Positions 1-64,000 of a stretch of DNA of 64,000 bases are shown here, piece after piece. The notes beneath the pieces are model-generated. The model searched no databases. It was not told the DNA's origin and was given only the letters and a program-made list of their open reading frames with translations. The stretch comes from Eledone cirrhosa (taxonomy: Eukaryota), in NCBI GenBank assembly GCA_964016885.1, contig OZ024740.1, positions 266,786,001-266,850,000 on the forward strand, read 5' to 3'. Made by a program: the position numbers and the translations under genes. How positions within the stretch are numbered: position 1 is the stretch's first letter; each line of letters starts with the position of its first letter.

Positions 1-207
1 TTACTGGTACTTTATTTTATCGACCCTGTAAGGATGAAAGGCAAAGTAAACCTTGGCGGGATTTGAACTCAGATCGTAAAGGGACGTAACTATGCTCAAA
101 TCCCGCCGAGGTTTACTTTGCCTTTCATCCTTACAGGGTCGATAAAATAAAGTACCAGTAATGCACTGGGTAATTGCTGGCCTTGTGCCTAAAGTAGAAA
201 CAATTAT
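1..207. mobile_element. Two SINE halves in inverted (fold-back) arrangement
   Basis: 1-66 is the reverse complement of about 96-161; both are the Nin-like SINE body. Confidence 0.85.
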
Positions 208-424
208 ATATATATATATATAATGAAAAAGAGTTAGTTGATTTAGAATCAGCTGACTTTTATATAACAGATGTCAAGCACTCAACGGTATAAGTTTAAC
301 TGGAGTTTTATTATAATAATAATTGTTTCTACTTTTGGCACAAGGCCAGCAATTATCCTAGTGTATTACTGGTACTTTATTTTATCGCCTCCGTAATGAT
401 GAAAGGCAAAGTTAACCTTTTATA

Positions 425-2072
425 ATAATAATAATAAATGAAAGACTGTTACTTTAGTCCATCCCAATTTATTTTATTATACGTATTTCAAAGATGCAAG
501 GCTTATGTATAACATAAGCCAAAACATGTTCTCTTAAAATAAAATCCACAGGAGAATTAGGAATCATTTGATATACTTGCCAGCTACGGATCTGAACAGC
601 TCGTCTGACCGCCTGCATATCAAATGATTTCTACATCTCCCATGGATTTTATCTGAAGAGAACATGTTTTGGCTTATCTATATATATAAAACTGAGGTTG
701 TCTGTCTGTTTACTAAAACCTTCGGCACACATCTCCTCTTAAACCGTACGTTCAAATTTCGGTGAAATTGCTACACTTATAGATGAAGGTCCGGCGGAAC
801 CATCGGTCAAATAAATTTTCAAATAAGTTCTTGTTTTTTATTATGTCATCTATATATGTAAAACTGAGGTTGTCTGTCTGTCTACTAAAACCTTCGGCAC
901 ACATCTCCTCTTAAACCGTACGTTCAAATTTCGGTGAAATTGCTACACTTATAGATGAAGGTCCGACGGAACCATCGGTCAAATAAATTTTCAAATCGAC
1001 CCACGCCAAGTGTAAAAATCGAATTTGTAATGTATTGATTTTTCAGTTCAAATGTATAAATAGAGTTGAGAGACGAGTTATTTCCCTTTTATGGCGTCAT
1101 TTGCTTATCTATTTATGTTACGTATAAACGACGCGGTGGACCGAGAAGAACAATTTCATGCAAAGAGAAGACCAAGTTTATGGTGTCAATGGAGTCGTTA
1201 GCCTAATATTCTATTTAAAATAACCGAATGATTTCCAGCCACGGAGTTTAAGAATGATGTAAATAAAATTGTAAACGAAAATGACAGGTTATTAAAATAG
1301 TTGTTTCTACTTTTGGCACAAGGCCAGCAATTAAACAGTACATTACTGGTACTTTATTTTATCGACCCCGTAAGGATGAAAGGCAAAGTTAACCTCGACG
1401 GGATTTTAACTTTGCCTTAACATAGTAAAAATAAATAGTGAAGATTTAGGCCAGTACATACGTATGCACCGACGAACATACACATACTTATACATGCGCA
1501 CACACAAATACATACACACACACACACACACGTGCGCGTGCGCGCGTGTGTGTAAACCTTATGCATTTCTACAGTATTTTCACCAAACTTAAGACATAGG
1601 TTACTCATGTACTCCGGATGGTCATGGACACTTTCATTTTCCCAGATATTGATTATAGGGCCTCCCTCAGATAACCCCCTTTAACCACTTCCTTGGAGTC
1701 GACTGAAGCACTGCAGTGCAATGCAAAAAAAAACGTCATAACTTCTGGAGTTCGCAACCGATTTTCACAAAACTTGACACATGGGATACGTTTGTTCTAC
1801 AGATGAATGTGAACTCTCAGAATTGGCACATATTGAGTAGGGGACCCCTGAGGGCAGGAACCCCCTTTTGGAAAAAGTCGATGAGTTTATAAAAGTATAG
1901 TTTTCGAAGCAGCACTGAAGTATTGACATAAATGGTATACATAACTACTATTTAATACCCGAGCAACGCCGGGTACCTCTGCTAGTGTTATATATAAGCC
2001 TTGCATCTTCAAAATACACATAACAAAATAAATTGGGATGGTCTAAAATAACTGTCTTTTGTTTATTATTAT
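425..2072. repeat. About 340 bp palindromic element (about 150 bp arms) whose right arm is split by a Helitron
   Basis: The reverse complement of about 425-575 equals about 616-676 joined to 1986-2072. Confidence 0.85.
677..1985 (+). mobile_element. Non-autonomous Helitron (family A) with duplicated 5' end (677-825, restarting at 849)
   Basis: 5' TC(TA)n start, 3' hairpin cccgagcaacgccggg and terminal CTAG. Inserted between A676 and T1986 with no TSD, as shown by the interrupted palindrome. Contains a captured SINE fragment (1298-1405). Second copy at 39900-41018. Confidence 0.88.
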
Positions 2073-2078
2073 GTAGAA

Positions 2079-2253
2079 GGGCGGTGAATTGGCAGTATCG
2101 GTAGAGGGTCGGACGCCATGCTTTGACGCATCGAGTTACGGCCCTTGCCATTCTGAGTTCAAATCCCGCTTTTCATCCTTACGGAGTCGATAAAATAAAG
2201 TACCAGTCATGCACTGGGTAATTGCTGGCCTTGTGCTAAAAGTAGAAACATTT
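2079..2253 (+). mobile_element. tRNA-derived SINE with Nin-like central domain; further copies at about 319-418, 2705-2870, 3601-3762, 24065-24358, 25092-25208, 34316-34430, 38759-38952 and several at 63120-63870
   Basis: A box tggcagtatcgg, B box gagttcaaatcc, central gcctttcatccttacggggtcgataaaataaagtaccag, tail gccttgtgccaaaagtagaaacaattat. Many copies in the window. Confidence 0.85.
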
Positions 2254-5200
2254 ATTGTTAATATATATATATATATGTATATATATACATACATATACAA
2301 AGTTCATAGGCTGACCATGATACTCTCATGGAATGACCAAATTAAGTTTATTTTTCGACATAGTCCCTGGAAAGAAACAATACAGTTATTAATAAGAAGA
2401 GTTGAAATAAATGCATGTAGGATTTGAGACATTTTGTCATCATTGTCATGTCATCTTCTTAAATTATTAGGTGGTATTTCTGGGAGTATTTGGCTCTTCC
2501 AGTGCCTTAGCCTTAATGGTATGGTTCCATAAATCTTGAGGGAGTCATAGGGGCGCCGTTTTGAAATATTAGTACAGCATTTCTTGGGCATTTTAAACCT
2601 GGCAGAGCCCATCCCTCTCCAGGCCTGAGTACAGCAGATTTCTTCCAGAGAAGGATATAGAAAGTAAGAGAGAGAAAGCAAGAAAACGATATAGAGGAAG
2701 AATCAACCCCAGTACTAGACTGGTATTTTTTTTTATCTACCTCGAAAGGATGAAAAGCAAAGTTGACCGCAGCGGGATTTGAACTTAGAGAGCAGAGAGT
2801 TAGAAAAAATACTGCAAAGCATTCTATCCAACGTTCTGATGACCCTGCCAATTTGCCTTAGCCTTACTATCGGCTCCTTAATGATATCAGTGTTTTGGTT
2901 TGCATCAAAAGTCTTAAAATATTCACTGTCGCAAGTAAGTGTGTATGTCTTTTTTTTTTACTATCTATCTTCCTGGATTATTTTTATTGATTCGTTTTAT
3001 TCATAAATTTTATTCTTATGTTGTACTTCCATATGAAACATCAAACCTAGAAAAAAATTAGATTATATTAGATATTTGATATAGTGTTATTTTTCCTAAA
3101 TATGTATCAACATTTCTTTGTATCTAAGGATGTCTGCTAAACACATTTGCCGAGAATTTTCTATACAAAAAGGAAGACAATACACTTGGTAATGTTAATA
3201 ACGTTACTAATGTTTAAAATATCCTGTTTCGTGTTGATTTACTTGAGCTACAATACAAACAAGAAAACATCTTTAAATCAAATTTTGCATTCATTAAAGG
3301 CATGTGGCCATGCAGTTAGGGTGTTAGTCTCACAATCATAAGGCTGTTGGTTCAATCCTTATCTAGTACAACACGTTGTGTTTATGAGTAAAGTAGTTCT
3401 TGTATTTGACCCCCCCCCCTTTTTTTGTTTTTTTTTAGGGTCAGTCACTGTTGTAGAATGTAGGGCTGCCGATTTTAAAATGTTCGTTGCATCATTTAAA
3501 TTATTTTATAGTAAGGCACCTTTGCTGGATTTATTCCTGGCTACCCCCTATTTCCCACCCCACCTTACCCTTTCAGTGTTTATTATATTATCTAATATAA
3601 GGGCAGTGAATTGGCAGTATCGGTAGAGGGTCGGACGCCATGCTTTGCAGCATAGTTACGGCCCTTTACGGTCTGGGTTCAAATCCTTACGGGGTCGATA
3701 AAATAAAGTACCAGTAATACACTGGCATAATTGCTGGCCTTGTGCCAAAAATAGAAACAATTATATTACCTAATATAATTTGTAGTCATGCATGGGGTGT
3801 GTTGGTTAGGTGTATTGAACTGAAACGATCATTAAGGTCATGGGTTCGATTCCTGAACTGTGCAGGCCTCTTGTGTTCTTGAGTATAAATAAATTTAAAA
3901 AAAAAAAAATTTCACATTGCTCCAGTTAACTCATAAAAATAAGTGCCAACATCAGCTGGGATGAAGTACAAAACCCTCATATAACACCTTGTAATATCCT
4001 ACCCTGTCTTGTCATATACTCTTAGTTGCTTAACCCTTTCATGACTGCATTTCTAATGAAGTACACTCTATTTTAATTAATTGATGACGAATTTTGAGGG
4101 ATTTACTAGAAATATTAATTATTTCATTACTAAGATTGTAACTTAATGTAAGGTTCTTGTATAAAATTATGTTGGAAAATTGAAATCGAAAACCTTTAAA
4201 ATGGGTGGTTTTATTTCATAGAACCAGGGCAGGTTTTGGCTAGTTTGGTAACATAAGGGTTAAAGTTACATTAAAGTGGGATAAGCTCTGGCTTATGAAC
4301 CTATGTTTACTTGTACTTGTGGTGCCGTTTACCCCGGGTGAGTTGAGTCAACCCCATTGAAGGAATTCATGGTGTAAGTTAATTTCAATGGAGTTTCTTT
4401 GGGCATTTGGTTTCACAAACAGTGTCCAGCTACAAGTGTATGCATTTTAGGATAGTCCAATCCAAGCATTGCATCTGTTATAGCGCCAAGCTTTCACTTT
4501 CACACCCAACCCAATTTGGTGGAGCCAGTGCCATGACAGGGATGCATGGAAGGGAGTTTGGCTGGCAGAGATGATAAACACAACCCATTTGAGCCATTTT
4601 GTAGGCTAGCAGGAGCTCACCCAACTAAGAAAAACTAACGTTTTTTTCTTAATGTGTTGGACAAATGAAGTCACATGTAATATCATTAGATTCTGTTTTG
4701 AGAATTCGTCTAACCCATGCTAGTATGGAAAAATGGATGTTAAACTGTGATGATGATGATGAATGATCCTTAGTTTTATGACATATTAATTCCCCATCTT
4801 TTAAAATTAGCTGCATAAAAGACAACTATAAAAGCTATTTCTTAAGTGTTTATACTTATGTAAAAACCTTCTGTCCTATGTTTAGAAACTTTGTTAAATT
4901 ATATTCCAGGAACTGGTAAAAAGGTAGGGTTTTTGCCACTCCTGATCCTAACATATTCATTTTAAATATATATCAAAGAATAATTTCCTTTAAAAACTCC
5001 CACTTCATTCCTCATGTAGGATAGGTTTAAAACACATAAATGAATCTATGCATTAAATGAGAAAACATCCTTCCTTTTTTGACACACCTATATTTCAAAA
5101 GCCAGTTGCTCGTAACTTATCATTTCAAACATTTTCAATAGCCACCAGAAGTTAATTAGATTTATGATGTAAAACATCTAACAACAATTATTCAGTACTT

Positions 5201-5777
5201 AACTGTTTAGAAATTCAATTTTCTTTTATATGTTTTTAAACTGTTTTAGATGGAAAATGTTCTGCTTTATTCTCTATTGGGAATTAAAATCATGAAAGGA
5301 AATTCAAGCCTAAATATTGTAGCATAGAATTTAAGTCTATACAAAAGGAAAAAGGGTAGTAGACACAGCAATTTTCAGATAGGGGACATCAGAAGCCCTC
5401 AAAATGAGTGTGGATTGTGTGGTTCAGGAGTTCACTTCATAACCATATAGTTCCAGGTTCACACTTCCACTGTGGAGTATATAAATCAAAATGTTTTTTA
5501 CTTTAGTTTTGAGTTGACCAATGCCTTGTAAGTGAAATTTGGTAGAGAGAAACAGTGTACAAGCCTGTCATACCCACATACACATATACCCCCCCCCCAC
5601 ACACACACTTACATACATATATATCATATATATGCATATGTAGTTGACAGACGACAGAAAAGAGTATTCAATACCAAAGTAGAGTTTAAATATTTATCTA
5701 TTATGGCTAAGTAGTAAGCCTTGTTACTCTGGAGTTTCACCTGCACACATACAGAATCATCAATAAAATTAATATAC

Positions 5778-8700
5778 ATCATCATCATCATCATCGATTA
5801 ACGTCCATCTTCCACTCTAGCATGGGTTTAGACGGGAATTGTCCCACTTGAGGCAAGATTGGTCGTCTCGCTCGTATGGGACTGTCTGGCAGGTTTACTA
5901 CAGCTGGATGCCCTTCCTAACACCAACCACATTTACAGTGTGGACTGGGAGGTTTTTACCGTGTTACCTACACGGCCACATTACAGCGTGGACTGTGTTT
6001 TTTTGTCGTGACACCTACACAACCTCATTTATTTAGGACTGGATGTACAGAGAAAGGGGTGGTGTTGATGGAGGTGGGTGGGGGGGGGGGGGGGGGTAGT
6101 AGGATGGGGGTGTATATTTGATTAAGAGGTGTCTACTGACTGTAGGTTTCGCTTTGTACTTAGGCAAGGCGGGTTTTCTGTATTAGTGCGTAGCGCCAAA
6201 GATCTCGGTCCAGTGACATTGTCTTAGAGAGGTGTAAGTGTGTAAGGTCGGAATTTATCAAATCATCCCAGGTTTTACTGAGTCTACCTACTCCGTAGCT
6301 TCCATCAATTTTGATCGCCTTGCACTTTTTTATACAGCTGTCGTCTTTCATGCACATCACGTGACCATACCAATGTAGTCTTCTCTCAAGTAAACAGCAT
6401 CTGATCTATCTTATTCCTAATTTCTCACTTAGTTCATTTATGCTTTGCTGTTCATGTATATTACTATTACACATCCAACGGAGCATGCAAGCTACGTTCC
6501 TCTCCAGTCTGCGCAGATCCTCTGCATACAAGGGCCATGTCTCACTGCCATGTAACATAGCTGTTCGTATGCAGGCATCATACAGCCTGCCTTTCATTTT
6601 TAGAGAGAAACCTTTAGCGGCCAATAGTGGTATAAGCTCTCTGAACCTTTTCCTTCCCGTTCTGACTCTGGCTACAGTACTTTCAGAGCACCCTCCACCA
6701 CTGCTGATTTTGTCACCCAAGTAACAGAAGATGTCCACTATTTCTATAGAGCCATCTGGGCAATAGAAGGAGCTAGTATCCTGTGGGCACTTGCTACTTA
6801 TTGCACCTGAGCATCAGCCACATATAAAATCTACATTCTTAGATAGCTTACCTGTGATCCCACTATATCTTTTATGCACCCATACTTAGCATTTGGGACA
6901 TAAAATGGAATTTCTGCCTACTCCTTTCCTACACACTGAGCATGGCCATTTCCCAGAGGGGACCTGTGCCCTATTTTCCTTCCTACATACTAGAACTTTA
7001 GTCTTAGACAAGTTAACTTTAAGGCATTTTGATTCTAGGCCATGCTTCCATGTTTGGAATTTCTTCTCTAGTTCAGCCATCGATTCAGCTATGAGCGTTA
7101 GATCATCTGCATAGAGAAGTTCTTGAACTCCTCTGTTATAGCCTAAAGGGCAATAATAAATAAGAGGGGGCTCAGGACAAAGTGCTGTTGAACACCAACT
7201 TTTACACTAAATTCTTCACTATATTCCTTGTTAATTGTAACCTTGCTGACTGTTTCTTTATACATGGCTTGTATAGCTCTCACAAGCCATTCATCAACCC
7301 CTAGTTTCCTAAGGGCCCACCAGATAATGGCACAGAGGACTCTGTCAAATGCTTTCTCCAAGTCAACAAAAGCTAAGTATAGGGTTTACTTTTAGCTAGG
7401 TACTTCTCCTGTAGTTGTTGTACAAGGAAAAGAGCATCTGTGGTACTTTTGCCTGACACAAACCCGAACTGCATTTCATCTAGATCAATTTGCTCTCTGA
7501 TTAGTTGCGCTATAACTTTTTCTGTGACCTTCATGACCTGGTCAATTAATTTAAAGCCTCTATAGTTTCCCCTATCTAGGGCATCTCCTTTACCCTTGTA
7601 GCAGTTAATGATGATGCTGCTACGCCAGTCATTTGGTATGACCCCGTTCTGTATGACTTGGTTTACTATCCGGGTGACCATAGTGTGTCCCACCGTTCCA
7701 GATGCTTTCAGCATTTCAGCAACTATCTCCGAAGGCCCAGCTGCCTTGCCTGTCTTCATATCTTTGATTGCCTTACTTATTATACTACCTTCAACTTGAA
7801 CTGCTGGTCTCTCTATTGGATCGATATGGGGCAGACTATCTTTTTCCCATTTATTCTCCTCATTTAGTAGCCTCTCGTAGTGGCACTTCCAAGCTACCTT
7901 CTTATCAGCATCAGTGATGGCAAATACACCATCATCATTACAGACACACTTCTCCCCAACAATATCGCGGTTTTCCTTGTCACATTGCCTAGCAATCCTG
8001 AACACCTCTGTTTTTGGTCCTCGCGTTGTAGAACATGCTTGAACTTTCTCTTCTCTGCTTCCCTTCTTGCAAAGTACACTTGTATCCTAGCTTCCCTCCT
8101 CGCCACTTGATAGTATTCTCTACTTCCCCCATCCCACCATACTTTCCAAGCCTGCTTTTTGGCTTTGATTGACTCCTCCACCTTACTGTTCCACCACCAC
8201 TTTACTCTCCTCCTGCCTATAGGTCTGCTCCAGCCACAGATTTCATCTGTCGCCTTCAGCAGGTTAACTTTCAGGAATTCCCACTGTTCCTCTATATTGT
8301 ACGACTCTAATTGCTCTTCCTTACTGTCAAAAGCATCAAATAATATGCTTTTAAATTTGTTACTGGCTGTGGAGTCCTTTAACTTCCATATTCTTCTCCT
8401 TAGGGTAGTCCTCCTCTGTTGTCGAGTATGTCTCGTCCTGACTATGAGGCCGCTAACTATGAGGCCGCTAACTATGAGGCCGCTAACTATGAGGCTTTGT
8501 TGGGAGGTGCATTCTTCATGGGGATTTAGTGTTTACAACAGACACTCTGTCACGTCCTTTGGTAAGGATATAATTTATCTGACTGGCGGGTTCCCCTGAT
8601 CTATAGGTGATCAAGTGGTTGTCTCGTTTTTTGAAGTTTGTGTTACAGATAGTTAGGTTATTAGCGTCACAGAATTCCAGGATTCTGGAGCCTTCCTCAT

Positions 8701-9121
8701 TTCTAGTACCAAACCAATAGCCTCCATGGATTCCGTCATAGCCGTCACAATGTTGTCCAACATGACCATTTAGGTCAGCAATAATTATGTAGTCACTGTC
8801 GGTTATTTGGGAGGTAGTGAGAATTAGCGACTCATAGAATCTGTCTTTTATAATGCCAGGCAGTCCGGATTGGGGTGAATGCACAGATATTATTGTCACA
8901 GTAGTTCTATTTAGGATAAGTCTTATTTTAATTATTCTGTCATTCACTCTATTTACGTCTATTACCTTATCTACCCATTTTTTCTGCTAACATGATTCCT
9001 ACTCCACCCAGCCCATTGTCATTTCCCACCCAGAAAAGTTTATAGCATCGTTTTTTACCCACAATGAATCTAACAGACCCACCCCTCCACCTGGTCTCTT
9101 GAACACAGCAAACATCAACTT
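5778..9121 (-). mobile_element. RTE-clade LINE, near full length, degenerate (APE endonuclease + RT, 3' tail (GAT)n)
   Basis: Fragments in order: VDVCCVQETRW, DLNGHVG, RNEEGSRILEFC, YKGKGDALDRGNYRG, EKAFDRV, LSPLLFII, YADDL, FCYLGD, AMLHGSETW. Then a 3' UTR ending in (gat)n at about 5778-5795. Multiple stops and frameshifts. Confidence 0.92.
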
Positions 9122-9123
9122 CC

Positions 9124-9166
<43 letters not shown>

Positions 9167-9789
9167 TGACCTACATTCCGTGGGCTCACATGCATTCTCC
9201 GTGCGTTATTTGGCTCAGCCCAGCCAATGACTGCCAGCAGAGGAGAATGTATCTCTACGCACCCTGAGGGAAACATTCCCGCGTTTATTCGAGAAATCTC
9301 TCTCTTGCATCCTGACTGTGAAAAGGTAAACAACTAACTTTCTTTCGTCGTGAAATCACTAGCCAATATGTAACACAACAACTAAACCACGGCCTGGCAA
9401 CACTTCAGCCAGTGGACCGTGTCTTCTGATGGTCTTAATCCGTTTGTTTTTTTACTCTTGGCATGCCTGCTCTACTCAGCTCAACCTTGTTAATAAATAA
9501 TGTAAAACAAGCCAAAGTCGTTCTTACCACATCTTTCTACAGAACTGGTTCCTCGTGACGCTACTAACTATAACATAAAAACATCGTAGAGTCTTGAGAT
9601 GCTGTTACCACAGTAATGCCTTTAAATGTGATATGGAAGGATTCTTTCCAGAGGTATTATCACAGCAGCAACAGAACCTGAGACTTACAGCCTAACCTCA
9701 ATTCTTCGTGGGGATACATCTACTCTTAAAACCATCCTGTTAAAACTGGTGACTTTCGACGCAGGAGTATTTAAGCATGAAAAGCTCCT

Positions 9790-9828
<39 letters not shown>

Positions 9829-9865
9829 ACCCAGCATCCTGTTAAATATATATATATATTATATA

Positions 9866-9924
<59 letters not shown>

Positions 9925-9927
<3 letters not shown>

Positions 9928-10760
9928 GATTTACCACAGAACACCCTGATAAAAAAATGGTTCCTTGTCTCTGCTGAACTTCCAACTTACATTAACAGAT
10001 GAAGGTATAATATACTATAAGAAAGCTGCCAGCAGAGATATGTTCGTGCATTATAAATCAGCCCTTTCCCTTGGTGCTAAAACTGGATACATAAGAAATG
10101 AGCTTACATGTATCTGGAATAAATGTAGCAAGACAGCGGACTAGATCACTCACACTGCACACTTCGTAGATGTACTGAAGATGAACGGATATCCAACATC
10201 CACAATGAATCGACTTAAATATCGAAGGCGCCGCAGACATAACATCTCCCTTAATACCTACTTCATGAAATTACCACATTTCAGTGAAAGCATAACCACA
10301 GCTATCCGCAGAGCTATCTGCAAAGAAGGACTGGACATACTTTTAGCACACTTCAACCCTTCCCTGCGTGGATACCCGTTTCAAAAGCAATCCAGAGACA
10401 ACAACAATCAATGCTTGCTGACTAACTGACCTATCTGCGATACAGGTATGTGCCAGCAGACACATGAGGTATACCAGATTGAATACAACAAATGTAAGGA
10501 GTTCTACATTGGTAGCATGACTCGAGCACTCCACACTCGCATTAAAGAACACCTCAATACACACACACACATCCTCATTCAAAAAACACATTGACAAATG
10601 TAGAAACATCAACCAACATATTACTGTTACCATTAAAGCCAGTGATAGAAATGTAGGCAAGTAAATAATTAAGAAAGCCTTGCTCATACATCGACTCAAT
10701 CCACACATAAATAATAGATTAGAACTCAGCAACCAGAACTTGACATAAAAAGACACACCC
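9925..10760 (+). mobile_element. Degenerate Penelope-like element, C-terminal part (RT thumb + GIY-YIG); 9165-9790 may be its 5' part
   Basis: YYKKAASRDMFVHYKSAL...GYIRNE, MNGYP, then across frameshifts VYQI...CKEFYIGSMTRALHTRIKEH (GIY-YIG). Bounded on the left by (TA)n. Confidence 0.7.
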
Positions 10761-10954
10761 ACAGGCACACAAACTAAACAAAAAAGAAAATTAATTTCGT
10801 GAAATACTATATTGCCAATTGGCGTCATTAACATGGAAAGCGAAATAACCATCTTGAAAACGACTTTTAATCAAAATCAAAATTTAATCCCAAAGAGAGG
10901 AAATTGGAATGTTATCCACTGAAGGTTCCTTAAACCCTGATGGGTTTGACACAT

Positions 10955-12246
10955 GAAATGAAGAAGGTTTCAGGCTCCTAGAATTCTGCGACATCAATGA
11001 CAACAACTACCTGATCACATATAGATCTGGTGAACATGCTAGCCAGATGGATTTTATCCTTACCAGAAGACGAGATAGAGTGGTAAACAGGAAATAACTT
11101 CCCTGGTGAGGAATGCACCTCCCTACATAACTTGGTAGTTAGAGACTTCAGTCAGAGCTAGATGAAACTGGAGACAAAGGGAAACCTGGAGGAGAAGGAT
11201 ATGGAAGCTAAAAGATACCTCAGCCAATAACAGATTTAGAAATATTTTGTTTGATGCCTATGACAGTAAAGAAGAACAGATAGAGGCATTCAATATAGAA
11301 AAGCATTGGGAGTTCCTGAAAGATAATTTACTGAAGGCAACAGACAAGATCTGTGGATGGAGCAGGGCTACAAGAGAAGGAGACATACTTGGTGGTGGAA
11401 CAATAAGGTAGATGTGACAATTAAGGCTAAGAGATAGGCATGGAAAAAATGGAAGAACGGGGGAAGCAGGGTACACTACATAGAAACCAGGAAGGAATCT
11501 AGGCAAAAAGTATACTTAGGCTGAAGGGAAGTGGAGGATAAAAAGGTTAAGCATGTTTTGCAGCAGGAGGACCAGAAAGAGGAGGTGTTCTGGATTTCGA
11601 GGCAGTGTATTAGAGAAAATTGTGATGTCATTAGTGAGAAGTGTGTCCGAGGTGATAAAGATGCACTTGCCCTCACAAGTGCTGAGAAGAAAGCTGAATA
11701 GAAGAGCCATTATGAAAGATTACTGAATGAGGAGAATACATGGGAGACAAAGACCCTACCCGAAGCAGACGCCATAGAGGGCCCATCAGTACAAGTCAGC
11801 GGCATTGTAGTGAGTAAGGCAATTAAGGATATGAAGACTGGGAAAGTAGCTGGTCCATCGAGTGTAGCTGCCGAGATGCTGAAAGCATCTGGGTCGGTAG
11901 GTCACACCATAACCACACATATTGTAAACCAAGAAATACTAGATGGTGTTATACCAAATGATTGGCGCAGCAGCATCATTGTCAACTGCTTCAAGGGTAA
12001 AGGAGATGCAGTAGATAAAGGAAACTATAGTGGTATAAAGCTGATGGACCAGGTCATGAATGTAACAGAAAGAGTTATAGCACAGCTGATTAGGGACTGG
12101 GTAAATCTAGGTGAGATGCAGTTTGAATTTGTGCCAGGCAAATGCACCATGGATACTCTCTTCCTTATGAGGCAGTTACAGGAAAAGTATCTAGCTAAAA
12201 GTAAGCCGCTCTACGTGGCATTTGTTGATCTGGAAAAAGCCTTTGT
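10955..12246 (+). mobile_element. RTE-clade LINE internal fragment, same family
   Basis: NEEGFRLLEFCD through ORF 11810-12277 (KGKGDAVDKGNYSGIKLMDQ...AFVDLEKAF); truncated at both ends. Confidence 0.88.
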
Positions 12247-12352
12247 TGAGGAAATCCCAACTATATCTAGCCAGTAGCATCTACCCTCCTCCACTAGTTC
12301 CTGCTCCTTACCTGTATGGGTTATGATGTTCCAGGTTCCAACTGTCAATGTT
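12241..12352 (-). mobile_element. N-terminal APE fragment of a different RTE-like LINE, opposite orientation
   Basis: Minus strand translates LTVGTWNIITHTGKEQELVEEGRCYWLDIVGISSTK, the typical APE start (TWN...DIVG.SET). Confidence 0.65.
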
Positions 12353-13762
12353 TACTCCCTCCTGGACCTTCTTTAAGGTCTCGAGATACATAATCTTTGT
12401 GTGTCCATCCCACACCTTCCATGACAGGTCGCAGGCCCATCACCAGTTTTTGCAACATGAAATGGAGACTGCAATATATTTTTGGAACAGCCCCCCCCCC
12501 CTACCTAAAACATGAACGTGTCCCTTGTTAACTAACACAAAGGATAATGCGGTATGGTTCTTCTTTACTTTCTTCATCATATTGCAATTTCAGTGGTCTT
12601 AGTCACACCAATCACCAGTCTGGTACTTTGTCAAACTGGAGAAGACGAGGCTTTTTTAGAGGCAGTCTTTACTTGTTTCATCGTAGCTACATCACTGGGT
12701 TGTGTGAGTTTTTTTGAGAGCTACAGGCGTCACCATTGCTCCATCTCCTCAAGTAGTTTACTGCTGTTGGTCTGAGGTTGCTTATTCTTCCGACAGTTAA
12801 CCATTGATATCGTAACTAGCCATCATATCTGGGGGCTGTATCGCTATCTGCCACCTGCAACCCATTCTCTAGTAGACCAGCTCTGCTCAGAATTTACTAC
12901 CTTCAAACATTAAAAAAGAAAATCCTTTAGAGAAATATGTAGATAAGACATGTTTACAATATTGTCACTCACTTAACTATTCAACTTTATCTCAGCCATA
13001 GATACAGTGCAATGTTGTTTCTGGGATAAGGAATCTTTGTGGCCCCATTACGAAAGGAAAAGTAGATATAAACACCAAATGTGTTGTTTAAACTTATCCT
13101 GGTCTGATAAAATCGTAGGTCAGATGTGGTTATTAAATAAACTATCAATTATATGATTATATGCCTTAAGGACTTGTTTACATGTTAACGTTAACTTGAA
13201 CAGGATAGTTCTGATGTATCATTGTCATCACTTCCCCCATCATCATCATCATTGATAATGCCATTATTATCACCTTCACTATTATTATTATCTCAGTTGT
13301 CCTAACACTTTCATTACCATATTTATCATTAAAAAATGTATCTATGAATTTCAAATGACTTTTAAATATTGTATACACTCGAGAAACAGTCGATCTCATG
13401 TAAAAGTTGAACTCTTATTTTTTGCCAAAACAATCTGGAATTTTCCATAGACCTTGTATAAACATCAACCCTAATATTCCACAGATAATAGGTCAACATT
13501 TGTGGATCAAGGTATCACTGTGTATGTAGAAATAACACTGTTACAAAATCATCATGAATTTAAGGCAAATTTATATTATTGCAAATACATGTCTGAAACT
13601 AAAGATTTACCCAAACATATGCCTACTTTACTACAGCCTGCCTGGGATGAGTGTGACTTTAACCACAAATATGAAAATAATGTGATCGGAGAGTTGTGTT
13701 GCAAAACAGGTATCAGCCATGTACACAGTTTTACGGTAGGTAGTGGCATACCGGTAGATATA

Positions 13763-13763
<1 letters not shown>

Positions 13764-13796
<33 letters not shown>

Positions 13797-14215
13797 CTGT
13801 TTTACGTCCGTTCTTCCACGCTAGCATGGGTTAGACGGGTTGTCCTGTTGTGGGCAGTGTCTGGTCGGCTGACCATGCCTTGCTCATACAGGAACTGATT
13901 TGGCTTGATTTCTACAGCTGGATGCCCTTCCTAACACCAACCTCATTTACAGTGAGTGCTGGGTGCTTTTTTGCCGTGGCACCTACACGTCCACTTTACA
14001 GTGTGGGCTGGGTGCTTTTTTGCCGTGGCACCCCCACGACCACCTTGCGGTGGTGGTGGTGGTGGTGGTGGTGGGGGCATATTGTCTATATGCTTCAGCT
14101 TGTACCCATGGGAGGTCGGGTACTCTGTATTACTGCATGACGCCAGAGGTCACGGTTGTGTGTCATTGCCTTTGAGAGGGTAAGGTCGGCTTTTATCACC
14201 TCATCCCAGGTCATC
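13764..14215 (-). mobile_element. RTE 3' end fragment
   Basis: TWDEVIKADL...RDLWRHAV plus a 3' UTR nearly identical to 28910-29297; (cat)n tail on the plus strand. Confidence 0.85.
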
Positions 14216-15067
14216 AATATACAGTAATCATAAGATATATGAAGCAGTGGTGAAGGGTAACCTGGAAAGCAGGGCATGCAGTCCAATCGTCATGCCGGAA
14301 AGTGGGGCTGTGCCCCCCCCCCCCCCCCCAATTCCCTCTAAATGACCCTCCCGGTCAAAGCCGCATGTAGTGTTATCTAGTGTGTGTGTGTGTGTTATCT
14401 TTTTATGTGTCTACGGTTTAGTAAGCAGCCAAAATTCTGCTTGCTTCAACCGACGCAATTGATCAACTCAAGATTCTATAACGCATGCACTGCATGCATT
14501 GCATGCACGCACCCTTCGCCCCTGATATGAAGGCGCATTGGGTTTGCAATTGAGAGGTTGTGAATTCGATTTTCGGACTGGGTGATGCATTATGTCCTTA
14601 AGCAAGACACTTTATTTCACGTTGCTCCAGTTTACGCAATTGTAGAAATGAGTTGCGACGTCACTGGTGCCAAGCTTTGTTGGCCATAGCCTTTCCCTTG
14701 GACAACATCGGTGGTCAATTTGTTATCTAAAATATTATAGTTAATAACAAGTTAGTCCTAGCGAAGAAGTGGTTGAAGAGCATATCATCAATGATAAGTT
14801 CAAAAGGTGTGACGAAAGAATTGTGATCAAGTGACTGATGAATTAACTAATTAAATAATTAATGAATTAATTAGTTAACTAATTATCTAATTGCTTGGTG
14901 ATAAAATCAAAGTTAAAAACAACCAGTGTATGTGTTTATTGGCAGTATGACTCCCAAAGTACAACAATATGTGTGTGCATATGTATATATATATATATAC
15001 ATATGTGTGTGTGAGTGTACATATATATATGTGTGTATATGTATATATTTATATATATATATCTGTT

Positions 15068-15194
<127 letters not shown>

Positions 15195-15492
15195 ATGTGT
15201 ATATATGTGTGTGTGTGCATGTATATGTATATATGAATATGTATGTATGTGTATATTTACATATGTGTGCATGTGTGTGTGTATATATATATATGTGTGT
15301 GTGTATCTGTAAGTGTGTAGTATGTGTGTGTTTATGTATAAGGGTGTATCTTAGCTTTTAGAATAAGTGGGGACTAAATGAGTTGGTTACAAGAAGAGCA
15401 TCCTGCTGTAAAATATTCTTATACAACCCAACCCTCACCAACATGGGGACATGGTTGTAAAAATGATAATGATGTTGATATTCGTATATATT

Positions 15493-15523
<31 letters not shown>

Positions 15524-16074
15524 GTATATATATATATGTGTGTGTGTGTATACACATACATATATATATACTTATATATATATCTTTTGTTCACACTTTG
15601 AATTTTCCCACCCCAAACCCGGATGTGATTCTTCCTCTTTCCTTAAGAAAGAACACGTGACAGCGCTGCAGTGAGTGATACTGCAGTCAAGCACGGAATG
15701 GAAACCTGTTGATAACATGAGTCCACGTTCAGTCTTCAAACGCTACAAACTTGCATATTGTGCAAGATGAATTGTTGATTTAGGTTTCACAGAAACCAAT
15801 CAGGGGTATTGTATAATATCTTTCGAAACGTTCCAGATTTGTTATTTAACTTGATTGTATTTTCATTGTTGTGGTGGCTTCTGTGGTTTTGTCCCCTTAA
15901 CCACAGTTTTCAATTTGTCACGCCATTTAATATATGTTTATTACTCTAAGATGTAACTTAGCGATTTATCAATATCTTCTTATTGAGAGCTTCGTGCAAA
16001 GCTTCTGAATATTGTCTCTTCATGGATGCTGGCTGAGCATCACAACTTCGATTTTACTCACTTCCACTCTTATA

Positions 16075-16168
<94 letters not shown>

Positions 16169-16199
16169 CATAATTATCATCGTCCCACCACCCCCACCC

Positions 16200-16498
16200 A
16201 ATCCACACCACCCCTTTCAATGTAAAGTTATGTTGGTACCACAACATCCAGGCCGAAACAAATGAGGTCGTGTTGGTGTCACGACAAAAAAAAAAACACA
16301 CAGTCCACGCTGTAATGTGGCCGTGTAGGTAACACGGTAAAAACCTCCCAGTCCACACTGTAAACGTGGATGGTGTTAGAAAGGGCATCCAGCCGTAGAA
16401 AACCCGCCAGACAGTCCTATACGAGCAAGACAACCAATCTTGCCTCAAGTGGGAAAATTCCCGTCCAAGCCCATGCAAGCGTGGAAGATGGACGTTAA

Positions 16499-16530
<32 letters not shown>

Positions 16531-16556
16531 CATCATCATCATCATCATCATCATCA
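16200..16556 (+). mobile_element. Solo RTE-type 3' UTR or SINE-like copy with (GAT)n tail; related copies at about 16960-17430, 22230-22900, 33965-34236, 34490-34712, 35420-35505, 36335-36480 and 37808-37923
   Basis: Shared core ggtgttaggaagggcatccagctgtagaa...acccatgctagcgtggaa...gacgttaaa(c/t)gatgatgat, which is also the terminus of the RTE copies. Confidence 0.75.
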
Positions 16557-16595
16557 CCTTTTAACATCCATTTTTCCATGCTAACATGAGTTAGA

Positions 16596-16786
<191 letters not shown>

Positions 16787-17462
16787 TATATTTTTTTTTA
16801 TGTATGTCCACTTTCCCTGCTAGCAAGGATTGGAGAGGTCTACATAGACCAAGTCAGTACTGAAGCTGAGCTACTGACCTCTGAGACAAGCCAGGAATCT
16901 GCATCTTGCACAGGAGAGGTTGTTATGCCTTTGTTACAACTGAAGGTTTTCCAAACCCTTTGTTTGGTAAGCTAGGTATCCTGCCTGTCATCAACCACTT
17001 TACAGCATGTACTGGGTGCATTTATTGTGTAGATCACTAAAACAAGGGAGGCGTCATGTCTTTGACACATCTGAGGGTCCACCCAACCCTTGTTTGGCAA
17101 GCTTTCTATGGCTGGATGCCCTTCCTATCACCCACCACTTTACCACATGTACTGGATGCATATTATTGTGTAGGTCACTAACATTAGAGATTTTGCCATA
17201 TCATCATTATCGATTAACGTCTATCTTCCGCGCTAGCAAGGGTTAGACGAGTTTGTGCCATTGGGTCGAGTAATCATGTCTCAATCATAAAGGAGTGTTT
17301 CTGGCTAGTTTTCTATGGCTGGATGCTCTTCCTAGTGCCAACCACATTTACAGTGAGTGTTGGGTACTTTTTTGCCGTGTCTTTTACATGACCACTTTAC
17401 AGTGTGGGCTGGATGTTTTGTGGTACCAGCATAATATACATATATATACATATATGTATATA

Positions 17463-17496
<34 letters not shown>

Positions 17497-17631
17497 CAGT
17501 TATATATACATATATATATACAGTTCTATATACATATATATATATACAGTTGCGTACACATACACATATATATATACATACCATACATATACATACACAC
17601 ACCATATATATATATACCCATATATATATAC

Positions 17632-18615
17632 CATCATCTTCATTTAACGTCCAACTTCATGAGTAAGACAAATTGACCATTAGGGAGGAAAACAGGTCAG
17701 AGGAGCATGTTTAGCTCACCCGGAGCAGATTTTGGCTTGGTTTCTACAGATTGGTGCCCTTCCTATCACCAACCACATTTACAGTGTGTGCTGGGTGGTT
17801 TTTTCCGTGTCACCTACACGACCACATTACAGTGTGGACTGGGCACTTTTTGTTGTGACACCTATATGACCACTTTACAGTGTGGACTGGGCACTTTTGT
17901 CATATCACCTACATGACCACTTTACAGTGGGGGACTGGGCTCTTTCGTCTTGGGACTAGGGAGGAAGGGTGGAGGAAGCTTGGGGAAATTGCGGACATAG
18001 GTAATAGGGGAGGGGTGGTTACTGCAAAAGGAGGTGAATGAGAGAGGAGAAGGTTGAGGAAGGTGTTGCCTATTAGGTATAAGCCTCAGCCAGAGAATAA
18101 TAGAGGGCAGGTTTTCTGTAATACCATGTAATGCCAGAGGTCGCAGTCTTGTGTTGCCTTAGAGAGGTGTAATTGTGCAAGGTCAGCTTTTATTACCTCA
18201 TCCCAAGTCTTCCTAGACCTGCCCACTCCACAACTACCATCAACTTTGAGTGCTCTGCACCTTTTTATACAGCTGTCTTCCTGCATACACATCACATGTC
18301 CATACCAACATGATCTCCTCTTCTGCACGCAACAGCTGATCCCTATTTTGCCTAATTTCTCATGCAGTACATTTATACTTGGCCATTCACATAAATTGCT
18401 ATTGCACATCCAGCAAAGCATGGAGGATTCATTTCTTTCCAATCTTAATAGGTCCTCAGCACACAGTGATCAGGTCTCACTGCTGTGCATCATTGTTGTT
18501 CGTATACATGCATCATACAGTCTGCCTTTCATTTTGAGGGGAAAACCTTTTGTAGTTAGAACTTTCTCCAACGTGATCTCACTCTGGTTACTGTGCTTTC
18601 AGAACACGCTCCCCC
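17632..18615 (-). mobile_element. RTE 3' fragment (subfamily variant)
   Basis: ORF 18086-18442 (MLCWMCN...WYGHVM...GRSRKTWDEVIKADL). Its 3' UTR is shared with 29805-30260. Confidence 0.85.
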
Positions 18616-19075
18616 AAAAGAGAAATGTTAAATAAATATATATGCACAAACAGACATATATGTAAATATACATATACAGAATTACCTCCCCCATATTTGG
18701 TTATGCTGTTGGTCACATGCATTGATAAAAATCAAGGTAAGTATGACAATGAAAATATCTATTTCATATGTATCTCAGTTGATATGAACAATGAAATGAA
18801 ATAAAAAGGAGAGATGGAAAAGTTCAAAACTGTTGTGCTTAGATATGAATAATGAAGTTATCATTAGACTGTGAGGTACAAAGATCACTAATCTCAGTAA
18901 AAACAACAACAACCATTCACAGTATTCATATGATGTCAGCAAAAAAGATTATCTTGTGAAAGAGGATACAAATTATACACTTCACAGATGTCATACACAG
19001 CAAAAAGCTAAAATTATTTGTGTGGTGAAGTAGCAATAGGACTTTTAATTAATAAGTCTCCAAGGAAACTACAAA

Positions 19076-19415
19076 ATGAAGTCAGTAAATCTCCTTAAGT
19101 TCTTGATATCTTTAACAACCCTCACCTCTGTTATACAAGCAAATACTGAAAATCCTTTAAATTATTGGAAACTATGGGGAAAATTGGGGAAGAACCAAGA
19201 CTTTCATCAATTTTCTCATCAGAATAAAACTTTGGAAATGTTCAGGGATACAATTACTGGAAATTTAGACAAGAGGAACCAAATTGAGAAAGTGCAGAAT
19301 TTATTAAGGCAAGACTTCTGTAATTCTTCATCCAGTTTTGATATCTCAAAGAAGTGCTGTGAAGACACCAAACTAGTGTTTGAGTCTCTGGCTCATGAAC
19401 TATGGGCTCAACAAA
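19076..19415 (+). CDS. Exon 1 of an NRF-6 (nose resistant to fluoxetine 6) / O-acyltransferase-like protein: signal peptide plus start of the NRF domain
   Basis: ATG in an AAAATG context and a hydrophobic N-terminus MKSVNLLKFLISLTTLTSVIQA. Ends SKKCCEDTKLVFESLAHELWAQQ followed by a phase-1 donor A|GTAAGT at 19416. Confidence 0.8.
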
Positions 19416-20404
19416 GTAAGTTTTCCTCTTGTATATTAATGATCTACTAGCTGTTACTTCTAAGAATACAGACCCCTTTATTCATAAATAACCCTCTTCA
19501 CACATAGGGATTATCTACATCTAACCTAGTCAACTTACACCAGACATGCATTGTTTTCATGAACAGAGGCTACCCAAACACCATTCAGCTGTAAGGTCAA
19601 GAGTTCAATTACAGACACCACATTGTGTTCTTGAGCAAGATATCTTATTTCAGGTTGCTCCAATCTAAATAGCTGGCAAAAATGAGTTTTACCTGTAATT
19701 CAATGATCTGGTCATGTCATTCACTATGTCATATTGAATCACCCTGAAAACTATGTTAATTGTGCACATGTTTGTAGAATGTTCAGCCACTTACATATTC
19801 ATTTCATGAGCAGGCTGTTCCATTGTTTGAACAACTGGAACACTTGTCATTGGGAATGATGGACATAAAAACAATCACATATAAAAACATGCAATAATTT
19901 TAATAAACTTTTATTAAAAGATACCTTATCCCATGGAATGCCAGAATGTCTTTGCATGACCCACTTTAGGAAACATTGTTTTATATGGTAACTCAGTCTT
20001 CTGGATACTTTTTCTTTGCTCACTTATTCCTGAGAGGGTTATGGGGGCAAAGTCCTCAAACACTCCTTCCAGTGGATCCTCCCCAAGCAAGACCAGTCAA
20101 GGTCATGGATGTTATCCAACCATCTTGCTTGAGGTTTACCCCTGGGTCTCCTGCCAGTTGGTTTTGCCTATAAAATCTGTCCAGCGATTCTTTCCTGAGA
20201 CATTCTAACCACATGCCCATAGTATCAGAGCTGTGATACAACCATTAAATCTACTTTAAATCAATCATACCTTACCATTTTAAAAGAAGGAGATAATGGA
20301 TAATGTGGCAACAACAGTATCACAACAATTTTACATTAGATTCCTCAAATATAATTAATTTAAAATTCGAAATGTTGAAATCCAAACACAGAATCACTAC
20401 AATG

Positions 20405-20595
20405 ATAATTGTTTCTACTTTTGGCACAAGCCCAGCAATTGACTAGTACATTACTGGTACTTTATTTTATCGACCCCGTAAGGATGAAAGGCAAAGTTAA
20501 CCTTGGCGGGATTTGAACTCAGAATGGCAAGGGCTACTCCATGCATCAAAGCATGGCGTCCGACCCTCTACCGATACTGCCAATCCATCACCCTA
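20405..20595 (-). mobile_element. Full-length SINE copy with target-site duplication
   Basis: Flanked by atcactacaatgataat on both sides. Confidence 0.88.
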
Positions 20596-23185
20596 TCACT
20601 ACAATGATAATGACGTTAGAAAATCAGGTAACCTTAGAGACAGAAAATAAGTGGCCAGTCTTGTCACTCATTCTGTCATATTGAGTCTCTCTGAAAACTG
20701 TCTCTAACAGTGTATTATCTGATTTTCTAATGCTATCATGAAGGTGTGTGGCTTAGTGGTTAGAGAATTGAATTCACTATCATGCGGTTGCGAGTTCAAT
20801 TCCCAGACTGAGCAATGTGTTATGTCCTTCAGTAAGACACTTTATTCCACGTTGCTCTTTCTGCCAGGGGTTGCAACTAGTAGATAGTAATACTATCAGC
20901 AATGGAAAGACCAATGGAAACATTGTTTCCTTGGTCCAATCTGATGAGATCCATCCCAGTCGATAAGCAATTGAGGTCTGGAATCTTGACGATCAATTTA
21001 ATCAATTGATCAATCATCATTGTAGCGAATCTGTTTGGATTTCAACATTTCAAATTCTAAATCATCCAAACACTTCAATAATCATCATCATCATTTTTAC
21101 ATCCATTTTCCCATGCTTGCATGGGTTGGACAAGTCCTTTTCAGTACAGCATTTCTCTGTGAGTCTCAACAATTTGAGATCAACTCTCATCACTTCAGCC
21201 CAGGTCTTCCTTGGTCTACCTCTGCTGTGGCTTCATTCAACTGTGATTTCCTGGCAAGACAATTTAATATTTCTGTTTGTTTAGCTAATGGGTGGTGAAA
21301 ATGAGGAAGTGGATAATGTTTTGAATGAATTAGTCGTAATATATACTTTAGTTATTTACCAATACAAATTCAAAGTCTACTAACATAGCCATTGCTTTTC
21401 ATCTCTAAGGCACTGAAAAGCATGTATGAGTAATATGTCATTTCAATTAAAATCTGCTATAACTCTCAGTTGATGCAAGCATGTCTGAATGGTCAACATG
21501 TTCCCTTTGCAAACATGAAGCCCTAGGTTTGATCCCATTGCATACCATCTTCGACAAGTGAATTAACCTTAACCTTGGTTTAAATCTTATGAGTGAAATT
21601 GGATAGACAGAAACTGTGTGGAAGCCCATCAGATGGATTGTAGCTGTAATTCATAGTTACAGCCTTTTCACATATTGTGTCACACTGATTCAGCTTGGGA
21701 GTTAAATTAAGGGTACATGTGTCTGTGGAATACTCAACCACTTGCATGTTAATTCATGAGTTGGGCATCTAGTTGACTGAACAACTGAACACACCTTGTC
21801 AAAATTGATGGAGGGTCCGTCATCATTAAAGCCTTTTCCTATGATAGATAACATTGTATCAATGAAAAAAAAACTAATTCACAGGAGGTTGGACAGTGCC
21901 GATAACCTTTATAGGTTATTGATATGGCTCATGATTAGTTCAAAGGTGATGAATAGTTAGAGACATTAGAATGTTGGATTTAAAATGTTTTATGGTATTT
22001 GCTGTTGCTCTCTGCACTTTTATTTCAATTTCTGCAGAGAACAACTTTTGAGGTGAATTTCTTAATTTTATAGCCATGTCTGCACCTCATGACTTTATAT
22101 AATGTATTTTAATCTTACTACACAGTATTAGGGCTGCCAATATTTTATTTTATTATTGCAATACTATAATTTTATATCACTATTGTAATATTATAATTCA
22201 TAGAATAATGAGAAAAAAATCACCTCTCTAGTGTTGGTGATTTACACGATAAATACACTCAGTACATCCTATAAAGATGTTGATGATAGGAAGGACATCC
22301 AGTTGAGTTTTTCTCATTATTCTATGAATTCTAATTCAATCACGCTCAATCTCGGTCTTTGAGACAACACTGTTTGTAATATGATAATTTCATACTACAA
22401 ATGCAATACTAAGATTTTATTTTACTTTGCTAGTGTTGGTGATGTATATGATAAAAGCACCCACTACATACTGTAAAGTGGTTGGTGTTAGGAAGGACAT
22501 CCAACCATAGAAAGCTTGCCAAACAAAGAGTTTTGAGGACCCTTCAGTTGTGTCAAAGACATGATAACCTCTTTAGTGCTGGTGATCTACACAATTAATG
22601 CACCCATTACATGCCGTAAAGTGGTTGGTGATAGAAAGGACATCCAGCTGTAGAAAGTTTGCCAAAAAAAAAAAGGATTGGGAGGACGCTTCTGCTGTGT
22701 CAAAGACATGACAACCTCCCTAGTGTTAGTGTCATGATAAAAAGCACTCAGTAGAGCATGTGGCCATTTGTAAGCAAGATGAAAGCTTCCAGCCTATGTG
22801 AGACGTCAGTAGCCCCACTTGAATACAGATTCAGTCTGTGAAGGCCCTTCCAGCCTATGCTAGCAGGGAAAGTAGAAGTTAAATCATGATGATGATGATG
22901 ACGATGGTGGTGGTGGTGATGGTGGTCTTGGTGGTCTTGGTGGTCTTGGTGGTGGTGGTGGTGGTGGTGGTGGTGGTGGTGGTCTTGGTGGTCATGGAGG
23001 TGGTCATGGTGGTGGTGGTGGTGGTGGTGGTCTTGGAGGTTATGGTCGTTGTGGTCATCATGGTTTCAATACTATAATTTTATACTACAAATGCATTAAT
23101 ATAATTATATTTTATGATTGTAAAATTATCATTTTATTTCACTATTACAATACTATAATTCTACATCTTTATCATTTTAATTCAG

Positions 23186-23376
23186 TGATTGACGCATATG
23201 GAAAAATCCCCAGTGGAATTCTTTTGGGGGATTTTAAATTCCCAGGATCCTTTGAAGAATGCAAGAAATCGAAAGTAGTGATATCGACCAACCTATCTGG
23301 GAAAATACAAGACTATCACCCTTTTACTCCAAAATACTGCCAAGTGATGATAGTTTCATCAAAGTCTGCTCCTCCG
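23186..23376 (+). CDS. Exon 2 of the NRF-6/OACYL-like gene (NRF domain)
   Basis: Acceptor tttaattcag|TG joins the phase-1 A of exon 1 to give WAQQ-M-IDAYGKIPSGILLGDFKFPGSFEEC...KYC. This matches the NRF-domain pattern WA..M.DA.GK.PSG.L.G....G...EC. Phase-0 donor CCG|GTATGA at 23377. Confidence 0.85.
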
Positions 23377-25458
23377 GTATGAGGGAATATAATATTCAAC
23401 ATATATTTACTGCTTTCTAACATGCCTCATATAATCTCATCATAATTTATGGGAGTGAGATATGGATGATGAACTGAGAGAGAGAAAAATAGAGAGAGAG
23501 AGAGAGGAGGGAGAGTACTACAGATGGGAATAGAGCCATTTATGAATGTTGAGAAGAGGAATGGAATAAGGGACATGGGTGGTGAATGTAGAGCAGCAGA
23601 GATGTGAGAATGGTTTGGTAGATGAATCAGATATCGCTCAGAGAGAGGGAGACAAATGATGACTTGCAGAGGATGATGAGATGGAACAGAGCCAGTGATG
23701 AATGATATGAAAAGAAATGGAATGACATGAGTTGAGGGAAGATGAAAGTGACTGTGTGAGAGGAATGGTGGAAATGAATGTGGAAGAGGAAAGCTAAGAA
23801 AGACCTGGCAAATTATAATGGTGAAGGAAATGAAATCCATGGAGATGGTGGGAGAATACAGCCGATAGAGAAAAATGGAAAAACTTGTCATGAGGCCTGC
23901 AAAGCTAACTCTTGCTTTAGAATGTAAAATGGCCTTTAAATGTGTGTTGTTGTTTGGTAAACCACTTATTCATACTCATAGATAAGTCTCATTTTCTTTT
24001 ACTAAAAATTTGGTTGTAAAAAGATGCATTCGATTTATCTACTAACTCTTTCTTGAAATATCAAATAATTGTTTCTACTTTTGGCACAAGGCCAGCAAAT
24101 ACCCAGTGCATTACTGGTACTTTATTGAAATATCAAATAATGGTTTCTGATTTAGGCACAAGGTCAACAATTTTAGGGGAGGGGAAAGTCTATTAATTTG
24201 ACCCCAGTGCATTACTGGTACTTTATTTTATCGACCTCATATGGATAAAAGGCAAAGCTAAACTCAGCAGGATTTGAAATCAGAATGTAAAGGAGCATAA
24301 CTTTATGCTGCGAACCATAGGGTCCAACACTCTCCCAATGCTGTCAATCCACCGCTCTCTTGAAACATCAAATAATGAAACCAAAATATTATAAACACAA
24401 AAGAGTGGTTGCTTCTGTTGATTTAAAAAAAAATCAAAATTAGTCATTTAGTTTACATATTGAGACCCCAACTCATTCTATTTATTTTATAAGATATGGG
24501 ATTTTTATCATGTATAATGTTTTTAATGTATAAATAAAATTAATTGTTGCAGAAATGGTATCACTTTAAATAAAATTACACTGGAGATAGATTAGCAAAA
24601 TTTAATAAGCAGTGGGGTGGAGTTTGGAAAAAATCTGAAAAATTGATAAGTGTGTGTGTGGGAGGGCGATTATTTGAGACCCGAGAGTACTAATTCAACC
24701 ACCTTTATGGTAGGTATAGTATACTACTGATAAACTAAGTCTATAAACTTGATTTAATTCTTAGTTTTAGCTGATTCACTTGGTTAAGATATAAATGCTA
24801 TAACTCACATACTTATCTTAGTTTTTAGTTGGCTGTACCCATGACCTTTTTTAGGACCTCAAAGACTGGAATGTTACTTTATTTTACCAAATCTGAAAGT
24901 GACTAGAGAAGAGGAAAGATTAAAAATAAGTATAAAGTAGATTTAACCTCAGCAAGATTTGAACTCATAGCACAGAATGTCAGAACAAATACCACATGGC
25001 ATTTTGTCCGACACTCTGCTAATTTTTAATTTATTAGGACTGACATCACTAAACAGGCAAGATCAATCAACAAACAAGTGTATGGATTAAATATTTGTTT
25101 CTACTTTAGGCACAAGGCCAGCAATAACCCAGTTCATTACTGGTACTTTATTTTATCGACCCCGTAAGGATGAAAGGCAAAGTCAACCTCGGCGGGATTT
25201 GAACTCAGGTGTATGGATTAAATATTGTTATATTAACAGTACCAGCTATATGTGCAAAATGTAGCACTTTCTTCTTCTTAGTGCCATACCTCATGATGGA
25301 GTCATAGGTGTGCCATAGTGACATACAGTGTTTCTTGGGCATTTTAAGCCTGGTGGACCCCATCCCTCTCCAAGCCTGGCTACAGCAGATTTCTTCCATA
25401 GAATAATAAAGTGAGTGAGAGAATGGAAGTGAGAAAGAGATATAGAGGAAGAATCATC

Positions 25459-25794
25459 ATCATTTAACGTCCATTTTCCCTGTATACTTCTGTCATCTTC
25501 CTATGGGCTTACCTTTTGATCTGTTGCACCCTATAGCACTTCATTTGATAAGCAGGACAATGTGAGAAAGAGATATCATTTAACGTCCGTTTTCTCTGTA
25601 TACTTCTGTCATCTTCCTATGGGCTTACCTTTTGATCTGTTGCACCCTATAGCACTTCATTTGATAAGCAGGACAATGTGAGAAAGAGATATCATTTAAC
25701 GTCCGTTTTCTCTGTATACTTCTGTCATCTTCCTATGGGCTTACCTTTTGATCTGTTGCACCCTATAGCACTTCATTTGATAAGCAGGACAATA
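25459..25794. repeat. Three near-identical tandem copies of an approximately 117 bp unit
   Basis: atcatttaacgtcc...tgtatacttctgtcatcttcctatgggc...gataagcaggacaat occurs three times. Confidence 0.95.
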
Positions 25795-26102
25795 TGAATT
25801 TTGTTTTTCAACTAAGTCATATCTGAAACTGTTTTGGTGATTATGATGCACTAATTTATATTGTACAGTGATTGCGCTGTTTAACTTATCTAAATATGGT
25901 TACAGAGTTCTGTCTGGAATATGCTGATAAGAATTTAGCTTTAGAATATAATACACAATATCTAGAAAATGAAAGCTTTTTTCAATGTCTGAGATAAATG
26001 ACACACACACCACCACCACCACCACAAGCTGTGGTGCAATGCGTTCCATATTTTAACACCAAAGTTGTTTTTTTTAGGGTTGAAGAAAGGGAAGAAGATA
26101 CA

Positions 26103-26200
26103 TACAAGGGTGGGCTGAAAAGTTCATAGGTTGACTATGAAGGAGTGATGCTAGAACTGTGAAATCTTGCATGCAATAAATTCAACTCTTCTTATTAATA
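26103..26200. mobile_element. Possible mariner-type terminal fragment (related sequence at 2298-2425)
   Basis: TA-caagggtgggctgaaaagttcatagg resembles mariner TIRs. aaagttcatagg and ttcaactcttcttattaataac recur at 2298-2425. Confidence 0.4.
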
Positions 26201-26479
26201 ACTTTTTGTCGTTATACCTACACGACCACTTTACAGTGTGGGCTGGGTGCTTTTTGCTGTTGCTCATACATGACCACTTTACAGTGTGGGCTGGGTGCTT
26301 TTTGTCGTGACACCTACATGACCACTCTACCGTGTGGACTAGATATGTTTTGTTCACAGTGTAAGGGTGGTGTGGGCAGGAGTGTGTGGGTGGGGGTATA
26401 GGGGTTAGGAAGTTCCTACTAGGTGTATGTTTGAGTCTGTGTGCATGGGAAGGCATTCTTCTGTATTACTGCGATCTCG

Positions 26480-26995
26480 ATCCTGTGTCCGTGTGAGTTT
26501 AGTATTGAATTATCTTTTTTAAGGTCAATAGTTGGTTTGTTCGATTTACCATTCCTGTTCATTGCATTCTTATTTTTATTTTTCCCTCTATTATTATAAT
26601 TTGTATTTTTAAGTATGTCACTATTGTTATTTGGAGATCTTCATCTATATGTATAGACCTTATTATATATTCTATTATTGGCAGTATCGGTAAGGGTCGG
26701 ACGCCATGCTTTAAAGCATAGAGTTACCACCCTTTATGATCTGAGTTCAAATCCTGTCGAGGTTAACTTTGCCTTTCATCCTTATGGGGTCGATAAAATA
26801 AAGTACCAGTAATGCCCTGGGATGATTGCTGGCCTTGTGCCAAAAGTAGAAACAATTATATATTCTATTATCTGTAACATTATATTTTATTTGTTCCTTG
26901 TAACCTGATCTATGTAAGGCCTCATTATAGTAATTTGTATTTTGATTAAACACATCTATATGCATAGACCTTAATATATATTTGCATATGGAGCT
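26480..26995 (-). mobile_element. Short PLE thumb-region fragment interrupted by a SINE
   Basis: DVFNQNTNYYNEALHRSGYKEQIKY resembles DVFDKNATFYNEALDRSGHKNRLEY of ORF 49252-50865. Confidence 0.6.
26678..26858 (+). mobile_element. SINE copy with target-site duplication
   Basis: Flanked by attatatattctattat on both sides. Confidence 0.85.
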
Positions 26996-27039
26996 GTGGG
27001 CCATCTTGGCCTGAAAATAGAATTAAGGTATTCACTCTT

Positions 27040-29297
27040 GGAAGAAGGGAAGAACGGGGGGAGCAGGGTACATTACATAGAGACCAAGAGGGAAGCTAGG
27101 TGACAAGTATACTTAGCTAGGAGGGAAGCAGAGGATAGAAAATTCAAGCATGTTTTGCAACGTGAGGACCAGAAACAGGAGGTGTTCAAGATTGCGAGGC
27201 AGTGTGTCAGAGAGAATTGGGATGTCATTGGAGAGAAGTGTATCCGGAATGATAAAGGTGAGCTTGCCCTCACAAGTGCTGAGAAGAAAGATGCATGGAA
27301 GAGTCATTATGATAGATTACTAAATGAGGAGAATGCATGGGAAGAAGAGACCCTACCCCAAGTAGACCCTATAGAGGGGCCAGCAGTACAAGTCAGCAGC
27401 AGCGTAGTAAGTAAGGCAATCATAGATATGAAGATGGGGAAGGCAACCGGTCCATTGGGTATAGCTGCCAAGATGCTAAAGGCATCTGGGTCTGTAGGTT
27501 ACACTATAACCACACGTATTGTTAACCAGGTAATACTAGAAGGTGTCATACCAAAAGATTGGTGCAGTAGCATCATTGTCAACTGCTACAAAGGTAAAGG
27601 TGAAGCACTCAATAGAGGAAACTACAGAGGTATAAAGCTGATGGACCAGGTCATGAAAGTAACAGAAAGAGTTATAGCACAGTTGATTAGGGACCGGGTG
27701 AAACTAGATGAAATGTACCAGGAAGAGGCACCACGGATGCCCTCTTCCTTGTGAGGCAGTTACAGGAAAAGTACCTAGCTAAAAGTAAGCCACTCTACCC
27801 GGCATTCGTCGATCTCGAGAAAGCCTTTGACAGAGTTCCACGTGCTGTAATCTGGTGGGCTCTTAGAAAACTAGGAGTAGATGAATGGCTTGTGAAAGCT
27901 GTACAAGCCATGTATAGGGGAGCAGTCAGCAAAGTTAGGATTAGCAATGAGTATAGCGAGGAATTTAGCGTACAGGTTGGGGTCCACCAGGGCTCTGTTC
28001 TTAGCCCTCTCCTGTTCATCATAGTCCTGCAGGCAATAACGGAGAAGTTTAAGACCGGATGCCCATGGGAACTCCTGTATGCAGATGACCTCGCACTTAT
28101 AGCTGAATCTATGGTAGAACTAGAGAAGAAATTCCAAACTTGGAAGCAGGGACTAGAAAGAAAGGGTCTCAAAGTCAACATGACAAAGATTAAGGTACTT
28201 GTAAGTAGACGAGAAAACAGAACCCACATCCCCTCAGGGAAATGGCCTTGCTTAGTATGTAGGAAAGGTGTAGGTAGGAACTCCATTCTCTGCCCCAAAT
28301 GCAAACAATGGGTATACAAGAGATGTAGCAGGATCTCAGGAAGCTTAATTAAGAATGTAGGCTTCACATGCAGCAGCTGTACTGGGACAGCAAGCAGCAA
28401 ACAGCCACAGGAAACAAGTACCACCAATCTCTGGGAGGGCTCTGTAGAGACAGTAGACAGCTTCTGCTACCTAGGTGACCGAATTAGCAGCGGATGTGGG
28501 TGTTCAGAAAGTACAATAACTAGGTAAGAACAGGATGGAAGAAGTTCAGGGAACTCCTACCACTGCTAGCTGCAAAAGGCTTCTCCCTCAAAATGAAAGG
28601 CAGACTGTATGATATGCGTGTATCCGAACAGCAATGTTACATGGTAGTGAGACCTGGGCGCTGAAGGTGGAAGACTTACGTAGATTAGAGAGAAACGAAG
28701 CCTGCATGCTCCAATGGATGTGTAATAGTAATATACGCGAACGAAAAGCATAAATGAATTGTGAGAGAGACTGAGCATAAGAGGAATCAAATGCTGTGTG
28801 CAGGAGAGGCGGTTGCGTTGGTATGGACATGTGATGCGTATGAAGGATGACAGCTGTATAAAAAGGTGCAGAGCACTAGAAGTCGATGGAAACCGCGGAC
28901 GAAGATGACTTGGGATGAGGTGAAAAAAGCCGACCTTATCCAATTACACCTCTCAAAGGCGATGACATACGACCGTGACCTCTGGCGTCACGCAGTAATA
29001 CAGAGTACCCGACCTCCCATGGGTACAAGCTGAAGCATATAGACAATATGCCCCCACACCCTCCCACTGCAAGGTGGTCGTGGAGGTGTAGGCGCCACGG
29101 AAAAAGCACCCAGCACTCACTGTAAATGAGGTTGGTGTTAGGCAGGGCATCCAGCTGTAGGAATCAAGCCAAATCAGTTCCTGTATGAGCAAGGCATGGT
29201 CAGCCGACCAGACACTGCCCACAACAGGACAACCCGTCTAACCCATGCTAGCGTGGAAGAACGGACGTAAAACGGTGATGATGATGATGATGATGAC
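27040..29297 (+). mobile_element. RTE-clade LINE, 5'-truncated, with complete 3' tail
   Basis: ORFs 27155-27754 and 27751-28527 (FVDLEKAFDRV, GVHQGSVLSPLLF, LLYADDL, FCYLGD), then LRWYGHVMRM and a 3' UTR ending in (gat)n at about 29276-29297. Confidence 0.93.
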
Positions 29298-29804
29298 TCC
29301 AACATAGATGACAAGTTATGATAAGTTGATAGAATTGTGTATATTGCACCAATCAACCCAAACTGTATATATGTTTGAGGGGTTATAAATAAGATAGTTG
29401 TTTGGTGTGGTCAGACTTAACTGGCATGATTAAGTAGCTGGGTAGATAGCTGCCTTATTATTTGTGGAGGAGGGGGGGGGGGGCTTCGTGGAGATAATTA
29501 TTATCTAAATTCAACAACTGGCCTTTATCAAGGTTGGTGTTTTGGGGTTAGGGCAGGTAGTGTACACTTTCCCAAGACAACATGATATATCATTTCTGTC
29601 AGATATACACATGATGATAAATTCATGCATGTAAAAAACAGCTCACATGCACACAGGCAGTTTTATCGCCACACATATCCACAGACAAAATAACTTATCA
29701 TGGGAATGTATAGACTATCCTACATACACACTGCTGTATGAATATAACCTTTTATCAATTCATATCCCCTAGTGTATTGATCAATACAATCAGATACTCA
29801 GGTG

Positions 29805-30260
29805 TGTATTCTGACTTTGCACAATTACACCTCTCTAAGGCAATGACACAGGACTGCGAGCTCTGGTGCTATGCATTATTACAGAATACCTGCCCTCTAT
29901 TATTTTCAAGCTGAGGCTTATACCTAGTAGGCAACACCTTCCTCAACCTTCGCCCCTCTCATACACCTCTCTTTGCGGTAATCATCCCTCCCCTATTACC
30001 TATGTCCACAATTTCCTCAAGCTTTCTCCCCTCTCCCAGTCCCCCACTGTAAAGTGGTCGTGTAGGTGACATGACAAAAGTGCCCAGTCCACACTGTAAA
30101 TGTGGTTGGCATTAGGAAGGGCACCCAGCTGTAGAAACCAAGCTAAAATCTGCCCCGGGTGAGCTAAACATGGTTCTCTGACCTGATCTTCTCCCTAAGG
30201 GTCAACCCGTCCTACACATGCTAATTTGGAAGATAGATGTTTCATGACGATGATGATGAT
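29805..30260 (+). mobile_element. RTE 3' end fragment
   Basis: Reverse-complement similarity to 17632-18190; ends in (gat)n. Confidence 0.75.
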
Positions 30261-30304
30261 ATATATATATATGTATATATATGATGTGTGTATATATATG
30301 AATA

Positions 30305-30364
<60 letters not shown>

Positions 30365-30368
<4 letters not shown>

Positions 30369-33300
30369 TAAAAAAAACCCCGTATAACCGACTCCTAGAG
30401 GAGTTTGAGGACAGGATCATTACCATGGTCCGGACCATTAGATTCAGGAAACCACCGCGAAACCCTGACAGAAGTGCATTCCCGTCTGGTCTCACATCTA
30501 CTGTAAAAATGATCAGGAATAGCCCTGGCATCATCGTACCAGCCGATAAAACAGGAAACTTATATTATTTGGAGTACAAAACTTACAACAAATGGATTAC
30601 AAATGAAATAGCTAAAATATACAAAACATCAACTCGGGAAAACCTAGCACACATAAACAAACAAGCGAAAACAATAATGACAGAACTGAGCATTGATGAC
30701 AGGGCTCAACCCTACAACCCTAGGACACCGAGACTATCTATTAAAGACCATAAACCGGACTTTCAGTCAAAACTACCGGCCAGACTCATAGCCCCTCTAA
30801 ATCGGACCTAGGTAGACTAAGAAAATCAATCATTGACCGGGTTATACCTGAACTTAGAAATAGAACTAAACTCAGCCTATGGTCATGTACAAAGGAGGTA
30901 ATCGACTGGTTTTGAGGCATTGAAACTAAGTCGAATGTTCGACTAGTCCAATTGGACATTACGAACTACTACGCCACTATATCCCAAATCATCCTTAACA
31001 AGGCACTGATCTCAGCCATGAACAGATCAAGCCTCACTAGAAACGAAGTGGACATCATACTAGTAGCTAGGAAAACTTTACTAGAATTTGACGGTAAATT
31101 GTGGGAGCGACAGAATAGACCAGATAGCTTCGACATTACTATGGGATCGACTGACTCCGCATAACCGACGCCTAGAGGATCATTACCATGGTCCGGACCA
31201 TTACAGATATAGTAGGCCTATATCTCTTAAATATATTAAAAGACGAGATCCCCTCCTTGGGCGGTGGCTTATACCGTGCCCTACTCATGACCCGTGGACT
31301 CAATAATAGCCAATTAGATAGACTACACAAACGACTTAGGTATATCTTTAAGACCCAAGGATTAGCGGTAGAAATTGAACCTAACAGTACGACAGTAAAC
31401 TTTTTAGATGTCACTCTGGAATTAGACACAGGTCTCTACCGTCCATACTACAAACCTAATGAAAATCTTAAATACGTCAACAGACACTCCAACCACCCTA
31501 GGAGCATAATTAACTCAATAGTTAAAAGCGTTTCCTAGAGTGTCCACCCTGTCAGAAAATAGAACTATCTTCAACCAGCACGCGGAATACTACAACGACC
31601 CAGCTAGAACCGCAACGCCGCTAAACATAATCGGACCCTTAGAAACGAACATTGACGAGGTCGCCACACCTAGAAAAAATAATAACCTAAGACCCTCTTT
31701 AGCCGGCAGCGCAGGCAGAGTTACACACAACTGTCAAGGAGACAAAGCTATACTCTCCAACCCAATAAGGACTCTGGCTATTGCACACGTTTACGTAGTA
31801 ATAGAGACAAAAGACATAACGCCAATAGATTACTAGGAACCCCTATGACATATACGCATGACCAAAAGGCACCCACACTAACACCTAACCACAAAAACCT
31901 CACTAAACACGATAAAGCCCGAAGTTGACCTGTCACACGTTGCCACCAATATACTGGGAACTTTCTTCAGGGCTCTTGAACAATCTTTTCCACACACATA
32001 AATACCACAAGCTCTTCAATAGACACACTGTAAAATTCTCTTTCTCCACAGCACCAAATCTAGGCCACACAATATCACACACTAATAGGACAAAAATACG
32101 CAAACAATTGGTTGCTCCACAACAAACAACTACCACAACCCAGAACAAAACCACATACACAACGCAACACAACAACCAACATGCCAGCTCCACACAACAT
32201 GCCACCAACCGACAACGTGCCACCACACCGGTAACACCCAATTGCAACTGCAAAAAACGGGCAGAATGTCCACTAAACGAGGAGTGCCTCGTTAAAAACA
32301 TTGTTTACCGGTGTGATGTCAAAGCTGGCAATAAAGAGTACTCATATATAGGTGCGACCTCCACTACGTTTAAGGAGCGCTGGTATAACCATAGAAGCTC
32401 CTTTAAACACAGGCTGAAACGATCCCAAACTAGACTGGCCGATTTGATCTGGGACCTCAAGGACAGGAACATCGAATTCCAGATCATATGGTCAGTCAAA
32501 AGACACGTCGCCCAACTCCCCAGTGACAGAAACCACTGCAGGTTATGCCTGGCCGAGGCGGCTGAGATAATTAAATTAAAATCTGCCATAAACCCTAGGT
32601 CGGACATAATTATCAATTGCAGACACACCAGGTTGAACACATTTTCTGCACAAACATTCGACTGAGGGCTGTACACTAACCATGACCCAACATAATATTA
32701 ACCACCTTTGCCCTGTCTCACCGTCCCTCATCTCAGTGAATTTGTTTTATAACATGTAACCCTTTGTAAGTCCAAATTTTGTATATATCATGCCGCATCC
32801 ATCACTCCCACCAAAAGACACATCGCCATACACCCCTCATGTTAGTACCATTGTACCATACTTCAACAATCATTAACATCATTAACATCGCCAACACACA
32901 CCTTCCCTCCCTAAACAACGCTAGTGTGTGTGTCTGTGTGTAAGTATATTCATATGTACAACGCCATCTCCATTGGCTCTCCCCCTCCCTCTATCTATGT
33001 ACTACACCATCCCTACTGACACCCCCTCCCTCTATATATACACACACACACACGCATATATGTGTATATATATATGTGTATGTATGTGTGTGTATGTGTG
33101 TGTATGTGCATATATGTCAGTGTGTATACACGCATGTGTATGTATACAATGTTTTTGTCAGACTAAGTGTGTCTATGTATGTATCTCCTCATTGTATTTG
33201 ACACCACCAACACATCCACCACACCACCATAAACACCATTACCACAAACAACAACACCACACCCACATCACACACAATAATCAGCCACAAATATAGCCAA

Positions 33301-33653
33301 TCTGTCTACCGACAATCTACCACCCCCACATCACAGCCCACCTCAGCCTGCTACCGCCACCACCATCTTATCACCACAGCCACCCCCACATACACTACTG
33401 GCGAAAACATCCCTATGATCTATTCCACCAATCAAAACAATCCGTATTGACCAACATATGAACTTCTGACTTTATCATATAGCATGTATTCATTTTCTAC
33501 TAGCATTTTAAAGGGTCCGTCGAGCGGCCGATTATAGAGCCGGGTAAGATCGATACAGATCGAACCTTGAGCTGATCAGTGGCGAAACGCGCGTCACCTA
33601 CCAATAAATGTAATGAAGGAGTAACCAATCGTCCTTGTTATCTTTTCAATATA

Positions 33654-33655
<2 letters not shown>
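30365..33655 (+). mobile_element. Penelope-like element (Nematis-like; RT, Cys linker, GIY-YIG), degenerate, inserted in (TA)n
   Basis: IIVPADKTGNLY, IKDHKPDF, FDITMGSTDSA, GLYR, VNFLDVTL, SNHP, CNCKKRAECPLNEECL..IVYRC..YIGAT..FKERWYNH, CRLC, CRH. About 1 kb 3' region ending GAAACGCGCGTC..AATAAA. (TA)n on both sides. Confidence 0.9.
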
Positions 33656-33724
<69 letters not shown>

Positions 33725-35377
33725 AAATCAAAAGATGGTTAAAAGAGTTCCATGTATTTTATTATGCGCATTTCAAAAACAAATATCATGGGATGATATT
33801 TGCGTTCTCATCAGATAAAATAGGGCTTAGTAGTTCGAGCATTGGACATGCAATTGAAAGGTTGTGAGTTCAATTCTCGGACCGGGTGATATGTTGTTTC
33901 CTTGAGCAAGACACTTTATTTCACATTGCTCCAGTTTACTCAGCTGTAGAAATGAGATGATAGGACTGCAAAGAGGTCGTGGAGGTGCCACGGCAAAAAA
34001 GCACCAACCCCACACTGTAAAGTGGACGTGTAGGCGCCACGGAAAAAAAGCACTCAGCACTCACTGTAAATAAGGTTGGTGTTAGGAAGGGCATCCAGCT
34101 GTAGCAATCAACCCAGAATCAGTTCCTGTATGAGCAGGACAAGGTCAGCCGACCGGACACTGCCCACAACAGGGCAACCTGTCTAACCCATGCTAGCGTG
34201 GAAGAACGGACGTAAAACGGTGATGATGATGATGATATGTATTTATATATATGCTAGATGTATATGTATGATATATGTATATGCACACAAAAATATATAT
34301 CATGATATATATATAATCCCGCCGAGGTTAACTTTGCCTTTCATCCTTACGCGGTCGATAAAAGTACCAGTCACGCACTGGGGTCGATTTAATCGACTTT
34401 CCCCTCCCCCCAATTTACAAGCCTTGTGTCTCTATAAAAAAAACATTATCATGATATATATATGTATATATATTATGTTGGTACAACAAAACTTCCAGCC
34501 ACACTGTAAGGTGGTTGTGTAAAAGACACAGCAAAAAGCACACAGCACATACTGTAAATGTAGTTGGCGTTAGGAAGGGCATCCAACAGTAGAAACCTAG
34601 CCAGAGACAATTCTGTATGAGCCACACACAGTCACCTGATCTGACATGCCTCAAATGGGATAAACCAGTCTAACCCATGCCAGCGTGGAAGATAGATGTT
34701 AAATGATGATGAAATGGCCTGCCATTTTCCTTTGCCAAGTTAGACAGAGTATCCCCCATGAAAATGGAGCCCAATGAGATGGAAAAGCTGATAAAGCAAA
34801 TATTTCTGGTTTTTCTCTGTCTGGGGCAACCAAGAGTGTAGAATTTTACCCCCTCCTCATTCTCTGTCCCCCTCCCATATTATTTTTAAAAAGTTCTTTC
34901 TTTCCCCCAACCCTTTTTTCTGTAATTGAACGAATACGATGTAGGAAAAGTATCCAACCTTAGGCAGGGAAAAATCTATATACTTAGTTATTTAGTGGGG
35001 TTCAATTACAAATTTCCTTCAAAGTAGGGTTTTTGTGTCTCCACACACTGAGCCCAATGAATCTTCCTATTGTTCACAAGCATGTTTGGAATGCTTCTTC
35101 CAGAATTACTCCCATAGTCCAAATGATGTCATACATATATATATGTATATTTGTTTTGCAAGGTTTTTTTAATATGAAATCGTGTTATACTTGGGGGGGG
35201 GGGTCATATATCAGTATTTTTAATCGTTGGTCAAGCAATGGTAAACATTGATTGCCAGATAAATTAACGATGGAGATATAAAAGATACAGAAGCAAAATC
35301 CAACCCAAACCAAACAGTGAGTGTGTTCTGTTATTATTTCTGGCAATATTATAACAATATGACCCTCCCCAAGTATA

Positions 35378-35408
<31 letters not shown>

Positions 35409-35503
35409 CGAGTGAGACGGCCAATCTTGCCTCAAGTGGGACAATTCCCGTCTAAACCCATGCTAGCGTGGAAGATAGACGTTAAACGATGATGATGATG
35501 ATG

Positions 35504-35534
<31 letters not shown>

Positions 35535-35564
35535 TTTATATATATAATATATATATATTATATT

Positions 35565-35909
<345 letters not shown>

Positions 35910-36278
35910 CTGCAGGTAGCACATGGATAACATGTAATAAAATGAGTCCCTCATCAGTGATTTGCCGACGATCATAGATATTTCATTGCATTAAAAATCA
36001 TATACCTCACGTCGGTGCAATAATAACCAAAATAAGTTATTAGGACAATTGAAACGCGTAAAGCGAGTGAGACAGGAGAACAACAAAGAGTATAGCTAAC
36101 CGTAGGGGAAAGAAACAAGCTTCAAAATTATTCTGTTTAGCATAAGCTAGGTGAATATATGAGCGCTTTAGAAAAAAGACCTGACACGAACGATGGCCAT
36201 GTGAGAAGAGAGAAAAATATAGCTTTCGTCGTGTACAGGATGAAGCGAAGAGAAGAGAAACAGTGAGTGAGTGAAAGT

Positions 36279-36330
<52 letters not shown>

Positions 36331-36499
36331 GGGGGTGCCACGGTAAAAAAGCACCCACCACTCACTGTAAATGAGGTTGGTGTTAGGGCATCCAGTTGTA
36401 GAAATCAAGCCAGAATTAGTTCCCGTCCCACCCTTGCAAGCAGGGAACAGCGGACGTAAAATGAAATGATGATGATGATATATATATATATATATACAT

Positions 36500-36679
36500 A
36501 TAAATTAATAAAAACAATGAATAAAAACAAAGAAACAATTCCTTATATTAAAGAATTCATCATTTTACGATCGTTTCTAGGATATATATGTGTGTGTTGG
36601 TTTGTATATCATATAGATCTATGTAAACATTTTACAAACTATCAGAGGGAATATACATACCTACACATATATATGCTGT
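36500..36679 (-). mobile_element. Solo 3'-terminal fragment of the same PLE family (hammerhead truncated before CUGAAGA)
   Basis: Aligns with 44133-44311 and is flanked by (TA)n. Retains GAAACGATCGTA but lacks the 5' core. Confidence 0.75.
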
Positions 36680-36837
36680 TATATATATATATATATGTAA
36701 GTAAGTTTTGAAACAGTGAGCAGGTTTGAAATTAGGAAATAGAATAGCTTTCACCGTACTTTTCAACTAAAGAAATTTTAGTCTGATAATGGGGTTTAGA
36801 ACCGTCAGGTAAATGGGAAAAGATGAGTATTGACGTA

Positions 36838-36899
36838 CATGGGAGTCGAACCCACATCTTTGGTTATCCAGATCACTGCGCTACCATTACACCAACACA
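36838..36899 (-). other. tRNA-derived segment (SINE head or tRNA pseudogene)
   Basis: Minus strand tggtgtaatggtagc (A box) ... gggttcgactccc (B box) at tRNA-like spacing. Confidence 0.5.
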
Positions 36900-36944
36900 T
36901 CACCCACACACACATATATATATATATATATATAATATAATATA

Positions 36945-37126
<182 letters not shown>

Positions 37127-37549
37127 AACAAATGGAAACTATATTTATAAAACCATATTTATTTCATTAAACATATTTCAAGGGCCACCAGACCAAACTA
37201 TGGTGCGCTTTCATCATATAAATTATAATATAGGTTAGTTTTATAAATAAATATTGACATACCCTTAAAAAAATGCAACCATTCTGGTTGGAATCTCCTG
37301 GATAGTGGAGTTATTAGATTTATTGTTGGTTTATTATGCAAATTAATGTTGGAAAGGTTTAAAACAGTATATTTAAATTAAGCCGTTGGAATAGGGAAAA
37401 AAGAAAAGAAAGAAAAGAAAAAAAATGAAGGAAAGAAAGAAAGAGAGAAACCTGAGTATATTTTAGTAAGAGAGAATAGCGTAATTTTGAGAGAAGAGGC
37501 GCAGAAATAAATATAGTGTGGATGAATACCGTAAGATGGATAAATCAAT

Positions 37550-37741
37550 AATTGTATCTACTTTTGGCACAAGGCCAGCAATTATCCCAGTGTATTACTG
37601 GTACTTTATTTTATCGACCTCGTAAGGATGAAAGGCAAAGTTAACCTCGGCGGGATTTGAACTCATAATGGCAAGGGCCGTAACTCTATGCTGCAAAGCA
37701 TGGCATCCGACCCTCTACCGATACTGCCAATCCACCGCCCT
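37550..37741 (-). mobile_element. Full-length SINE copy with target-site duplication
   Basis: Flanked by tggataaatcaataat on both sides. Confidence 0.88.
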
Positions 37742-37933
37742 TGGATAAATCAATAATACCAACTAATAACAGATACTAATAAAAAAAAAAATATATATAT
37801 ATATATACAGTTCCTGTATGAGCAAGGCATGGTCAGCCGAGGGACACTGCCCACAACAGGAAACCCATCTAACCCATGCTAGCGTGGAAGAACGGACGTA
37901 AAACGGTGATGATGATGATGATGAATATATATA

Positions 37934-38268
37934 TCTCCTTATAATATATAACCAGCAATTTCTCTGTCTGTCTGTCCGACAGTGGAAACACGTGCGCGCG
38001 TGCGAATGTTTTTTGCGCACGTGACGCGTAGAGAGAGAGTGAGAGTGAAAGAAAGAGACAGACTACAAGAGGGGGATAGCGGGAGGGATAGAGGGGGAAT
38101 TGAGGAGTGCTACAGAAACATATATACATTTCTGTGTGTGTGTAATATATATATATATACACACACAGAAATATATATATATACACACAGAAATATATAT
38201 ACATTTCTGTGTGTGTAATATATATATATATATACACACAGAAATATATATACATTTCTGTATGTGTA

Positions 38269-38299
<31 letters not shown>

Positions 38300-38317
38300 G
38301 AAATATATATACATTTC

Positions 38318-38385
<68 letters not shown>

Positions 38386-39277
38386 AATATATATATATTT
38401 CCGTGTGTGTATATATATATATATTACACACACAGAAATGTATATATATTTCTGTGTGTATATATATATATATTACACACACAGAAATGTATATATATAT
38501 ACACACAGAAATATATATACATCCCTTAGCTACTGTACTGTATCTGTTGTTATCTCTCTCTCTCTCTCCAGCTATCCCTCTCTTTTAGTCTGTCTGTTTC
38601 TCTCACTCTCACTCTTTCTCTTTGTAACACACTAACATTCCTCCCCTCTATCGCTGTGACAAATGGGGAGAAGGAGGAGGAGGAGGAGAGAGTCACTTCG
38701 TCACTTCACCTCTGCCTTTCTTTCTCTCCCTCTCACTCCCTCATTACGTACAGACATTAGGGCGGTGGATTGGCAGAATCTGTAGAGAGTCGGACACCAT
38801 GCTTCATAGCATGGAGTTACGTCCCTTTACGGTCTGAGTTCAAATACCGCCTAGGTTAACTTTGCTTTTCATCCTCACGGGGTCGATAAAATAAAGTACC
38901 AGTAATGTACTGGGTAATTTGCTGGCCTTGTGCCAAATGTAGAAACAATTATTAGAAACATTGCTTCATTTTTACATATCTAAGCATTAGTAAAATAACT
39001 AATAATTTCAAAAGTAATTTTTCAATTCCAATTGTTATGAACAGCAAAACATTAATAATAATTTTGTTCTAAGAAATATATATACATTTCTGTGTGTGTA
39101 ATATATATATATACACACACAGAAATATCTATACATTTCTGTGTGTGTAATATATATATATATACACACACAGAAATATATATATATACACACAGAAATA
39201 TATATACATTTCTGTGTGTGTAATATATATATATATATATATACACACACAGAAATATATATACATTTCTGTGTGTG

Positions 39278-39346
<69 letters not shown>

Positions 39347-39899
39347 GAAATATATGGGCATTTCTCTGTTTGCCTGTCTGTCTGTCTGTCTGTCCTTCCC
39401 TAAAACTCAAATGTAGGTGCTACAGAAATATTACCTTCCCCTTCCTTTCTCCAATTTGGTACTACCAAGAGAAACACTGTCGCTATAGAAACATTACCTT
39501 CCCCTCTCCCCTGACTTTGGTCACTGAGGCCGAGGGAATGGCTGGTTGCTATAGAGACACCTTGCACAAGCCAGAAGTAACCAGTTCGAGGCGGTTCTCT
39601 CTTGACACCATGCCAAGGACCATTTGAAGATATATTTCCATCGTTATATCATAACGTTTATGTATCATAACGTTTATATTTCCGTCACTAATCTCTTTTT
39701 CTCCTTTTTCGTTTTAAAATATATTTATTTCAAAGATTTCACCGTATAGATAACATATATATTTATACATGCATAAAAGACACACCGAGAGACGGTGAAC
39801 ATGTGGTGCCGAAAACATTTCTCATCCAAATCTCAACAATATCAGTATATACACTAGATTTGCTAGCAGAAAACCGCCCACCGGGTGGTTTTCTGCTAG
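37934..39899 (+). mobile_element. Non-autonomous Helitron-like element with internal hairpin minisatellite and SINE insertion
   Basis: A|TC start followed by (tgtc)n. Ends in the long hairpin ctagcagaaaaccgccc-acc-gggtggttttctgCTAG. Confidence 0.6.
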
Positions 39900-41018
39900 T
39901 CTATATATATAAAACTGAGGTTGTCTGCCTGTCTGTCTACTAAAACCTTCGGCACACATCTCCTCCTTTAACCGTACGTTCAAATTTCGGTGAAATTGCT
40001 AGACTCATAGATGAAGATCCGGCGGAGACATCGGTCAAAAAAATTTTCAAATCGACCCACGCCAAGTGCAAAAATCGAATTTGTAATGTATTGATTTTTC
40101 AGTTCATATGTATAAATAGAGATGAGAGACGAGTTATTTCCCTTTTATGGCGTCATTTGCTTTTCTATTTATGTTACGTATAAATGACGCGGTGGACCGA
40201 GAAGAACAATTTCATGCAAAGACAAGACCAAGTTTATGGTGTAAATGGAGTCGTTAAACTAATATTCTATTTAAAATAACCGAATGATTTCCAGCCCCAG
40301 AGTTTAAGAATGATGTAAATAAAATTGTAAACGAAAATGACAGGTTATTAAAATAGTTGTTTCTACTTTTGGCACAAGGCCAGCAATTAACCAGTAGATT
40401 ATTGGTTCTTTATTTTATCGACCCCGAAAGGCAAAGTTAACCTCGACGGGATTTTAACTTGGCCTTAAAATAGTAAAAGTAAAGTGAAGATTTAGGCCAG
40501 TACATACGTATGCGCCGACGAACATGCGCATACATATACATACGCACACACAAATACATACACACACGCGCGCGCGCGCGCGTGTATAAACCTTATGCAT
40601 TTCTACAGTATTTTCACCAAACTTAAGACATAGGTTACTTATGTACTCCGGATGGTCATGGGCACTTTCATTTTTCCAGATATTGATTATAGCGCCTCCC
40701 GGCAGATAACCCTCTTTAACCACTTCCTTGGAGTCGACTGAAGCACTGCAGTGCAATGCAAAAAAACGTCATAACTTCTGGAGTTCGCAACCGATTTTCA
40801 CAAGACGTGACACATGAGCTACAGATGTTCTACAGATGAATGTGAACTCTCAGAATTGGCATATATTGAGTAGGGGATCTCTGGGAGCAGGAACCCCCTT
40901 TTGGAAAAAGCCGATGATTTTGTAAAAGTATAGTTTTCGAAGCAGCATTGAAGTAGTGACATAAATGGTATACATAACTGCTATTTAATACCCGAGCAAC
41001 GCCGGGTACCTCTGCTAG
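39900..41018 (+). mobile_element. Non-autonomous Helitron (family A), second copy
   Basis: Collinear and highly similar to 849-1985, with the same TC and hairpin-CTAG termini. Confidence 0.88.
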
Positions 41019-41040
41019 TATATATATATATAATCTATAT

Positions 41041-41246
41041 ATAGGAAAAAGTATGACCCCGACGGCAGAGCTCAAGCCGTTTCGACGGCTATTTCTGGAC
41101 TCTCGACGGGATTTTAACTTTGCCTTAACATTGTAAAAGTAAAGTGAAGATTTAGGCCAGCACATACGTATGCGCAGACTTCTGTAGTCCATAAATAGCC
41201 GTCGAAACGGCTTGAGCTCTGCCGTCGGGGTCATACCTTTTCCTAT
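41041..41246. repeat. 61 bp inverted repeat enclosing an 84 bp spacer copied from Helitron family A
   Basis: 41041-41101 pairs with 41186-41246. The spacer matches 40442-40515 and 1394-1468. Confidence 0.9.
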
Positions 41247-41327
41247 TCCCACTCTACTACCCTAAGTATTGAGTACTCTGGTGCGTTATGGTCCATCTGG
41301 TTCCTTACCACAATTCCTTTGTTATAA

Positions 41328-42241
41328 TCTATATATATAAAACTGAGGATGTCTGTCTGTGTGTGAGTTTGAATCCCTGAAACTAAAGAAGCACTCAACC
41401 GATTGTTTTCAAACTTTACACATATAATACTTATGTTTCAGGGAGTGTTCTGAGCAAAAGAAATTTCAAATTTTCAATGGCCTAGGGACCGCATTAGGCG
41501 ATTTAGCGATCTCTCTCTATAATTCTTAGTTTTTCTCTTTTTAGATAGATACATACATATAACGTCGCGCCCATATAATATCTGTCTATATGTCTGACTG
41601 TCTGCATTACGTCACTTCCCTGAGGATGTCTGTCTGTGTGTGTGTCTGTGAGTTTGAATCCCTAAAACTCGAGAAGTACCCAACGGACATTTTTCAAACT
41701 TTACATGTGTATTACTTATGTGTCAGGGGGTGTTATGCACATAATTCAACTTTTTAATCCCCTATGGCCCGCATTAGTTGAAAAACTGCGTTTTTTCAGA
41801 TTTTTAGGGGGTTTTTTAGGTGTTACGTTAGACTGATTTCCTTGAAATTGTTACTATGTATTAGTTAGTCTCTTCATACCGTGAGCAAAGAAAATCCAAC
41901 TTTTTTATGACCTAGGGCAAGCATTAGGTGAAAAACTTTATTTTTAAAGCTTTTTAGGGCTTTTTTGAGGCGTTACGTCTAGCCGATTTTTCCCGAAATT
42001 TCAAGGCATATTATGCACATAAAAAAAATTCATTTTCTTGATCCCCTAGGGCCCGCATTATGTGAAAACCTGTATTTTTCCTGCTTCATCGAGGAAAATC
42101 TTAAAGATTATCCAGCCATCAGAGTATTCGGTTTATTTTCTTTACATTTTGTCCAGGCATGCAGTTTTTCCACGATTAGGTCTGTTGGCGGCCCGCGTTC
42201 CAAAATACCTTATCCCGTGCAACGCCGGGTACCACTGCTAG
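41328..42241 (+). mobile_element. Non-autonomous Helitron (5' end related to family A, different body)
   Basis: tctatatatataaaactgaggatgtctgtctg start, 3' cccgtgcaacgccgggtaccactgCTAG, and an internal diverged duplication. Confidence 0.8.
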
Positions 42242-43031
42242 TATATAATATAAAAGAAAGATGTTTATTGGTTGGTTGGCTGGCTGGTTGGTTGATTGGT
42301 TGGCTGGCTGGTTGTTTGGTTGGTTGGTTGGCTGGCTGGTTGGTTGGTTGGTTGAATCACATGAAAACTATACACACACACATTCACACACAAATACATA
42401 CACATACGTCTAAAGAGAGAGAGACACATAGGGAGAGGTATAAAGGGTGAGATAGGCCATTATATATATAGAGAGAGATACAATTAAAGTGTCAGATATT
42501 CAGAGAGAGTAACTTCCCATGAAAGTCTAGAAACGGCTTAAACTATAGGTCCTTTGATCTATAGGAAGGTTTAACAATATTATGGTAGCTTTTATAAAGT
42601 CGTTTTACAGTCTTTGATTTTACAGAACAAAGAAAAATTGATGCTATTTGAAATAAATCTACCCTCCAACTTTTATCTATATACTACTTACAGACCGTAC
42701 TAACGAAGCTAAACACTTCAGAAGCAATGTTATGCGGTATATTGCTGTGTTTCAGATGATGTCCTTTGGTGCTGAAAAAGATCATACTGACTATCGTTAT
42801 TTCACAACATTTAAATCCAAGGCAGATGCTACCATTTAATCGGCAGTTTACTCCTTCAGCCTAATAAGAAATTTTATGATTGTTCTTTTTATGTCTCTCT
42901 CACACACACTCACATACACACACACATTACAGTTTTATCTCATACCAGACAACACATCCAATACAGTTGTTTTCTCTTTCATCCGTCTTCCCGTCACTGT
43001 TCTCCCGGGCGAAGCCGGGTACCTCAGCTAT
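42242..43031 (+). mobile_element. Non-autonomous Helitron-like element, termini slightly decayed
   Basis: tatataatataaaagaaagatg followed by (tggt/tggc)n near the 5' end; 3' cccgggcgaagccgggtacctcagCTAT. Confidence 0.6.
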
Positions 43032-43122
43032 TATAATATATATATATATATTTATATATTATATCATATTATATTATATTATATTGTATATATAATATAT
43101 AATAGTATATATATATATATAT

Positions 43123-43337
43123 ATATTTAATGTATAATAAACAACACAGTATAATTACCTCATTACCTGAGGTTTCCCGAACAGGACGAACACAAGAGAC
43201 GTCCGCATTCGTTTGTCAGATAAGGCAATATCTGCCTTATCTGATGAACGAATGCAGACGTCTCTTGTGTTCGTCCTGTTCGGGAAACCTCGGGTAATGA
43301 GGTAATTATACTGTGTTGTTTATTATACATTAAATAT
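43123..43337. repeat. Near-perfect 215 bp palindrome (about 105 bp arms, 5 nt spacer)
   Basis: 43123-43227 is the reverse complement of 43233-43337 apart from a few transitions. Confidence 0.95.
43233..43304 (+). ncRNA. Type I hammerhead ribozyme motif (right arm of palindrome)
   Basis: UGCCUUAU-CUGAUGA-aCGAAUG...UGUUCGg-GAAAC-CUCGG-GUA-AUGAGGUA; stems I, II and III all pair. Confidence 0.7.
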
Positions 43338-43401
43338 TTAGCTCTGTTACTTACATAGAGCACTCTTCATTCCTTTTACTTTTTCCACGGAAACTTCAAC
43401 A

Positions 43402-43449
<48 letters not shown>

Positions 43450-44105
43450 GTGTATTGAGTAGTTCAAAACTCAAGCATTCCTTTACAATGAAATAGCTGA
43501 AAGAAAAGAAATATTTCTGAGCCGTATAATACAAGTAAATATAAATTAATATATATGATGAAACACAAATACCAACATATCTGTGTTTATATTGTAAAAT
43601 AAATTAAGTTAGCTAGAATGAAATATACTAATTATAATATTACAGTTTGCCTATCTCGATTTAAAATAATAAAACAATAAAAACAAACAGTATTGGCAAA
43701 TGGCCATGGTGTTTTGACAAATTAAAATTTCAAAATCAAACCTGTTCCGTAGATAAGTTTAAACTTTAAAATCCAAATATGTTTCGAGATGAATAAGTGT
43801 AAGGATATCGTGTCCAGCTCACATCAGTAAACACCCTGAACAAATTGATATGCTTCACTTCTAAATATTTTAAAAGACTGTTTAACGCACATGGTTTCCC
43901 AGTTTCTAGCCAGCCTCATACTCGTACTGCTAGAAATAACAGCCGTATATATGGGGCTACTATCAGCTCAACGTAAGGAGCAATTATATTAAGTGTATTG
44001 AGTTCAAAACTCAAGCATTCCTTTACAATGAAATTTCTTTTACAATATAAACACAGATCTGTTGGTATTTGTGTTTCATCATATATATTAATTTATATTT
44101 ACTTG

Positions 44106-44132
<27 letters not shown>

Positions 44133-44136
<4 letters not shown>

Positions 44137-44976
44137 TAATAAAATAATGAATAAACAAAGAAACAGTTCCTTATATTAAAAAATTCATCATTTTACGATC
44201 GTTTCTAGGATATATATGTGTTAGAGTTGGTATGCATATTCTATAGATCTATGTACAATATTTATACAAACTATTAGAGGGAATATACATACCTACACAT
44301 ATATATGCTGTCTTCAGAAATAATGATATTTGTTTATTGAAAAAAACAAAGATTCAATATAATAGGTCTGTTTGGGAACAGGTTTTGAATTGACCAATAG
44401 AGAGATAGTGAGGGTCAGGATAGTAATATAGTAGTAGAAGAACCTTAAATTATGGGTAGAGGAAGGTAGATTTCAGTTTTGGATGGAAAAGAATATTATG
44501 AATGAAGGATTATTTTAGGGAAGAAATAGGTCTTATGCTGACCTCAGAAATAATTTTATTTGTTCATTGAATAAAACCAACAAAGATCTAATATATTCTG
44601 TCTGTATGGTAAGAGGTTTAGAATTAACCATTAGAAAGATAATAATTGGCCAAATGGTAAAATAGTAGTAATTGAAGCTTATTTTAGGGGTGAAACTGGG
44701 TCAAGTGGTCAGTAAAAGGTATACAAGCAGTTGCTGTTATAAAATAGTAATGCCAATACAAATATCTAAGGTGACTAAAGTTTTACGATAAGAATGTTAG
44801 TGAAAAAAATACATCTATGAAAAGAATATAAATTAATTTAATTGATGGGTATATTTATATTGATAAAATTATACTAATACATATAGGTATTTTAAATAAG
44901 AGTTAGATGCAGTTGAAAAGTGCTGTTAAAGATGAGGGGAAATTAAAAGAATATAAAAATAATATATATATATATA

Positions 44977-45028
<52 letters not shown>

Positions 45029-45057
45029 TATACACATGCACATACACATATACACAC

Positions 45058-45154
<97 letters not shown>

Positions 45155-45163
45155 CATGCACAT

Positions 45164-45196
<33 letters not shown>

Positions 45197-45683
45197 CACA
45201 CATACACACTTACATATACATATAATTATTGGAGGGGGGGATTAAATTTATTGGTGAGAAATAATAAAAAATATATATAGTTTTCAAGGAACATAGAGTC
45301 ATAACCTGAAGTTAAAGCATTATATATGTTTACTTAATGGTATCAGTTTTAGGAAATGATAGTTGTAAGAAGGAAAGCAAAATTATGTAGTTCATCAGTA
45401 GTGGAGTATTAATTATAGGTTAACTAAATTAAAAATAGTTTATATATTAATTTCTAAAGTGTATATTAATTAGGTTTATAATATTTAAAGTAGAATTATG
45501 TAGTTCATCAGTAGTAGAATATTAATTATAGGTTAACTAAATTAAAAATAGTTTATATATTAATTTCTAAAGTGTATATTAATTAGGTTTATAATATTTA
45601 AAGGTTTTTCTCAGTTTATGAGTACACGATATTATTAATTCCTGTCCCTTATTTAATAGGATATCCTTAGATTTCATTATTTC
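44133..45683 (-). mobile_element. 3' fragment of a related PLE (end of GIY-YIG coding region, 3' region with microsatellite, terminal hammerhead)
   Basis: 45585-45683 is a diverged copy of 49252-49356 (EIMKS.DILLNK.QELIISC.HKL). The terminal segment 44133-44340 aligns with 45905-46125. Flanked by (TA)n. Confidence 0.75.
44185..44326 (-). ncRNA. Type I hammerhead ribozyme motif with long stem II
   Basis: Minus strand: UCAUUAUUU-CUGAAGA-[cagcAUAUAUAUGUGU...ACACAUAUAUAUccua]-GAAAC-GAUC-GUA-AAAUGAUGA. It has a 9-bp stem I, an intact core and the palindromic stem III ACGAUCGU. Confidence 0.75.
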
Positions 45684-45692
45684 AGTCTAGAC

Positions 45693-45772
<80 letters not shown>

Positions 45773-45957
45773 GATAAATCTACCAAGAGTTTACGGTAGT
45801 GTCCAATCCGTATGAAGAACTCAATGTATTCCGGATATCATGGAAAGAAGAGATGTAATGAAAATCCACTTTCGGTGAAAGATAAACGGTATACAGAGTC
45901 AAGATAAAATATTAAACAAATAATGAACAAACAATTCCTTATATTAAACAAAAAAAG

Positions 45958-46112
45958 TTCACTATTTAACGATCGTTTCTAGGGTATATATGTGTTATAA
46001 TTGGTATGCATATTTAACAGATCTATGTACAAAATTATACAAAATTATACAAATTATCAAGATTAAATATACATACCTAACTCATATATACGCCGTCTTC
46101 AGAAATAATGAA
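45958..46112 (-). ncRNA. Type I hammerhead ribozyme motif with long stem II (GUU site)
   Basis: Minus strand: UUCAUUAUUU-CUGAAGA-[cggcGUAUAUAUG...CAUAUAUACccua]-GAAAC-GAUC-GUU-AAAUAGUGAA. Confidence 0.7.
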
Positions 46113-46879
46113 GTATATTTATTGATAATAACAACAATTCAAAATATCAGTTCAAAATTGACCAATGAAAACACAAAGGGTTAAAAGCAGTTTGGTGTGT
46201 GTATATACATGTAAAACCTTACACATATTTTACAATAATGTGTGTATAATTTGTATGTGCATACTAAAAAGATGGATGCAAACACAAAATTTCAAGGTTA
46301 ATATCTCTGTAAGCTTAATGCGCTGATAAGATACGCAATGATACTTATGGAGTCAAGCATATAAATATATTTTTTTCATACTCACACATATCAGTATAAT
46401 CACACATACATGTGCATATATGCATAAATATACACATAACCACGAACATACAAACACACACACTCCCCCACTCACATTTATATATGTGGATATAAAATCA
46501 TAAGCAAATAGAAATTAAGTCACTCACATAAAAACACTGGTACACACATTTCAAGATCAAGATACAGAAATTAGGTGGGAGGGGGGGGGAGGGGTCAGTA
46601 TTAGATTGTCAGACCAGACAGCCTAATATAAATGTATCTATAAATTAAGAAAAATAAAAAAATAAAAACAATAAAATATAATAAATATAATATAATGTAC
46701 ATACACATACAGATATACATACACATACATACATGTACGCGCACATAGAGATATCTACACATACATACATACACACATACCTATACTGTCATACACATAC
46801 ATACATTTACACGAACATACACATACACATATAAAAAGATATAAATACACACACACTCACGCGCAACACATACACACAT

Positions 46880-46920
<41 letters not shown>

Positions 46921-46941
46921 TATACACACACACATAGACTC

Positions 46942-46973
<32 letters not shown>

Positions 46974-47282
46974 ATACAAACATATATATCCCCACACTCA
47001 TACCACCATAAATACACATACAAACACCCACATGTATATATATATATATATATATACATATATATCCACACACACACACGTACATATATATATATATACA
47101 TACACACACATACACATACATACATATATATACACACACATAAAAAACAGACATGCACATATATATATATATATATATATATATTTTTCATTACTCTTAT
47201 ATATACACACAGTATATATACATACACAACCTCACTTATACACATATACACATAAGTTATATTACAATAATAATAAAGAATA

Positions 47283-47319
<37 letters not shown>

Positions 47320-47474
47320 TATATATATATACACATACATACATACACATACATACAAACACCTAAATATATACATACATAAATACACACATACGAATAA
47401 AGACATATATTCACACATAGACGCCTATATACACATATATATATATATACATATATATATATATCTATATATAT

Positions 47475-47517
<43 letters not shown>

Positions 47518-49251
47518 CACACACACACACACACACAGACACACATACACACTCACATATATATATATATATATGTGTATGTGAGTGTGCGCAAATACAT
47601 ATATATATACACACACACATACAAACACACACAAACACATACATATGCATACGTGCACACACACACACATATATCACATAGATACGAAGATAAACATATA
47701 AATAGAGAGACATACAAATATATACAGAACCCATATACACATACATACAAACACGCATATACATATACATACATATATACACATATATATATTCCTATAT
47801 ACAAGCATACACATACATACACATATATACATATACATACACATATACATACCACACATTCACATACACATACATATATAATACATATATATACATATAT
47901 ATACATACATATGTATGTACAATCATATATACACACTCAATCTTACATTCATATTTACATGCTCATATATGTATTTTTATATTTAGAAATAAATACCAAA
48001 ACCTATATAGACACCCACCTACACATATATTCATACATATACGCTTACAAAAACAGATGATAATAGTATGGGGGAAAGGGGGGGTTTGGAGAAGGGGATC
48101 AAAGTAAATATATGTTTCAAGAAACATATAATATTTTCCGTATCTTAATTCAATGTATGTTCTTACATATTTTCAGTGCTAGGAAATACGAAATCTATGC
48201 ATCCCAAAATAAAAAAGTATACCATTAATCATATGTTAACTAAACCAAAGATAGTCAACATATTGATTTCCAAGGTGTAAATTAGTTAGGTTTATAATAT
48301 TTGAAGCAGAATTATGAAGTCAAACAGTAGTAGATTATTAATTACATTATAACTAAATTAAAGTTAATAACGTTATGGTATCAATATTAGGAGATGAATT
48401 TAGTAATAGGGAAAAGAAACCCAAATAAAAATAAAATAAAGTATTACATCGGTAGTAGCATATAAATTATATGTTAACTAAATTAAAAATTATATATTTA
48501 TTTCAATAGTATACGTTAATTAGTATATGTTAATTAGGTATACAATACATAAAGCAGATATTGTATTTCATCAATAGCATAATATAATTATATGCAAATA
48601 AAAATCAAAATTAATACGCATACACATACATATACATACACATACACATATATATACATATACACACATATATATATATATATACATATATATACACATA
48701 TATACATATATAGTCACATAAATATACATACAGATACACATACAATACACACATATACATATACATATAGATATACATATCTTTTTCAAAAAATTGCACA
48801 GAATATATTAACTAGGTATATATCCAAAACACATCCCATTCTATGATTACATGACATTCTGCAATTCGTCTGTACAAGGATACTAATTTTAAGCAAATTA
48901 AAATTAAAGTTTTAGGTTGATTAAAACTAAAACCAAATAATAAATATATTTCCAAAATGTATATTAATTAGGTCTATAATACTAAAAATTCTTTCTCCGT
49001 CATAGGATACATGATATTATTTTGTTATATTTTATCTGTAAAAGAATTATAATAAAAAAAATTATAATAAAAGGTTAAAATAAATTAAAATTAATCTATA
49101 AATTAAATTACTGAGTATATATTAGTAATATTTAAAGGTTTTTCAAAATTTATGATTACATAATATTTTCTCATCTGTAATAAAATATTAATTAAATTAA
49201 ATTTATAGGTTAACTAACATTTAAATTAAATTAAATTCTAGAATAATGTTA

Positions 49252-50820
49252 TTAATTAGGTTTATAATATTTAAATGTTTTTTTTAGTTTATGATTACAC
49301 GATATAATTAATTCCTGTCTTTTATTTAATAAGATATCCCTAGACTTCATTATTTCAAATAGTTCTTGGGAACATAATCTACATTCCTTTCTATTATTTT
49401 GATAAGGGGTGGCTCTTTTGAGCACACTCCAGGTCAAATCATATTTTATATTTTTATTTTTATAACTATTGATTTTTTCTGCTAGAGATGTTGTATTAGC
49501 CAGTGCGGCATTTTTAAAGCTATGTTTGTGGGTATTATACCTTGTCTTAAAATTGTTAGAGGTAGCTCCTATATATGAGCAAATAGAATCTTTAGTTTTA
49601 ACATTACATTTATAGACTATGTTGTTAACAAGACAATTCCCTTTTAATGGGCAGTTTGTTTTGTTTCTACAGTTACATCCTTTCGTTAATTCTGTATTTG
49701 AGGAGATATTATTGTTAATTTGATGTACTGGTGGTATACTTATGGTTTTCTTACATTTATATGCATTATATGCACTTATATTTTGTTTTATGTTATTTGT
49801 TGTAGAGTATGAGAATTTAACTGTAGACCTATTTAAGATTTGATGGTATTTGTGGTTTGGCGGGAAGTTTTTCTCAAGGATATAAAAAAATTTTTTAGCA
49901 ATATTATCCTTAACTTGTAAATTAAAAGGAGCATTATACCAAGTAACTCGTCTATTACGGTTTCTATGTTGTTTATTATTTTTATTATTTTTATATGTTG
50001 TATCATGATTTTTACTAGGAGGATTAATGTTAATGATCTCACCACAACTATTTTTAGTTATATTTGTAGATTTAGGTGTTTTATCTTTTTTATTAGGAGT
50101 TTTATTATTAATATTTATTATAGTCGTATGATGAGTAGTTTTTTGAGGGTTACTATACTTTATATTAGAAGATTTAGTATTTTGGGGTATACTGTGGGTG
50201 GCATTTAGGTGTGTACTTTTCATTTGGTGTTTGTTGGTAATATTATGCTGTATGCTTTCAGTATTTTTAGTAGAAGGTATATACTCTAATCTATTTTTGT
50301 GGCCACTTCTATCTAGAGCTTCATTATAAAAGGTCGCATTTTTATCAAATACATCTTGGTTAGAAGAAAGGTTAGAAATTCTAAGTGATATATTATATGC
50401 AAGGTTTTTAAGGATAGATTTAGGGTGATTAGATTGTGAGTGTATGTAATGTAAGTTTTGGTTAGGTTTATGGTAAGGTTGGTATATACCCGTAGCTAAA
50501 TCTAAAGTTATATCTAGGAAATTTACTACTTTACTTGTTTTTTCAAAAGTAATATTAAGATTATAATAGTCTTTAAGGAAAGTTCTAATATGCTTTTTGT
50601 TTTTTTCGATTTCTGAAAGGCTAAGGTTGTTAGAAAGAAGAAGACAGTCATCACGATATAAACCACCTTTGAGGTGGGGAAAAGAGGCATTTATGTTGAA
50701 AAGGAGAAAGAGGCCCACAAGATCAGTAATTTGGGCGGAATCGCTTGAACCCATAGTAATATCAAAAAGATTACTGTAAGTGTTTCTGGTAATATCAAAA
50801 AGATTACTGTAAGTGTTTCT
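49252..50820 (-). CDS. PLE ORF, C-terminal part (RT motif B onward, thumb, N/K/T-rich linker, CxC...CP zinc linker, GIY-YIG), uninterrupted
   Basis: FDITMGSSDSAQITDLVG, GLYRDD, VNFLDITLDL, SNHP, CNCRNKTNCPLKGNCL, IVYKC, YIGAT, RYNTH, CRLC..E, CNH. Confidence 0.9.
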   Translation of the reverse strand, partial: RNTYSNLFDITRNTYSNLFDITMGSSDSAQITDLVGLFLLFNINASFPHLKGGLYRDDCLLLSNNLSLSEIEKNKKHIRTFLKDYYNLNITFEKTSKVVNFLDITLDLATGIYQPYHKPNQNLHYIHSQSNHPKSILKNLAYNISLRISNLSSNQDVFDKNATFYNEALDRSGHKNRLEYIPSTKNTESIQHNITNKHQMKSTHLNATHSIPQNTKSSNIKYSNPQKTTHHTTIININNKTPNKKDKTPKSTNITKNSCGEIININPPSKNHDTTYKNNKNNKQHRNRNRRVTWYNAPFNLQVKDNIAKKFFYILEKNFPPNHKYHQILNRSTVKFSYSTTNNIKQNISAYNAYKCKKTISIPPVHQINNNISSNTELTKGCNCRNKTNCPLKGNCLVNNIVYKCNVKTKDSICSYIGATSNNFKTRYNTHKHSFKNAALANTTSLAEKINSYKNKNIKYDLTWSVLKRATPYQNNRKECRLCSQELFEIMKSRDILLNKRQELIISCNHKLKKTFKYYKPN

Positions 50821-50821
50821 G

Positions 50822-53800
50822 AACCTTTGGCATTGAAAAGTCCACACTTCAACCTGAAAGATCACAAATCTAATTTTAACTCTAATCCTTCTATTAGACT
50901 TATATGTCCCTCCAAATCAGATATTGGAATAATTAGCAAAAAAATTTTAGATAGAGTCATCCCACAAATAAGAAAATACGTTATTTTACCACTCTGGGAA
51001 AACACCTCCCAGGTAATTAATTGGTTTAAAAATATTAGGTGTAAATCTTCTGCTTCTTTCCTACAATTTGATATAGATAATTACTATTCTTCTATATCAC
51101 CCATACTCCTGAACAAAGCATTAATATTTGCTAAAAATAGATCTAATTTAACTTCGGATGACATTAACATTATTACACATGCTAGACAAACACTTATTGA
51201 ATTTCAGAATGAATACTGGACCAGAAACACTTACAGTAATCTTTTTGATATTACTATGGGTTCAAGCGATTCCGCCCAAATTACTGATCTTGTGGGCCTC
51301 TTTCTCCTTTTCAACATAAATGCCTCTTTTCCCCACCTCAAAGGTGGTTTATATCGTGATGACTGTCTTCTTCTTTCTAACAACCTTAGCCTTTCAGAAA
51401 TCGAAAAAAACAAAAAGCATATTAGAACTTTCCTTAAAGACTATTATAATCTTAATATTACTTTTGAAAAAACAAGTAAAGTAGTAAATTTCCTAGATAT
51501 AACTTTAGATTTAGCTACGGGTATATACCAACCTTACCATAAACCTAACCAAAACTTACATTACATACACTCACAATCTAATCACCCTAAATCTATCCTT
51601 AAAAACCTTGCATATAATATATCACTTAGAATTTCTAACCTTTCTTCTAACCAAGATGTATTTGATAAAAATGCGACCTTTTATAATGAAGCTCTAGATA
51701 GAAGTGGCCACAAAAATAGATTAGAGTATATACCTTCTACTAAAAATACTGAAAGCATACAGCATAATATTACCAACAAACACCAAATGAAAAGTACACA
51801 CCTAAATGCCACCCACAGTATACCCCAAAATACTAAATCTTCTAATATAAAGTATAGTAACCCTCAAAAAACTACTCATCATACGACTATAATAAATATT
51901 AATAATAAAACTCCTAATAAAAAAGATAAAACACCTAAATCTACAAATATAACTAAAAATAGTTGTGGTGAGATCATTAACATTAATCCTCCTAGTAAAA
52001 ATCATGATACAACATATAAAAATAATAAAAATAATAAACAACATAGAAACCGTAATAGACGAGTTACTTGATATAATGCTCCTTTTAATTTACAAGTTAA
52101 GGATAATATTGCTAAAAAATTTTTTTATATCCTTGAGAAAAACTTCCCGCCAAACCACAAATACCATCAAATCTTAAATAGGTCTACAGTTAAATTCTCA
52201 TACTCTACAACAAATAACATAAAACAAAATATAAGTGCATATAATGCATATAAATGTAAGAAAACCATAAGTATACCACCAGTACATCAAATTAACAATA
52301 ATATCTCCTCAAATACAGAATTAACGAAAGGATGTAACTGTAGAAACAAAACAAACTGCCCATTAAAAGGGAATTGTCTTGTTAACAACATAGTCTATAA
52401 ATGTAATGTTAAAACTAAAGATTCTATTTGCTCATATATAGGAGCTACCTCTAACAATTTTAAGACAAGGTATAATACCCACAAACATAGCTTTAAAAAT
52501 GCCGCACTGGCTAATACAACATCTCTAGCAGAAAAAATCAATAGTTATAAAAATAAAAATATAAAATATGATTTGACCTGGAGTGTGCTCAAAAGAGCCA
52601 CCCCTTATCAAAATAATAGAAAGGAATGTAGATTATGTTCCCAAGAACTATTTGAAATAATGAAGTCTAGGGATATCTTATTAAATAAAAGACAGGAATT
52701 AATTATATCGTGTAATCATAAACTAAAAAAAAACATTTAAATATTATAAACCTAATTAATAACATTATTCTAGAATTTAATTTAATTTAAATGTTAGTTA
52801 ACCTATAAATTTAATTTAATTAATATTTTATTACAGATGAGAAAATATTATGTAATCATAAATTTTGAAAAACCTTTAAATATTACTAATATATACTCAG
52901 TAATTTAATTTATAGATTAATTTTAATTTATTTTAACCTTTTATTATAATTTTTTTTATTATAATTCTTTTACAGATAAAATATAACAAAATAATATCAT
53001 GTATCCTATGACGGAGAAAGAATTTTTAGTATTATAGACCTAATTAATATACATTTTGGAAATATATTTATTATTTGGTTTTAGTTTTAATCAACCTAAA
53101 ACTTTAATTTTAATTTGCTTAAAATTAGTATCCTTGTACAGACGAATTGCAGAATGTCATGTAATCATAGAATGGGATGTGTTTTGGATATATACCTAGT
53201 TAATATATTCTGTGCAATTTTTTGAAAAAGATATGTATATCTATATGTATATGTATATGTGTGTATTGTATGTGTATCTGTATGTATATTTATGTGACTA
53301 TATATGTATATATGTGTATATATATGTATATATATATATATATGTGTGTATATGTATATATATGTGTATGTGTATGTATATGTATGTGTATGCGTATTAA
53401 TTTTGATTTTTATTTGCATATAATTATATTATGCTATTGATGAAATACAATATCTGCTTTATGTATTGTATACCTAATTAACATATACTAATTAACGTAT
53501 ACTATTGAAATAAATATATAATTTTTAATTTAGTTAACATATAATTTATATGCTACTACCGATGTAATACTTTATTTTATTTTTATTTGGGTTTCTTTTC
53601 CCTATTACTAAATTCATCTCCTAATATTGATACCATAACGTTATTAACTTTAATTTAGTTATAATGTAATTAATAATCTACTACTGTTTGACTTCATAAT
53701 TCTGCTTCAAATATTATAAACCTAACTAATTTACACCTTGGAAATCAATATGTTGACTATCTTTGGTTTAGTTAACATATGATTAATGGTATACTTTTTT

Positions 53801-54493
53801 ATTTTGGGATGCATAGATTTCGTATTTCCTAGCACTGAAAATATGTAAGAACATACATTGAATTAAGATACGGAAAATATTATATGTTTCTTGAAACATA
53901 TATTTACTTTGATCCCCTTCTCCAAACCCCCCCTTTCCCCCATACTATTATCATCTGTTTTTGTAAGCGTATATGTATGAATATATGTGTAGGTGGGTGT
54001 CTATATAGGTTTTGGTATTTATTTCTAAATATAAAAATACATATATGAGCATGTAAATATGAATGTAAGATTGAGTGTGTATATATGATTGTACATACAT
54101 ATGTATGTATATATATGTATATATATGTATTATATATGTATGTGTATGTGAATGTGTGGTATGTATATGTGTATGTATATGTATATATGTGTATGTATGT
54201 GTATGCTTGTATATAGGAATATATATATGTGTATATATGTATGTATATGTATATGCGTGTTTGTATGTATGTGTATATGGGTTCTGTATATATTTGTATG
54301 TCTCTCTATTTATATGTTTATCTTCGTATCTATGTGATATATGTGTGTGTGTGTGCACGTATGCATATGTATGTGTTTGTGTGTGTTTGTATGTGTGTGT
54401 GTATATATATATGTATTTGCGCACACTCACATACACATATATATATATATATATGTGAGTGTGTATGTGTGTCTGTGTGTGTGTGTGTGTGTG

Positions 54494-54536
<43 letters not shown>

Positions 54537-54703
54537 ATATATATAGATATATATATATATGTATATATATATATATGTGTATATAGGCGTCTATGTGTGA
54601 ATATATGTCTTTATTCGTATGTGTGTATTTATGTATGTATATATTTAGGTGTTTGTATGTATGTGTATGTATGTATGTGTATATATATATATATATGTAT
54701 ATA

Positions 54704-54740
<37 letters not shown>

Positions 54741-55049
54741 TATTCTTTATTATTATTGTAATATAACTTATGTGTATATGTGTATAAGTGAGGTTGTGTA
54801 TGTATATATACTGTGTGTATATATAAGAGTAATGAAAAATATATATATATATATATATATATATGTGCATGTCTGTTTTTTATGTGTGTGTATATATATG
54901 TATGTATGTGTATGTGTGTGTATGTATATATATATATGTGTACGTGTGTGTGTGTGGATATATATGTATATATATATATATATATATACATGTGGGTGTT
55001 TGTATGTGTATTTATGGTGGTATGAGTGTGGGGATATATATGTTTGTAT

Positions 55050-55081
<32 letters not shown>

Positions 55082-55102
55082 GAGTCTATGTGTGTGTGTA
55101 TA

Positions 55103-55143
<41 letters not shown>

Positions 55144-55209
55144 ATGTGTGTATGTGTTGCGCGTGAGTGTGTGTGTATTTATATCTTTTTATATGTGTAT
55201 GTGTATGTT
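50822..55209 (+). mobile_element. Second, inverted copy of the same PLE; has about 400 bp more 5' RT sequence, a nonsense codon at 52069-52071 and a +1 frameshift near 52730; runs into the assembly gap
   Basis: ORF 50827-52071 (LKDHKSNF, RLICPSKSDIG, QFDIDNYYSSI, GLYRDD). 51220-55209 is the reverse complement of 46814-50790. Confidence 0.9.
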
Positions 55210-55409
55210 NNNNNNNNNNNNNNNNNNNNNNNNNNNNNNNNNNNNNNNNNNNNNNNNNNNNNNNNNNNNNNNNNNNNNNNNNNNNNNNNNNNNNNNNNNN
55301 NNNNNNNNNNNNNNNNNNNNNNNNNNNNNNNNNNNNNNNNNNNNNNNNNNNNNNNNNNNNNNNNNNNNNNNNNNNNNNNNNNNNNNNNNNNNNNNNNNNN
55401 NNNNNNNNN
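55210..55409. other. Assembly gap (200 N)
   Basis: Run of N; true length unknown. Confidence 1.
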
Positions 55410-55561
55410 TTCAACAACAACAGCAACAGCACGTGCTATGTTTGGTGTCTAAATTACAGATTTATAAAATTTCTCTTGTGGGGAAAAAGTGATGTATTTT
55501 CATTTTCACGTGGAATGTATCAGTAACATAATAACACAATAACACAGATACACGCACACGC

Positions 55562-55689
<128 letters not shown>

Positions 55690-55789
55690 AAGTAGAAGGG
55701 AGAGAGAACGTGAGATGGGAGACACACATACATGTACGACACACGCACGCACCAAACTGGGTGCCTGAGTTTAGCAATTCGATTTATAA

Positions 55790-55872
<83 letters not shown>

Positions 55873-56047
55873 CAATATAAACGGAGAAAGCTATTAGCGA
55901 TAATCCGACCAATTTCCAACTCACTCGATAAACATTAGGAAATACCGGAGTATATTCCCAATTAAACGTTTGGGGTACTAACTATATTGTATTGTGTGGG
56001 TAATTGGCTGTATTATTTTATATGAGATATATATATAATATAATATA

Positions 56048-56114
<67 letters not shown>

Positions 56115-56201
56115 ATATAATATAATATATATATATAGATATATATAATATAATATTATATATATATATATATATATCTATATATATATATATATAATAT
56201 A

Positions 56202-56284
<83 letters not shown>

Positions 56285-56367
56285 ATATAATATAATATAA
56301 TATAATATATATATATAGATATAATATATTATATATATATATAATATAATATATATATATATATATA

Positions 56368-56416
<49 letters not shown>

Positions 56417-56721
56417 TAAAGCAAAGAGAAGACAGAGAAGAGAAAGAAGAGAGAGAGAGAGGAGAGAGAGAAAGCGAGAGAGAGAAAGAGGGAGAAAGAG
56501 AGAGAAAGAGGGGGAGAAATGATATCACACCCACACACGCACTCATAAACCTTACCACTTCACACGTGAATATATATAATTTCGAAATATGCTTAAAGTA
56601 AAATATTGATTTGTGTTCATAACATTCTCAAAAATACTCCGATCAGCATCATCGTCATTATCATCGTCAGTATCATCATCATCATTGTCATCATCATTAT
56701 CATTGTCATTATATTTGCTGT

Positions 56722-56912
56722 AATAATTGTTTCTACTTTTGGCACAAGGCCAGCAATTATCCCAGCGTATTACTGGTGTTTTATCATATCGACTCCGTAA
56801 GGATGAAAGGCAAAGTTAACTTCGGCGGGATTTGAACTCAGATCATAAAGGGACGTAACTATGCTAGAAAGCATGGCATCCGACCCTCTACCGATACTGC
56901 CAACCCACGTCC
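56722..56912 (-). mobile_element. Full-length SINE copy with target-site duplication
   Basis: Flanked by ttgctgtaataat on both sides. Confidence 0.85.
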
Positions 56913-57129
56913 ATTGCTGTAATAATAATAGTAATAATAATGATAATGATGCACATAAACACCATTGACATCATCATCATCATCATTATCATCATCATCA
57001 TCATCACATGTATGATAATGTAGACTCTATTGATAAGAATAACACAACAGTATCAGTGACAAAAAAGTTGGTCCCTCACATTTTCAGTTAAAACGTTATA
57101 TAACCTCCTGTTGACAATTGTAACTACAT

Positions 57130-57860
57130 TAGTGACAACAGTAGCAACAACAACAGCAACAACAACACATCATTAACATCAACAACGGCAACAACAGTAA
57201 CAACAACACTAGCAACAACAACGACAGTAGCAACAACATTAACATTAACAACAACAGTGACAACAACAGTAACAACAACAACAGTAACAACAACAACAGT
57301 AATAACAACAACAGTAACTATAACACTAACAACAACAACAATAACAACAACACTAGCAACAACAACAACAACAGTAGCAACAACAGTAACACAAACAACA
57401 ACAGTGACAACAACAGTAGCAACAACACTAGCAACAACAACAGTGACAACAACAGTAACACTAACAACAACAGTGACAACAACAGTAGCAACAACAACAG
57501 TAGCAACAACAACAGTAGCAACAGCAGTACCATTAACATCACCAACAACAGTAACTATAACACTAACAACAACAACACTAACAACAACAGTAGCAACAGT
57601 AGCAACAACAGTATTAACAGCAGTATTGACAACAACAACAACAACAACAGCAACAACAGCAGCACCAACAGAACCATTAACATCACCAACAACAGTAACT
57701 ATAACACTAACAACAACAACACTAGCAACAACAACAACAGTAGCAACAACAGTATTAACAGCAGTATTGACAACAACAACAACAACAACAACAACAGCAC
57801 CAACAGAACCATTAACATCACCAACAACAGTAGCTATAACACTAACAACAACAACAGTTA
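57130..57860. repeat. Compound (ACA/ACAGTA) microsatellite with higher-order repeat
   Basis: AAC-rich triplets with a repeated ccattaacatcaccaacaacagtaactataacacta block. Confidence 0.85.
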
Positions 57861-58004
57861 GTTACATTACAATAGCAACATTAAACACGCACACTCTTTT
57901 TCTATTATTTCAAGCGCTAAACTAATATATTTTTCATTGTACCGTGTTTTTTGCTTTGTTATATCTATTTACTTTTTACACACACACACATACACACAAA
58001 CACA

Positions 58005-58091
<87 letters not shown>

Positions 58092-58099
58092 CGCCTGGA

Positions 58100-58172
58100 T
58101 GACGAAAATCGGGATTGAACAGGGGACCCTTAGATCTTCAGTCTAACGCTCTCCCAACTCAGCTATTTTGAC
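58100..58172 (-). pseudogene. tRNA-Phe(GAA) pseudogene
   Basis: Minus strand gtcaaaatagctgagttgggagagcgttagactgaagatctaagggtcccctgttcaatcccgattttcgtca is collinear (73 nt) with eukaryotic tRNA-Phe and has an intact GAA anticodon arm. Acceptor, D and T stems carry mismatches. Confidence 0.8.
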
Positions 58173-58413
58173 TATATACGTATTGAGTACCTTTCTGTGG
58201 TTACCCCCGATTGAACCCGGGATAAACATATCTATCTATCTATCTATCTATCTATCCATCTGTGATAACATTTTACACGTTTTTATTGTATGTAAACTTC
58301 CCTCTTTGTATTTGTCCCCTTCTTTTGTGCCCCTGTGGCTAATAAAGAAATATATCTATCTATCTATCTATCTATATATATATATCTATATATATATATA
58401 TATATATATATAT

Positions 58414-58460
<47 letters not shown>

Positions 58461-59042
58461 TGTGTGTATGTGTGTTATCTATGTATGCACACATGTATGT
58501 ACGTACGTATGTATGTACGTATATATGCATGTATAGATAAACAAATAGATAAACAGATAGATAGATAGGTAGATAGATAGATAGACAGATAGTTTGTTTC
58601 TGCCCCTCCCAGTCCCTAATAAAAGTTGATGTTCTTTGGTTGGTATCAGTTTCTCCCCGACCCCCTCCCTGTCTCCGATGATTTCACACCCAACCACTTC
58701 GCCACTTGTTCCTCCCCCTCGTCTTTGTTCTTTGTCTCACTCTCAGCCTCTTTTGTGTCTTTCCTTTTCTTCGTCGTTCTCGGGGCCGTAATTTTCGCCT
58801 GGTCCCTGGGACCCCACACAGCGCGTCTCATTTTTACAAGAACCCAATCTACATCATCTCCGCTACCACCGCCGCCACCAGCAGCACCACCACCACCACC
58901 AGCACCACCACCAGCACCACCACCGCCACCGCCGTCGCCGCCGCCGCCGCCCAATTTTACTACCGCAGCTCCCACTGTCCCCATAGCATTGGCAACGGTA
59001 ATCTTAACTCGCAGGTTTATCGTAAACAGCAGCAGCAGCAAT

Positions 59043-59080
<38 letters not shown>

Positions 59081-59536
59081 GTGGCAAATGGTGGAAGGAG
59101 GAGGAGATAGAAGCAGAGAAATTGACAACTGAGTAGGAGGTGACGTGAGAAGCGCTTTATGCAAGGGGCACAGCTGTAGTAATAGTGTTACTTATACAAG
59201 AGGTACTTACACAAGACAGGAGATTTACCAACGTAAGAAAAAAAGGTACACACCCATATATATATACATATGCACAAACATACACACATATCATATATAT
59301 TTATATACATACATTCACACTCACACTAGACACACATACATACACACACACACATATATATATATGTATATACGTGTGTTGTAGTGCACCTGAGCACTGT
59401 ACACAAACAAGCACCAGTCACAACAGAATGGATAACATAATCTACTGCATTCATTCATAAAACATCTGCCACATTCAGCACTACCGTCGATATCATCGTT
59501 AATATCAATACTACCATCATCATACTTTCCAGTTTG

Positions 59537-60565
59537 CATCACTACCGGCACCACCTCCATCACCACCATCACATCCAACACCACCACCACCACCACCACC
59601 ATCAAAGACTGCTCAACATCACTACCGGCACCACCTCCATCACCACCATCACATCCAACACCACCACCACCACCACCACCATCAAAGACTGCTCAACATC
59701 ACTACCGGCACCATCTCCATCACCACCATCACATCCAACACCACCACCACCACCACCACCACCATCAAAGACTGCTCAACATCACTACCGGCACCATCTC
59801 CATCACCACCATCACATCCAACACCACCACCACTACCATCATCAACGACTGCTTAACATCACTACCGGCACCACCTCCATCACCACCATCACATCCAACA
59901 CCACCACCACCACCACCACCATCAACGACCGCTCAACATCACTACCGGCACCACCTCCACCATCACAGCCATCACATCCAACACCACCACCACCATCAAA
60001 GACTGCTCAACATCACTACCGGCACCACCACCATCACATCCAACACCAGCACCACCACCATCAACAACTGCTTAACATCACTACCGGCACCACCTCCATC
60101 ACCACCATCACATCCAACACCACCACCACTACCATCATCAACGACCGCTCAACATCACTACCGGCACCACCTCCATCAACACAATCACACCCAACACCAC
60201 CACCACCACCATCAACGACTGCTCAACATCACTACCGGCACCACCACCACCACCATCACAGCCAACACCACCACCATCAACGACTGCTCAACATCATTGT
60301 CAATACCAACACCATCACAACGAACACCACCACCACCACCACCATCAACGACTGCTCAACATCCCTACCAACAACACCATCACCATCAACGGCTGCTCAA
60401 TATCACTACCGCCACCACCACCATCACCATCACAGCCAACACCACCACCATCAACGACTGCTCAACATCACTCCCGCCACCACCACCACCACCACCATCA
60501 CCATCACAGCCAACACCACCACCATCAACGACTGCCCAACATCACTGCCACACCACCACCATCAT
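59537..60565. repeat. CAC-rich minisatellite, unit about 55-85 bp
   Basis: Repeated catcactaccggcaccacctccatcaccaccatcacatccaac(acc)n atcaa(a/c)gactgctcaa. Confidence 0.9.
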
Positions 60566-60685
60566 TATCTGCTGGCAACAGAACCGGCATTACTTTCCGT
60601 GCTCACGCCACCAGCGCCTCATGCTGCCGACACCAACGGCACCAACACAAGCAAGTGACAAAGATTTGTAATAACGACCCCTCCA

Positions 60686-60764
<79 letters not shown>

Positions 60765-61014
60765 ACAACTTCTAACTAAAGGAACAACCGTAAGCAGCAT
60801 CCCTATCATCATCACAAACACCAGCAGCGCAGCCATCCGAAAACAGAGAAGAAGGGGAAGAAGAAAAGGGAGAAGATACAGTAAACACGTAGAATAACAT
60901 CGGTAACGGAGCACACGATTTGAATTTCTGCCAAGTTCCAGAGTTTTAACAGAGCAAGGAAGACTCATGGAAACACCGGGAGGCATTGGTAGCAAGTTAA
61001 TGCAATAAAAGAAG

Positions 61015-61074
<60 letters not shown>

Positions 61075-62558
61075 AAAAAAAGGAAACATCAATCGCCGCC
61101 ATATTTAAGCCTGGTCTGTCACCTTCTTTCCTCTGCGTGACAGCGTGAATCTCCAGTCCATTGAGAAGTTCTCCCGCCGTCATCTAGTTCAGTTGCATTG
61201 CTTTTGGTCTGCTTGTATTGTCTTTCAACAGATGGCTTTGATATTATTATTGTCAACAACGGTATTGAGGCACTCATCGCAACCACCATTGTCACTGGCA
61301 ACAACAACAGAGACAACATAGACAAACAAACAAAACAAAAAAAAAAAAAAAAAAACAAACAAACAAACAAACAAACAAACAAACATTGAAATAAAATAAA
61401 CATAAACATCAACAAAAACAACACAGACGTATTTGAGTAGAGGGGGGAAATTCTGGGTTGTTAAAATCAAATAATCTATATCTTGTCTTTCGTTCTCTCC
61501 CTACCGTATTACAATCACAATCTCCAACACCGCTACCATCAGCTACCCTCACCATCACAAGCACAAACGCAGCCACCACTAACAACACAATTACCATTAC
61601 CACATCCACCACCCATTACCAATCACAACCATCATCACCATATTACATCACAGTGAACTTTAGTAATGATTGCATAAACAAGATTTTTTCCGCCACCACG
61701 ACTACCACCGAAACCACCGACACCACCACTGTTCCTATCATTATCATCACTATGATCATCAACAACATCTTTACCTCCCATTAGGAAAAGCCTCTCCAAG
61801 AATCAGAACAAAAATAAACAAAAGAAAGGTAAAAAAAGAAAGCAAGAAAAAATTTGAAAAGAAAGAAAAAAAAAAATCAAAAGAAATCAGACTAAAACGT
61901 CAAAAAATAAGCAGTCAGGAATGATGACAGCAACAACAATAACAGCTACAACAACAATGACAACAAAATAATAAAACTCTGTAAAACATTTACATATAAA
62001 AAAAATAATCATCAAGAACATTTACAAGGAACAAGTGTAAAAAACACGCTTAAAAACAGCAACAATAGCATCAACATCAATAACAAGACCAACATTAAAA
62101 CTACCACGAACAATAACTATAAAAACAACAACAGCAGCAGCCTTAAGAACAGTAAGAAGAAATAGTCAGATCAACATTATCAAATCTTTTAAGTGTAACC
62201 ACTGAAAAAAAACTTATATAACACATCAATTAGGCATTTTTGTTGGAGGCTGGCATCGGCGGAGCAGCTTTATCAATTAGATGAGAAAATAAAAACAAGA
62301 AGAATCACTAGTTCCCGTCACGACCACAACCACCACCCGACCACCACTACCACCACCACCACATCCATCACTACCTCACCACCAACACCATTCCACCATT
62401 CCATAACGACGGCGGCAGCGACGACAATAACAACAACAACAACAACAACATTTTGACAGGAAACAGCACTGGCAGTAGTAGCAACGACTGGAGCAAAGCA
62501 CTCTTTACGGCAGTGTTTGTGATTGTCTTTCTGCTTTAGGGACCACCCCGCAGTAGCA

Positions 62559-62799
62559 ATGAGCAAAGACGAAGCTATAGAGATGAAACCTGCTTATCTG
62601 GGACCTGTATATACCAACGGGTCTCAGGTACAGCTAGACAGCGGTTCGAGACCGACCGAAGTAAAAACGGGCAAAGACAAGGTTTACGTTCGTGACCAAT
62701 GGGATGGAAAAATCAACTTTGTTCTCTCCTGTGTCGGCTATTGCATTGGACTTGGGAATGTTTGGCGGTTTCCCTATTTATGTTATAAAAACGGAGGAG
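62559..62799 (+). CDS. First coding exon of an SLC6 sodium/chloride-dependent neurotransmitter transporter (GABA/taurine/creatine-like); gene continues beyond the window
   Basis: [10 protein letters not shown]...[37 protein letters not shown] carries the SLC6/SNF TM1 signature. Phase-1 donor G|GTGAGT at 62800 and a possible upstream acceptor tttctgctttag at 62539. Confidence 0.92.
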
Positions 62800-64000
62800 G
62801 TGAGTACAACCATTTCTATTTAAGTACACAATTTTGTTTCAAGAAACCACAACACAAGATCTAACCAAATCTTTTTTAAAAGTGAATGAATTGCTATTTT
62901 GTTGATATATTTTACCTCAGTAGAAATCATTTCATTTAAATATTGGAGCAAAACATAGTAACTTATTGTTCCAACGCGTCTCCCTCACCGTCCTCTGGGG
63001 CAATGTATTCTCCATCCAGTTGGCTGGGACCCAGAGGTAGAGGGTAAGTTAGTTCGGACCTCACTTTCTATTTCTTTAAAAATCTCTCTATTTATTTACT
63101 TATTGTATTCATTTTAGTGTAGATTAGCAGAATTCTTAGTGTCAGACAAAATACTTTGTGGCATTTAGTTACGGCTCGTTATGTTCTGAGTTCAAATCCC
63201 ACTTAGGTGTACTTTGCCTTTCATCTTTCTGGGGCCAATAAAATAAAGTACCAGTCACTTACTGGGTCGTACAGGTAGCTTGGTAGACCCAGTTGGGTTG
63301 TTGGCTTTGTGTGTAAAATTAGAAATCATTATTTTTAATGCACTGGGTTAACTTTGCCTTTCATCCTTACGGGGTCGATAATATAAAGTACCAGTAATGT
63401 ACTGGTAATTGCTGGTCTTGTGCCAATAGTAGAAACAATTATTATTGTTAGTGTTGCCACATGGACTCTTGTCGTTAATTTAAGAAATCATTTTTATTGT
63501 TGCTTAGGGCGATGTTGGTAGAATCTTTAGAGTGTTCAAAACAAGGTTTTGTAGTATTTCATTTTGGCCCTTTAAGTCCAGAGCATATCCTGTTGAGGTC
63601 GAATTTCCTTTTCATCTTTCCTGGGTCGATAAACTAAAGTACTAACCAAGTATTGGTGCTAATATAATTGACTGTTTCCTCCCATCAAATCTCTGACTTT
63701 GTGTCTATGCGATAGATTGTTATCAGTATGCGACATTTTGTTACGGACATTTATCTTCTGAGTTCAAATCATGCCGAGATTAACTTTGCTTTTCATCTTT
63801 CTGGGGTCAATAAAATAAAGTACCAGTCATATACTGAATCGATATAATCGACGTTATCCTCCCGCCAAAATTTCTGAAATAATAATGTTAATAATGACCT
63901 GGCAAACACATCTATTGGTATCTCTCCAATTCTTCTTTTAGCAGCACTCGGGGATACTTTCTATATAATAGAGTAAGAAGAACAAACGAGAAATGTTAGC

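Follow-up and report, generated by a model that had tools for sequence, protein, structure and literature searches.

Within a 64,000-nucleotide stretch of the Eledone cirrhosa genome (the window), a short palindrome lies beside a (TA)n tract, and each of its arms resembles a hammerhead ribozyme. A first, sequence-only reading took it for a 215-bp, MITE-like pair of ribozymes that might represent a new class of Penelope-dependent element and would place a self-cleaving motif in transcripts from either strand. Is this fold-back a mobile unit in its own right, and if not, what is it and how was it made?

A one-tailed palindrome in a (TA)n tract

The palindrome itself is real: two arms of 105 bp each (43123-43227 and 43233-43337) flank a 5-nt centre, ATATC, and are mismatched at only four positions (43245/43215, 43246/43214, 43256/43204, and 43292/43168). 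The proposed length of 215 bp missed a 66-bp tail present on the right arm only, through which the element reaches 43403; the whole is thus asymmetric and 281 bp long. Compared with the majority of 105 arms from the same subfamily, each arm carries two CpG changes, which account for all four mismatches and agree with the earlier suggestion that the arms decayed at CpG sites from a common CTGACGA ancestor. The window copy contains no ORF, and both of its arms end shortly before hammerhead stem I, at a 5' boundary that recurs among copies. The features are as follows.

43029..43122, no strand: left target flank, a degenerate (TA)-rich tract
43123..43227, minus strand: inverted, tail-less copy of a pseudo-LTR (pLTR), 105 bp; core CUGACAA at 43219-43213 (G8>A), predicted inactive
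43228..43232, no strand: head-to-head centre ATATC, found once among 47 near-full dyads
43233..43337, plus strand: direct pLTR copy, 105 bp, with a type I hammerhead at 43233-43304
43338..43403, plus strand: 66-bp tail, which in full-length copies runs on into the 5' UTR and ORF
43404..43446, no strand: right target flank, a (TA)21 tract in which the first 4 nt are also a match to the sequence that continues the element

Other repeats adjoin the locus. To the left are a GC-rich hairpin ending in CTA (43003-43029) and nearby dispersed repeats (41316-42086), which we take to resemble Helitron-type ends. On the right, a dispersed repeat at 43447-44113 has 82-bp inverted ends (43525-43605 and 44032-44113) and a direct duplication of approximately 50 bp (43442-43494 and 43990-44034); related pieces occur at other loci of the family.

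The arms belong to a Penelope-like element

The fold-back is not a chance structure, because its family is dispersed genome-wide and reversed-pattern controls returned 0 matches. Exact 30-mer markers gave 91 matches for the window's subfamily (SF1), 1955 for SF2, and 946 for the young SF3. Many copies carry the same 66 bp beyond the arm end and then stop at (TA)n, and others stop at the position equivalent to 43337; 43338-43403 is therefore an optional tail. Elsewhere in the genome, arm plus tail constitutes a pLTR that is preceded by the 3' UTR of an ORF for a reverse transcriptase (RT)-endonuclease and continues into the 5' UTR of that ORF. At L061 to L064, the same pLTR lies downstream of a common, microsatellite-rich 3' UTR and RT-endonuclease ORF. 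At L121, a pLTR 96.7% identical to the window arm and tail leads from the tail through the 5' UTR into the ORF; no 3' pLTR was found in the approximately 13 kb downstream of it, as would be expected of a source copy lacking a 3' pLTR, but later damage would explain this equally well. Partial tandem copies (pLTR-ORF-pLTR) occur at L123, L125, and L260, with unit lengths of 3706 bp (L123) and 3645 bp (L260). Judged by eye, most collected loci are inserted in (TA)n, as is the window copy. An inverted, 5'-truncated copy sits at the 5' end of the elements at L061, L062, L121, and L210.

The ORFs of L121, L123, and L260 contain YRDD and IVY...YVG motifs, as expected of an RT with a C-terminal GIY-YIG-type endonuclease, and the IVY...YVG region of the family protein lacks inner cysteines. 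Translations of L260 and L128 carry the Hydra-clade motifs KRMRWKA, FSDKT, CSCRIKSEC, CTLC, and CPH, and the sequence motifs given for that clade are all present (RWK, DKT replacing DKG, a CxCX5C linker, CxxC, CxH, and no CCHH; PMC8557442). A Pfam search of the family ORF returned RVT_1 only, at E=0.0028 and below the cut-off; it gave no GIY-YIG match, and pieces of the ORF gave nothing useful. A PDB search had 0 matches, and there was no informative name among the 120 listed of 1591 protein homologue matches. Judging from these motifs and from comparison by eye, we assign the parent to the Hydra clade of Penelope-like elements (PLEs), and the fold-back arms are almost certainly its pLTR; the Penelope link in the first reading was well founded. 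The Neptune clade had been our first candidate and was dropped since the motifs fit Hydra.

The N terminus of the family protein closely resembles, by eye, that of Hydra-1_Obim, described with the Hydra clade by Craig et al. (2021, PMC8557442). The Hydra-1_Obim hammerhead differs in sequence, so the window belongs to another family. Its unit of 3.6 to 3.7 kb is larger than the <3 kb general for the clade, a size that is a tendency and not a diagnostic (PMC8557442), and it exceeds 3 kb because of the long, microsatellite-rich 3' UTR; its tail is 66 bp against 30 to 40 bp in the clade (PMC8557442).

Six loci on contig 28 (L046, L055, L056, L058, L059, and L060; G000:C28:34-54 Mb) have flanks that are 91 to 98% identical, indicating that some copies were multiplied by segmental duplication rather than by retrotransposition.

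The hammerheads are decaying and probably passengers

That the arms carry type I hammerheads was correctly seen, as was the state of their cores. The right arm has CUGANGA, GAAA, and NUH within three stems: an 8-bp stem I (43233-43240/43297-43304, with two G.U pairs), the core CUGAUGA (43241-43247) and GAAA (43284-43287), a long stem II, a stem III of 3 bp capped by a loop of 3 nt, and a GUA site whose last base is 43296, after which cleavage is predicted. Stem II is weakened by a G>A change at 43256, and the noncanonical A.G pair at its base, also recognized from the start, is ancestral (71 of 83 arms). The left arm departs at G8>A, giving the core CUGACAA; a change at G8 abolishes hammerhead cleavage, the variant assayed being G8C (PMC11167929).

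An Rfam scan of 40000-46000, which the sequence-only reading had proposed as a check, found no hammerhead at E<=1, only below-threshold miRNA and snoRNA matches that included mir-1179. In an alignment of 13 arms, 97.7% of cells were paired with seven one-sided changes; there was no two-sided change and no excess over shuffles, so the alignment gives no independent proof of the fold. We therefore call these hammerheads putative, on the grounds of motif, pairing, and likeness to published Hydra-clade hammerheads, among which a tiny loop III and an extra base on either side of stem II are common (PMC8557442).

Would such a locus yield a cleaving ribozyme? For the right arm alone, the hammerhead fold reaches -12.7 kcal/mol versus -19.9 kcal/mol for the best fold, and the entire element folds as a single hairpin of -190.6 kcal/mol. 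Each strand contains one sense hammerhead, which is transcribed after its own complement. Read-through RNA is accordingly modeled as a 105-bp double-stranded hairpin predicted to hide the ribozyme, not as a cleaving ribozyme. When stem III is this short, hammerheads reportedly cleave poorly and depend on dimer formation (PMC4209133), and an inverted pair would be unable to supply a direct dimer. In inserted copies, the core decays at the neutral rate: non-CpG change amounts to 27/958 in the core and 168/6176 elsewhere (P=0.83), and this comparison detected no selection on the ribozyme. Cores are still intact in 57 of 83 arms. The idea of a self-cleaving motif on either strand finds no support, given the changed G8 of the left core, this neutral decay, and the predicted pairing of arm with arm; we infer that the hammerheads are passengers in the fold-back and that the locus is probably without function.

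Head-to-head dyads are likely built separately at each locus

An exact 29-mer search for the window's subfamily gave 56 matches at 52 loci, all of which were inspected. Head-to-head dyads consisting only of pLTR occupy 30 of these loci, and the remainder are solos or carry 3' UTR or body sequence; the window dyad is no one-off, and the earlier expectation of many palindromic copies was right. A search by centre pattern gave 53 near-full dyads genome-wide, of which 47 were analyzed (those left out include one nested duplicate).

So many dyads, together with a most common centre, ATAT, found in 10 of the 47, are what would be expected if a palindromic non-autonomous unit, MITE-like or retrozyme-like, were copied whole by a Penelope protein. 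The remaining evidence largely refutes this explanation, which we consider highly improbable. The 47 dyads have 33 different centre strings, and the window's occurs only once. No fixed differences distinguish one arm from the other: among 24 SF3 dyads, tailed and untailed arms are not distinguished by any alignment column, the two arms of one dyad bear the same sub-variant marks and have private variants in common, and arms diverge by 1.7% within dyads versus 3.2 to 3.7% between dyads. Arm lengths vary between the 52 loci, and sizes range to 5.3 kb. A MITE would be duplicated intact as a unit of constant form, bounded on each side by terminal inverted repeats; here the tail is asymmetric and both centres and arm lengths are variable. 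The proposal of a MITE-like unit or new element class thus fails on the ORF-bearing PLE to which the pLTR belongs, the locus-specific centres, and the recurrence of the same layout at up to 5.3 kb.

Tails follow a strict rule. None of the 30 SF1 dyads has two tails (28 have one clear tail, and 2 have a shortened second arm), and of the 47 near-full dyads, 42 have one tail, none has two, and 5 have none detectable. The rule extends to longer insertions. Within the first 100 of the 946 SF3 matches there are 20 opposite-strand neighbours within 7 kb, all 20 head-to-head and spaced 149 to 5275 bp apart; one tail is present in 19 of these pairs, and in the remaining pair the partner is an internal tandem pLTR. 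The first 100 SF2 matches include, by eye, 16 head-to-head and 2 tail-to-tail neighbours. The window layout recurs in a 4.4-kb version at L210. The window dyad is the short end of a size continuum that represents the family's normal insertion pattern. At one locus (L160, G000:C8:13618540-13619740), both dyad arms continue into the same 28-bp flank that is not tail, unlike the one-tail rule; this pattern may reflect flanking DNA that folded back, or an artefact of the assembly.

Two priming events probably account for the one-tailed dyads

We put at roughly 85% the probability that the window fold-back is two head-to-head pLTR copies in (TA)n, one of them tailed, that probably arose together in one insertion and are decaying. 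Target-site duplications are unreadable inside (TA)n, and the single event can for this reason only be inferred. Its mechanism was probably double priming, with two short cDNAs joined head to head. In this model, the element protein would nick both strands of the (TA)n target; reverse transcription would start from one nick at the tail end and from the other at the pLTR end; the two cDNAs would terminate early, often 2 to 4 nt upstream of hammerhead stem I; and the cDNA 3' ends would be joined through short AT microhomology or filler. Precedents for the parts of this scheme include a published inverted, 5'-truncated copy with a one-ended tail (PMC8557442) and, in vitro, two RT start sites with nicking and extension of both strands (PMC11167929). 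Against it, the repeated ATAT centre would also be produced by copying of a unit, although this centre is present in all three subfamilies.

A cDNA begun at the tail end could instead snap back at its 3' end and copy itself, with the endonuclease trimming the second arm at the pLTR end. Such self-priming, proposed previously for head-to-head palindromes (PMC3846280), accounts for the single tail and for the private variants common to both arms, and in 12 of the 30 dyads the tail-less arm is indeed nested in the tailed arm, with the two about equal in 7. In the other 11, however, the tail-less arm reaches further 5', and a simple fold-back cannot make a tailed arm that is the shorter at its 5' end; at the extreme, the tailed arm is a tail-only fragment. 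Tail-less ends also occur on non-inverted copies. We regard self-priming as unlikely, and the family pattern favours two separate priming events, although later deletions could also yield non-nested arms.

The mini-dyads might also be long head-to-head insertions whose centres were deleted over time. Consistent with such a collapse, pairs of <200 bp become more frequent with divergence, making up 3 of 20 in SF3, 8 of 16 in SF2, and 14 of 16 in SF1 (the latter two counted by eye), where within-dyad divergence is approximately 1% (n=24), 4% (n=8), and 5% (n=2), respectively. Collapse should leave 5' ends across the AT-rich 3' UTR, whereas 5' ends cluster immediately before stem I in 30 of 91 SF1 arms (q -8 to 5) and in 8 of 100 SF3 arms. 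Moreover, mini-dyads with near-identical arms are present in the young subfamily, and the share of arms that are pLTR-only differs strongly between SF1 and SF2, which are similar in apparent age. We judge collapse to be quite improbable. Some breakpoint calls need care: on inspection by eye, about 7 SF1 arms called at q9 really start at q1-3, and internal deletions account for about 3; SF3 calls at -49 and about -225 are stops caused by reference variants and not true ends. We rejected the hammerhead cut site as a source of 5' ends, as starts at q66-67 show no pile-up (2 of 91 SF1 arms and 0 of 100 SF3 arms).

The double-priming model leaves the excess of pLTR-only arms to be explained. These make up 82 of 91 arms in SF1, 14 of 31 in SF2, and 13 of 100 in SF3 (SF1 versus SF3, P=3e-29), shares that plain truncation fails to explain; age may contribute to the SF1 excess. 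The excess would be accounted for if the source RNA began at the edge of the pLTR. Because SF1 arms are so largely pLTR-only and their 5' ends cluster before stem I, we tentatively raise the possibility, doubtful as it is, that SF1 spread mainly as a passenger encoding no protein. In this scenario, a borrowed dimer of Penelope protein would prime a short RNA from the 5' edge of the pLTR at each of the two start sites, and the ribozyme palindrome would be built de novo at each landing. If so, the one-tail rule would report, across the whole genome, on a two-ended integration step so far glimpsed only in vitro.

Relation to known systems

An insertion pattern that is already known appears here in its shortest form, and the fold-back represents no new element class. 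Head-to-head pLTR palindromes are in print for Penelope insertions of Adineta vaga (Arkhipova et al. 2013, PMC3846280), which resemble the present family in their head-to-head inverted pLTRs, junction palindromes, optional tail, and solo pLTRs. In A. vaga, an ORF-bearing copy adjoins the inverted pLTR and target duplications of 8 to 10 bp are visible, whereas each half of the fold-back in the window is pLTR-only and (TA)n is the target. Also in print are hammerheads paired on opposite strands: in Schistosoma (Cervera and de la Pena 2014, PMC4209133), pairs of minimal PLE hammerheads 100 to 700 bp apart were ascribed to truncated PLEs, and these share with the window family the extra base at the stem II base and a short stem III, there palindromic and dimer requiring. 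The window hammerhead is unlike them in its 8-bp stem I and 3-bp stem III, and the available text of that study contains no analysis of centres or tails. For Penelope-13_HM of the Hydra clade, a hammerhead is recorded on both strands, together with a 5'-truncated copy in inverted orientation (PMC8557442).

For the integration step, the closest counterpart is the Poseidon element PAc of Anolis (Frangieh et al. 2024, PMC11167929), in which two RT start sites bound the tail, both strands are cut and extended, and targets are AT rich; PAc inserts without need for hammerhead cleavage. It belongs to another clade, and its ORF starts inside the hammerhead, while the ATG of the window family lies approximately 120 nt past the tail. 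Non-LTR retrozymes (bioRxiv 10.64898/2026.07.22.740005) are likewise coding free, carry a type I hammerhead, and derive from PLE pLTRs. They are direct tandem repeats; the window arms are an inverted pair with one sense hammerhead per strand, and no tandem array was found at the locus.

A literature search, subscription papers and Repbase aside, found no paper devoted to pLTR-only dyads. Taken alone, the fold-back is ordinary transposon debris. What matters is its family, in which thousands of insertions, through their strict one-tail rule, non-nested arms, and sharp 5' boundary, limit the ways in which PLEs can integrate, a process that the cited papers describe as unresolved. Such stumps are also mistakable for MITEs, for microRNA hairpins (compare the mir-1179 match above), or for paired ribozymes.

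Other retroelement sequences in the window

At 46814-55209, the window contains an 8.4-kb head-to-head inverted repeat with 3990-bp arms that are 99.4 to 99.6% identical. Both arms carry the RT-endonuclease ORF of a different Hydra-like element, so that this repeat shows the layout of the fold-back in long form; an N gap adjoins its right end, and an assembly error is possible. A third Hydra-like RT-endonuclease copy, frameshifted, begins right after (AT)n at 30395-32584. Fragments of LINE-type endonuclease/reverse transcriptase ORFs, presumably RTE-like, are found at 7376-8986, 11702-12274, and 27104-28524.

Follow-up and report, generated by a model that had tools for sequence, protein, structure and literature searches.

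Two hammerhead motifs in the window (the whole 64,000-nt stretch of the Eledone cirrhosa genome analysed here) appear to sit at the ends of Hydra-clade PLEs, a placement drawn from ORF motifs. We propose, with a probability of roughly 55%, a hammerhead whose helix II encloses an intron and whose stem I opens a capped RNA that is copied unspliced and uncut. That the motifs, A and B, are type I hammerhead ribozymes of the PLE dimer type is predicted with high confidence from their cores and modelled folds. A capped start at stem I is probable, judging from insertion ends, and sequence signals tip the balance slightly towards a small spliceosomal intron within helix II. The intron signals inside helix II and the start-site signature at stem I are apparently new: the accessible parts of the literature that we consulted describe no 100-nt helix II and no intron inside one.

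Table 1. Window positions of the hammerheads, the insertions that carry them and the features predicted in their RNA.
Feature	Position	Strand	Basis or remark
Hammerhead A (type I, subfamily A)	45958..46112	-	core scan and fold
Stem I of A, 10 bp	46112-46103 (5' strand), 45967-45958 (3' strand)	-	
5' core of A	46102-46096	-	
Helix II of A, 116 nt	45980..46095	-	alignment, covariation
3' core of A with palindromic loop III and GUU	45979-45968	-	
Predicted cut site of A	45968/45967	-	
Inferred transcription start, +1 A, 7 nt before core	46109	-	insertion ends; upstream pLTR homologue, tandem element
Predicted 54-nt intron in helix II of A	46023..46076	-	donor/branch/acceptor signals
Predicted downstream hairpin of A, with second copy of stem I 5' strand	45918..45967	-	fold prediction
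Long one-sided tail of A	45770..45903	-	short end (~+64) to long end (~+198), then TA run
Subfamily A insertion body: 3' UTR and 5'-truncated RT/GIY-YIG ORF (50880-49255)	46113..50880	-	ORFs, comparison
Inverted partner arm of subfamily A insertion	50794..55209	+	99.6% identity over 3,990 nt
(TA)n target run separating A and B insertions	45696..45769	.	repeat scan
5'-truncated subfamily B insertion: last ORF codons (45683-45582), 3' UTR, hammerhead B, short end	44131..45684	-	
Hammerhead B (type I, subfamily B)	44185..44326	-	core scan and fold
Stem I of B, 9 bp	44326-44318 (5' strand)	-	
5' core of B	44317-44311	-	
Helix II of B, 105 nt	44310-44206	-	
Predicted cut site of B, GUA ending at 44194	44194/44193	-	
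Predicted 44-nt intron in helix II of B	44249..44292	-	donor/branch/acceptor signals
Predicted downstream competing hairpin of B	44141..44193	-	fold prediction
Third copy, subfamily B, 5'-truncated, without 5' core	36557..36679	-	begins inside TA run
Intron signals in third copy, 42 nt	36660-36619	-	donor/branch/acceptor signals

Both copies carry the core CUGANGA / GAAA / NUH. An earlier sequence-only reading of this DNA had given their minus-strand positions, core strings and 9–10-bp stem I, all of which agree with ours; its cut 3' of GUA in B falls where we predict it, and the third copy, which it called truncated, lacks the 5' core. Folding of the two copies is more stable than expected for their composition (z = -5.34 for A and -4.26 for B; none of 200 shuffles was as good for either). 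A 15-nt 3'-core pattern has 14,874 exact matches in the 3.0-Gb genome against 2 for the reversed control, and a 17-nt 5'-core pattern has 10,682. As the searches demanded the core, its conservation across these copies does not count as independent evidence. An Rfam search of the window returned no hammerhead family among the best 150 of 293 matches. Hammerhead searches that limit the length of loop II would overlook about 15,000 motifs in this genome.

Simple rules divided the 139 distinct helix II sequences that we collected into six subfamilies (A, B, C1, C2, D and E), with a few misfiled; sampling purposely enriched rare variants, and subfamily shares are not genome shares. Helix II spans 83–126 nt across this set (script window 80–126 nt), so the very long stem II claimed earlier holds. 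It folds strongly in young families but weakly in old ones, with median z of -8.2 in A, -4.9 in B, -4.3 in E, -2.7 in D, -2.0 in C1 and -1.6 in C2 (up to 10 copies per subfamily, 40 shuffles). The proposal that (UA)n-like sequence builds stem II is right for A, B and E, where UA repeats form the base of the helix, and fails for C1, C2 and D.

Covariation, the check suggested by that reading, was assessed in 30 hand-picked copies from the six subfamilies on a core-anchored structure. Double changes occupy 82 cells compared with 36.9 in shuffled alignments (0 of 500 reach this value) and 9–19 in slid controls, counts that relatedness among the copies inflates. They affect 13 of the 19 pairs of stems I and II, and the paired fraction is 82% versus 31–45% in slid controls. 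Swaps between lineages occur at stem I pair 4 (A-U/G-C) and at helix II pairs 2, 3, 5, 6 and 7; stem III is invariant across the 30 copies and hence without covariation. Position 5 of helix II is G-C in A and A-U in B, which bears out the compensatory switch noticed in the two window copies, and 8 of 32 A copies have a G.U intermediate.

Next to the core, the helix is variable. Helix II of A opens with C.A at position 1 (46095/45980), followed by two pairs, C.C at position 4 (46092/45983) and G-C at position 5. The C.A had been singled out as a non-canonical closing position; it is present in both window copies and in most members of A (29/32) and B (39/52). It is nevertheless no atypical mark of the family, since position 1 is U-A in E (13/18), A-U in C1 (13/19) and A.C in C2 (9/11), and the accessible part of Craig File S2 already has C.A next to the core in PLE-X1_cBra (PMC8557442). 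The closing mismatch of helix II is thus already known in print, and U10.1-U11.1 was reported by Perreault 2011 (PMC3088659, seen in part). Position 1 is unpaired in 19 of 30 copies and position 2 is R-Y in 29 of 30; the R10.1-Y11.1 rule fits position 2 only when an additional base per side is admitted, as Craig File S2 does. The C.C mismatch at position 4 recurs in 121 of the 139 sequences and is the commonest state in every subfamily; by its position it is a candidate for a loop I–loop II tertiary contact. All 11 sampled C2 copies (L111, L122, L126 and others) have a U4C core change, a base that the sorting rule partly used.

Stem III consists of 2 bp and a self-complementary loop, whose duplex is computed at -12.0 to -13.8 kcal/mol. 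The dimer architecture that the sequence-only reading took from known PLE hammerheads is favoured by the computed energies: a double hammerhead reaches -84.0 kcal/mol versus -69.2 for two active monomers in A, and -73.6 versus -58.8 in B. In this calculation, made without the downstream strand, it also beats two ground states by 3–9 kcal/mol. In the predicted ground state the two core strands pair with one another and stem I is sequestered, and stem III forms in the modelled monomer with a probability of at most 0.035. Adding 60 nt of tail brings the modelled probability of stem I down to 0, its 3' strand being captured by a second copy of the 5' strand further downstream. The resulting downstream hairpin is clear in young subfamilies (13/14 copies in A, 25/40 in B) and weak elsewhere (6/19 in C1, 3/11 in C2, 3/15 in E, 0/7 in D).

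Genomic ends give a weak hint of cleavage in vivo. Both arms start at the predicted cut, with 0–1 nt between them, in 9 of 35 junctions near that site, although a local palindrome could explain 2 of the 9 and loop III fold-backs give a similar peak. Among 33 B copies with a base other than A before the cut, 11 of the 30 examined begin at the cut, a count that has no matched control. Copies ending at the cut site as a rule were rejected, since 3' ends lie elsewhere.

The predicted intron takes the form of an ordered donor–branch–acceptor pattern inside helix II. It is present in all 32 A copies, 40 of 52 B copies, 12/18 in E, 5/11 in C2, 3/19 in C1 and 2/7 in D, compared with 1–6% in shuffles; these fractions are partly circular, as the pattern was composed after the copies had been viewed. 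The antisense strand gives 0–1 matches per subfamily except in D, which has 4. Each of the 7 D copies carries a donor and an acceptor along with a weaker branch. In the C lineage the donor is another one, located at helix II position 6, and one C1 subgroup lacks a donor. The differing donor sequences of two lineages both match the splice-signal consensus. Of 16 aligned copies, 15 have the donor hexamer unchanged, although the strand that it pairs with varies at two positions. Predicted introns are 42–57 nt long, following a predicted exon 1 of 32–33 nt; 42–44 nt is very short for an animal intron. In the modelled fold, donor and branch pair with exon-2 bases (the intron of A included), and in folded examples of A, B, D and E the proximal helix is predicted to be kept after in silico splicing. 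We found no spliced copy among the loci collected, nor did any of four contig sets of unknown kind show a joint that skips the intron; these sets gave neither ends nor strand, and one of them (X1) covers host introns like DNA.

Subfamily A has a 10-nt duplication (46028-46065) inside the predicted intron, which takes it from about 44 to 54 nt. Helix II of A also contains upstream AUGs at 46085, 46074 and 46011 (minus strand), one of them within the predicted intron; predicted cleavage of A would strip all three together with the cap.

The probable start at stem I is read from where insertions end. Genome-wide, 1,037 head-to-head junctions leave 0–30 nt between two cores and break within the stem I 5' strand. 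An equal window starting 28 nt upstream holds 4 (reversed control 1), though 5,595 copies reach there. The longer junction arm is exactly 7 nt of stem I in 30 of 42 cases and at most 7 nt in 38 of 42. The genomic base at the next position (-8) is C, whereas G follows the arm in 10 of 43 7-nt arms versus 1 of 41 other arms (p = 0.007), in 9 of 18 junctions whose arms are separated by a spacer and in 14/47 versus 2/35 of a wider junction set. The extra G recurs in 5 of 9 C-lineage copies. A hand count of non-C bases at -8 in the first 100 of 3,105 cores weighs the other way, with A 54, T 24 and G 22, the A and T counts being inflated by overlaps and by a SINE-bearing sublineage; many junctions use a 1–2-nt overlap. 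The start so placed is a pyrimidine–purine step, and an untemplated 5' G has been read as a possible copy of the cap for L1 (PMC9341517, seen in part). In effect, about 1,000 junctions would serve as a fossil 5'-RACE that predicts the start with single-base precision. The idea of a downstream promoter element at constant spacing was rejected, as the alignment showed it to be inconsistent between lineages. In a B sublineage (L020, L032, L041, L049, L099) a SINE-like piece lies exactly at the stem I -7 boundary and reduces stem I to 7 bp.

At the other side, copies end at +59 to +73 or at about +200 after the cut site, which fits an uncut template, as for PAc in vitro (PMC11167929), and 38 of 39 readable head-to-head pairs combine one short end with one long end. 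The junction arms within a locus are near identical (median 1 difference at 43 loci, compared with 12 between loci in 597 pairs), so both arms come from one source. We therefore rejected the idea of two RNA templates joined through loop III, which predicts mixed arms, and the one candidate for a mixed A/B junction, L132, proved to be a point change only.

The claim that the motifs are PLE-terminal agrees with what surrounds them. The subfamily A insertion ending in hammerhead A is young. Its inverted partner arm contains an ORF with one stop (50794-52731) and enters an assembly gap (55210-55409). The subfamily B insertion is 92% identical to locus L033. That the two copies form a tandem pair within one element did not hold up: they are the ends of separate insertions of different subfamilies. 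The long tail of A stops directly after a small palindromic hairpin (45770-45783, minus strand), as do the other long arms examined. A Pfam search with six ORF pieces from the window gave no real match. Elsewhere in the genome, an uninterrupted frame (P0001) encodes, by motif reading, RT followed by a C-terminal GIY-YIG in a single ORF, with RWR (not RWK), DKT, a CxCX5C linker, CxxC and CxH around conserved E and N, and no CCHH motif. In the accessible part of PMC8557442, RWK-type and DKT motifs, the CxCX5C linker and CxxC/CxH without CCHH are Hydra-clade marks. At the one tandem locus measured, a hammerhead is followed by 354 nt, an ATG, 813 aa, a 3,885-nt 3' UTR and a second hammerhead, which lies 6,680 nt (the tandem unit) beyond the first. 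Element copies are found inserted into (TA)n. At L180, L182, L060 and L079, diverged C-lineage hammerheads have related ORF pieces as same-strand neighbours. The motif is thus ORF-linked, and 16 of 17 neighbour pairs within 600 nt (first 100 matches) are head-to-head; on these grounds we rejected a non-LTR retrozyme.

The window holds further features. At 43120-43340, a second, unrelated hammerhead family forms a head-to-head palindrome in a TA run. The core of its right arm is intact, with a helix II of about 36 nt that opens with A.G, and its left arm has a mutated core; here too the junction lies at the stem I 5' edge, with 8 shared nt, a 5-nt spacer and one short plus one long end. An older, broken Hydra-type PLE at 30380-32644 (plus strand) is 37–53% identical to P0001 and has the DKT motif, and a simple scan found no hammerhead behind it. 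Just upstream of the truncated third copy, 36831-36901 (minus strand) is tRNA-like (Rfam tRNA, 38.6 bits) and probably a SINE head. Broken LINE fragments at 6170-8098 and 27088-29011, 74% alike and in opposite orientation, are by likeness what we take to be RTE type. Given probable host exons of a secreted protein at 19049-19450 and 22876-23382 (plus strand), a host intron may contain the elements in antisense orientation. Long degenerate trinucleotide and 74–80-nt tandem arrays with open frames occupy 57100-57860 and 59436-60671.

Under the reading that we favour, Pol II would start 7 nt before the core in an upstream pLTR. Once helix II is folded, the splice donor and branch site would be paired to exon-2 bases; RNA in this fold would thereby retain the intron, and translation would use spliced RNA. 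The monomer, its stem III being only 2 bp, would be off, and cleavage would require two RNAs paired through the common palindrome; in young subfamilies the downstream hairpin would capture the stem I 3' strand, making cutting rare. On both target strands RT would then start within the RNA, about +64 and +198 past the cut site, and copy uncut, unspliced RNA up to the cap, and joining of the two products would leave head-to-head stubs. A 150-nt RNA predicts both a splice product and a cut site. More tentatively, the first 190 nt may act as one switch nesting start, ribozyme and intron, with helix II blocking splicing and the downstream hairpin blocking cleavage. Folded, capped, unspliced and uncut RNA would then be the copying template, and unfolding or dimerization would yield spliced or decapped RNA for translation. 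PLE intron retention, sense versus antisense template and the role of the hammerhead are open questions in the accessible parts of PMC3846280 and PMC8557442. If true, the switch would mean that PLEs retain introns through RNA structure, on a sense template, and that a hammerhead can hold an intron within one of its helices.

These observations could also arise from an ordinary dimer-type PLE hammerhead whose helix II has merely grown, with GT/AG signals falling by chance in an AT-rich hairpin and the AG/AG internal loop kept for structure or protein binding; the start at stem I may hold even so. We consider this possible but rather improbable. It sits well with the lack of a spliced form among the loci and the four contig sets, the shortness of the predicted introns, the missing donor in one C1 subgroup, the position of the acceptor bases in a conserved internal loop and the known variation in helix II length (accessible parts of PMC3088659 and Craig File S2). 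Chance is, however, hard to reconcile with a splice pattern much commoner than in shuffles and, in five of the six subfamilies, almost absent from the antisense strand, with a donor hexamer that stays fixed while its partner varies, and with two lineages whose different donors both fit the consensus.

An intron could be retained without any splice-blocking structure if the template were an antisense RNA whose 3' end at stem I self-primes, which would also make palindromes; the antisense-template model was proposed by Arkhipova et al. 2013 (PMC3846280, seen in part). Near-identical arms are what fold-back predicts, and the short overlap at many junctions fits as well, but neither the extra G at -8 nor the two fixed outer ends is explained, and the latter match the two sense-template RT starts of PAc. 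We regard this as quite unlikely. Just as little weight goes to a fold that no longer cleaves and is kept as a protein-binding, promoter or RT-guiding structure, the -7 boundary being an RT stop. The predicted ground state, with its mutually paired core strands and sequestered stem I, the U4C change throughout the sampled C2 copies and the ability of PAc to insert in vitro without hammerhead cleavage (PMC11167929) all lean that way. Against it, the stems flanking the core show covariation between lineages, a viroid tolerates U4C in vivo (in a source seen in part), and the two sets of ends at the predicted cut (9/35 junctions, 11/30 B copies) weakly hint at cutting. The capped, intron-containing hammerhead RNA remains our preferred account.

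Compared with known systems, the element resembles Hydra-clade PLEs as described in the accessible part of Craig et al. 2021 (PMC8557442): a type I motif that lies near the 3' end on the sense strand, a helix II with one additional base per side, a palindromic helix III, (TA)n targets, an inverted 5'-truncated partner, a one-sided tail and the ORF motifs. Craig File S2 has the extra base per side in most Hydra-clade cores, mostly as U.U. Differences from that account lie in helix II, which is 83–126 nt here compared with a loop 2 of 3–10 nt and a helix II domain of at most about 24 nt in the Hydra listing; the longest domain in the table, about 52 nt, belongs to a non-Hydra element. A fixed C.C mismatch and helix II intron signals occur only here as far as that part of the source goes. 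The unit is 6.7 kb, whereas Hydra-clade PLEs are generally under 3 kb (a descriptive, not diagnostic, trait), and the tail is about 135 nt rather than 30–40. P0001 resembles Hydra-1_Obim by eye; that is a different family with a short, different hammerhead. An 11-nt 3'-core string had 0 matches in the accessible Craig supplement, where line breaks could hide one.

With metazoan PLE min-HHRs, as given in the accessible part of Cervera and De la Pena 2014 (PMC4209133), the motif shares dimer-type architecture, there of low activity, the extra base between positions 9 and 10.1 and opposite-strand pairs, which lie 100–700 bp apart in that account. Helix II is 6–8 bp in min-HHRs and in the D. virilis Penelope variant (PMC4209133, PMC2377424, both seen in part), unlike here, and the "long helix II" of PMC13725137 (likewise seen in part) is 6 bp. 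In the accessible part of Schostak et al. 2008 (PMC2377424), the promoter of D. virilis Penelope is internal and a 75-bp intron lies 46 bp behind the start, a distance close to our predicted exon 1; that intron ends at the helix I 5' end, while ours is predicted inside helix II and the start here appears to coincide with stem I. Animal non-LTR retrozymes are likewise type I, PLE pLTR-related and present as many short copies (bioRxiv 10.64898/2026.07.22.740005, PMC7229834), but in the accessible part of the former they are tandem non-coding units, in contrast to the head-to-head neighbours and ORF link seen here. Another parallel is PAc (Poseidon, Anolis), for which both target strands are extended in vitro, two internal RT starts set the tail, and uncleaved RNA is the dominant template, with a hammerhead inactive without protein (PMC11167929). 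The PAc ORF starts inside its hammerhead, whereas in Eledone cirrhosa the ATG lies 354 nt after the cut site and the hammerhead has a helix II of about 100 nt.
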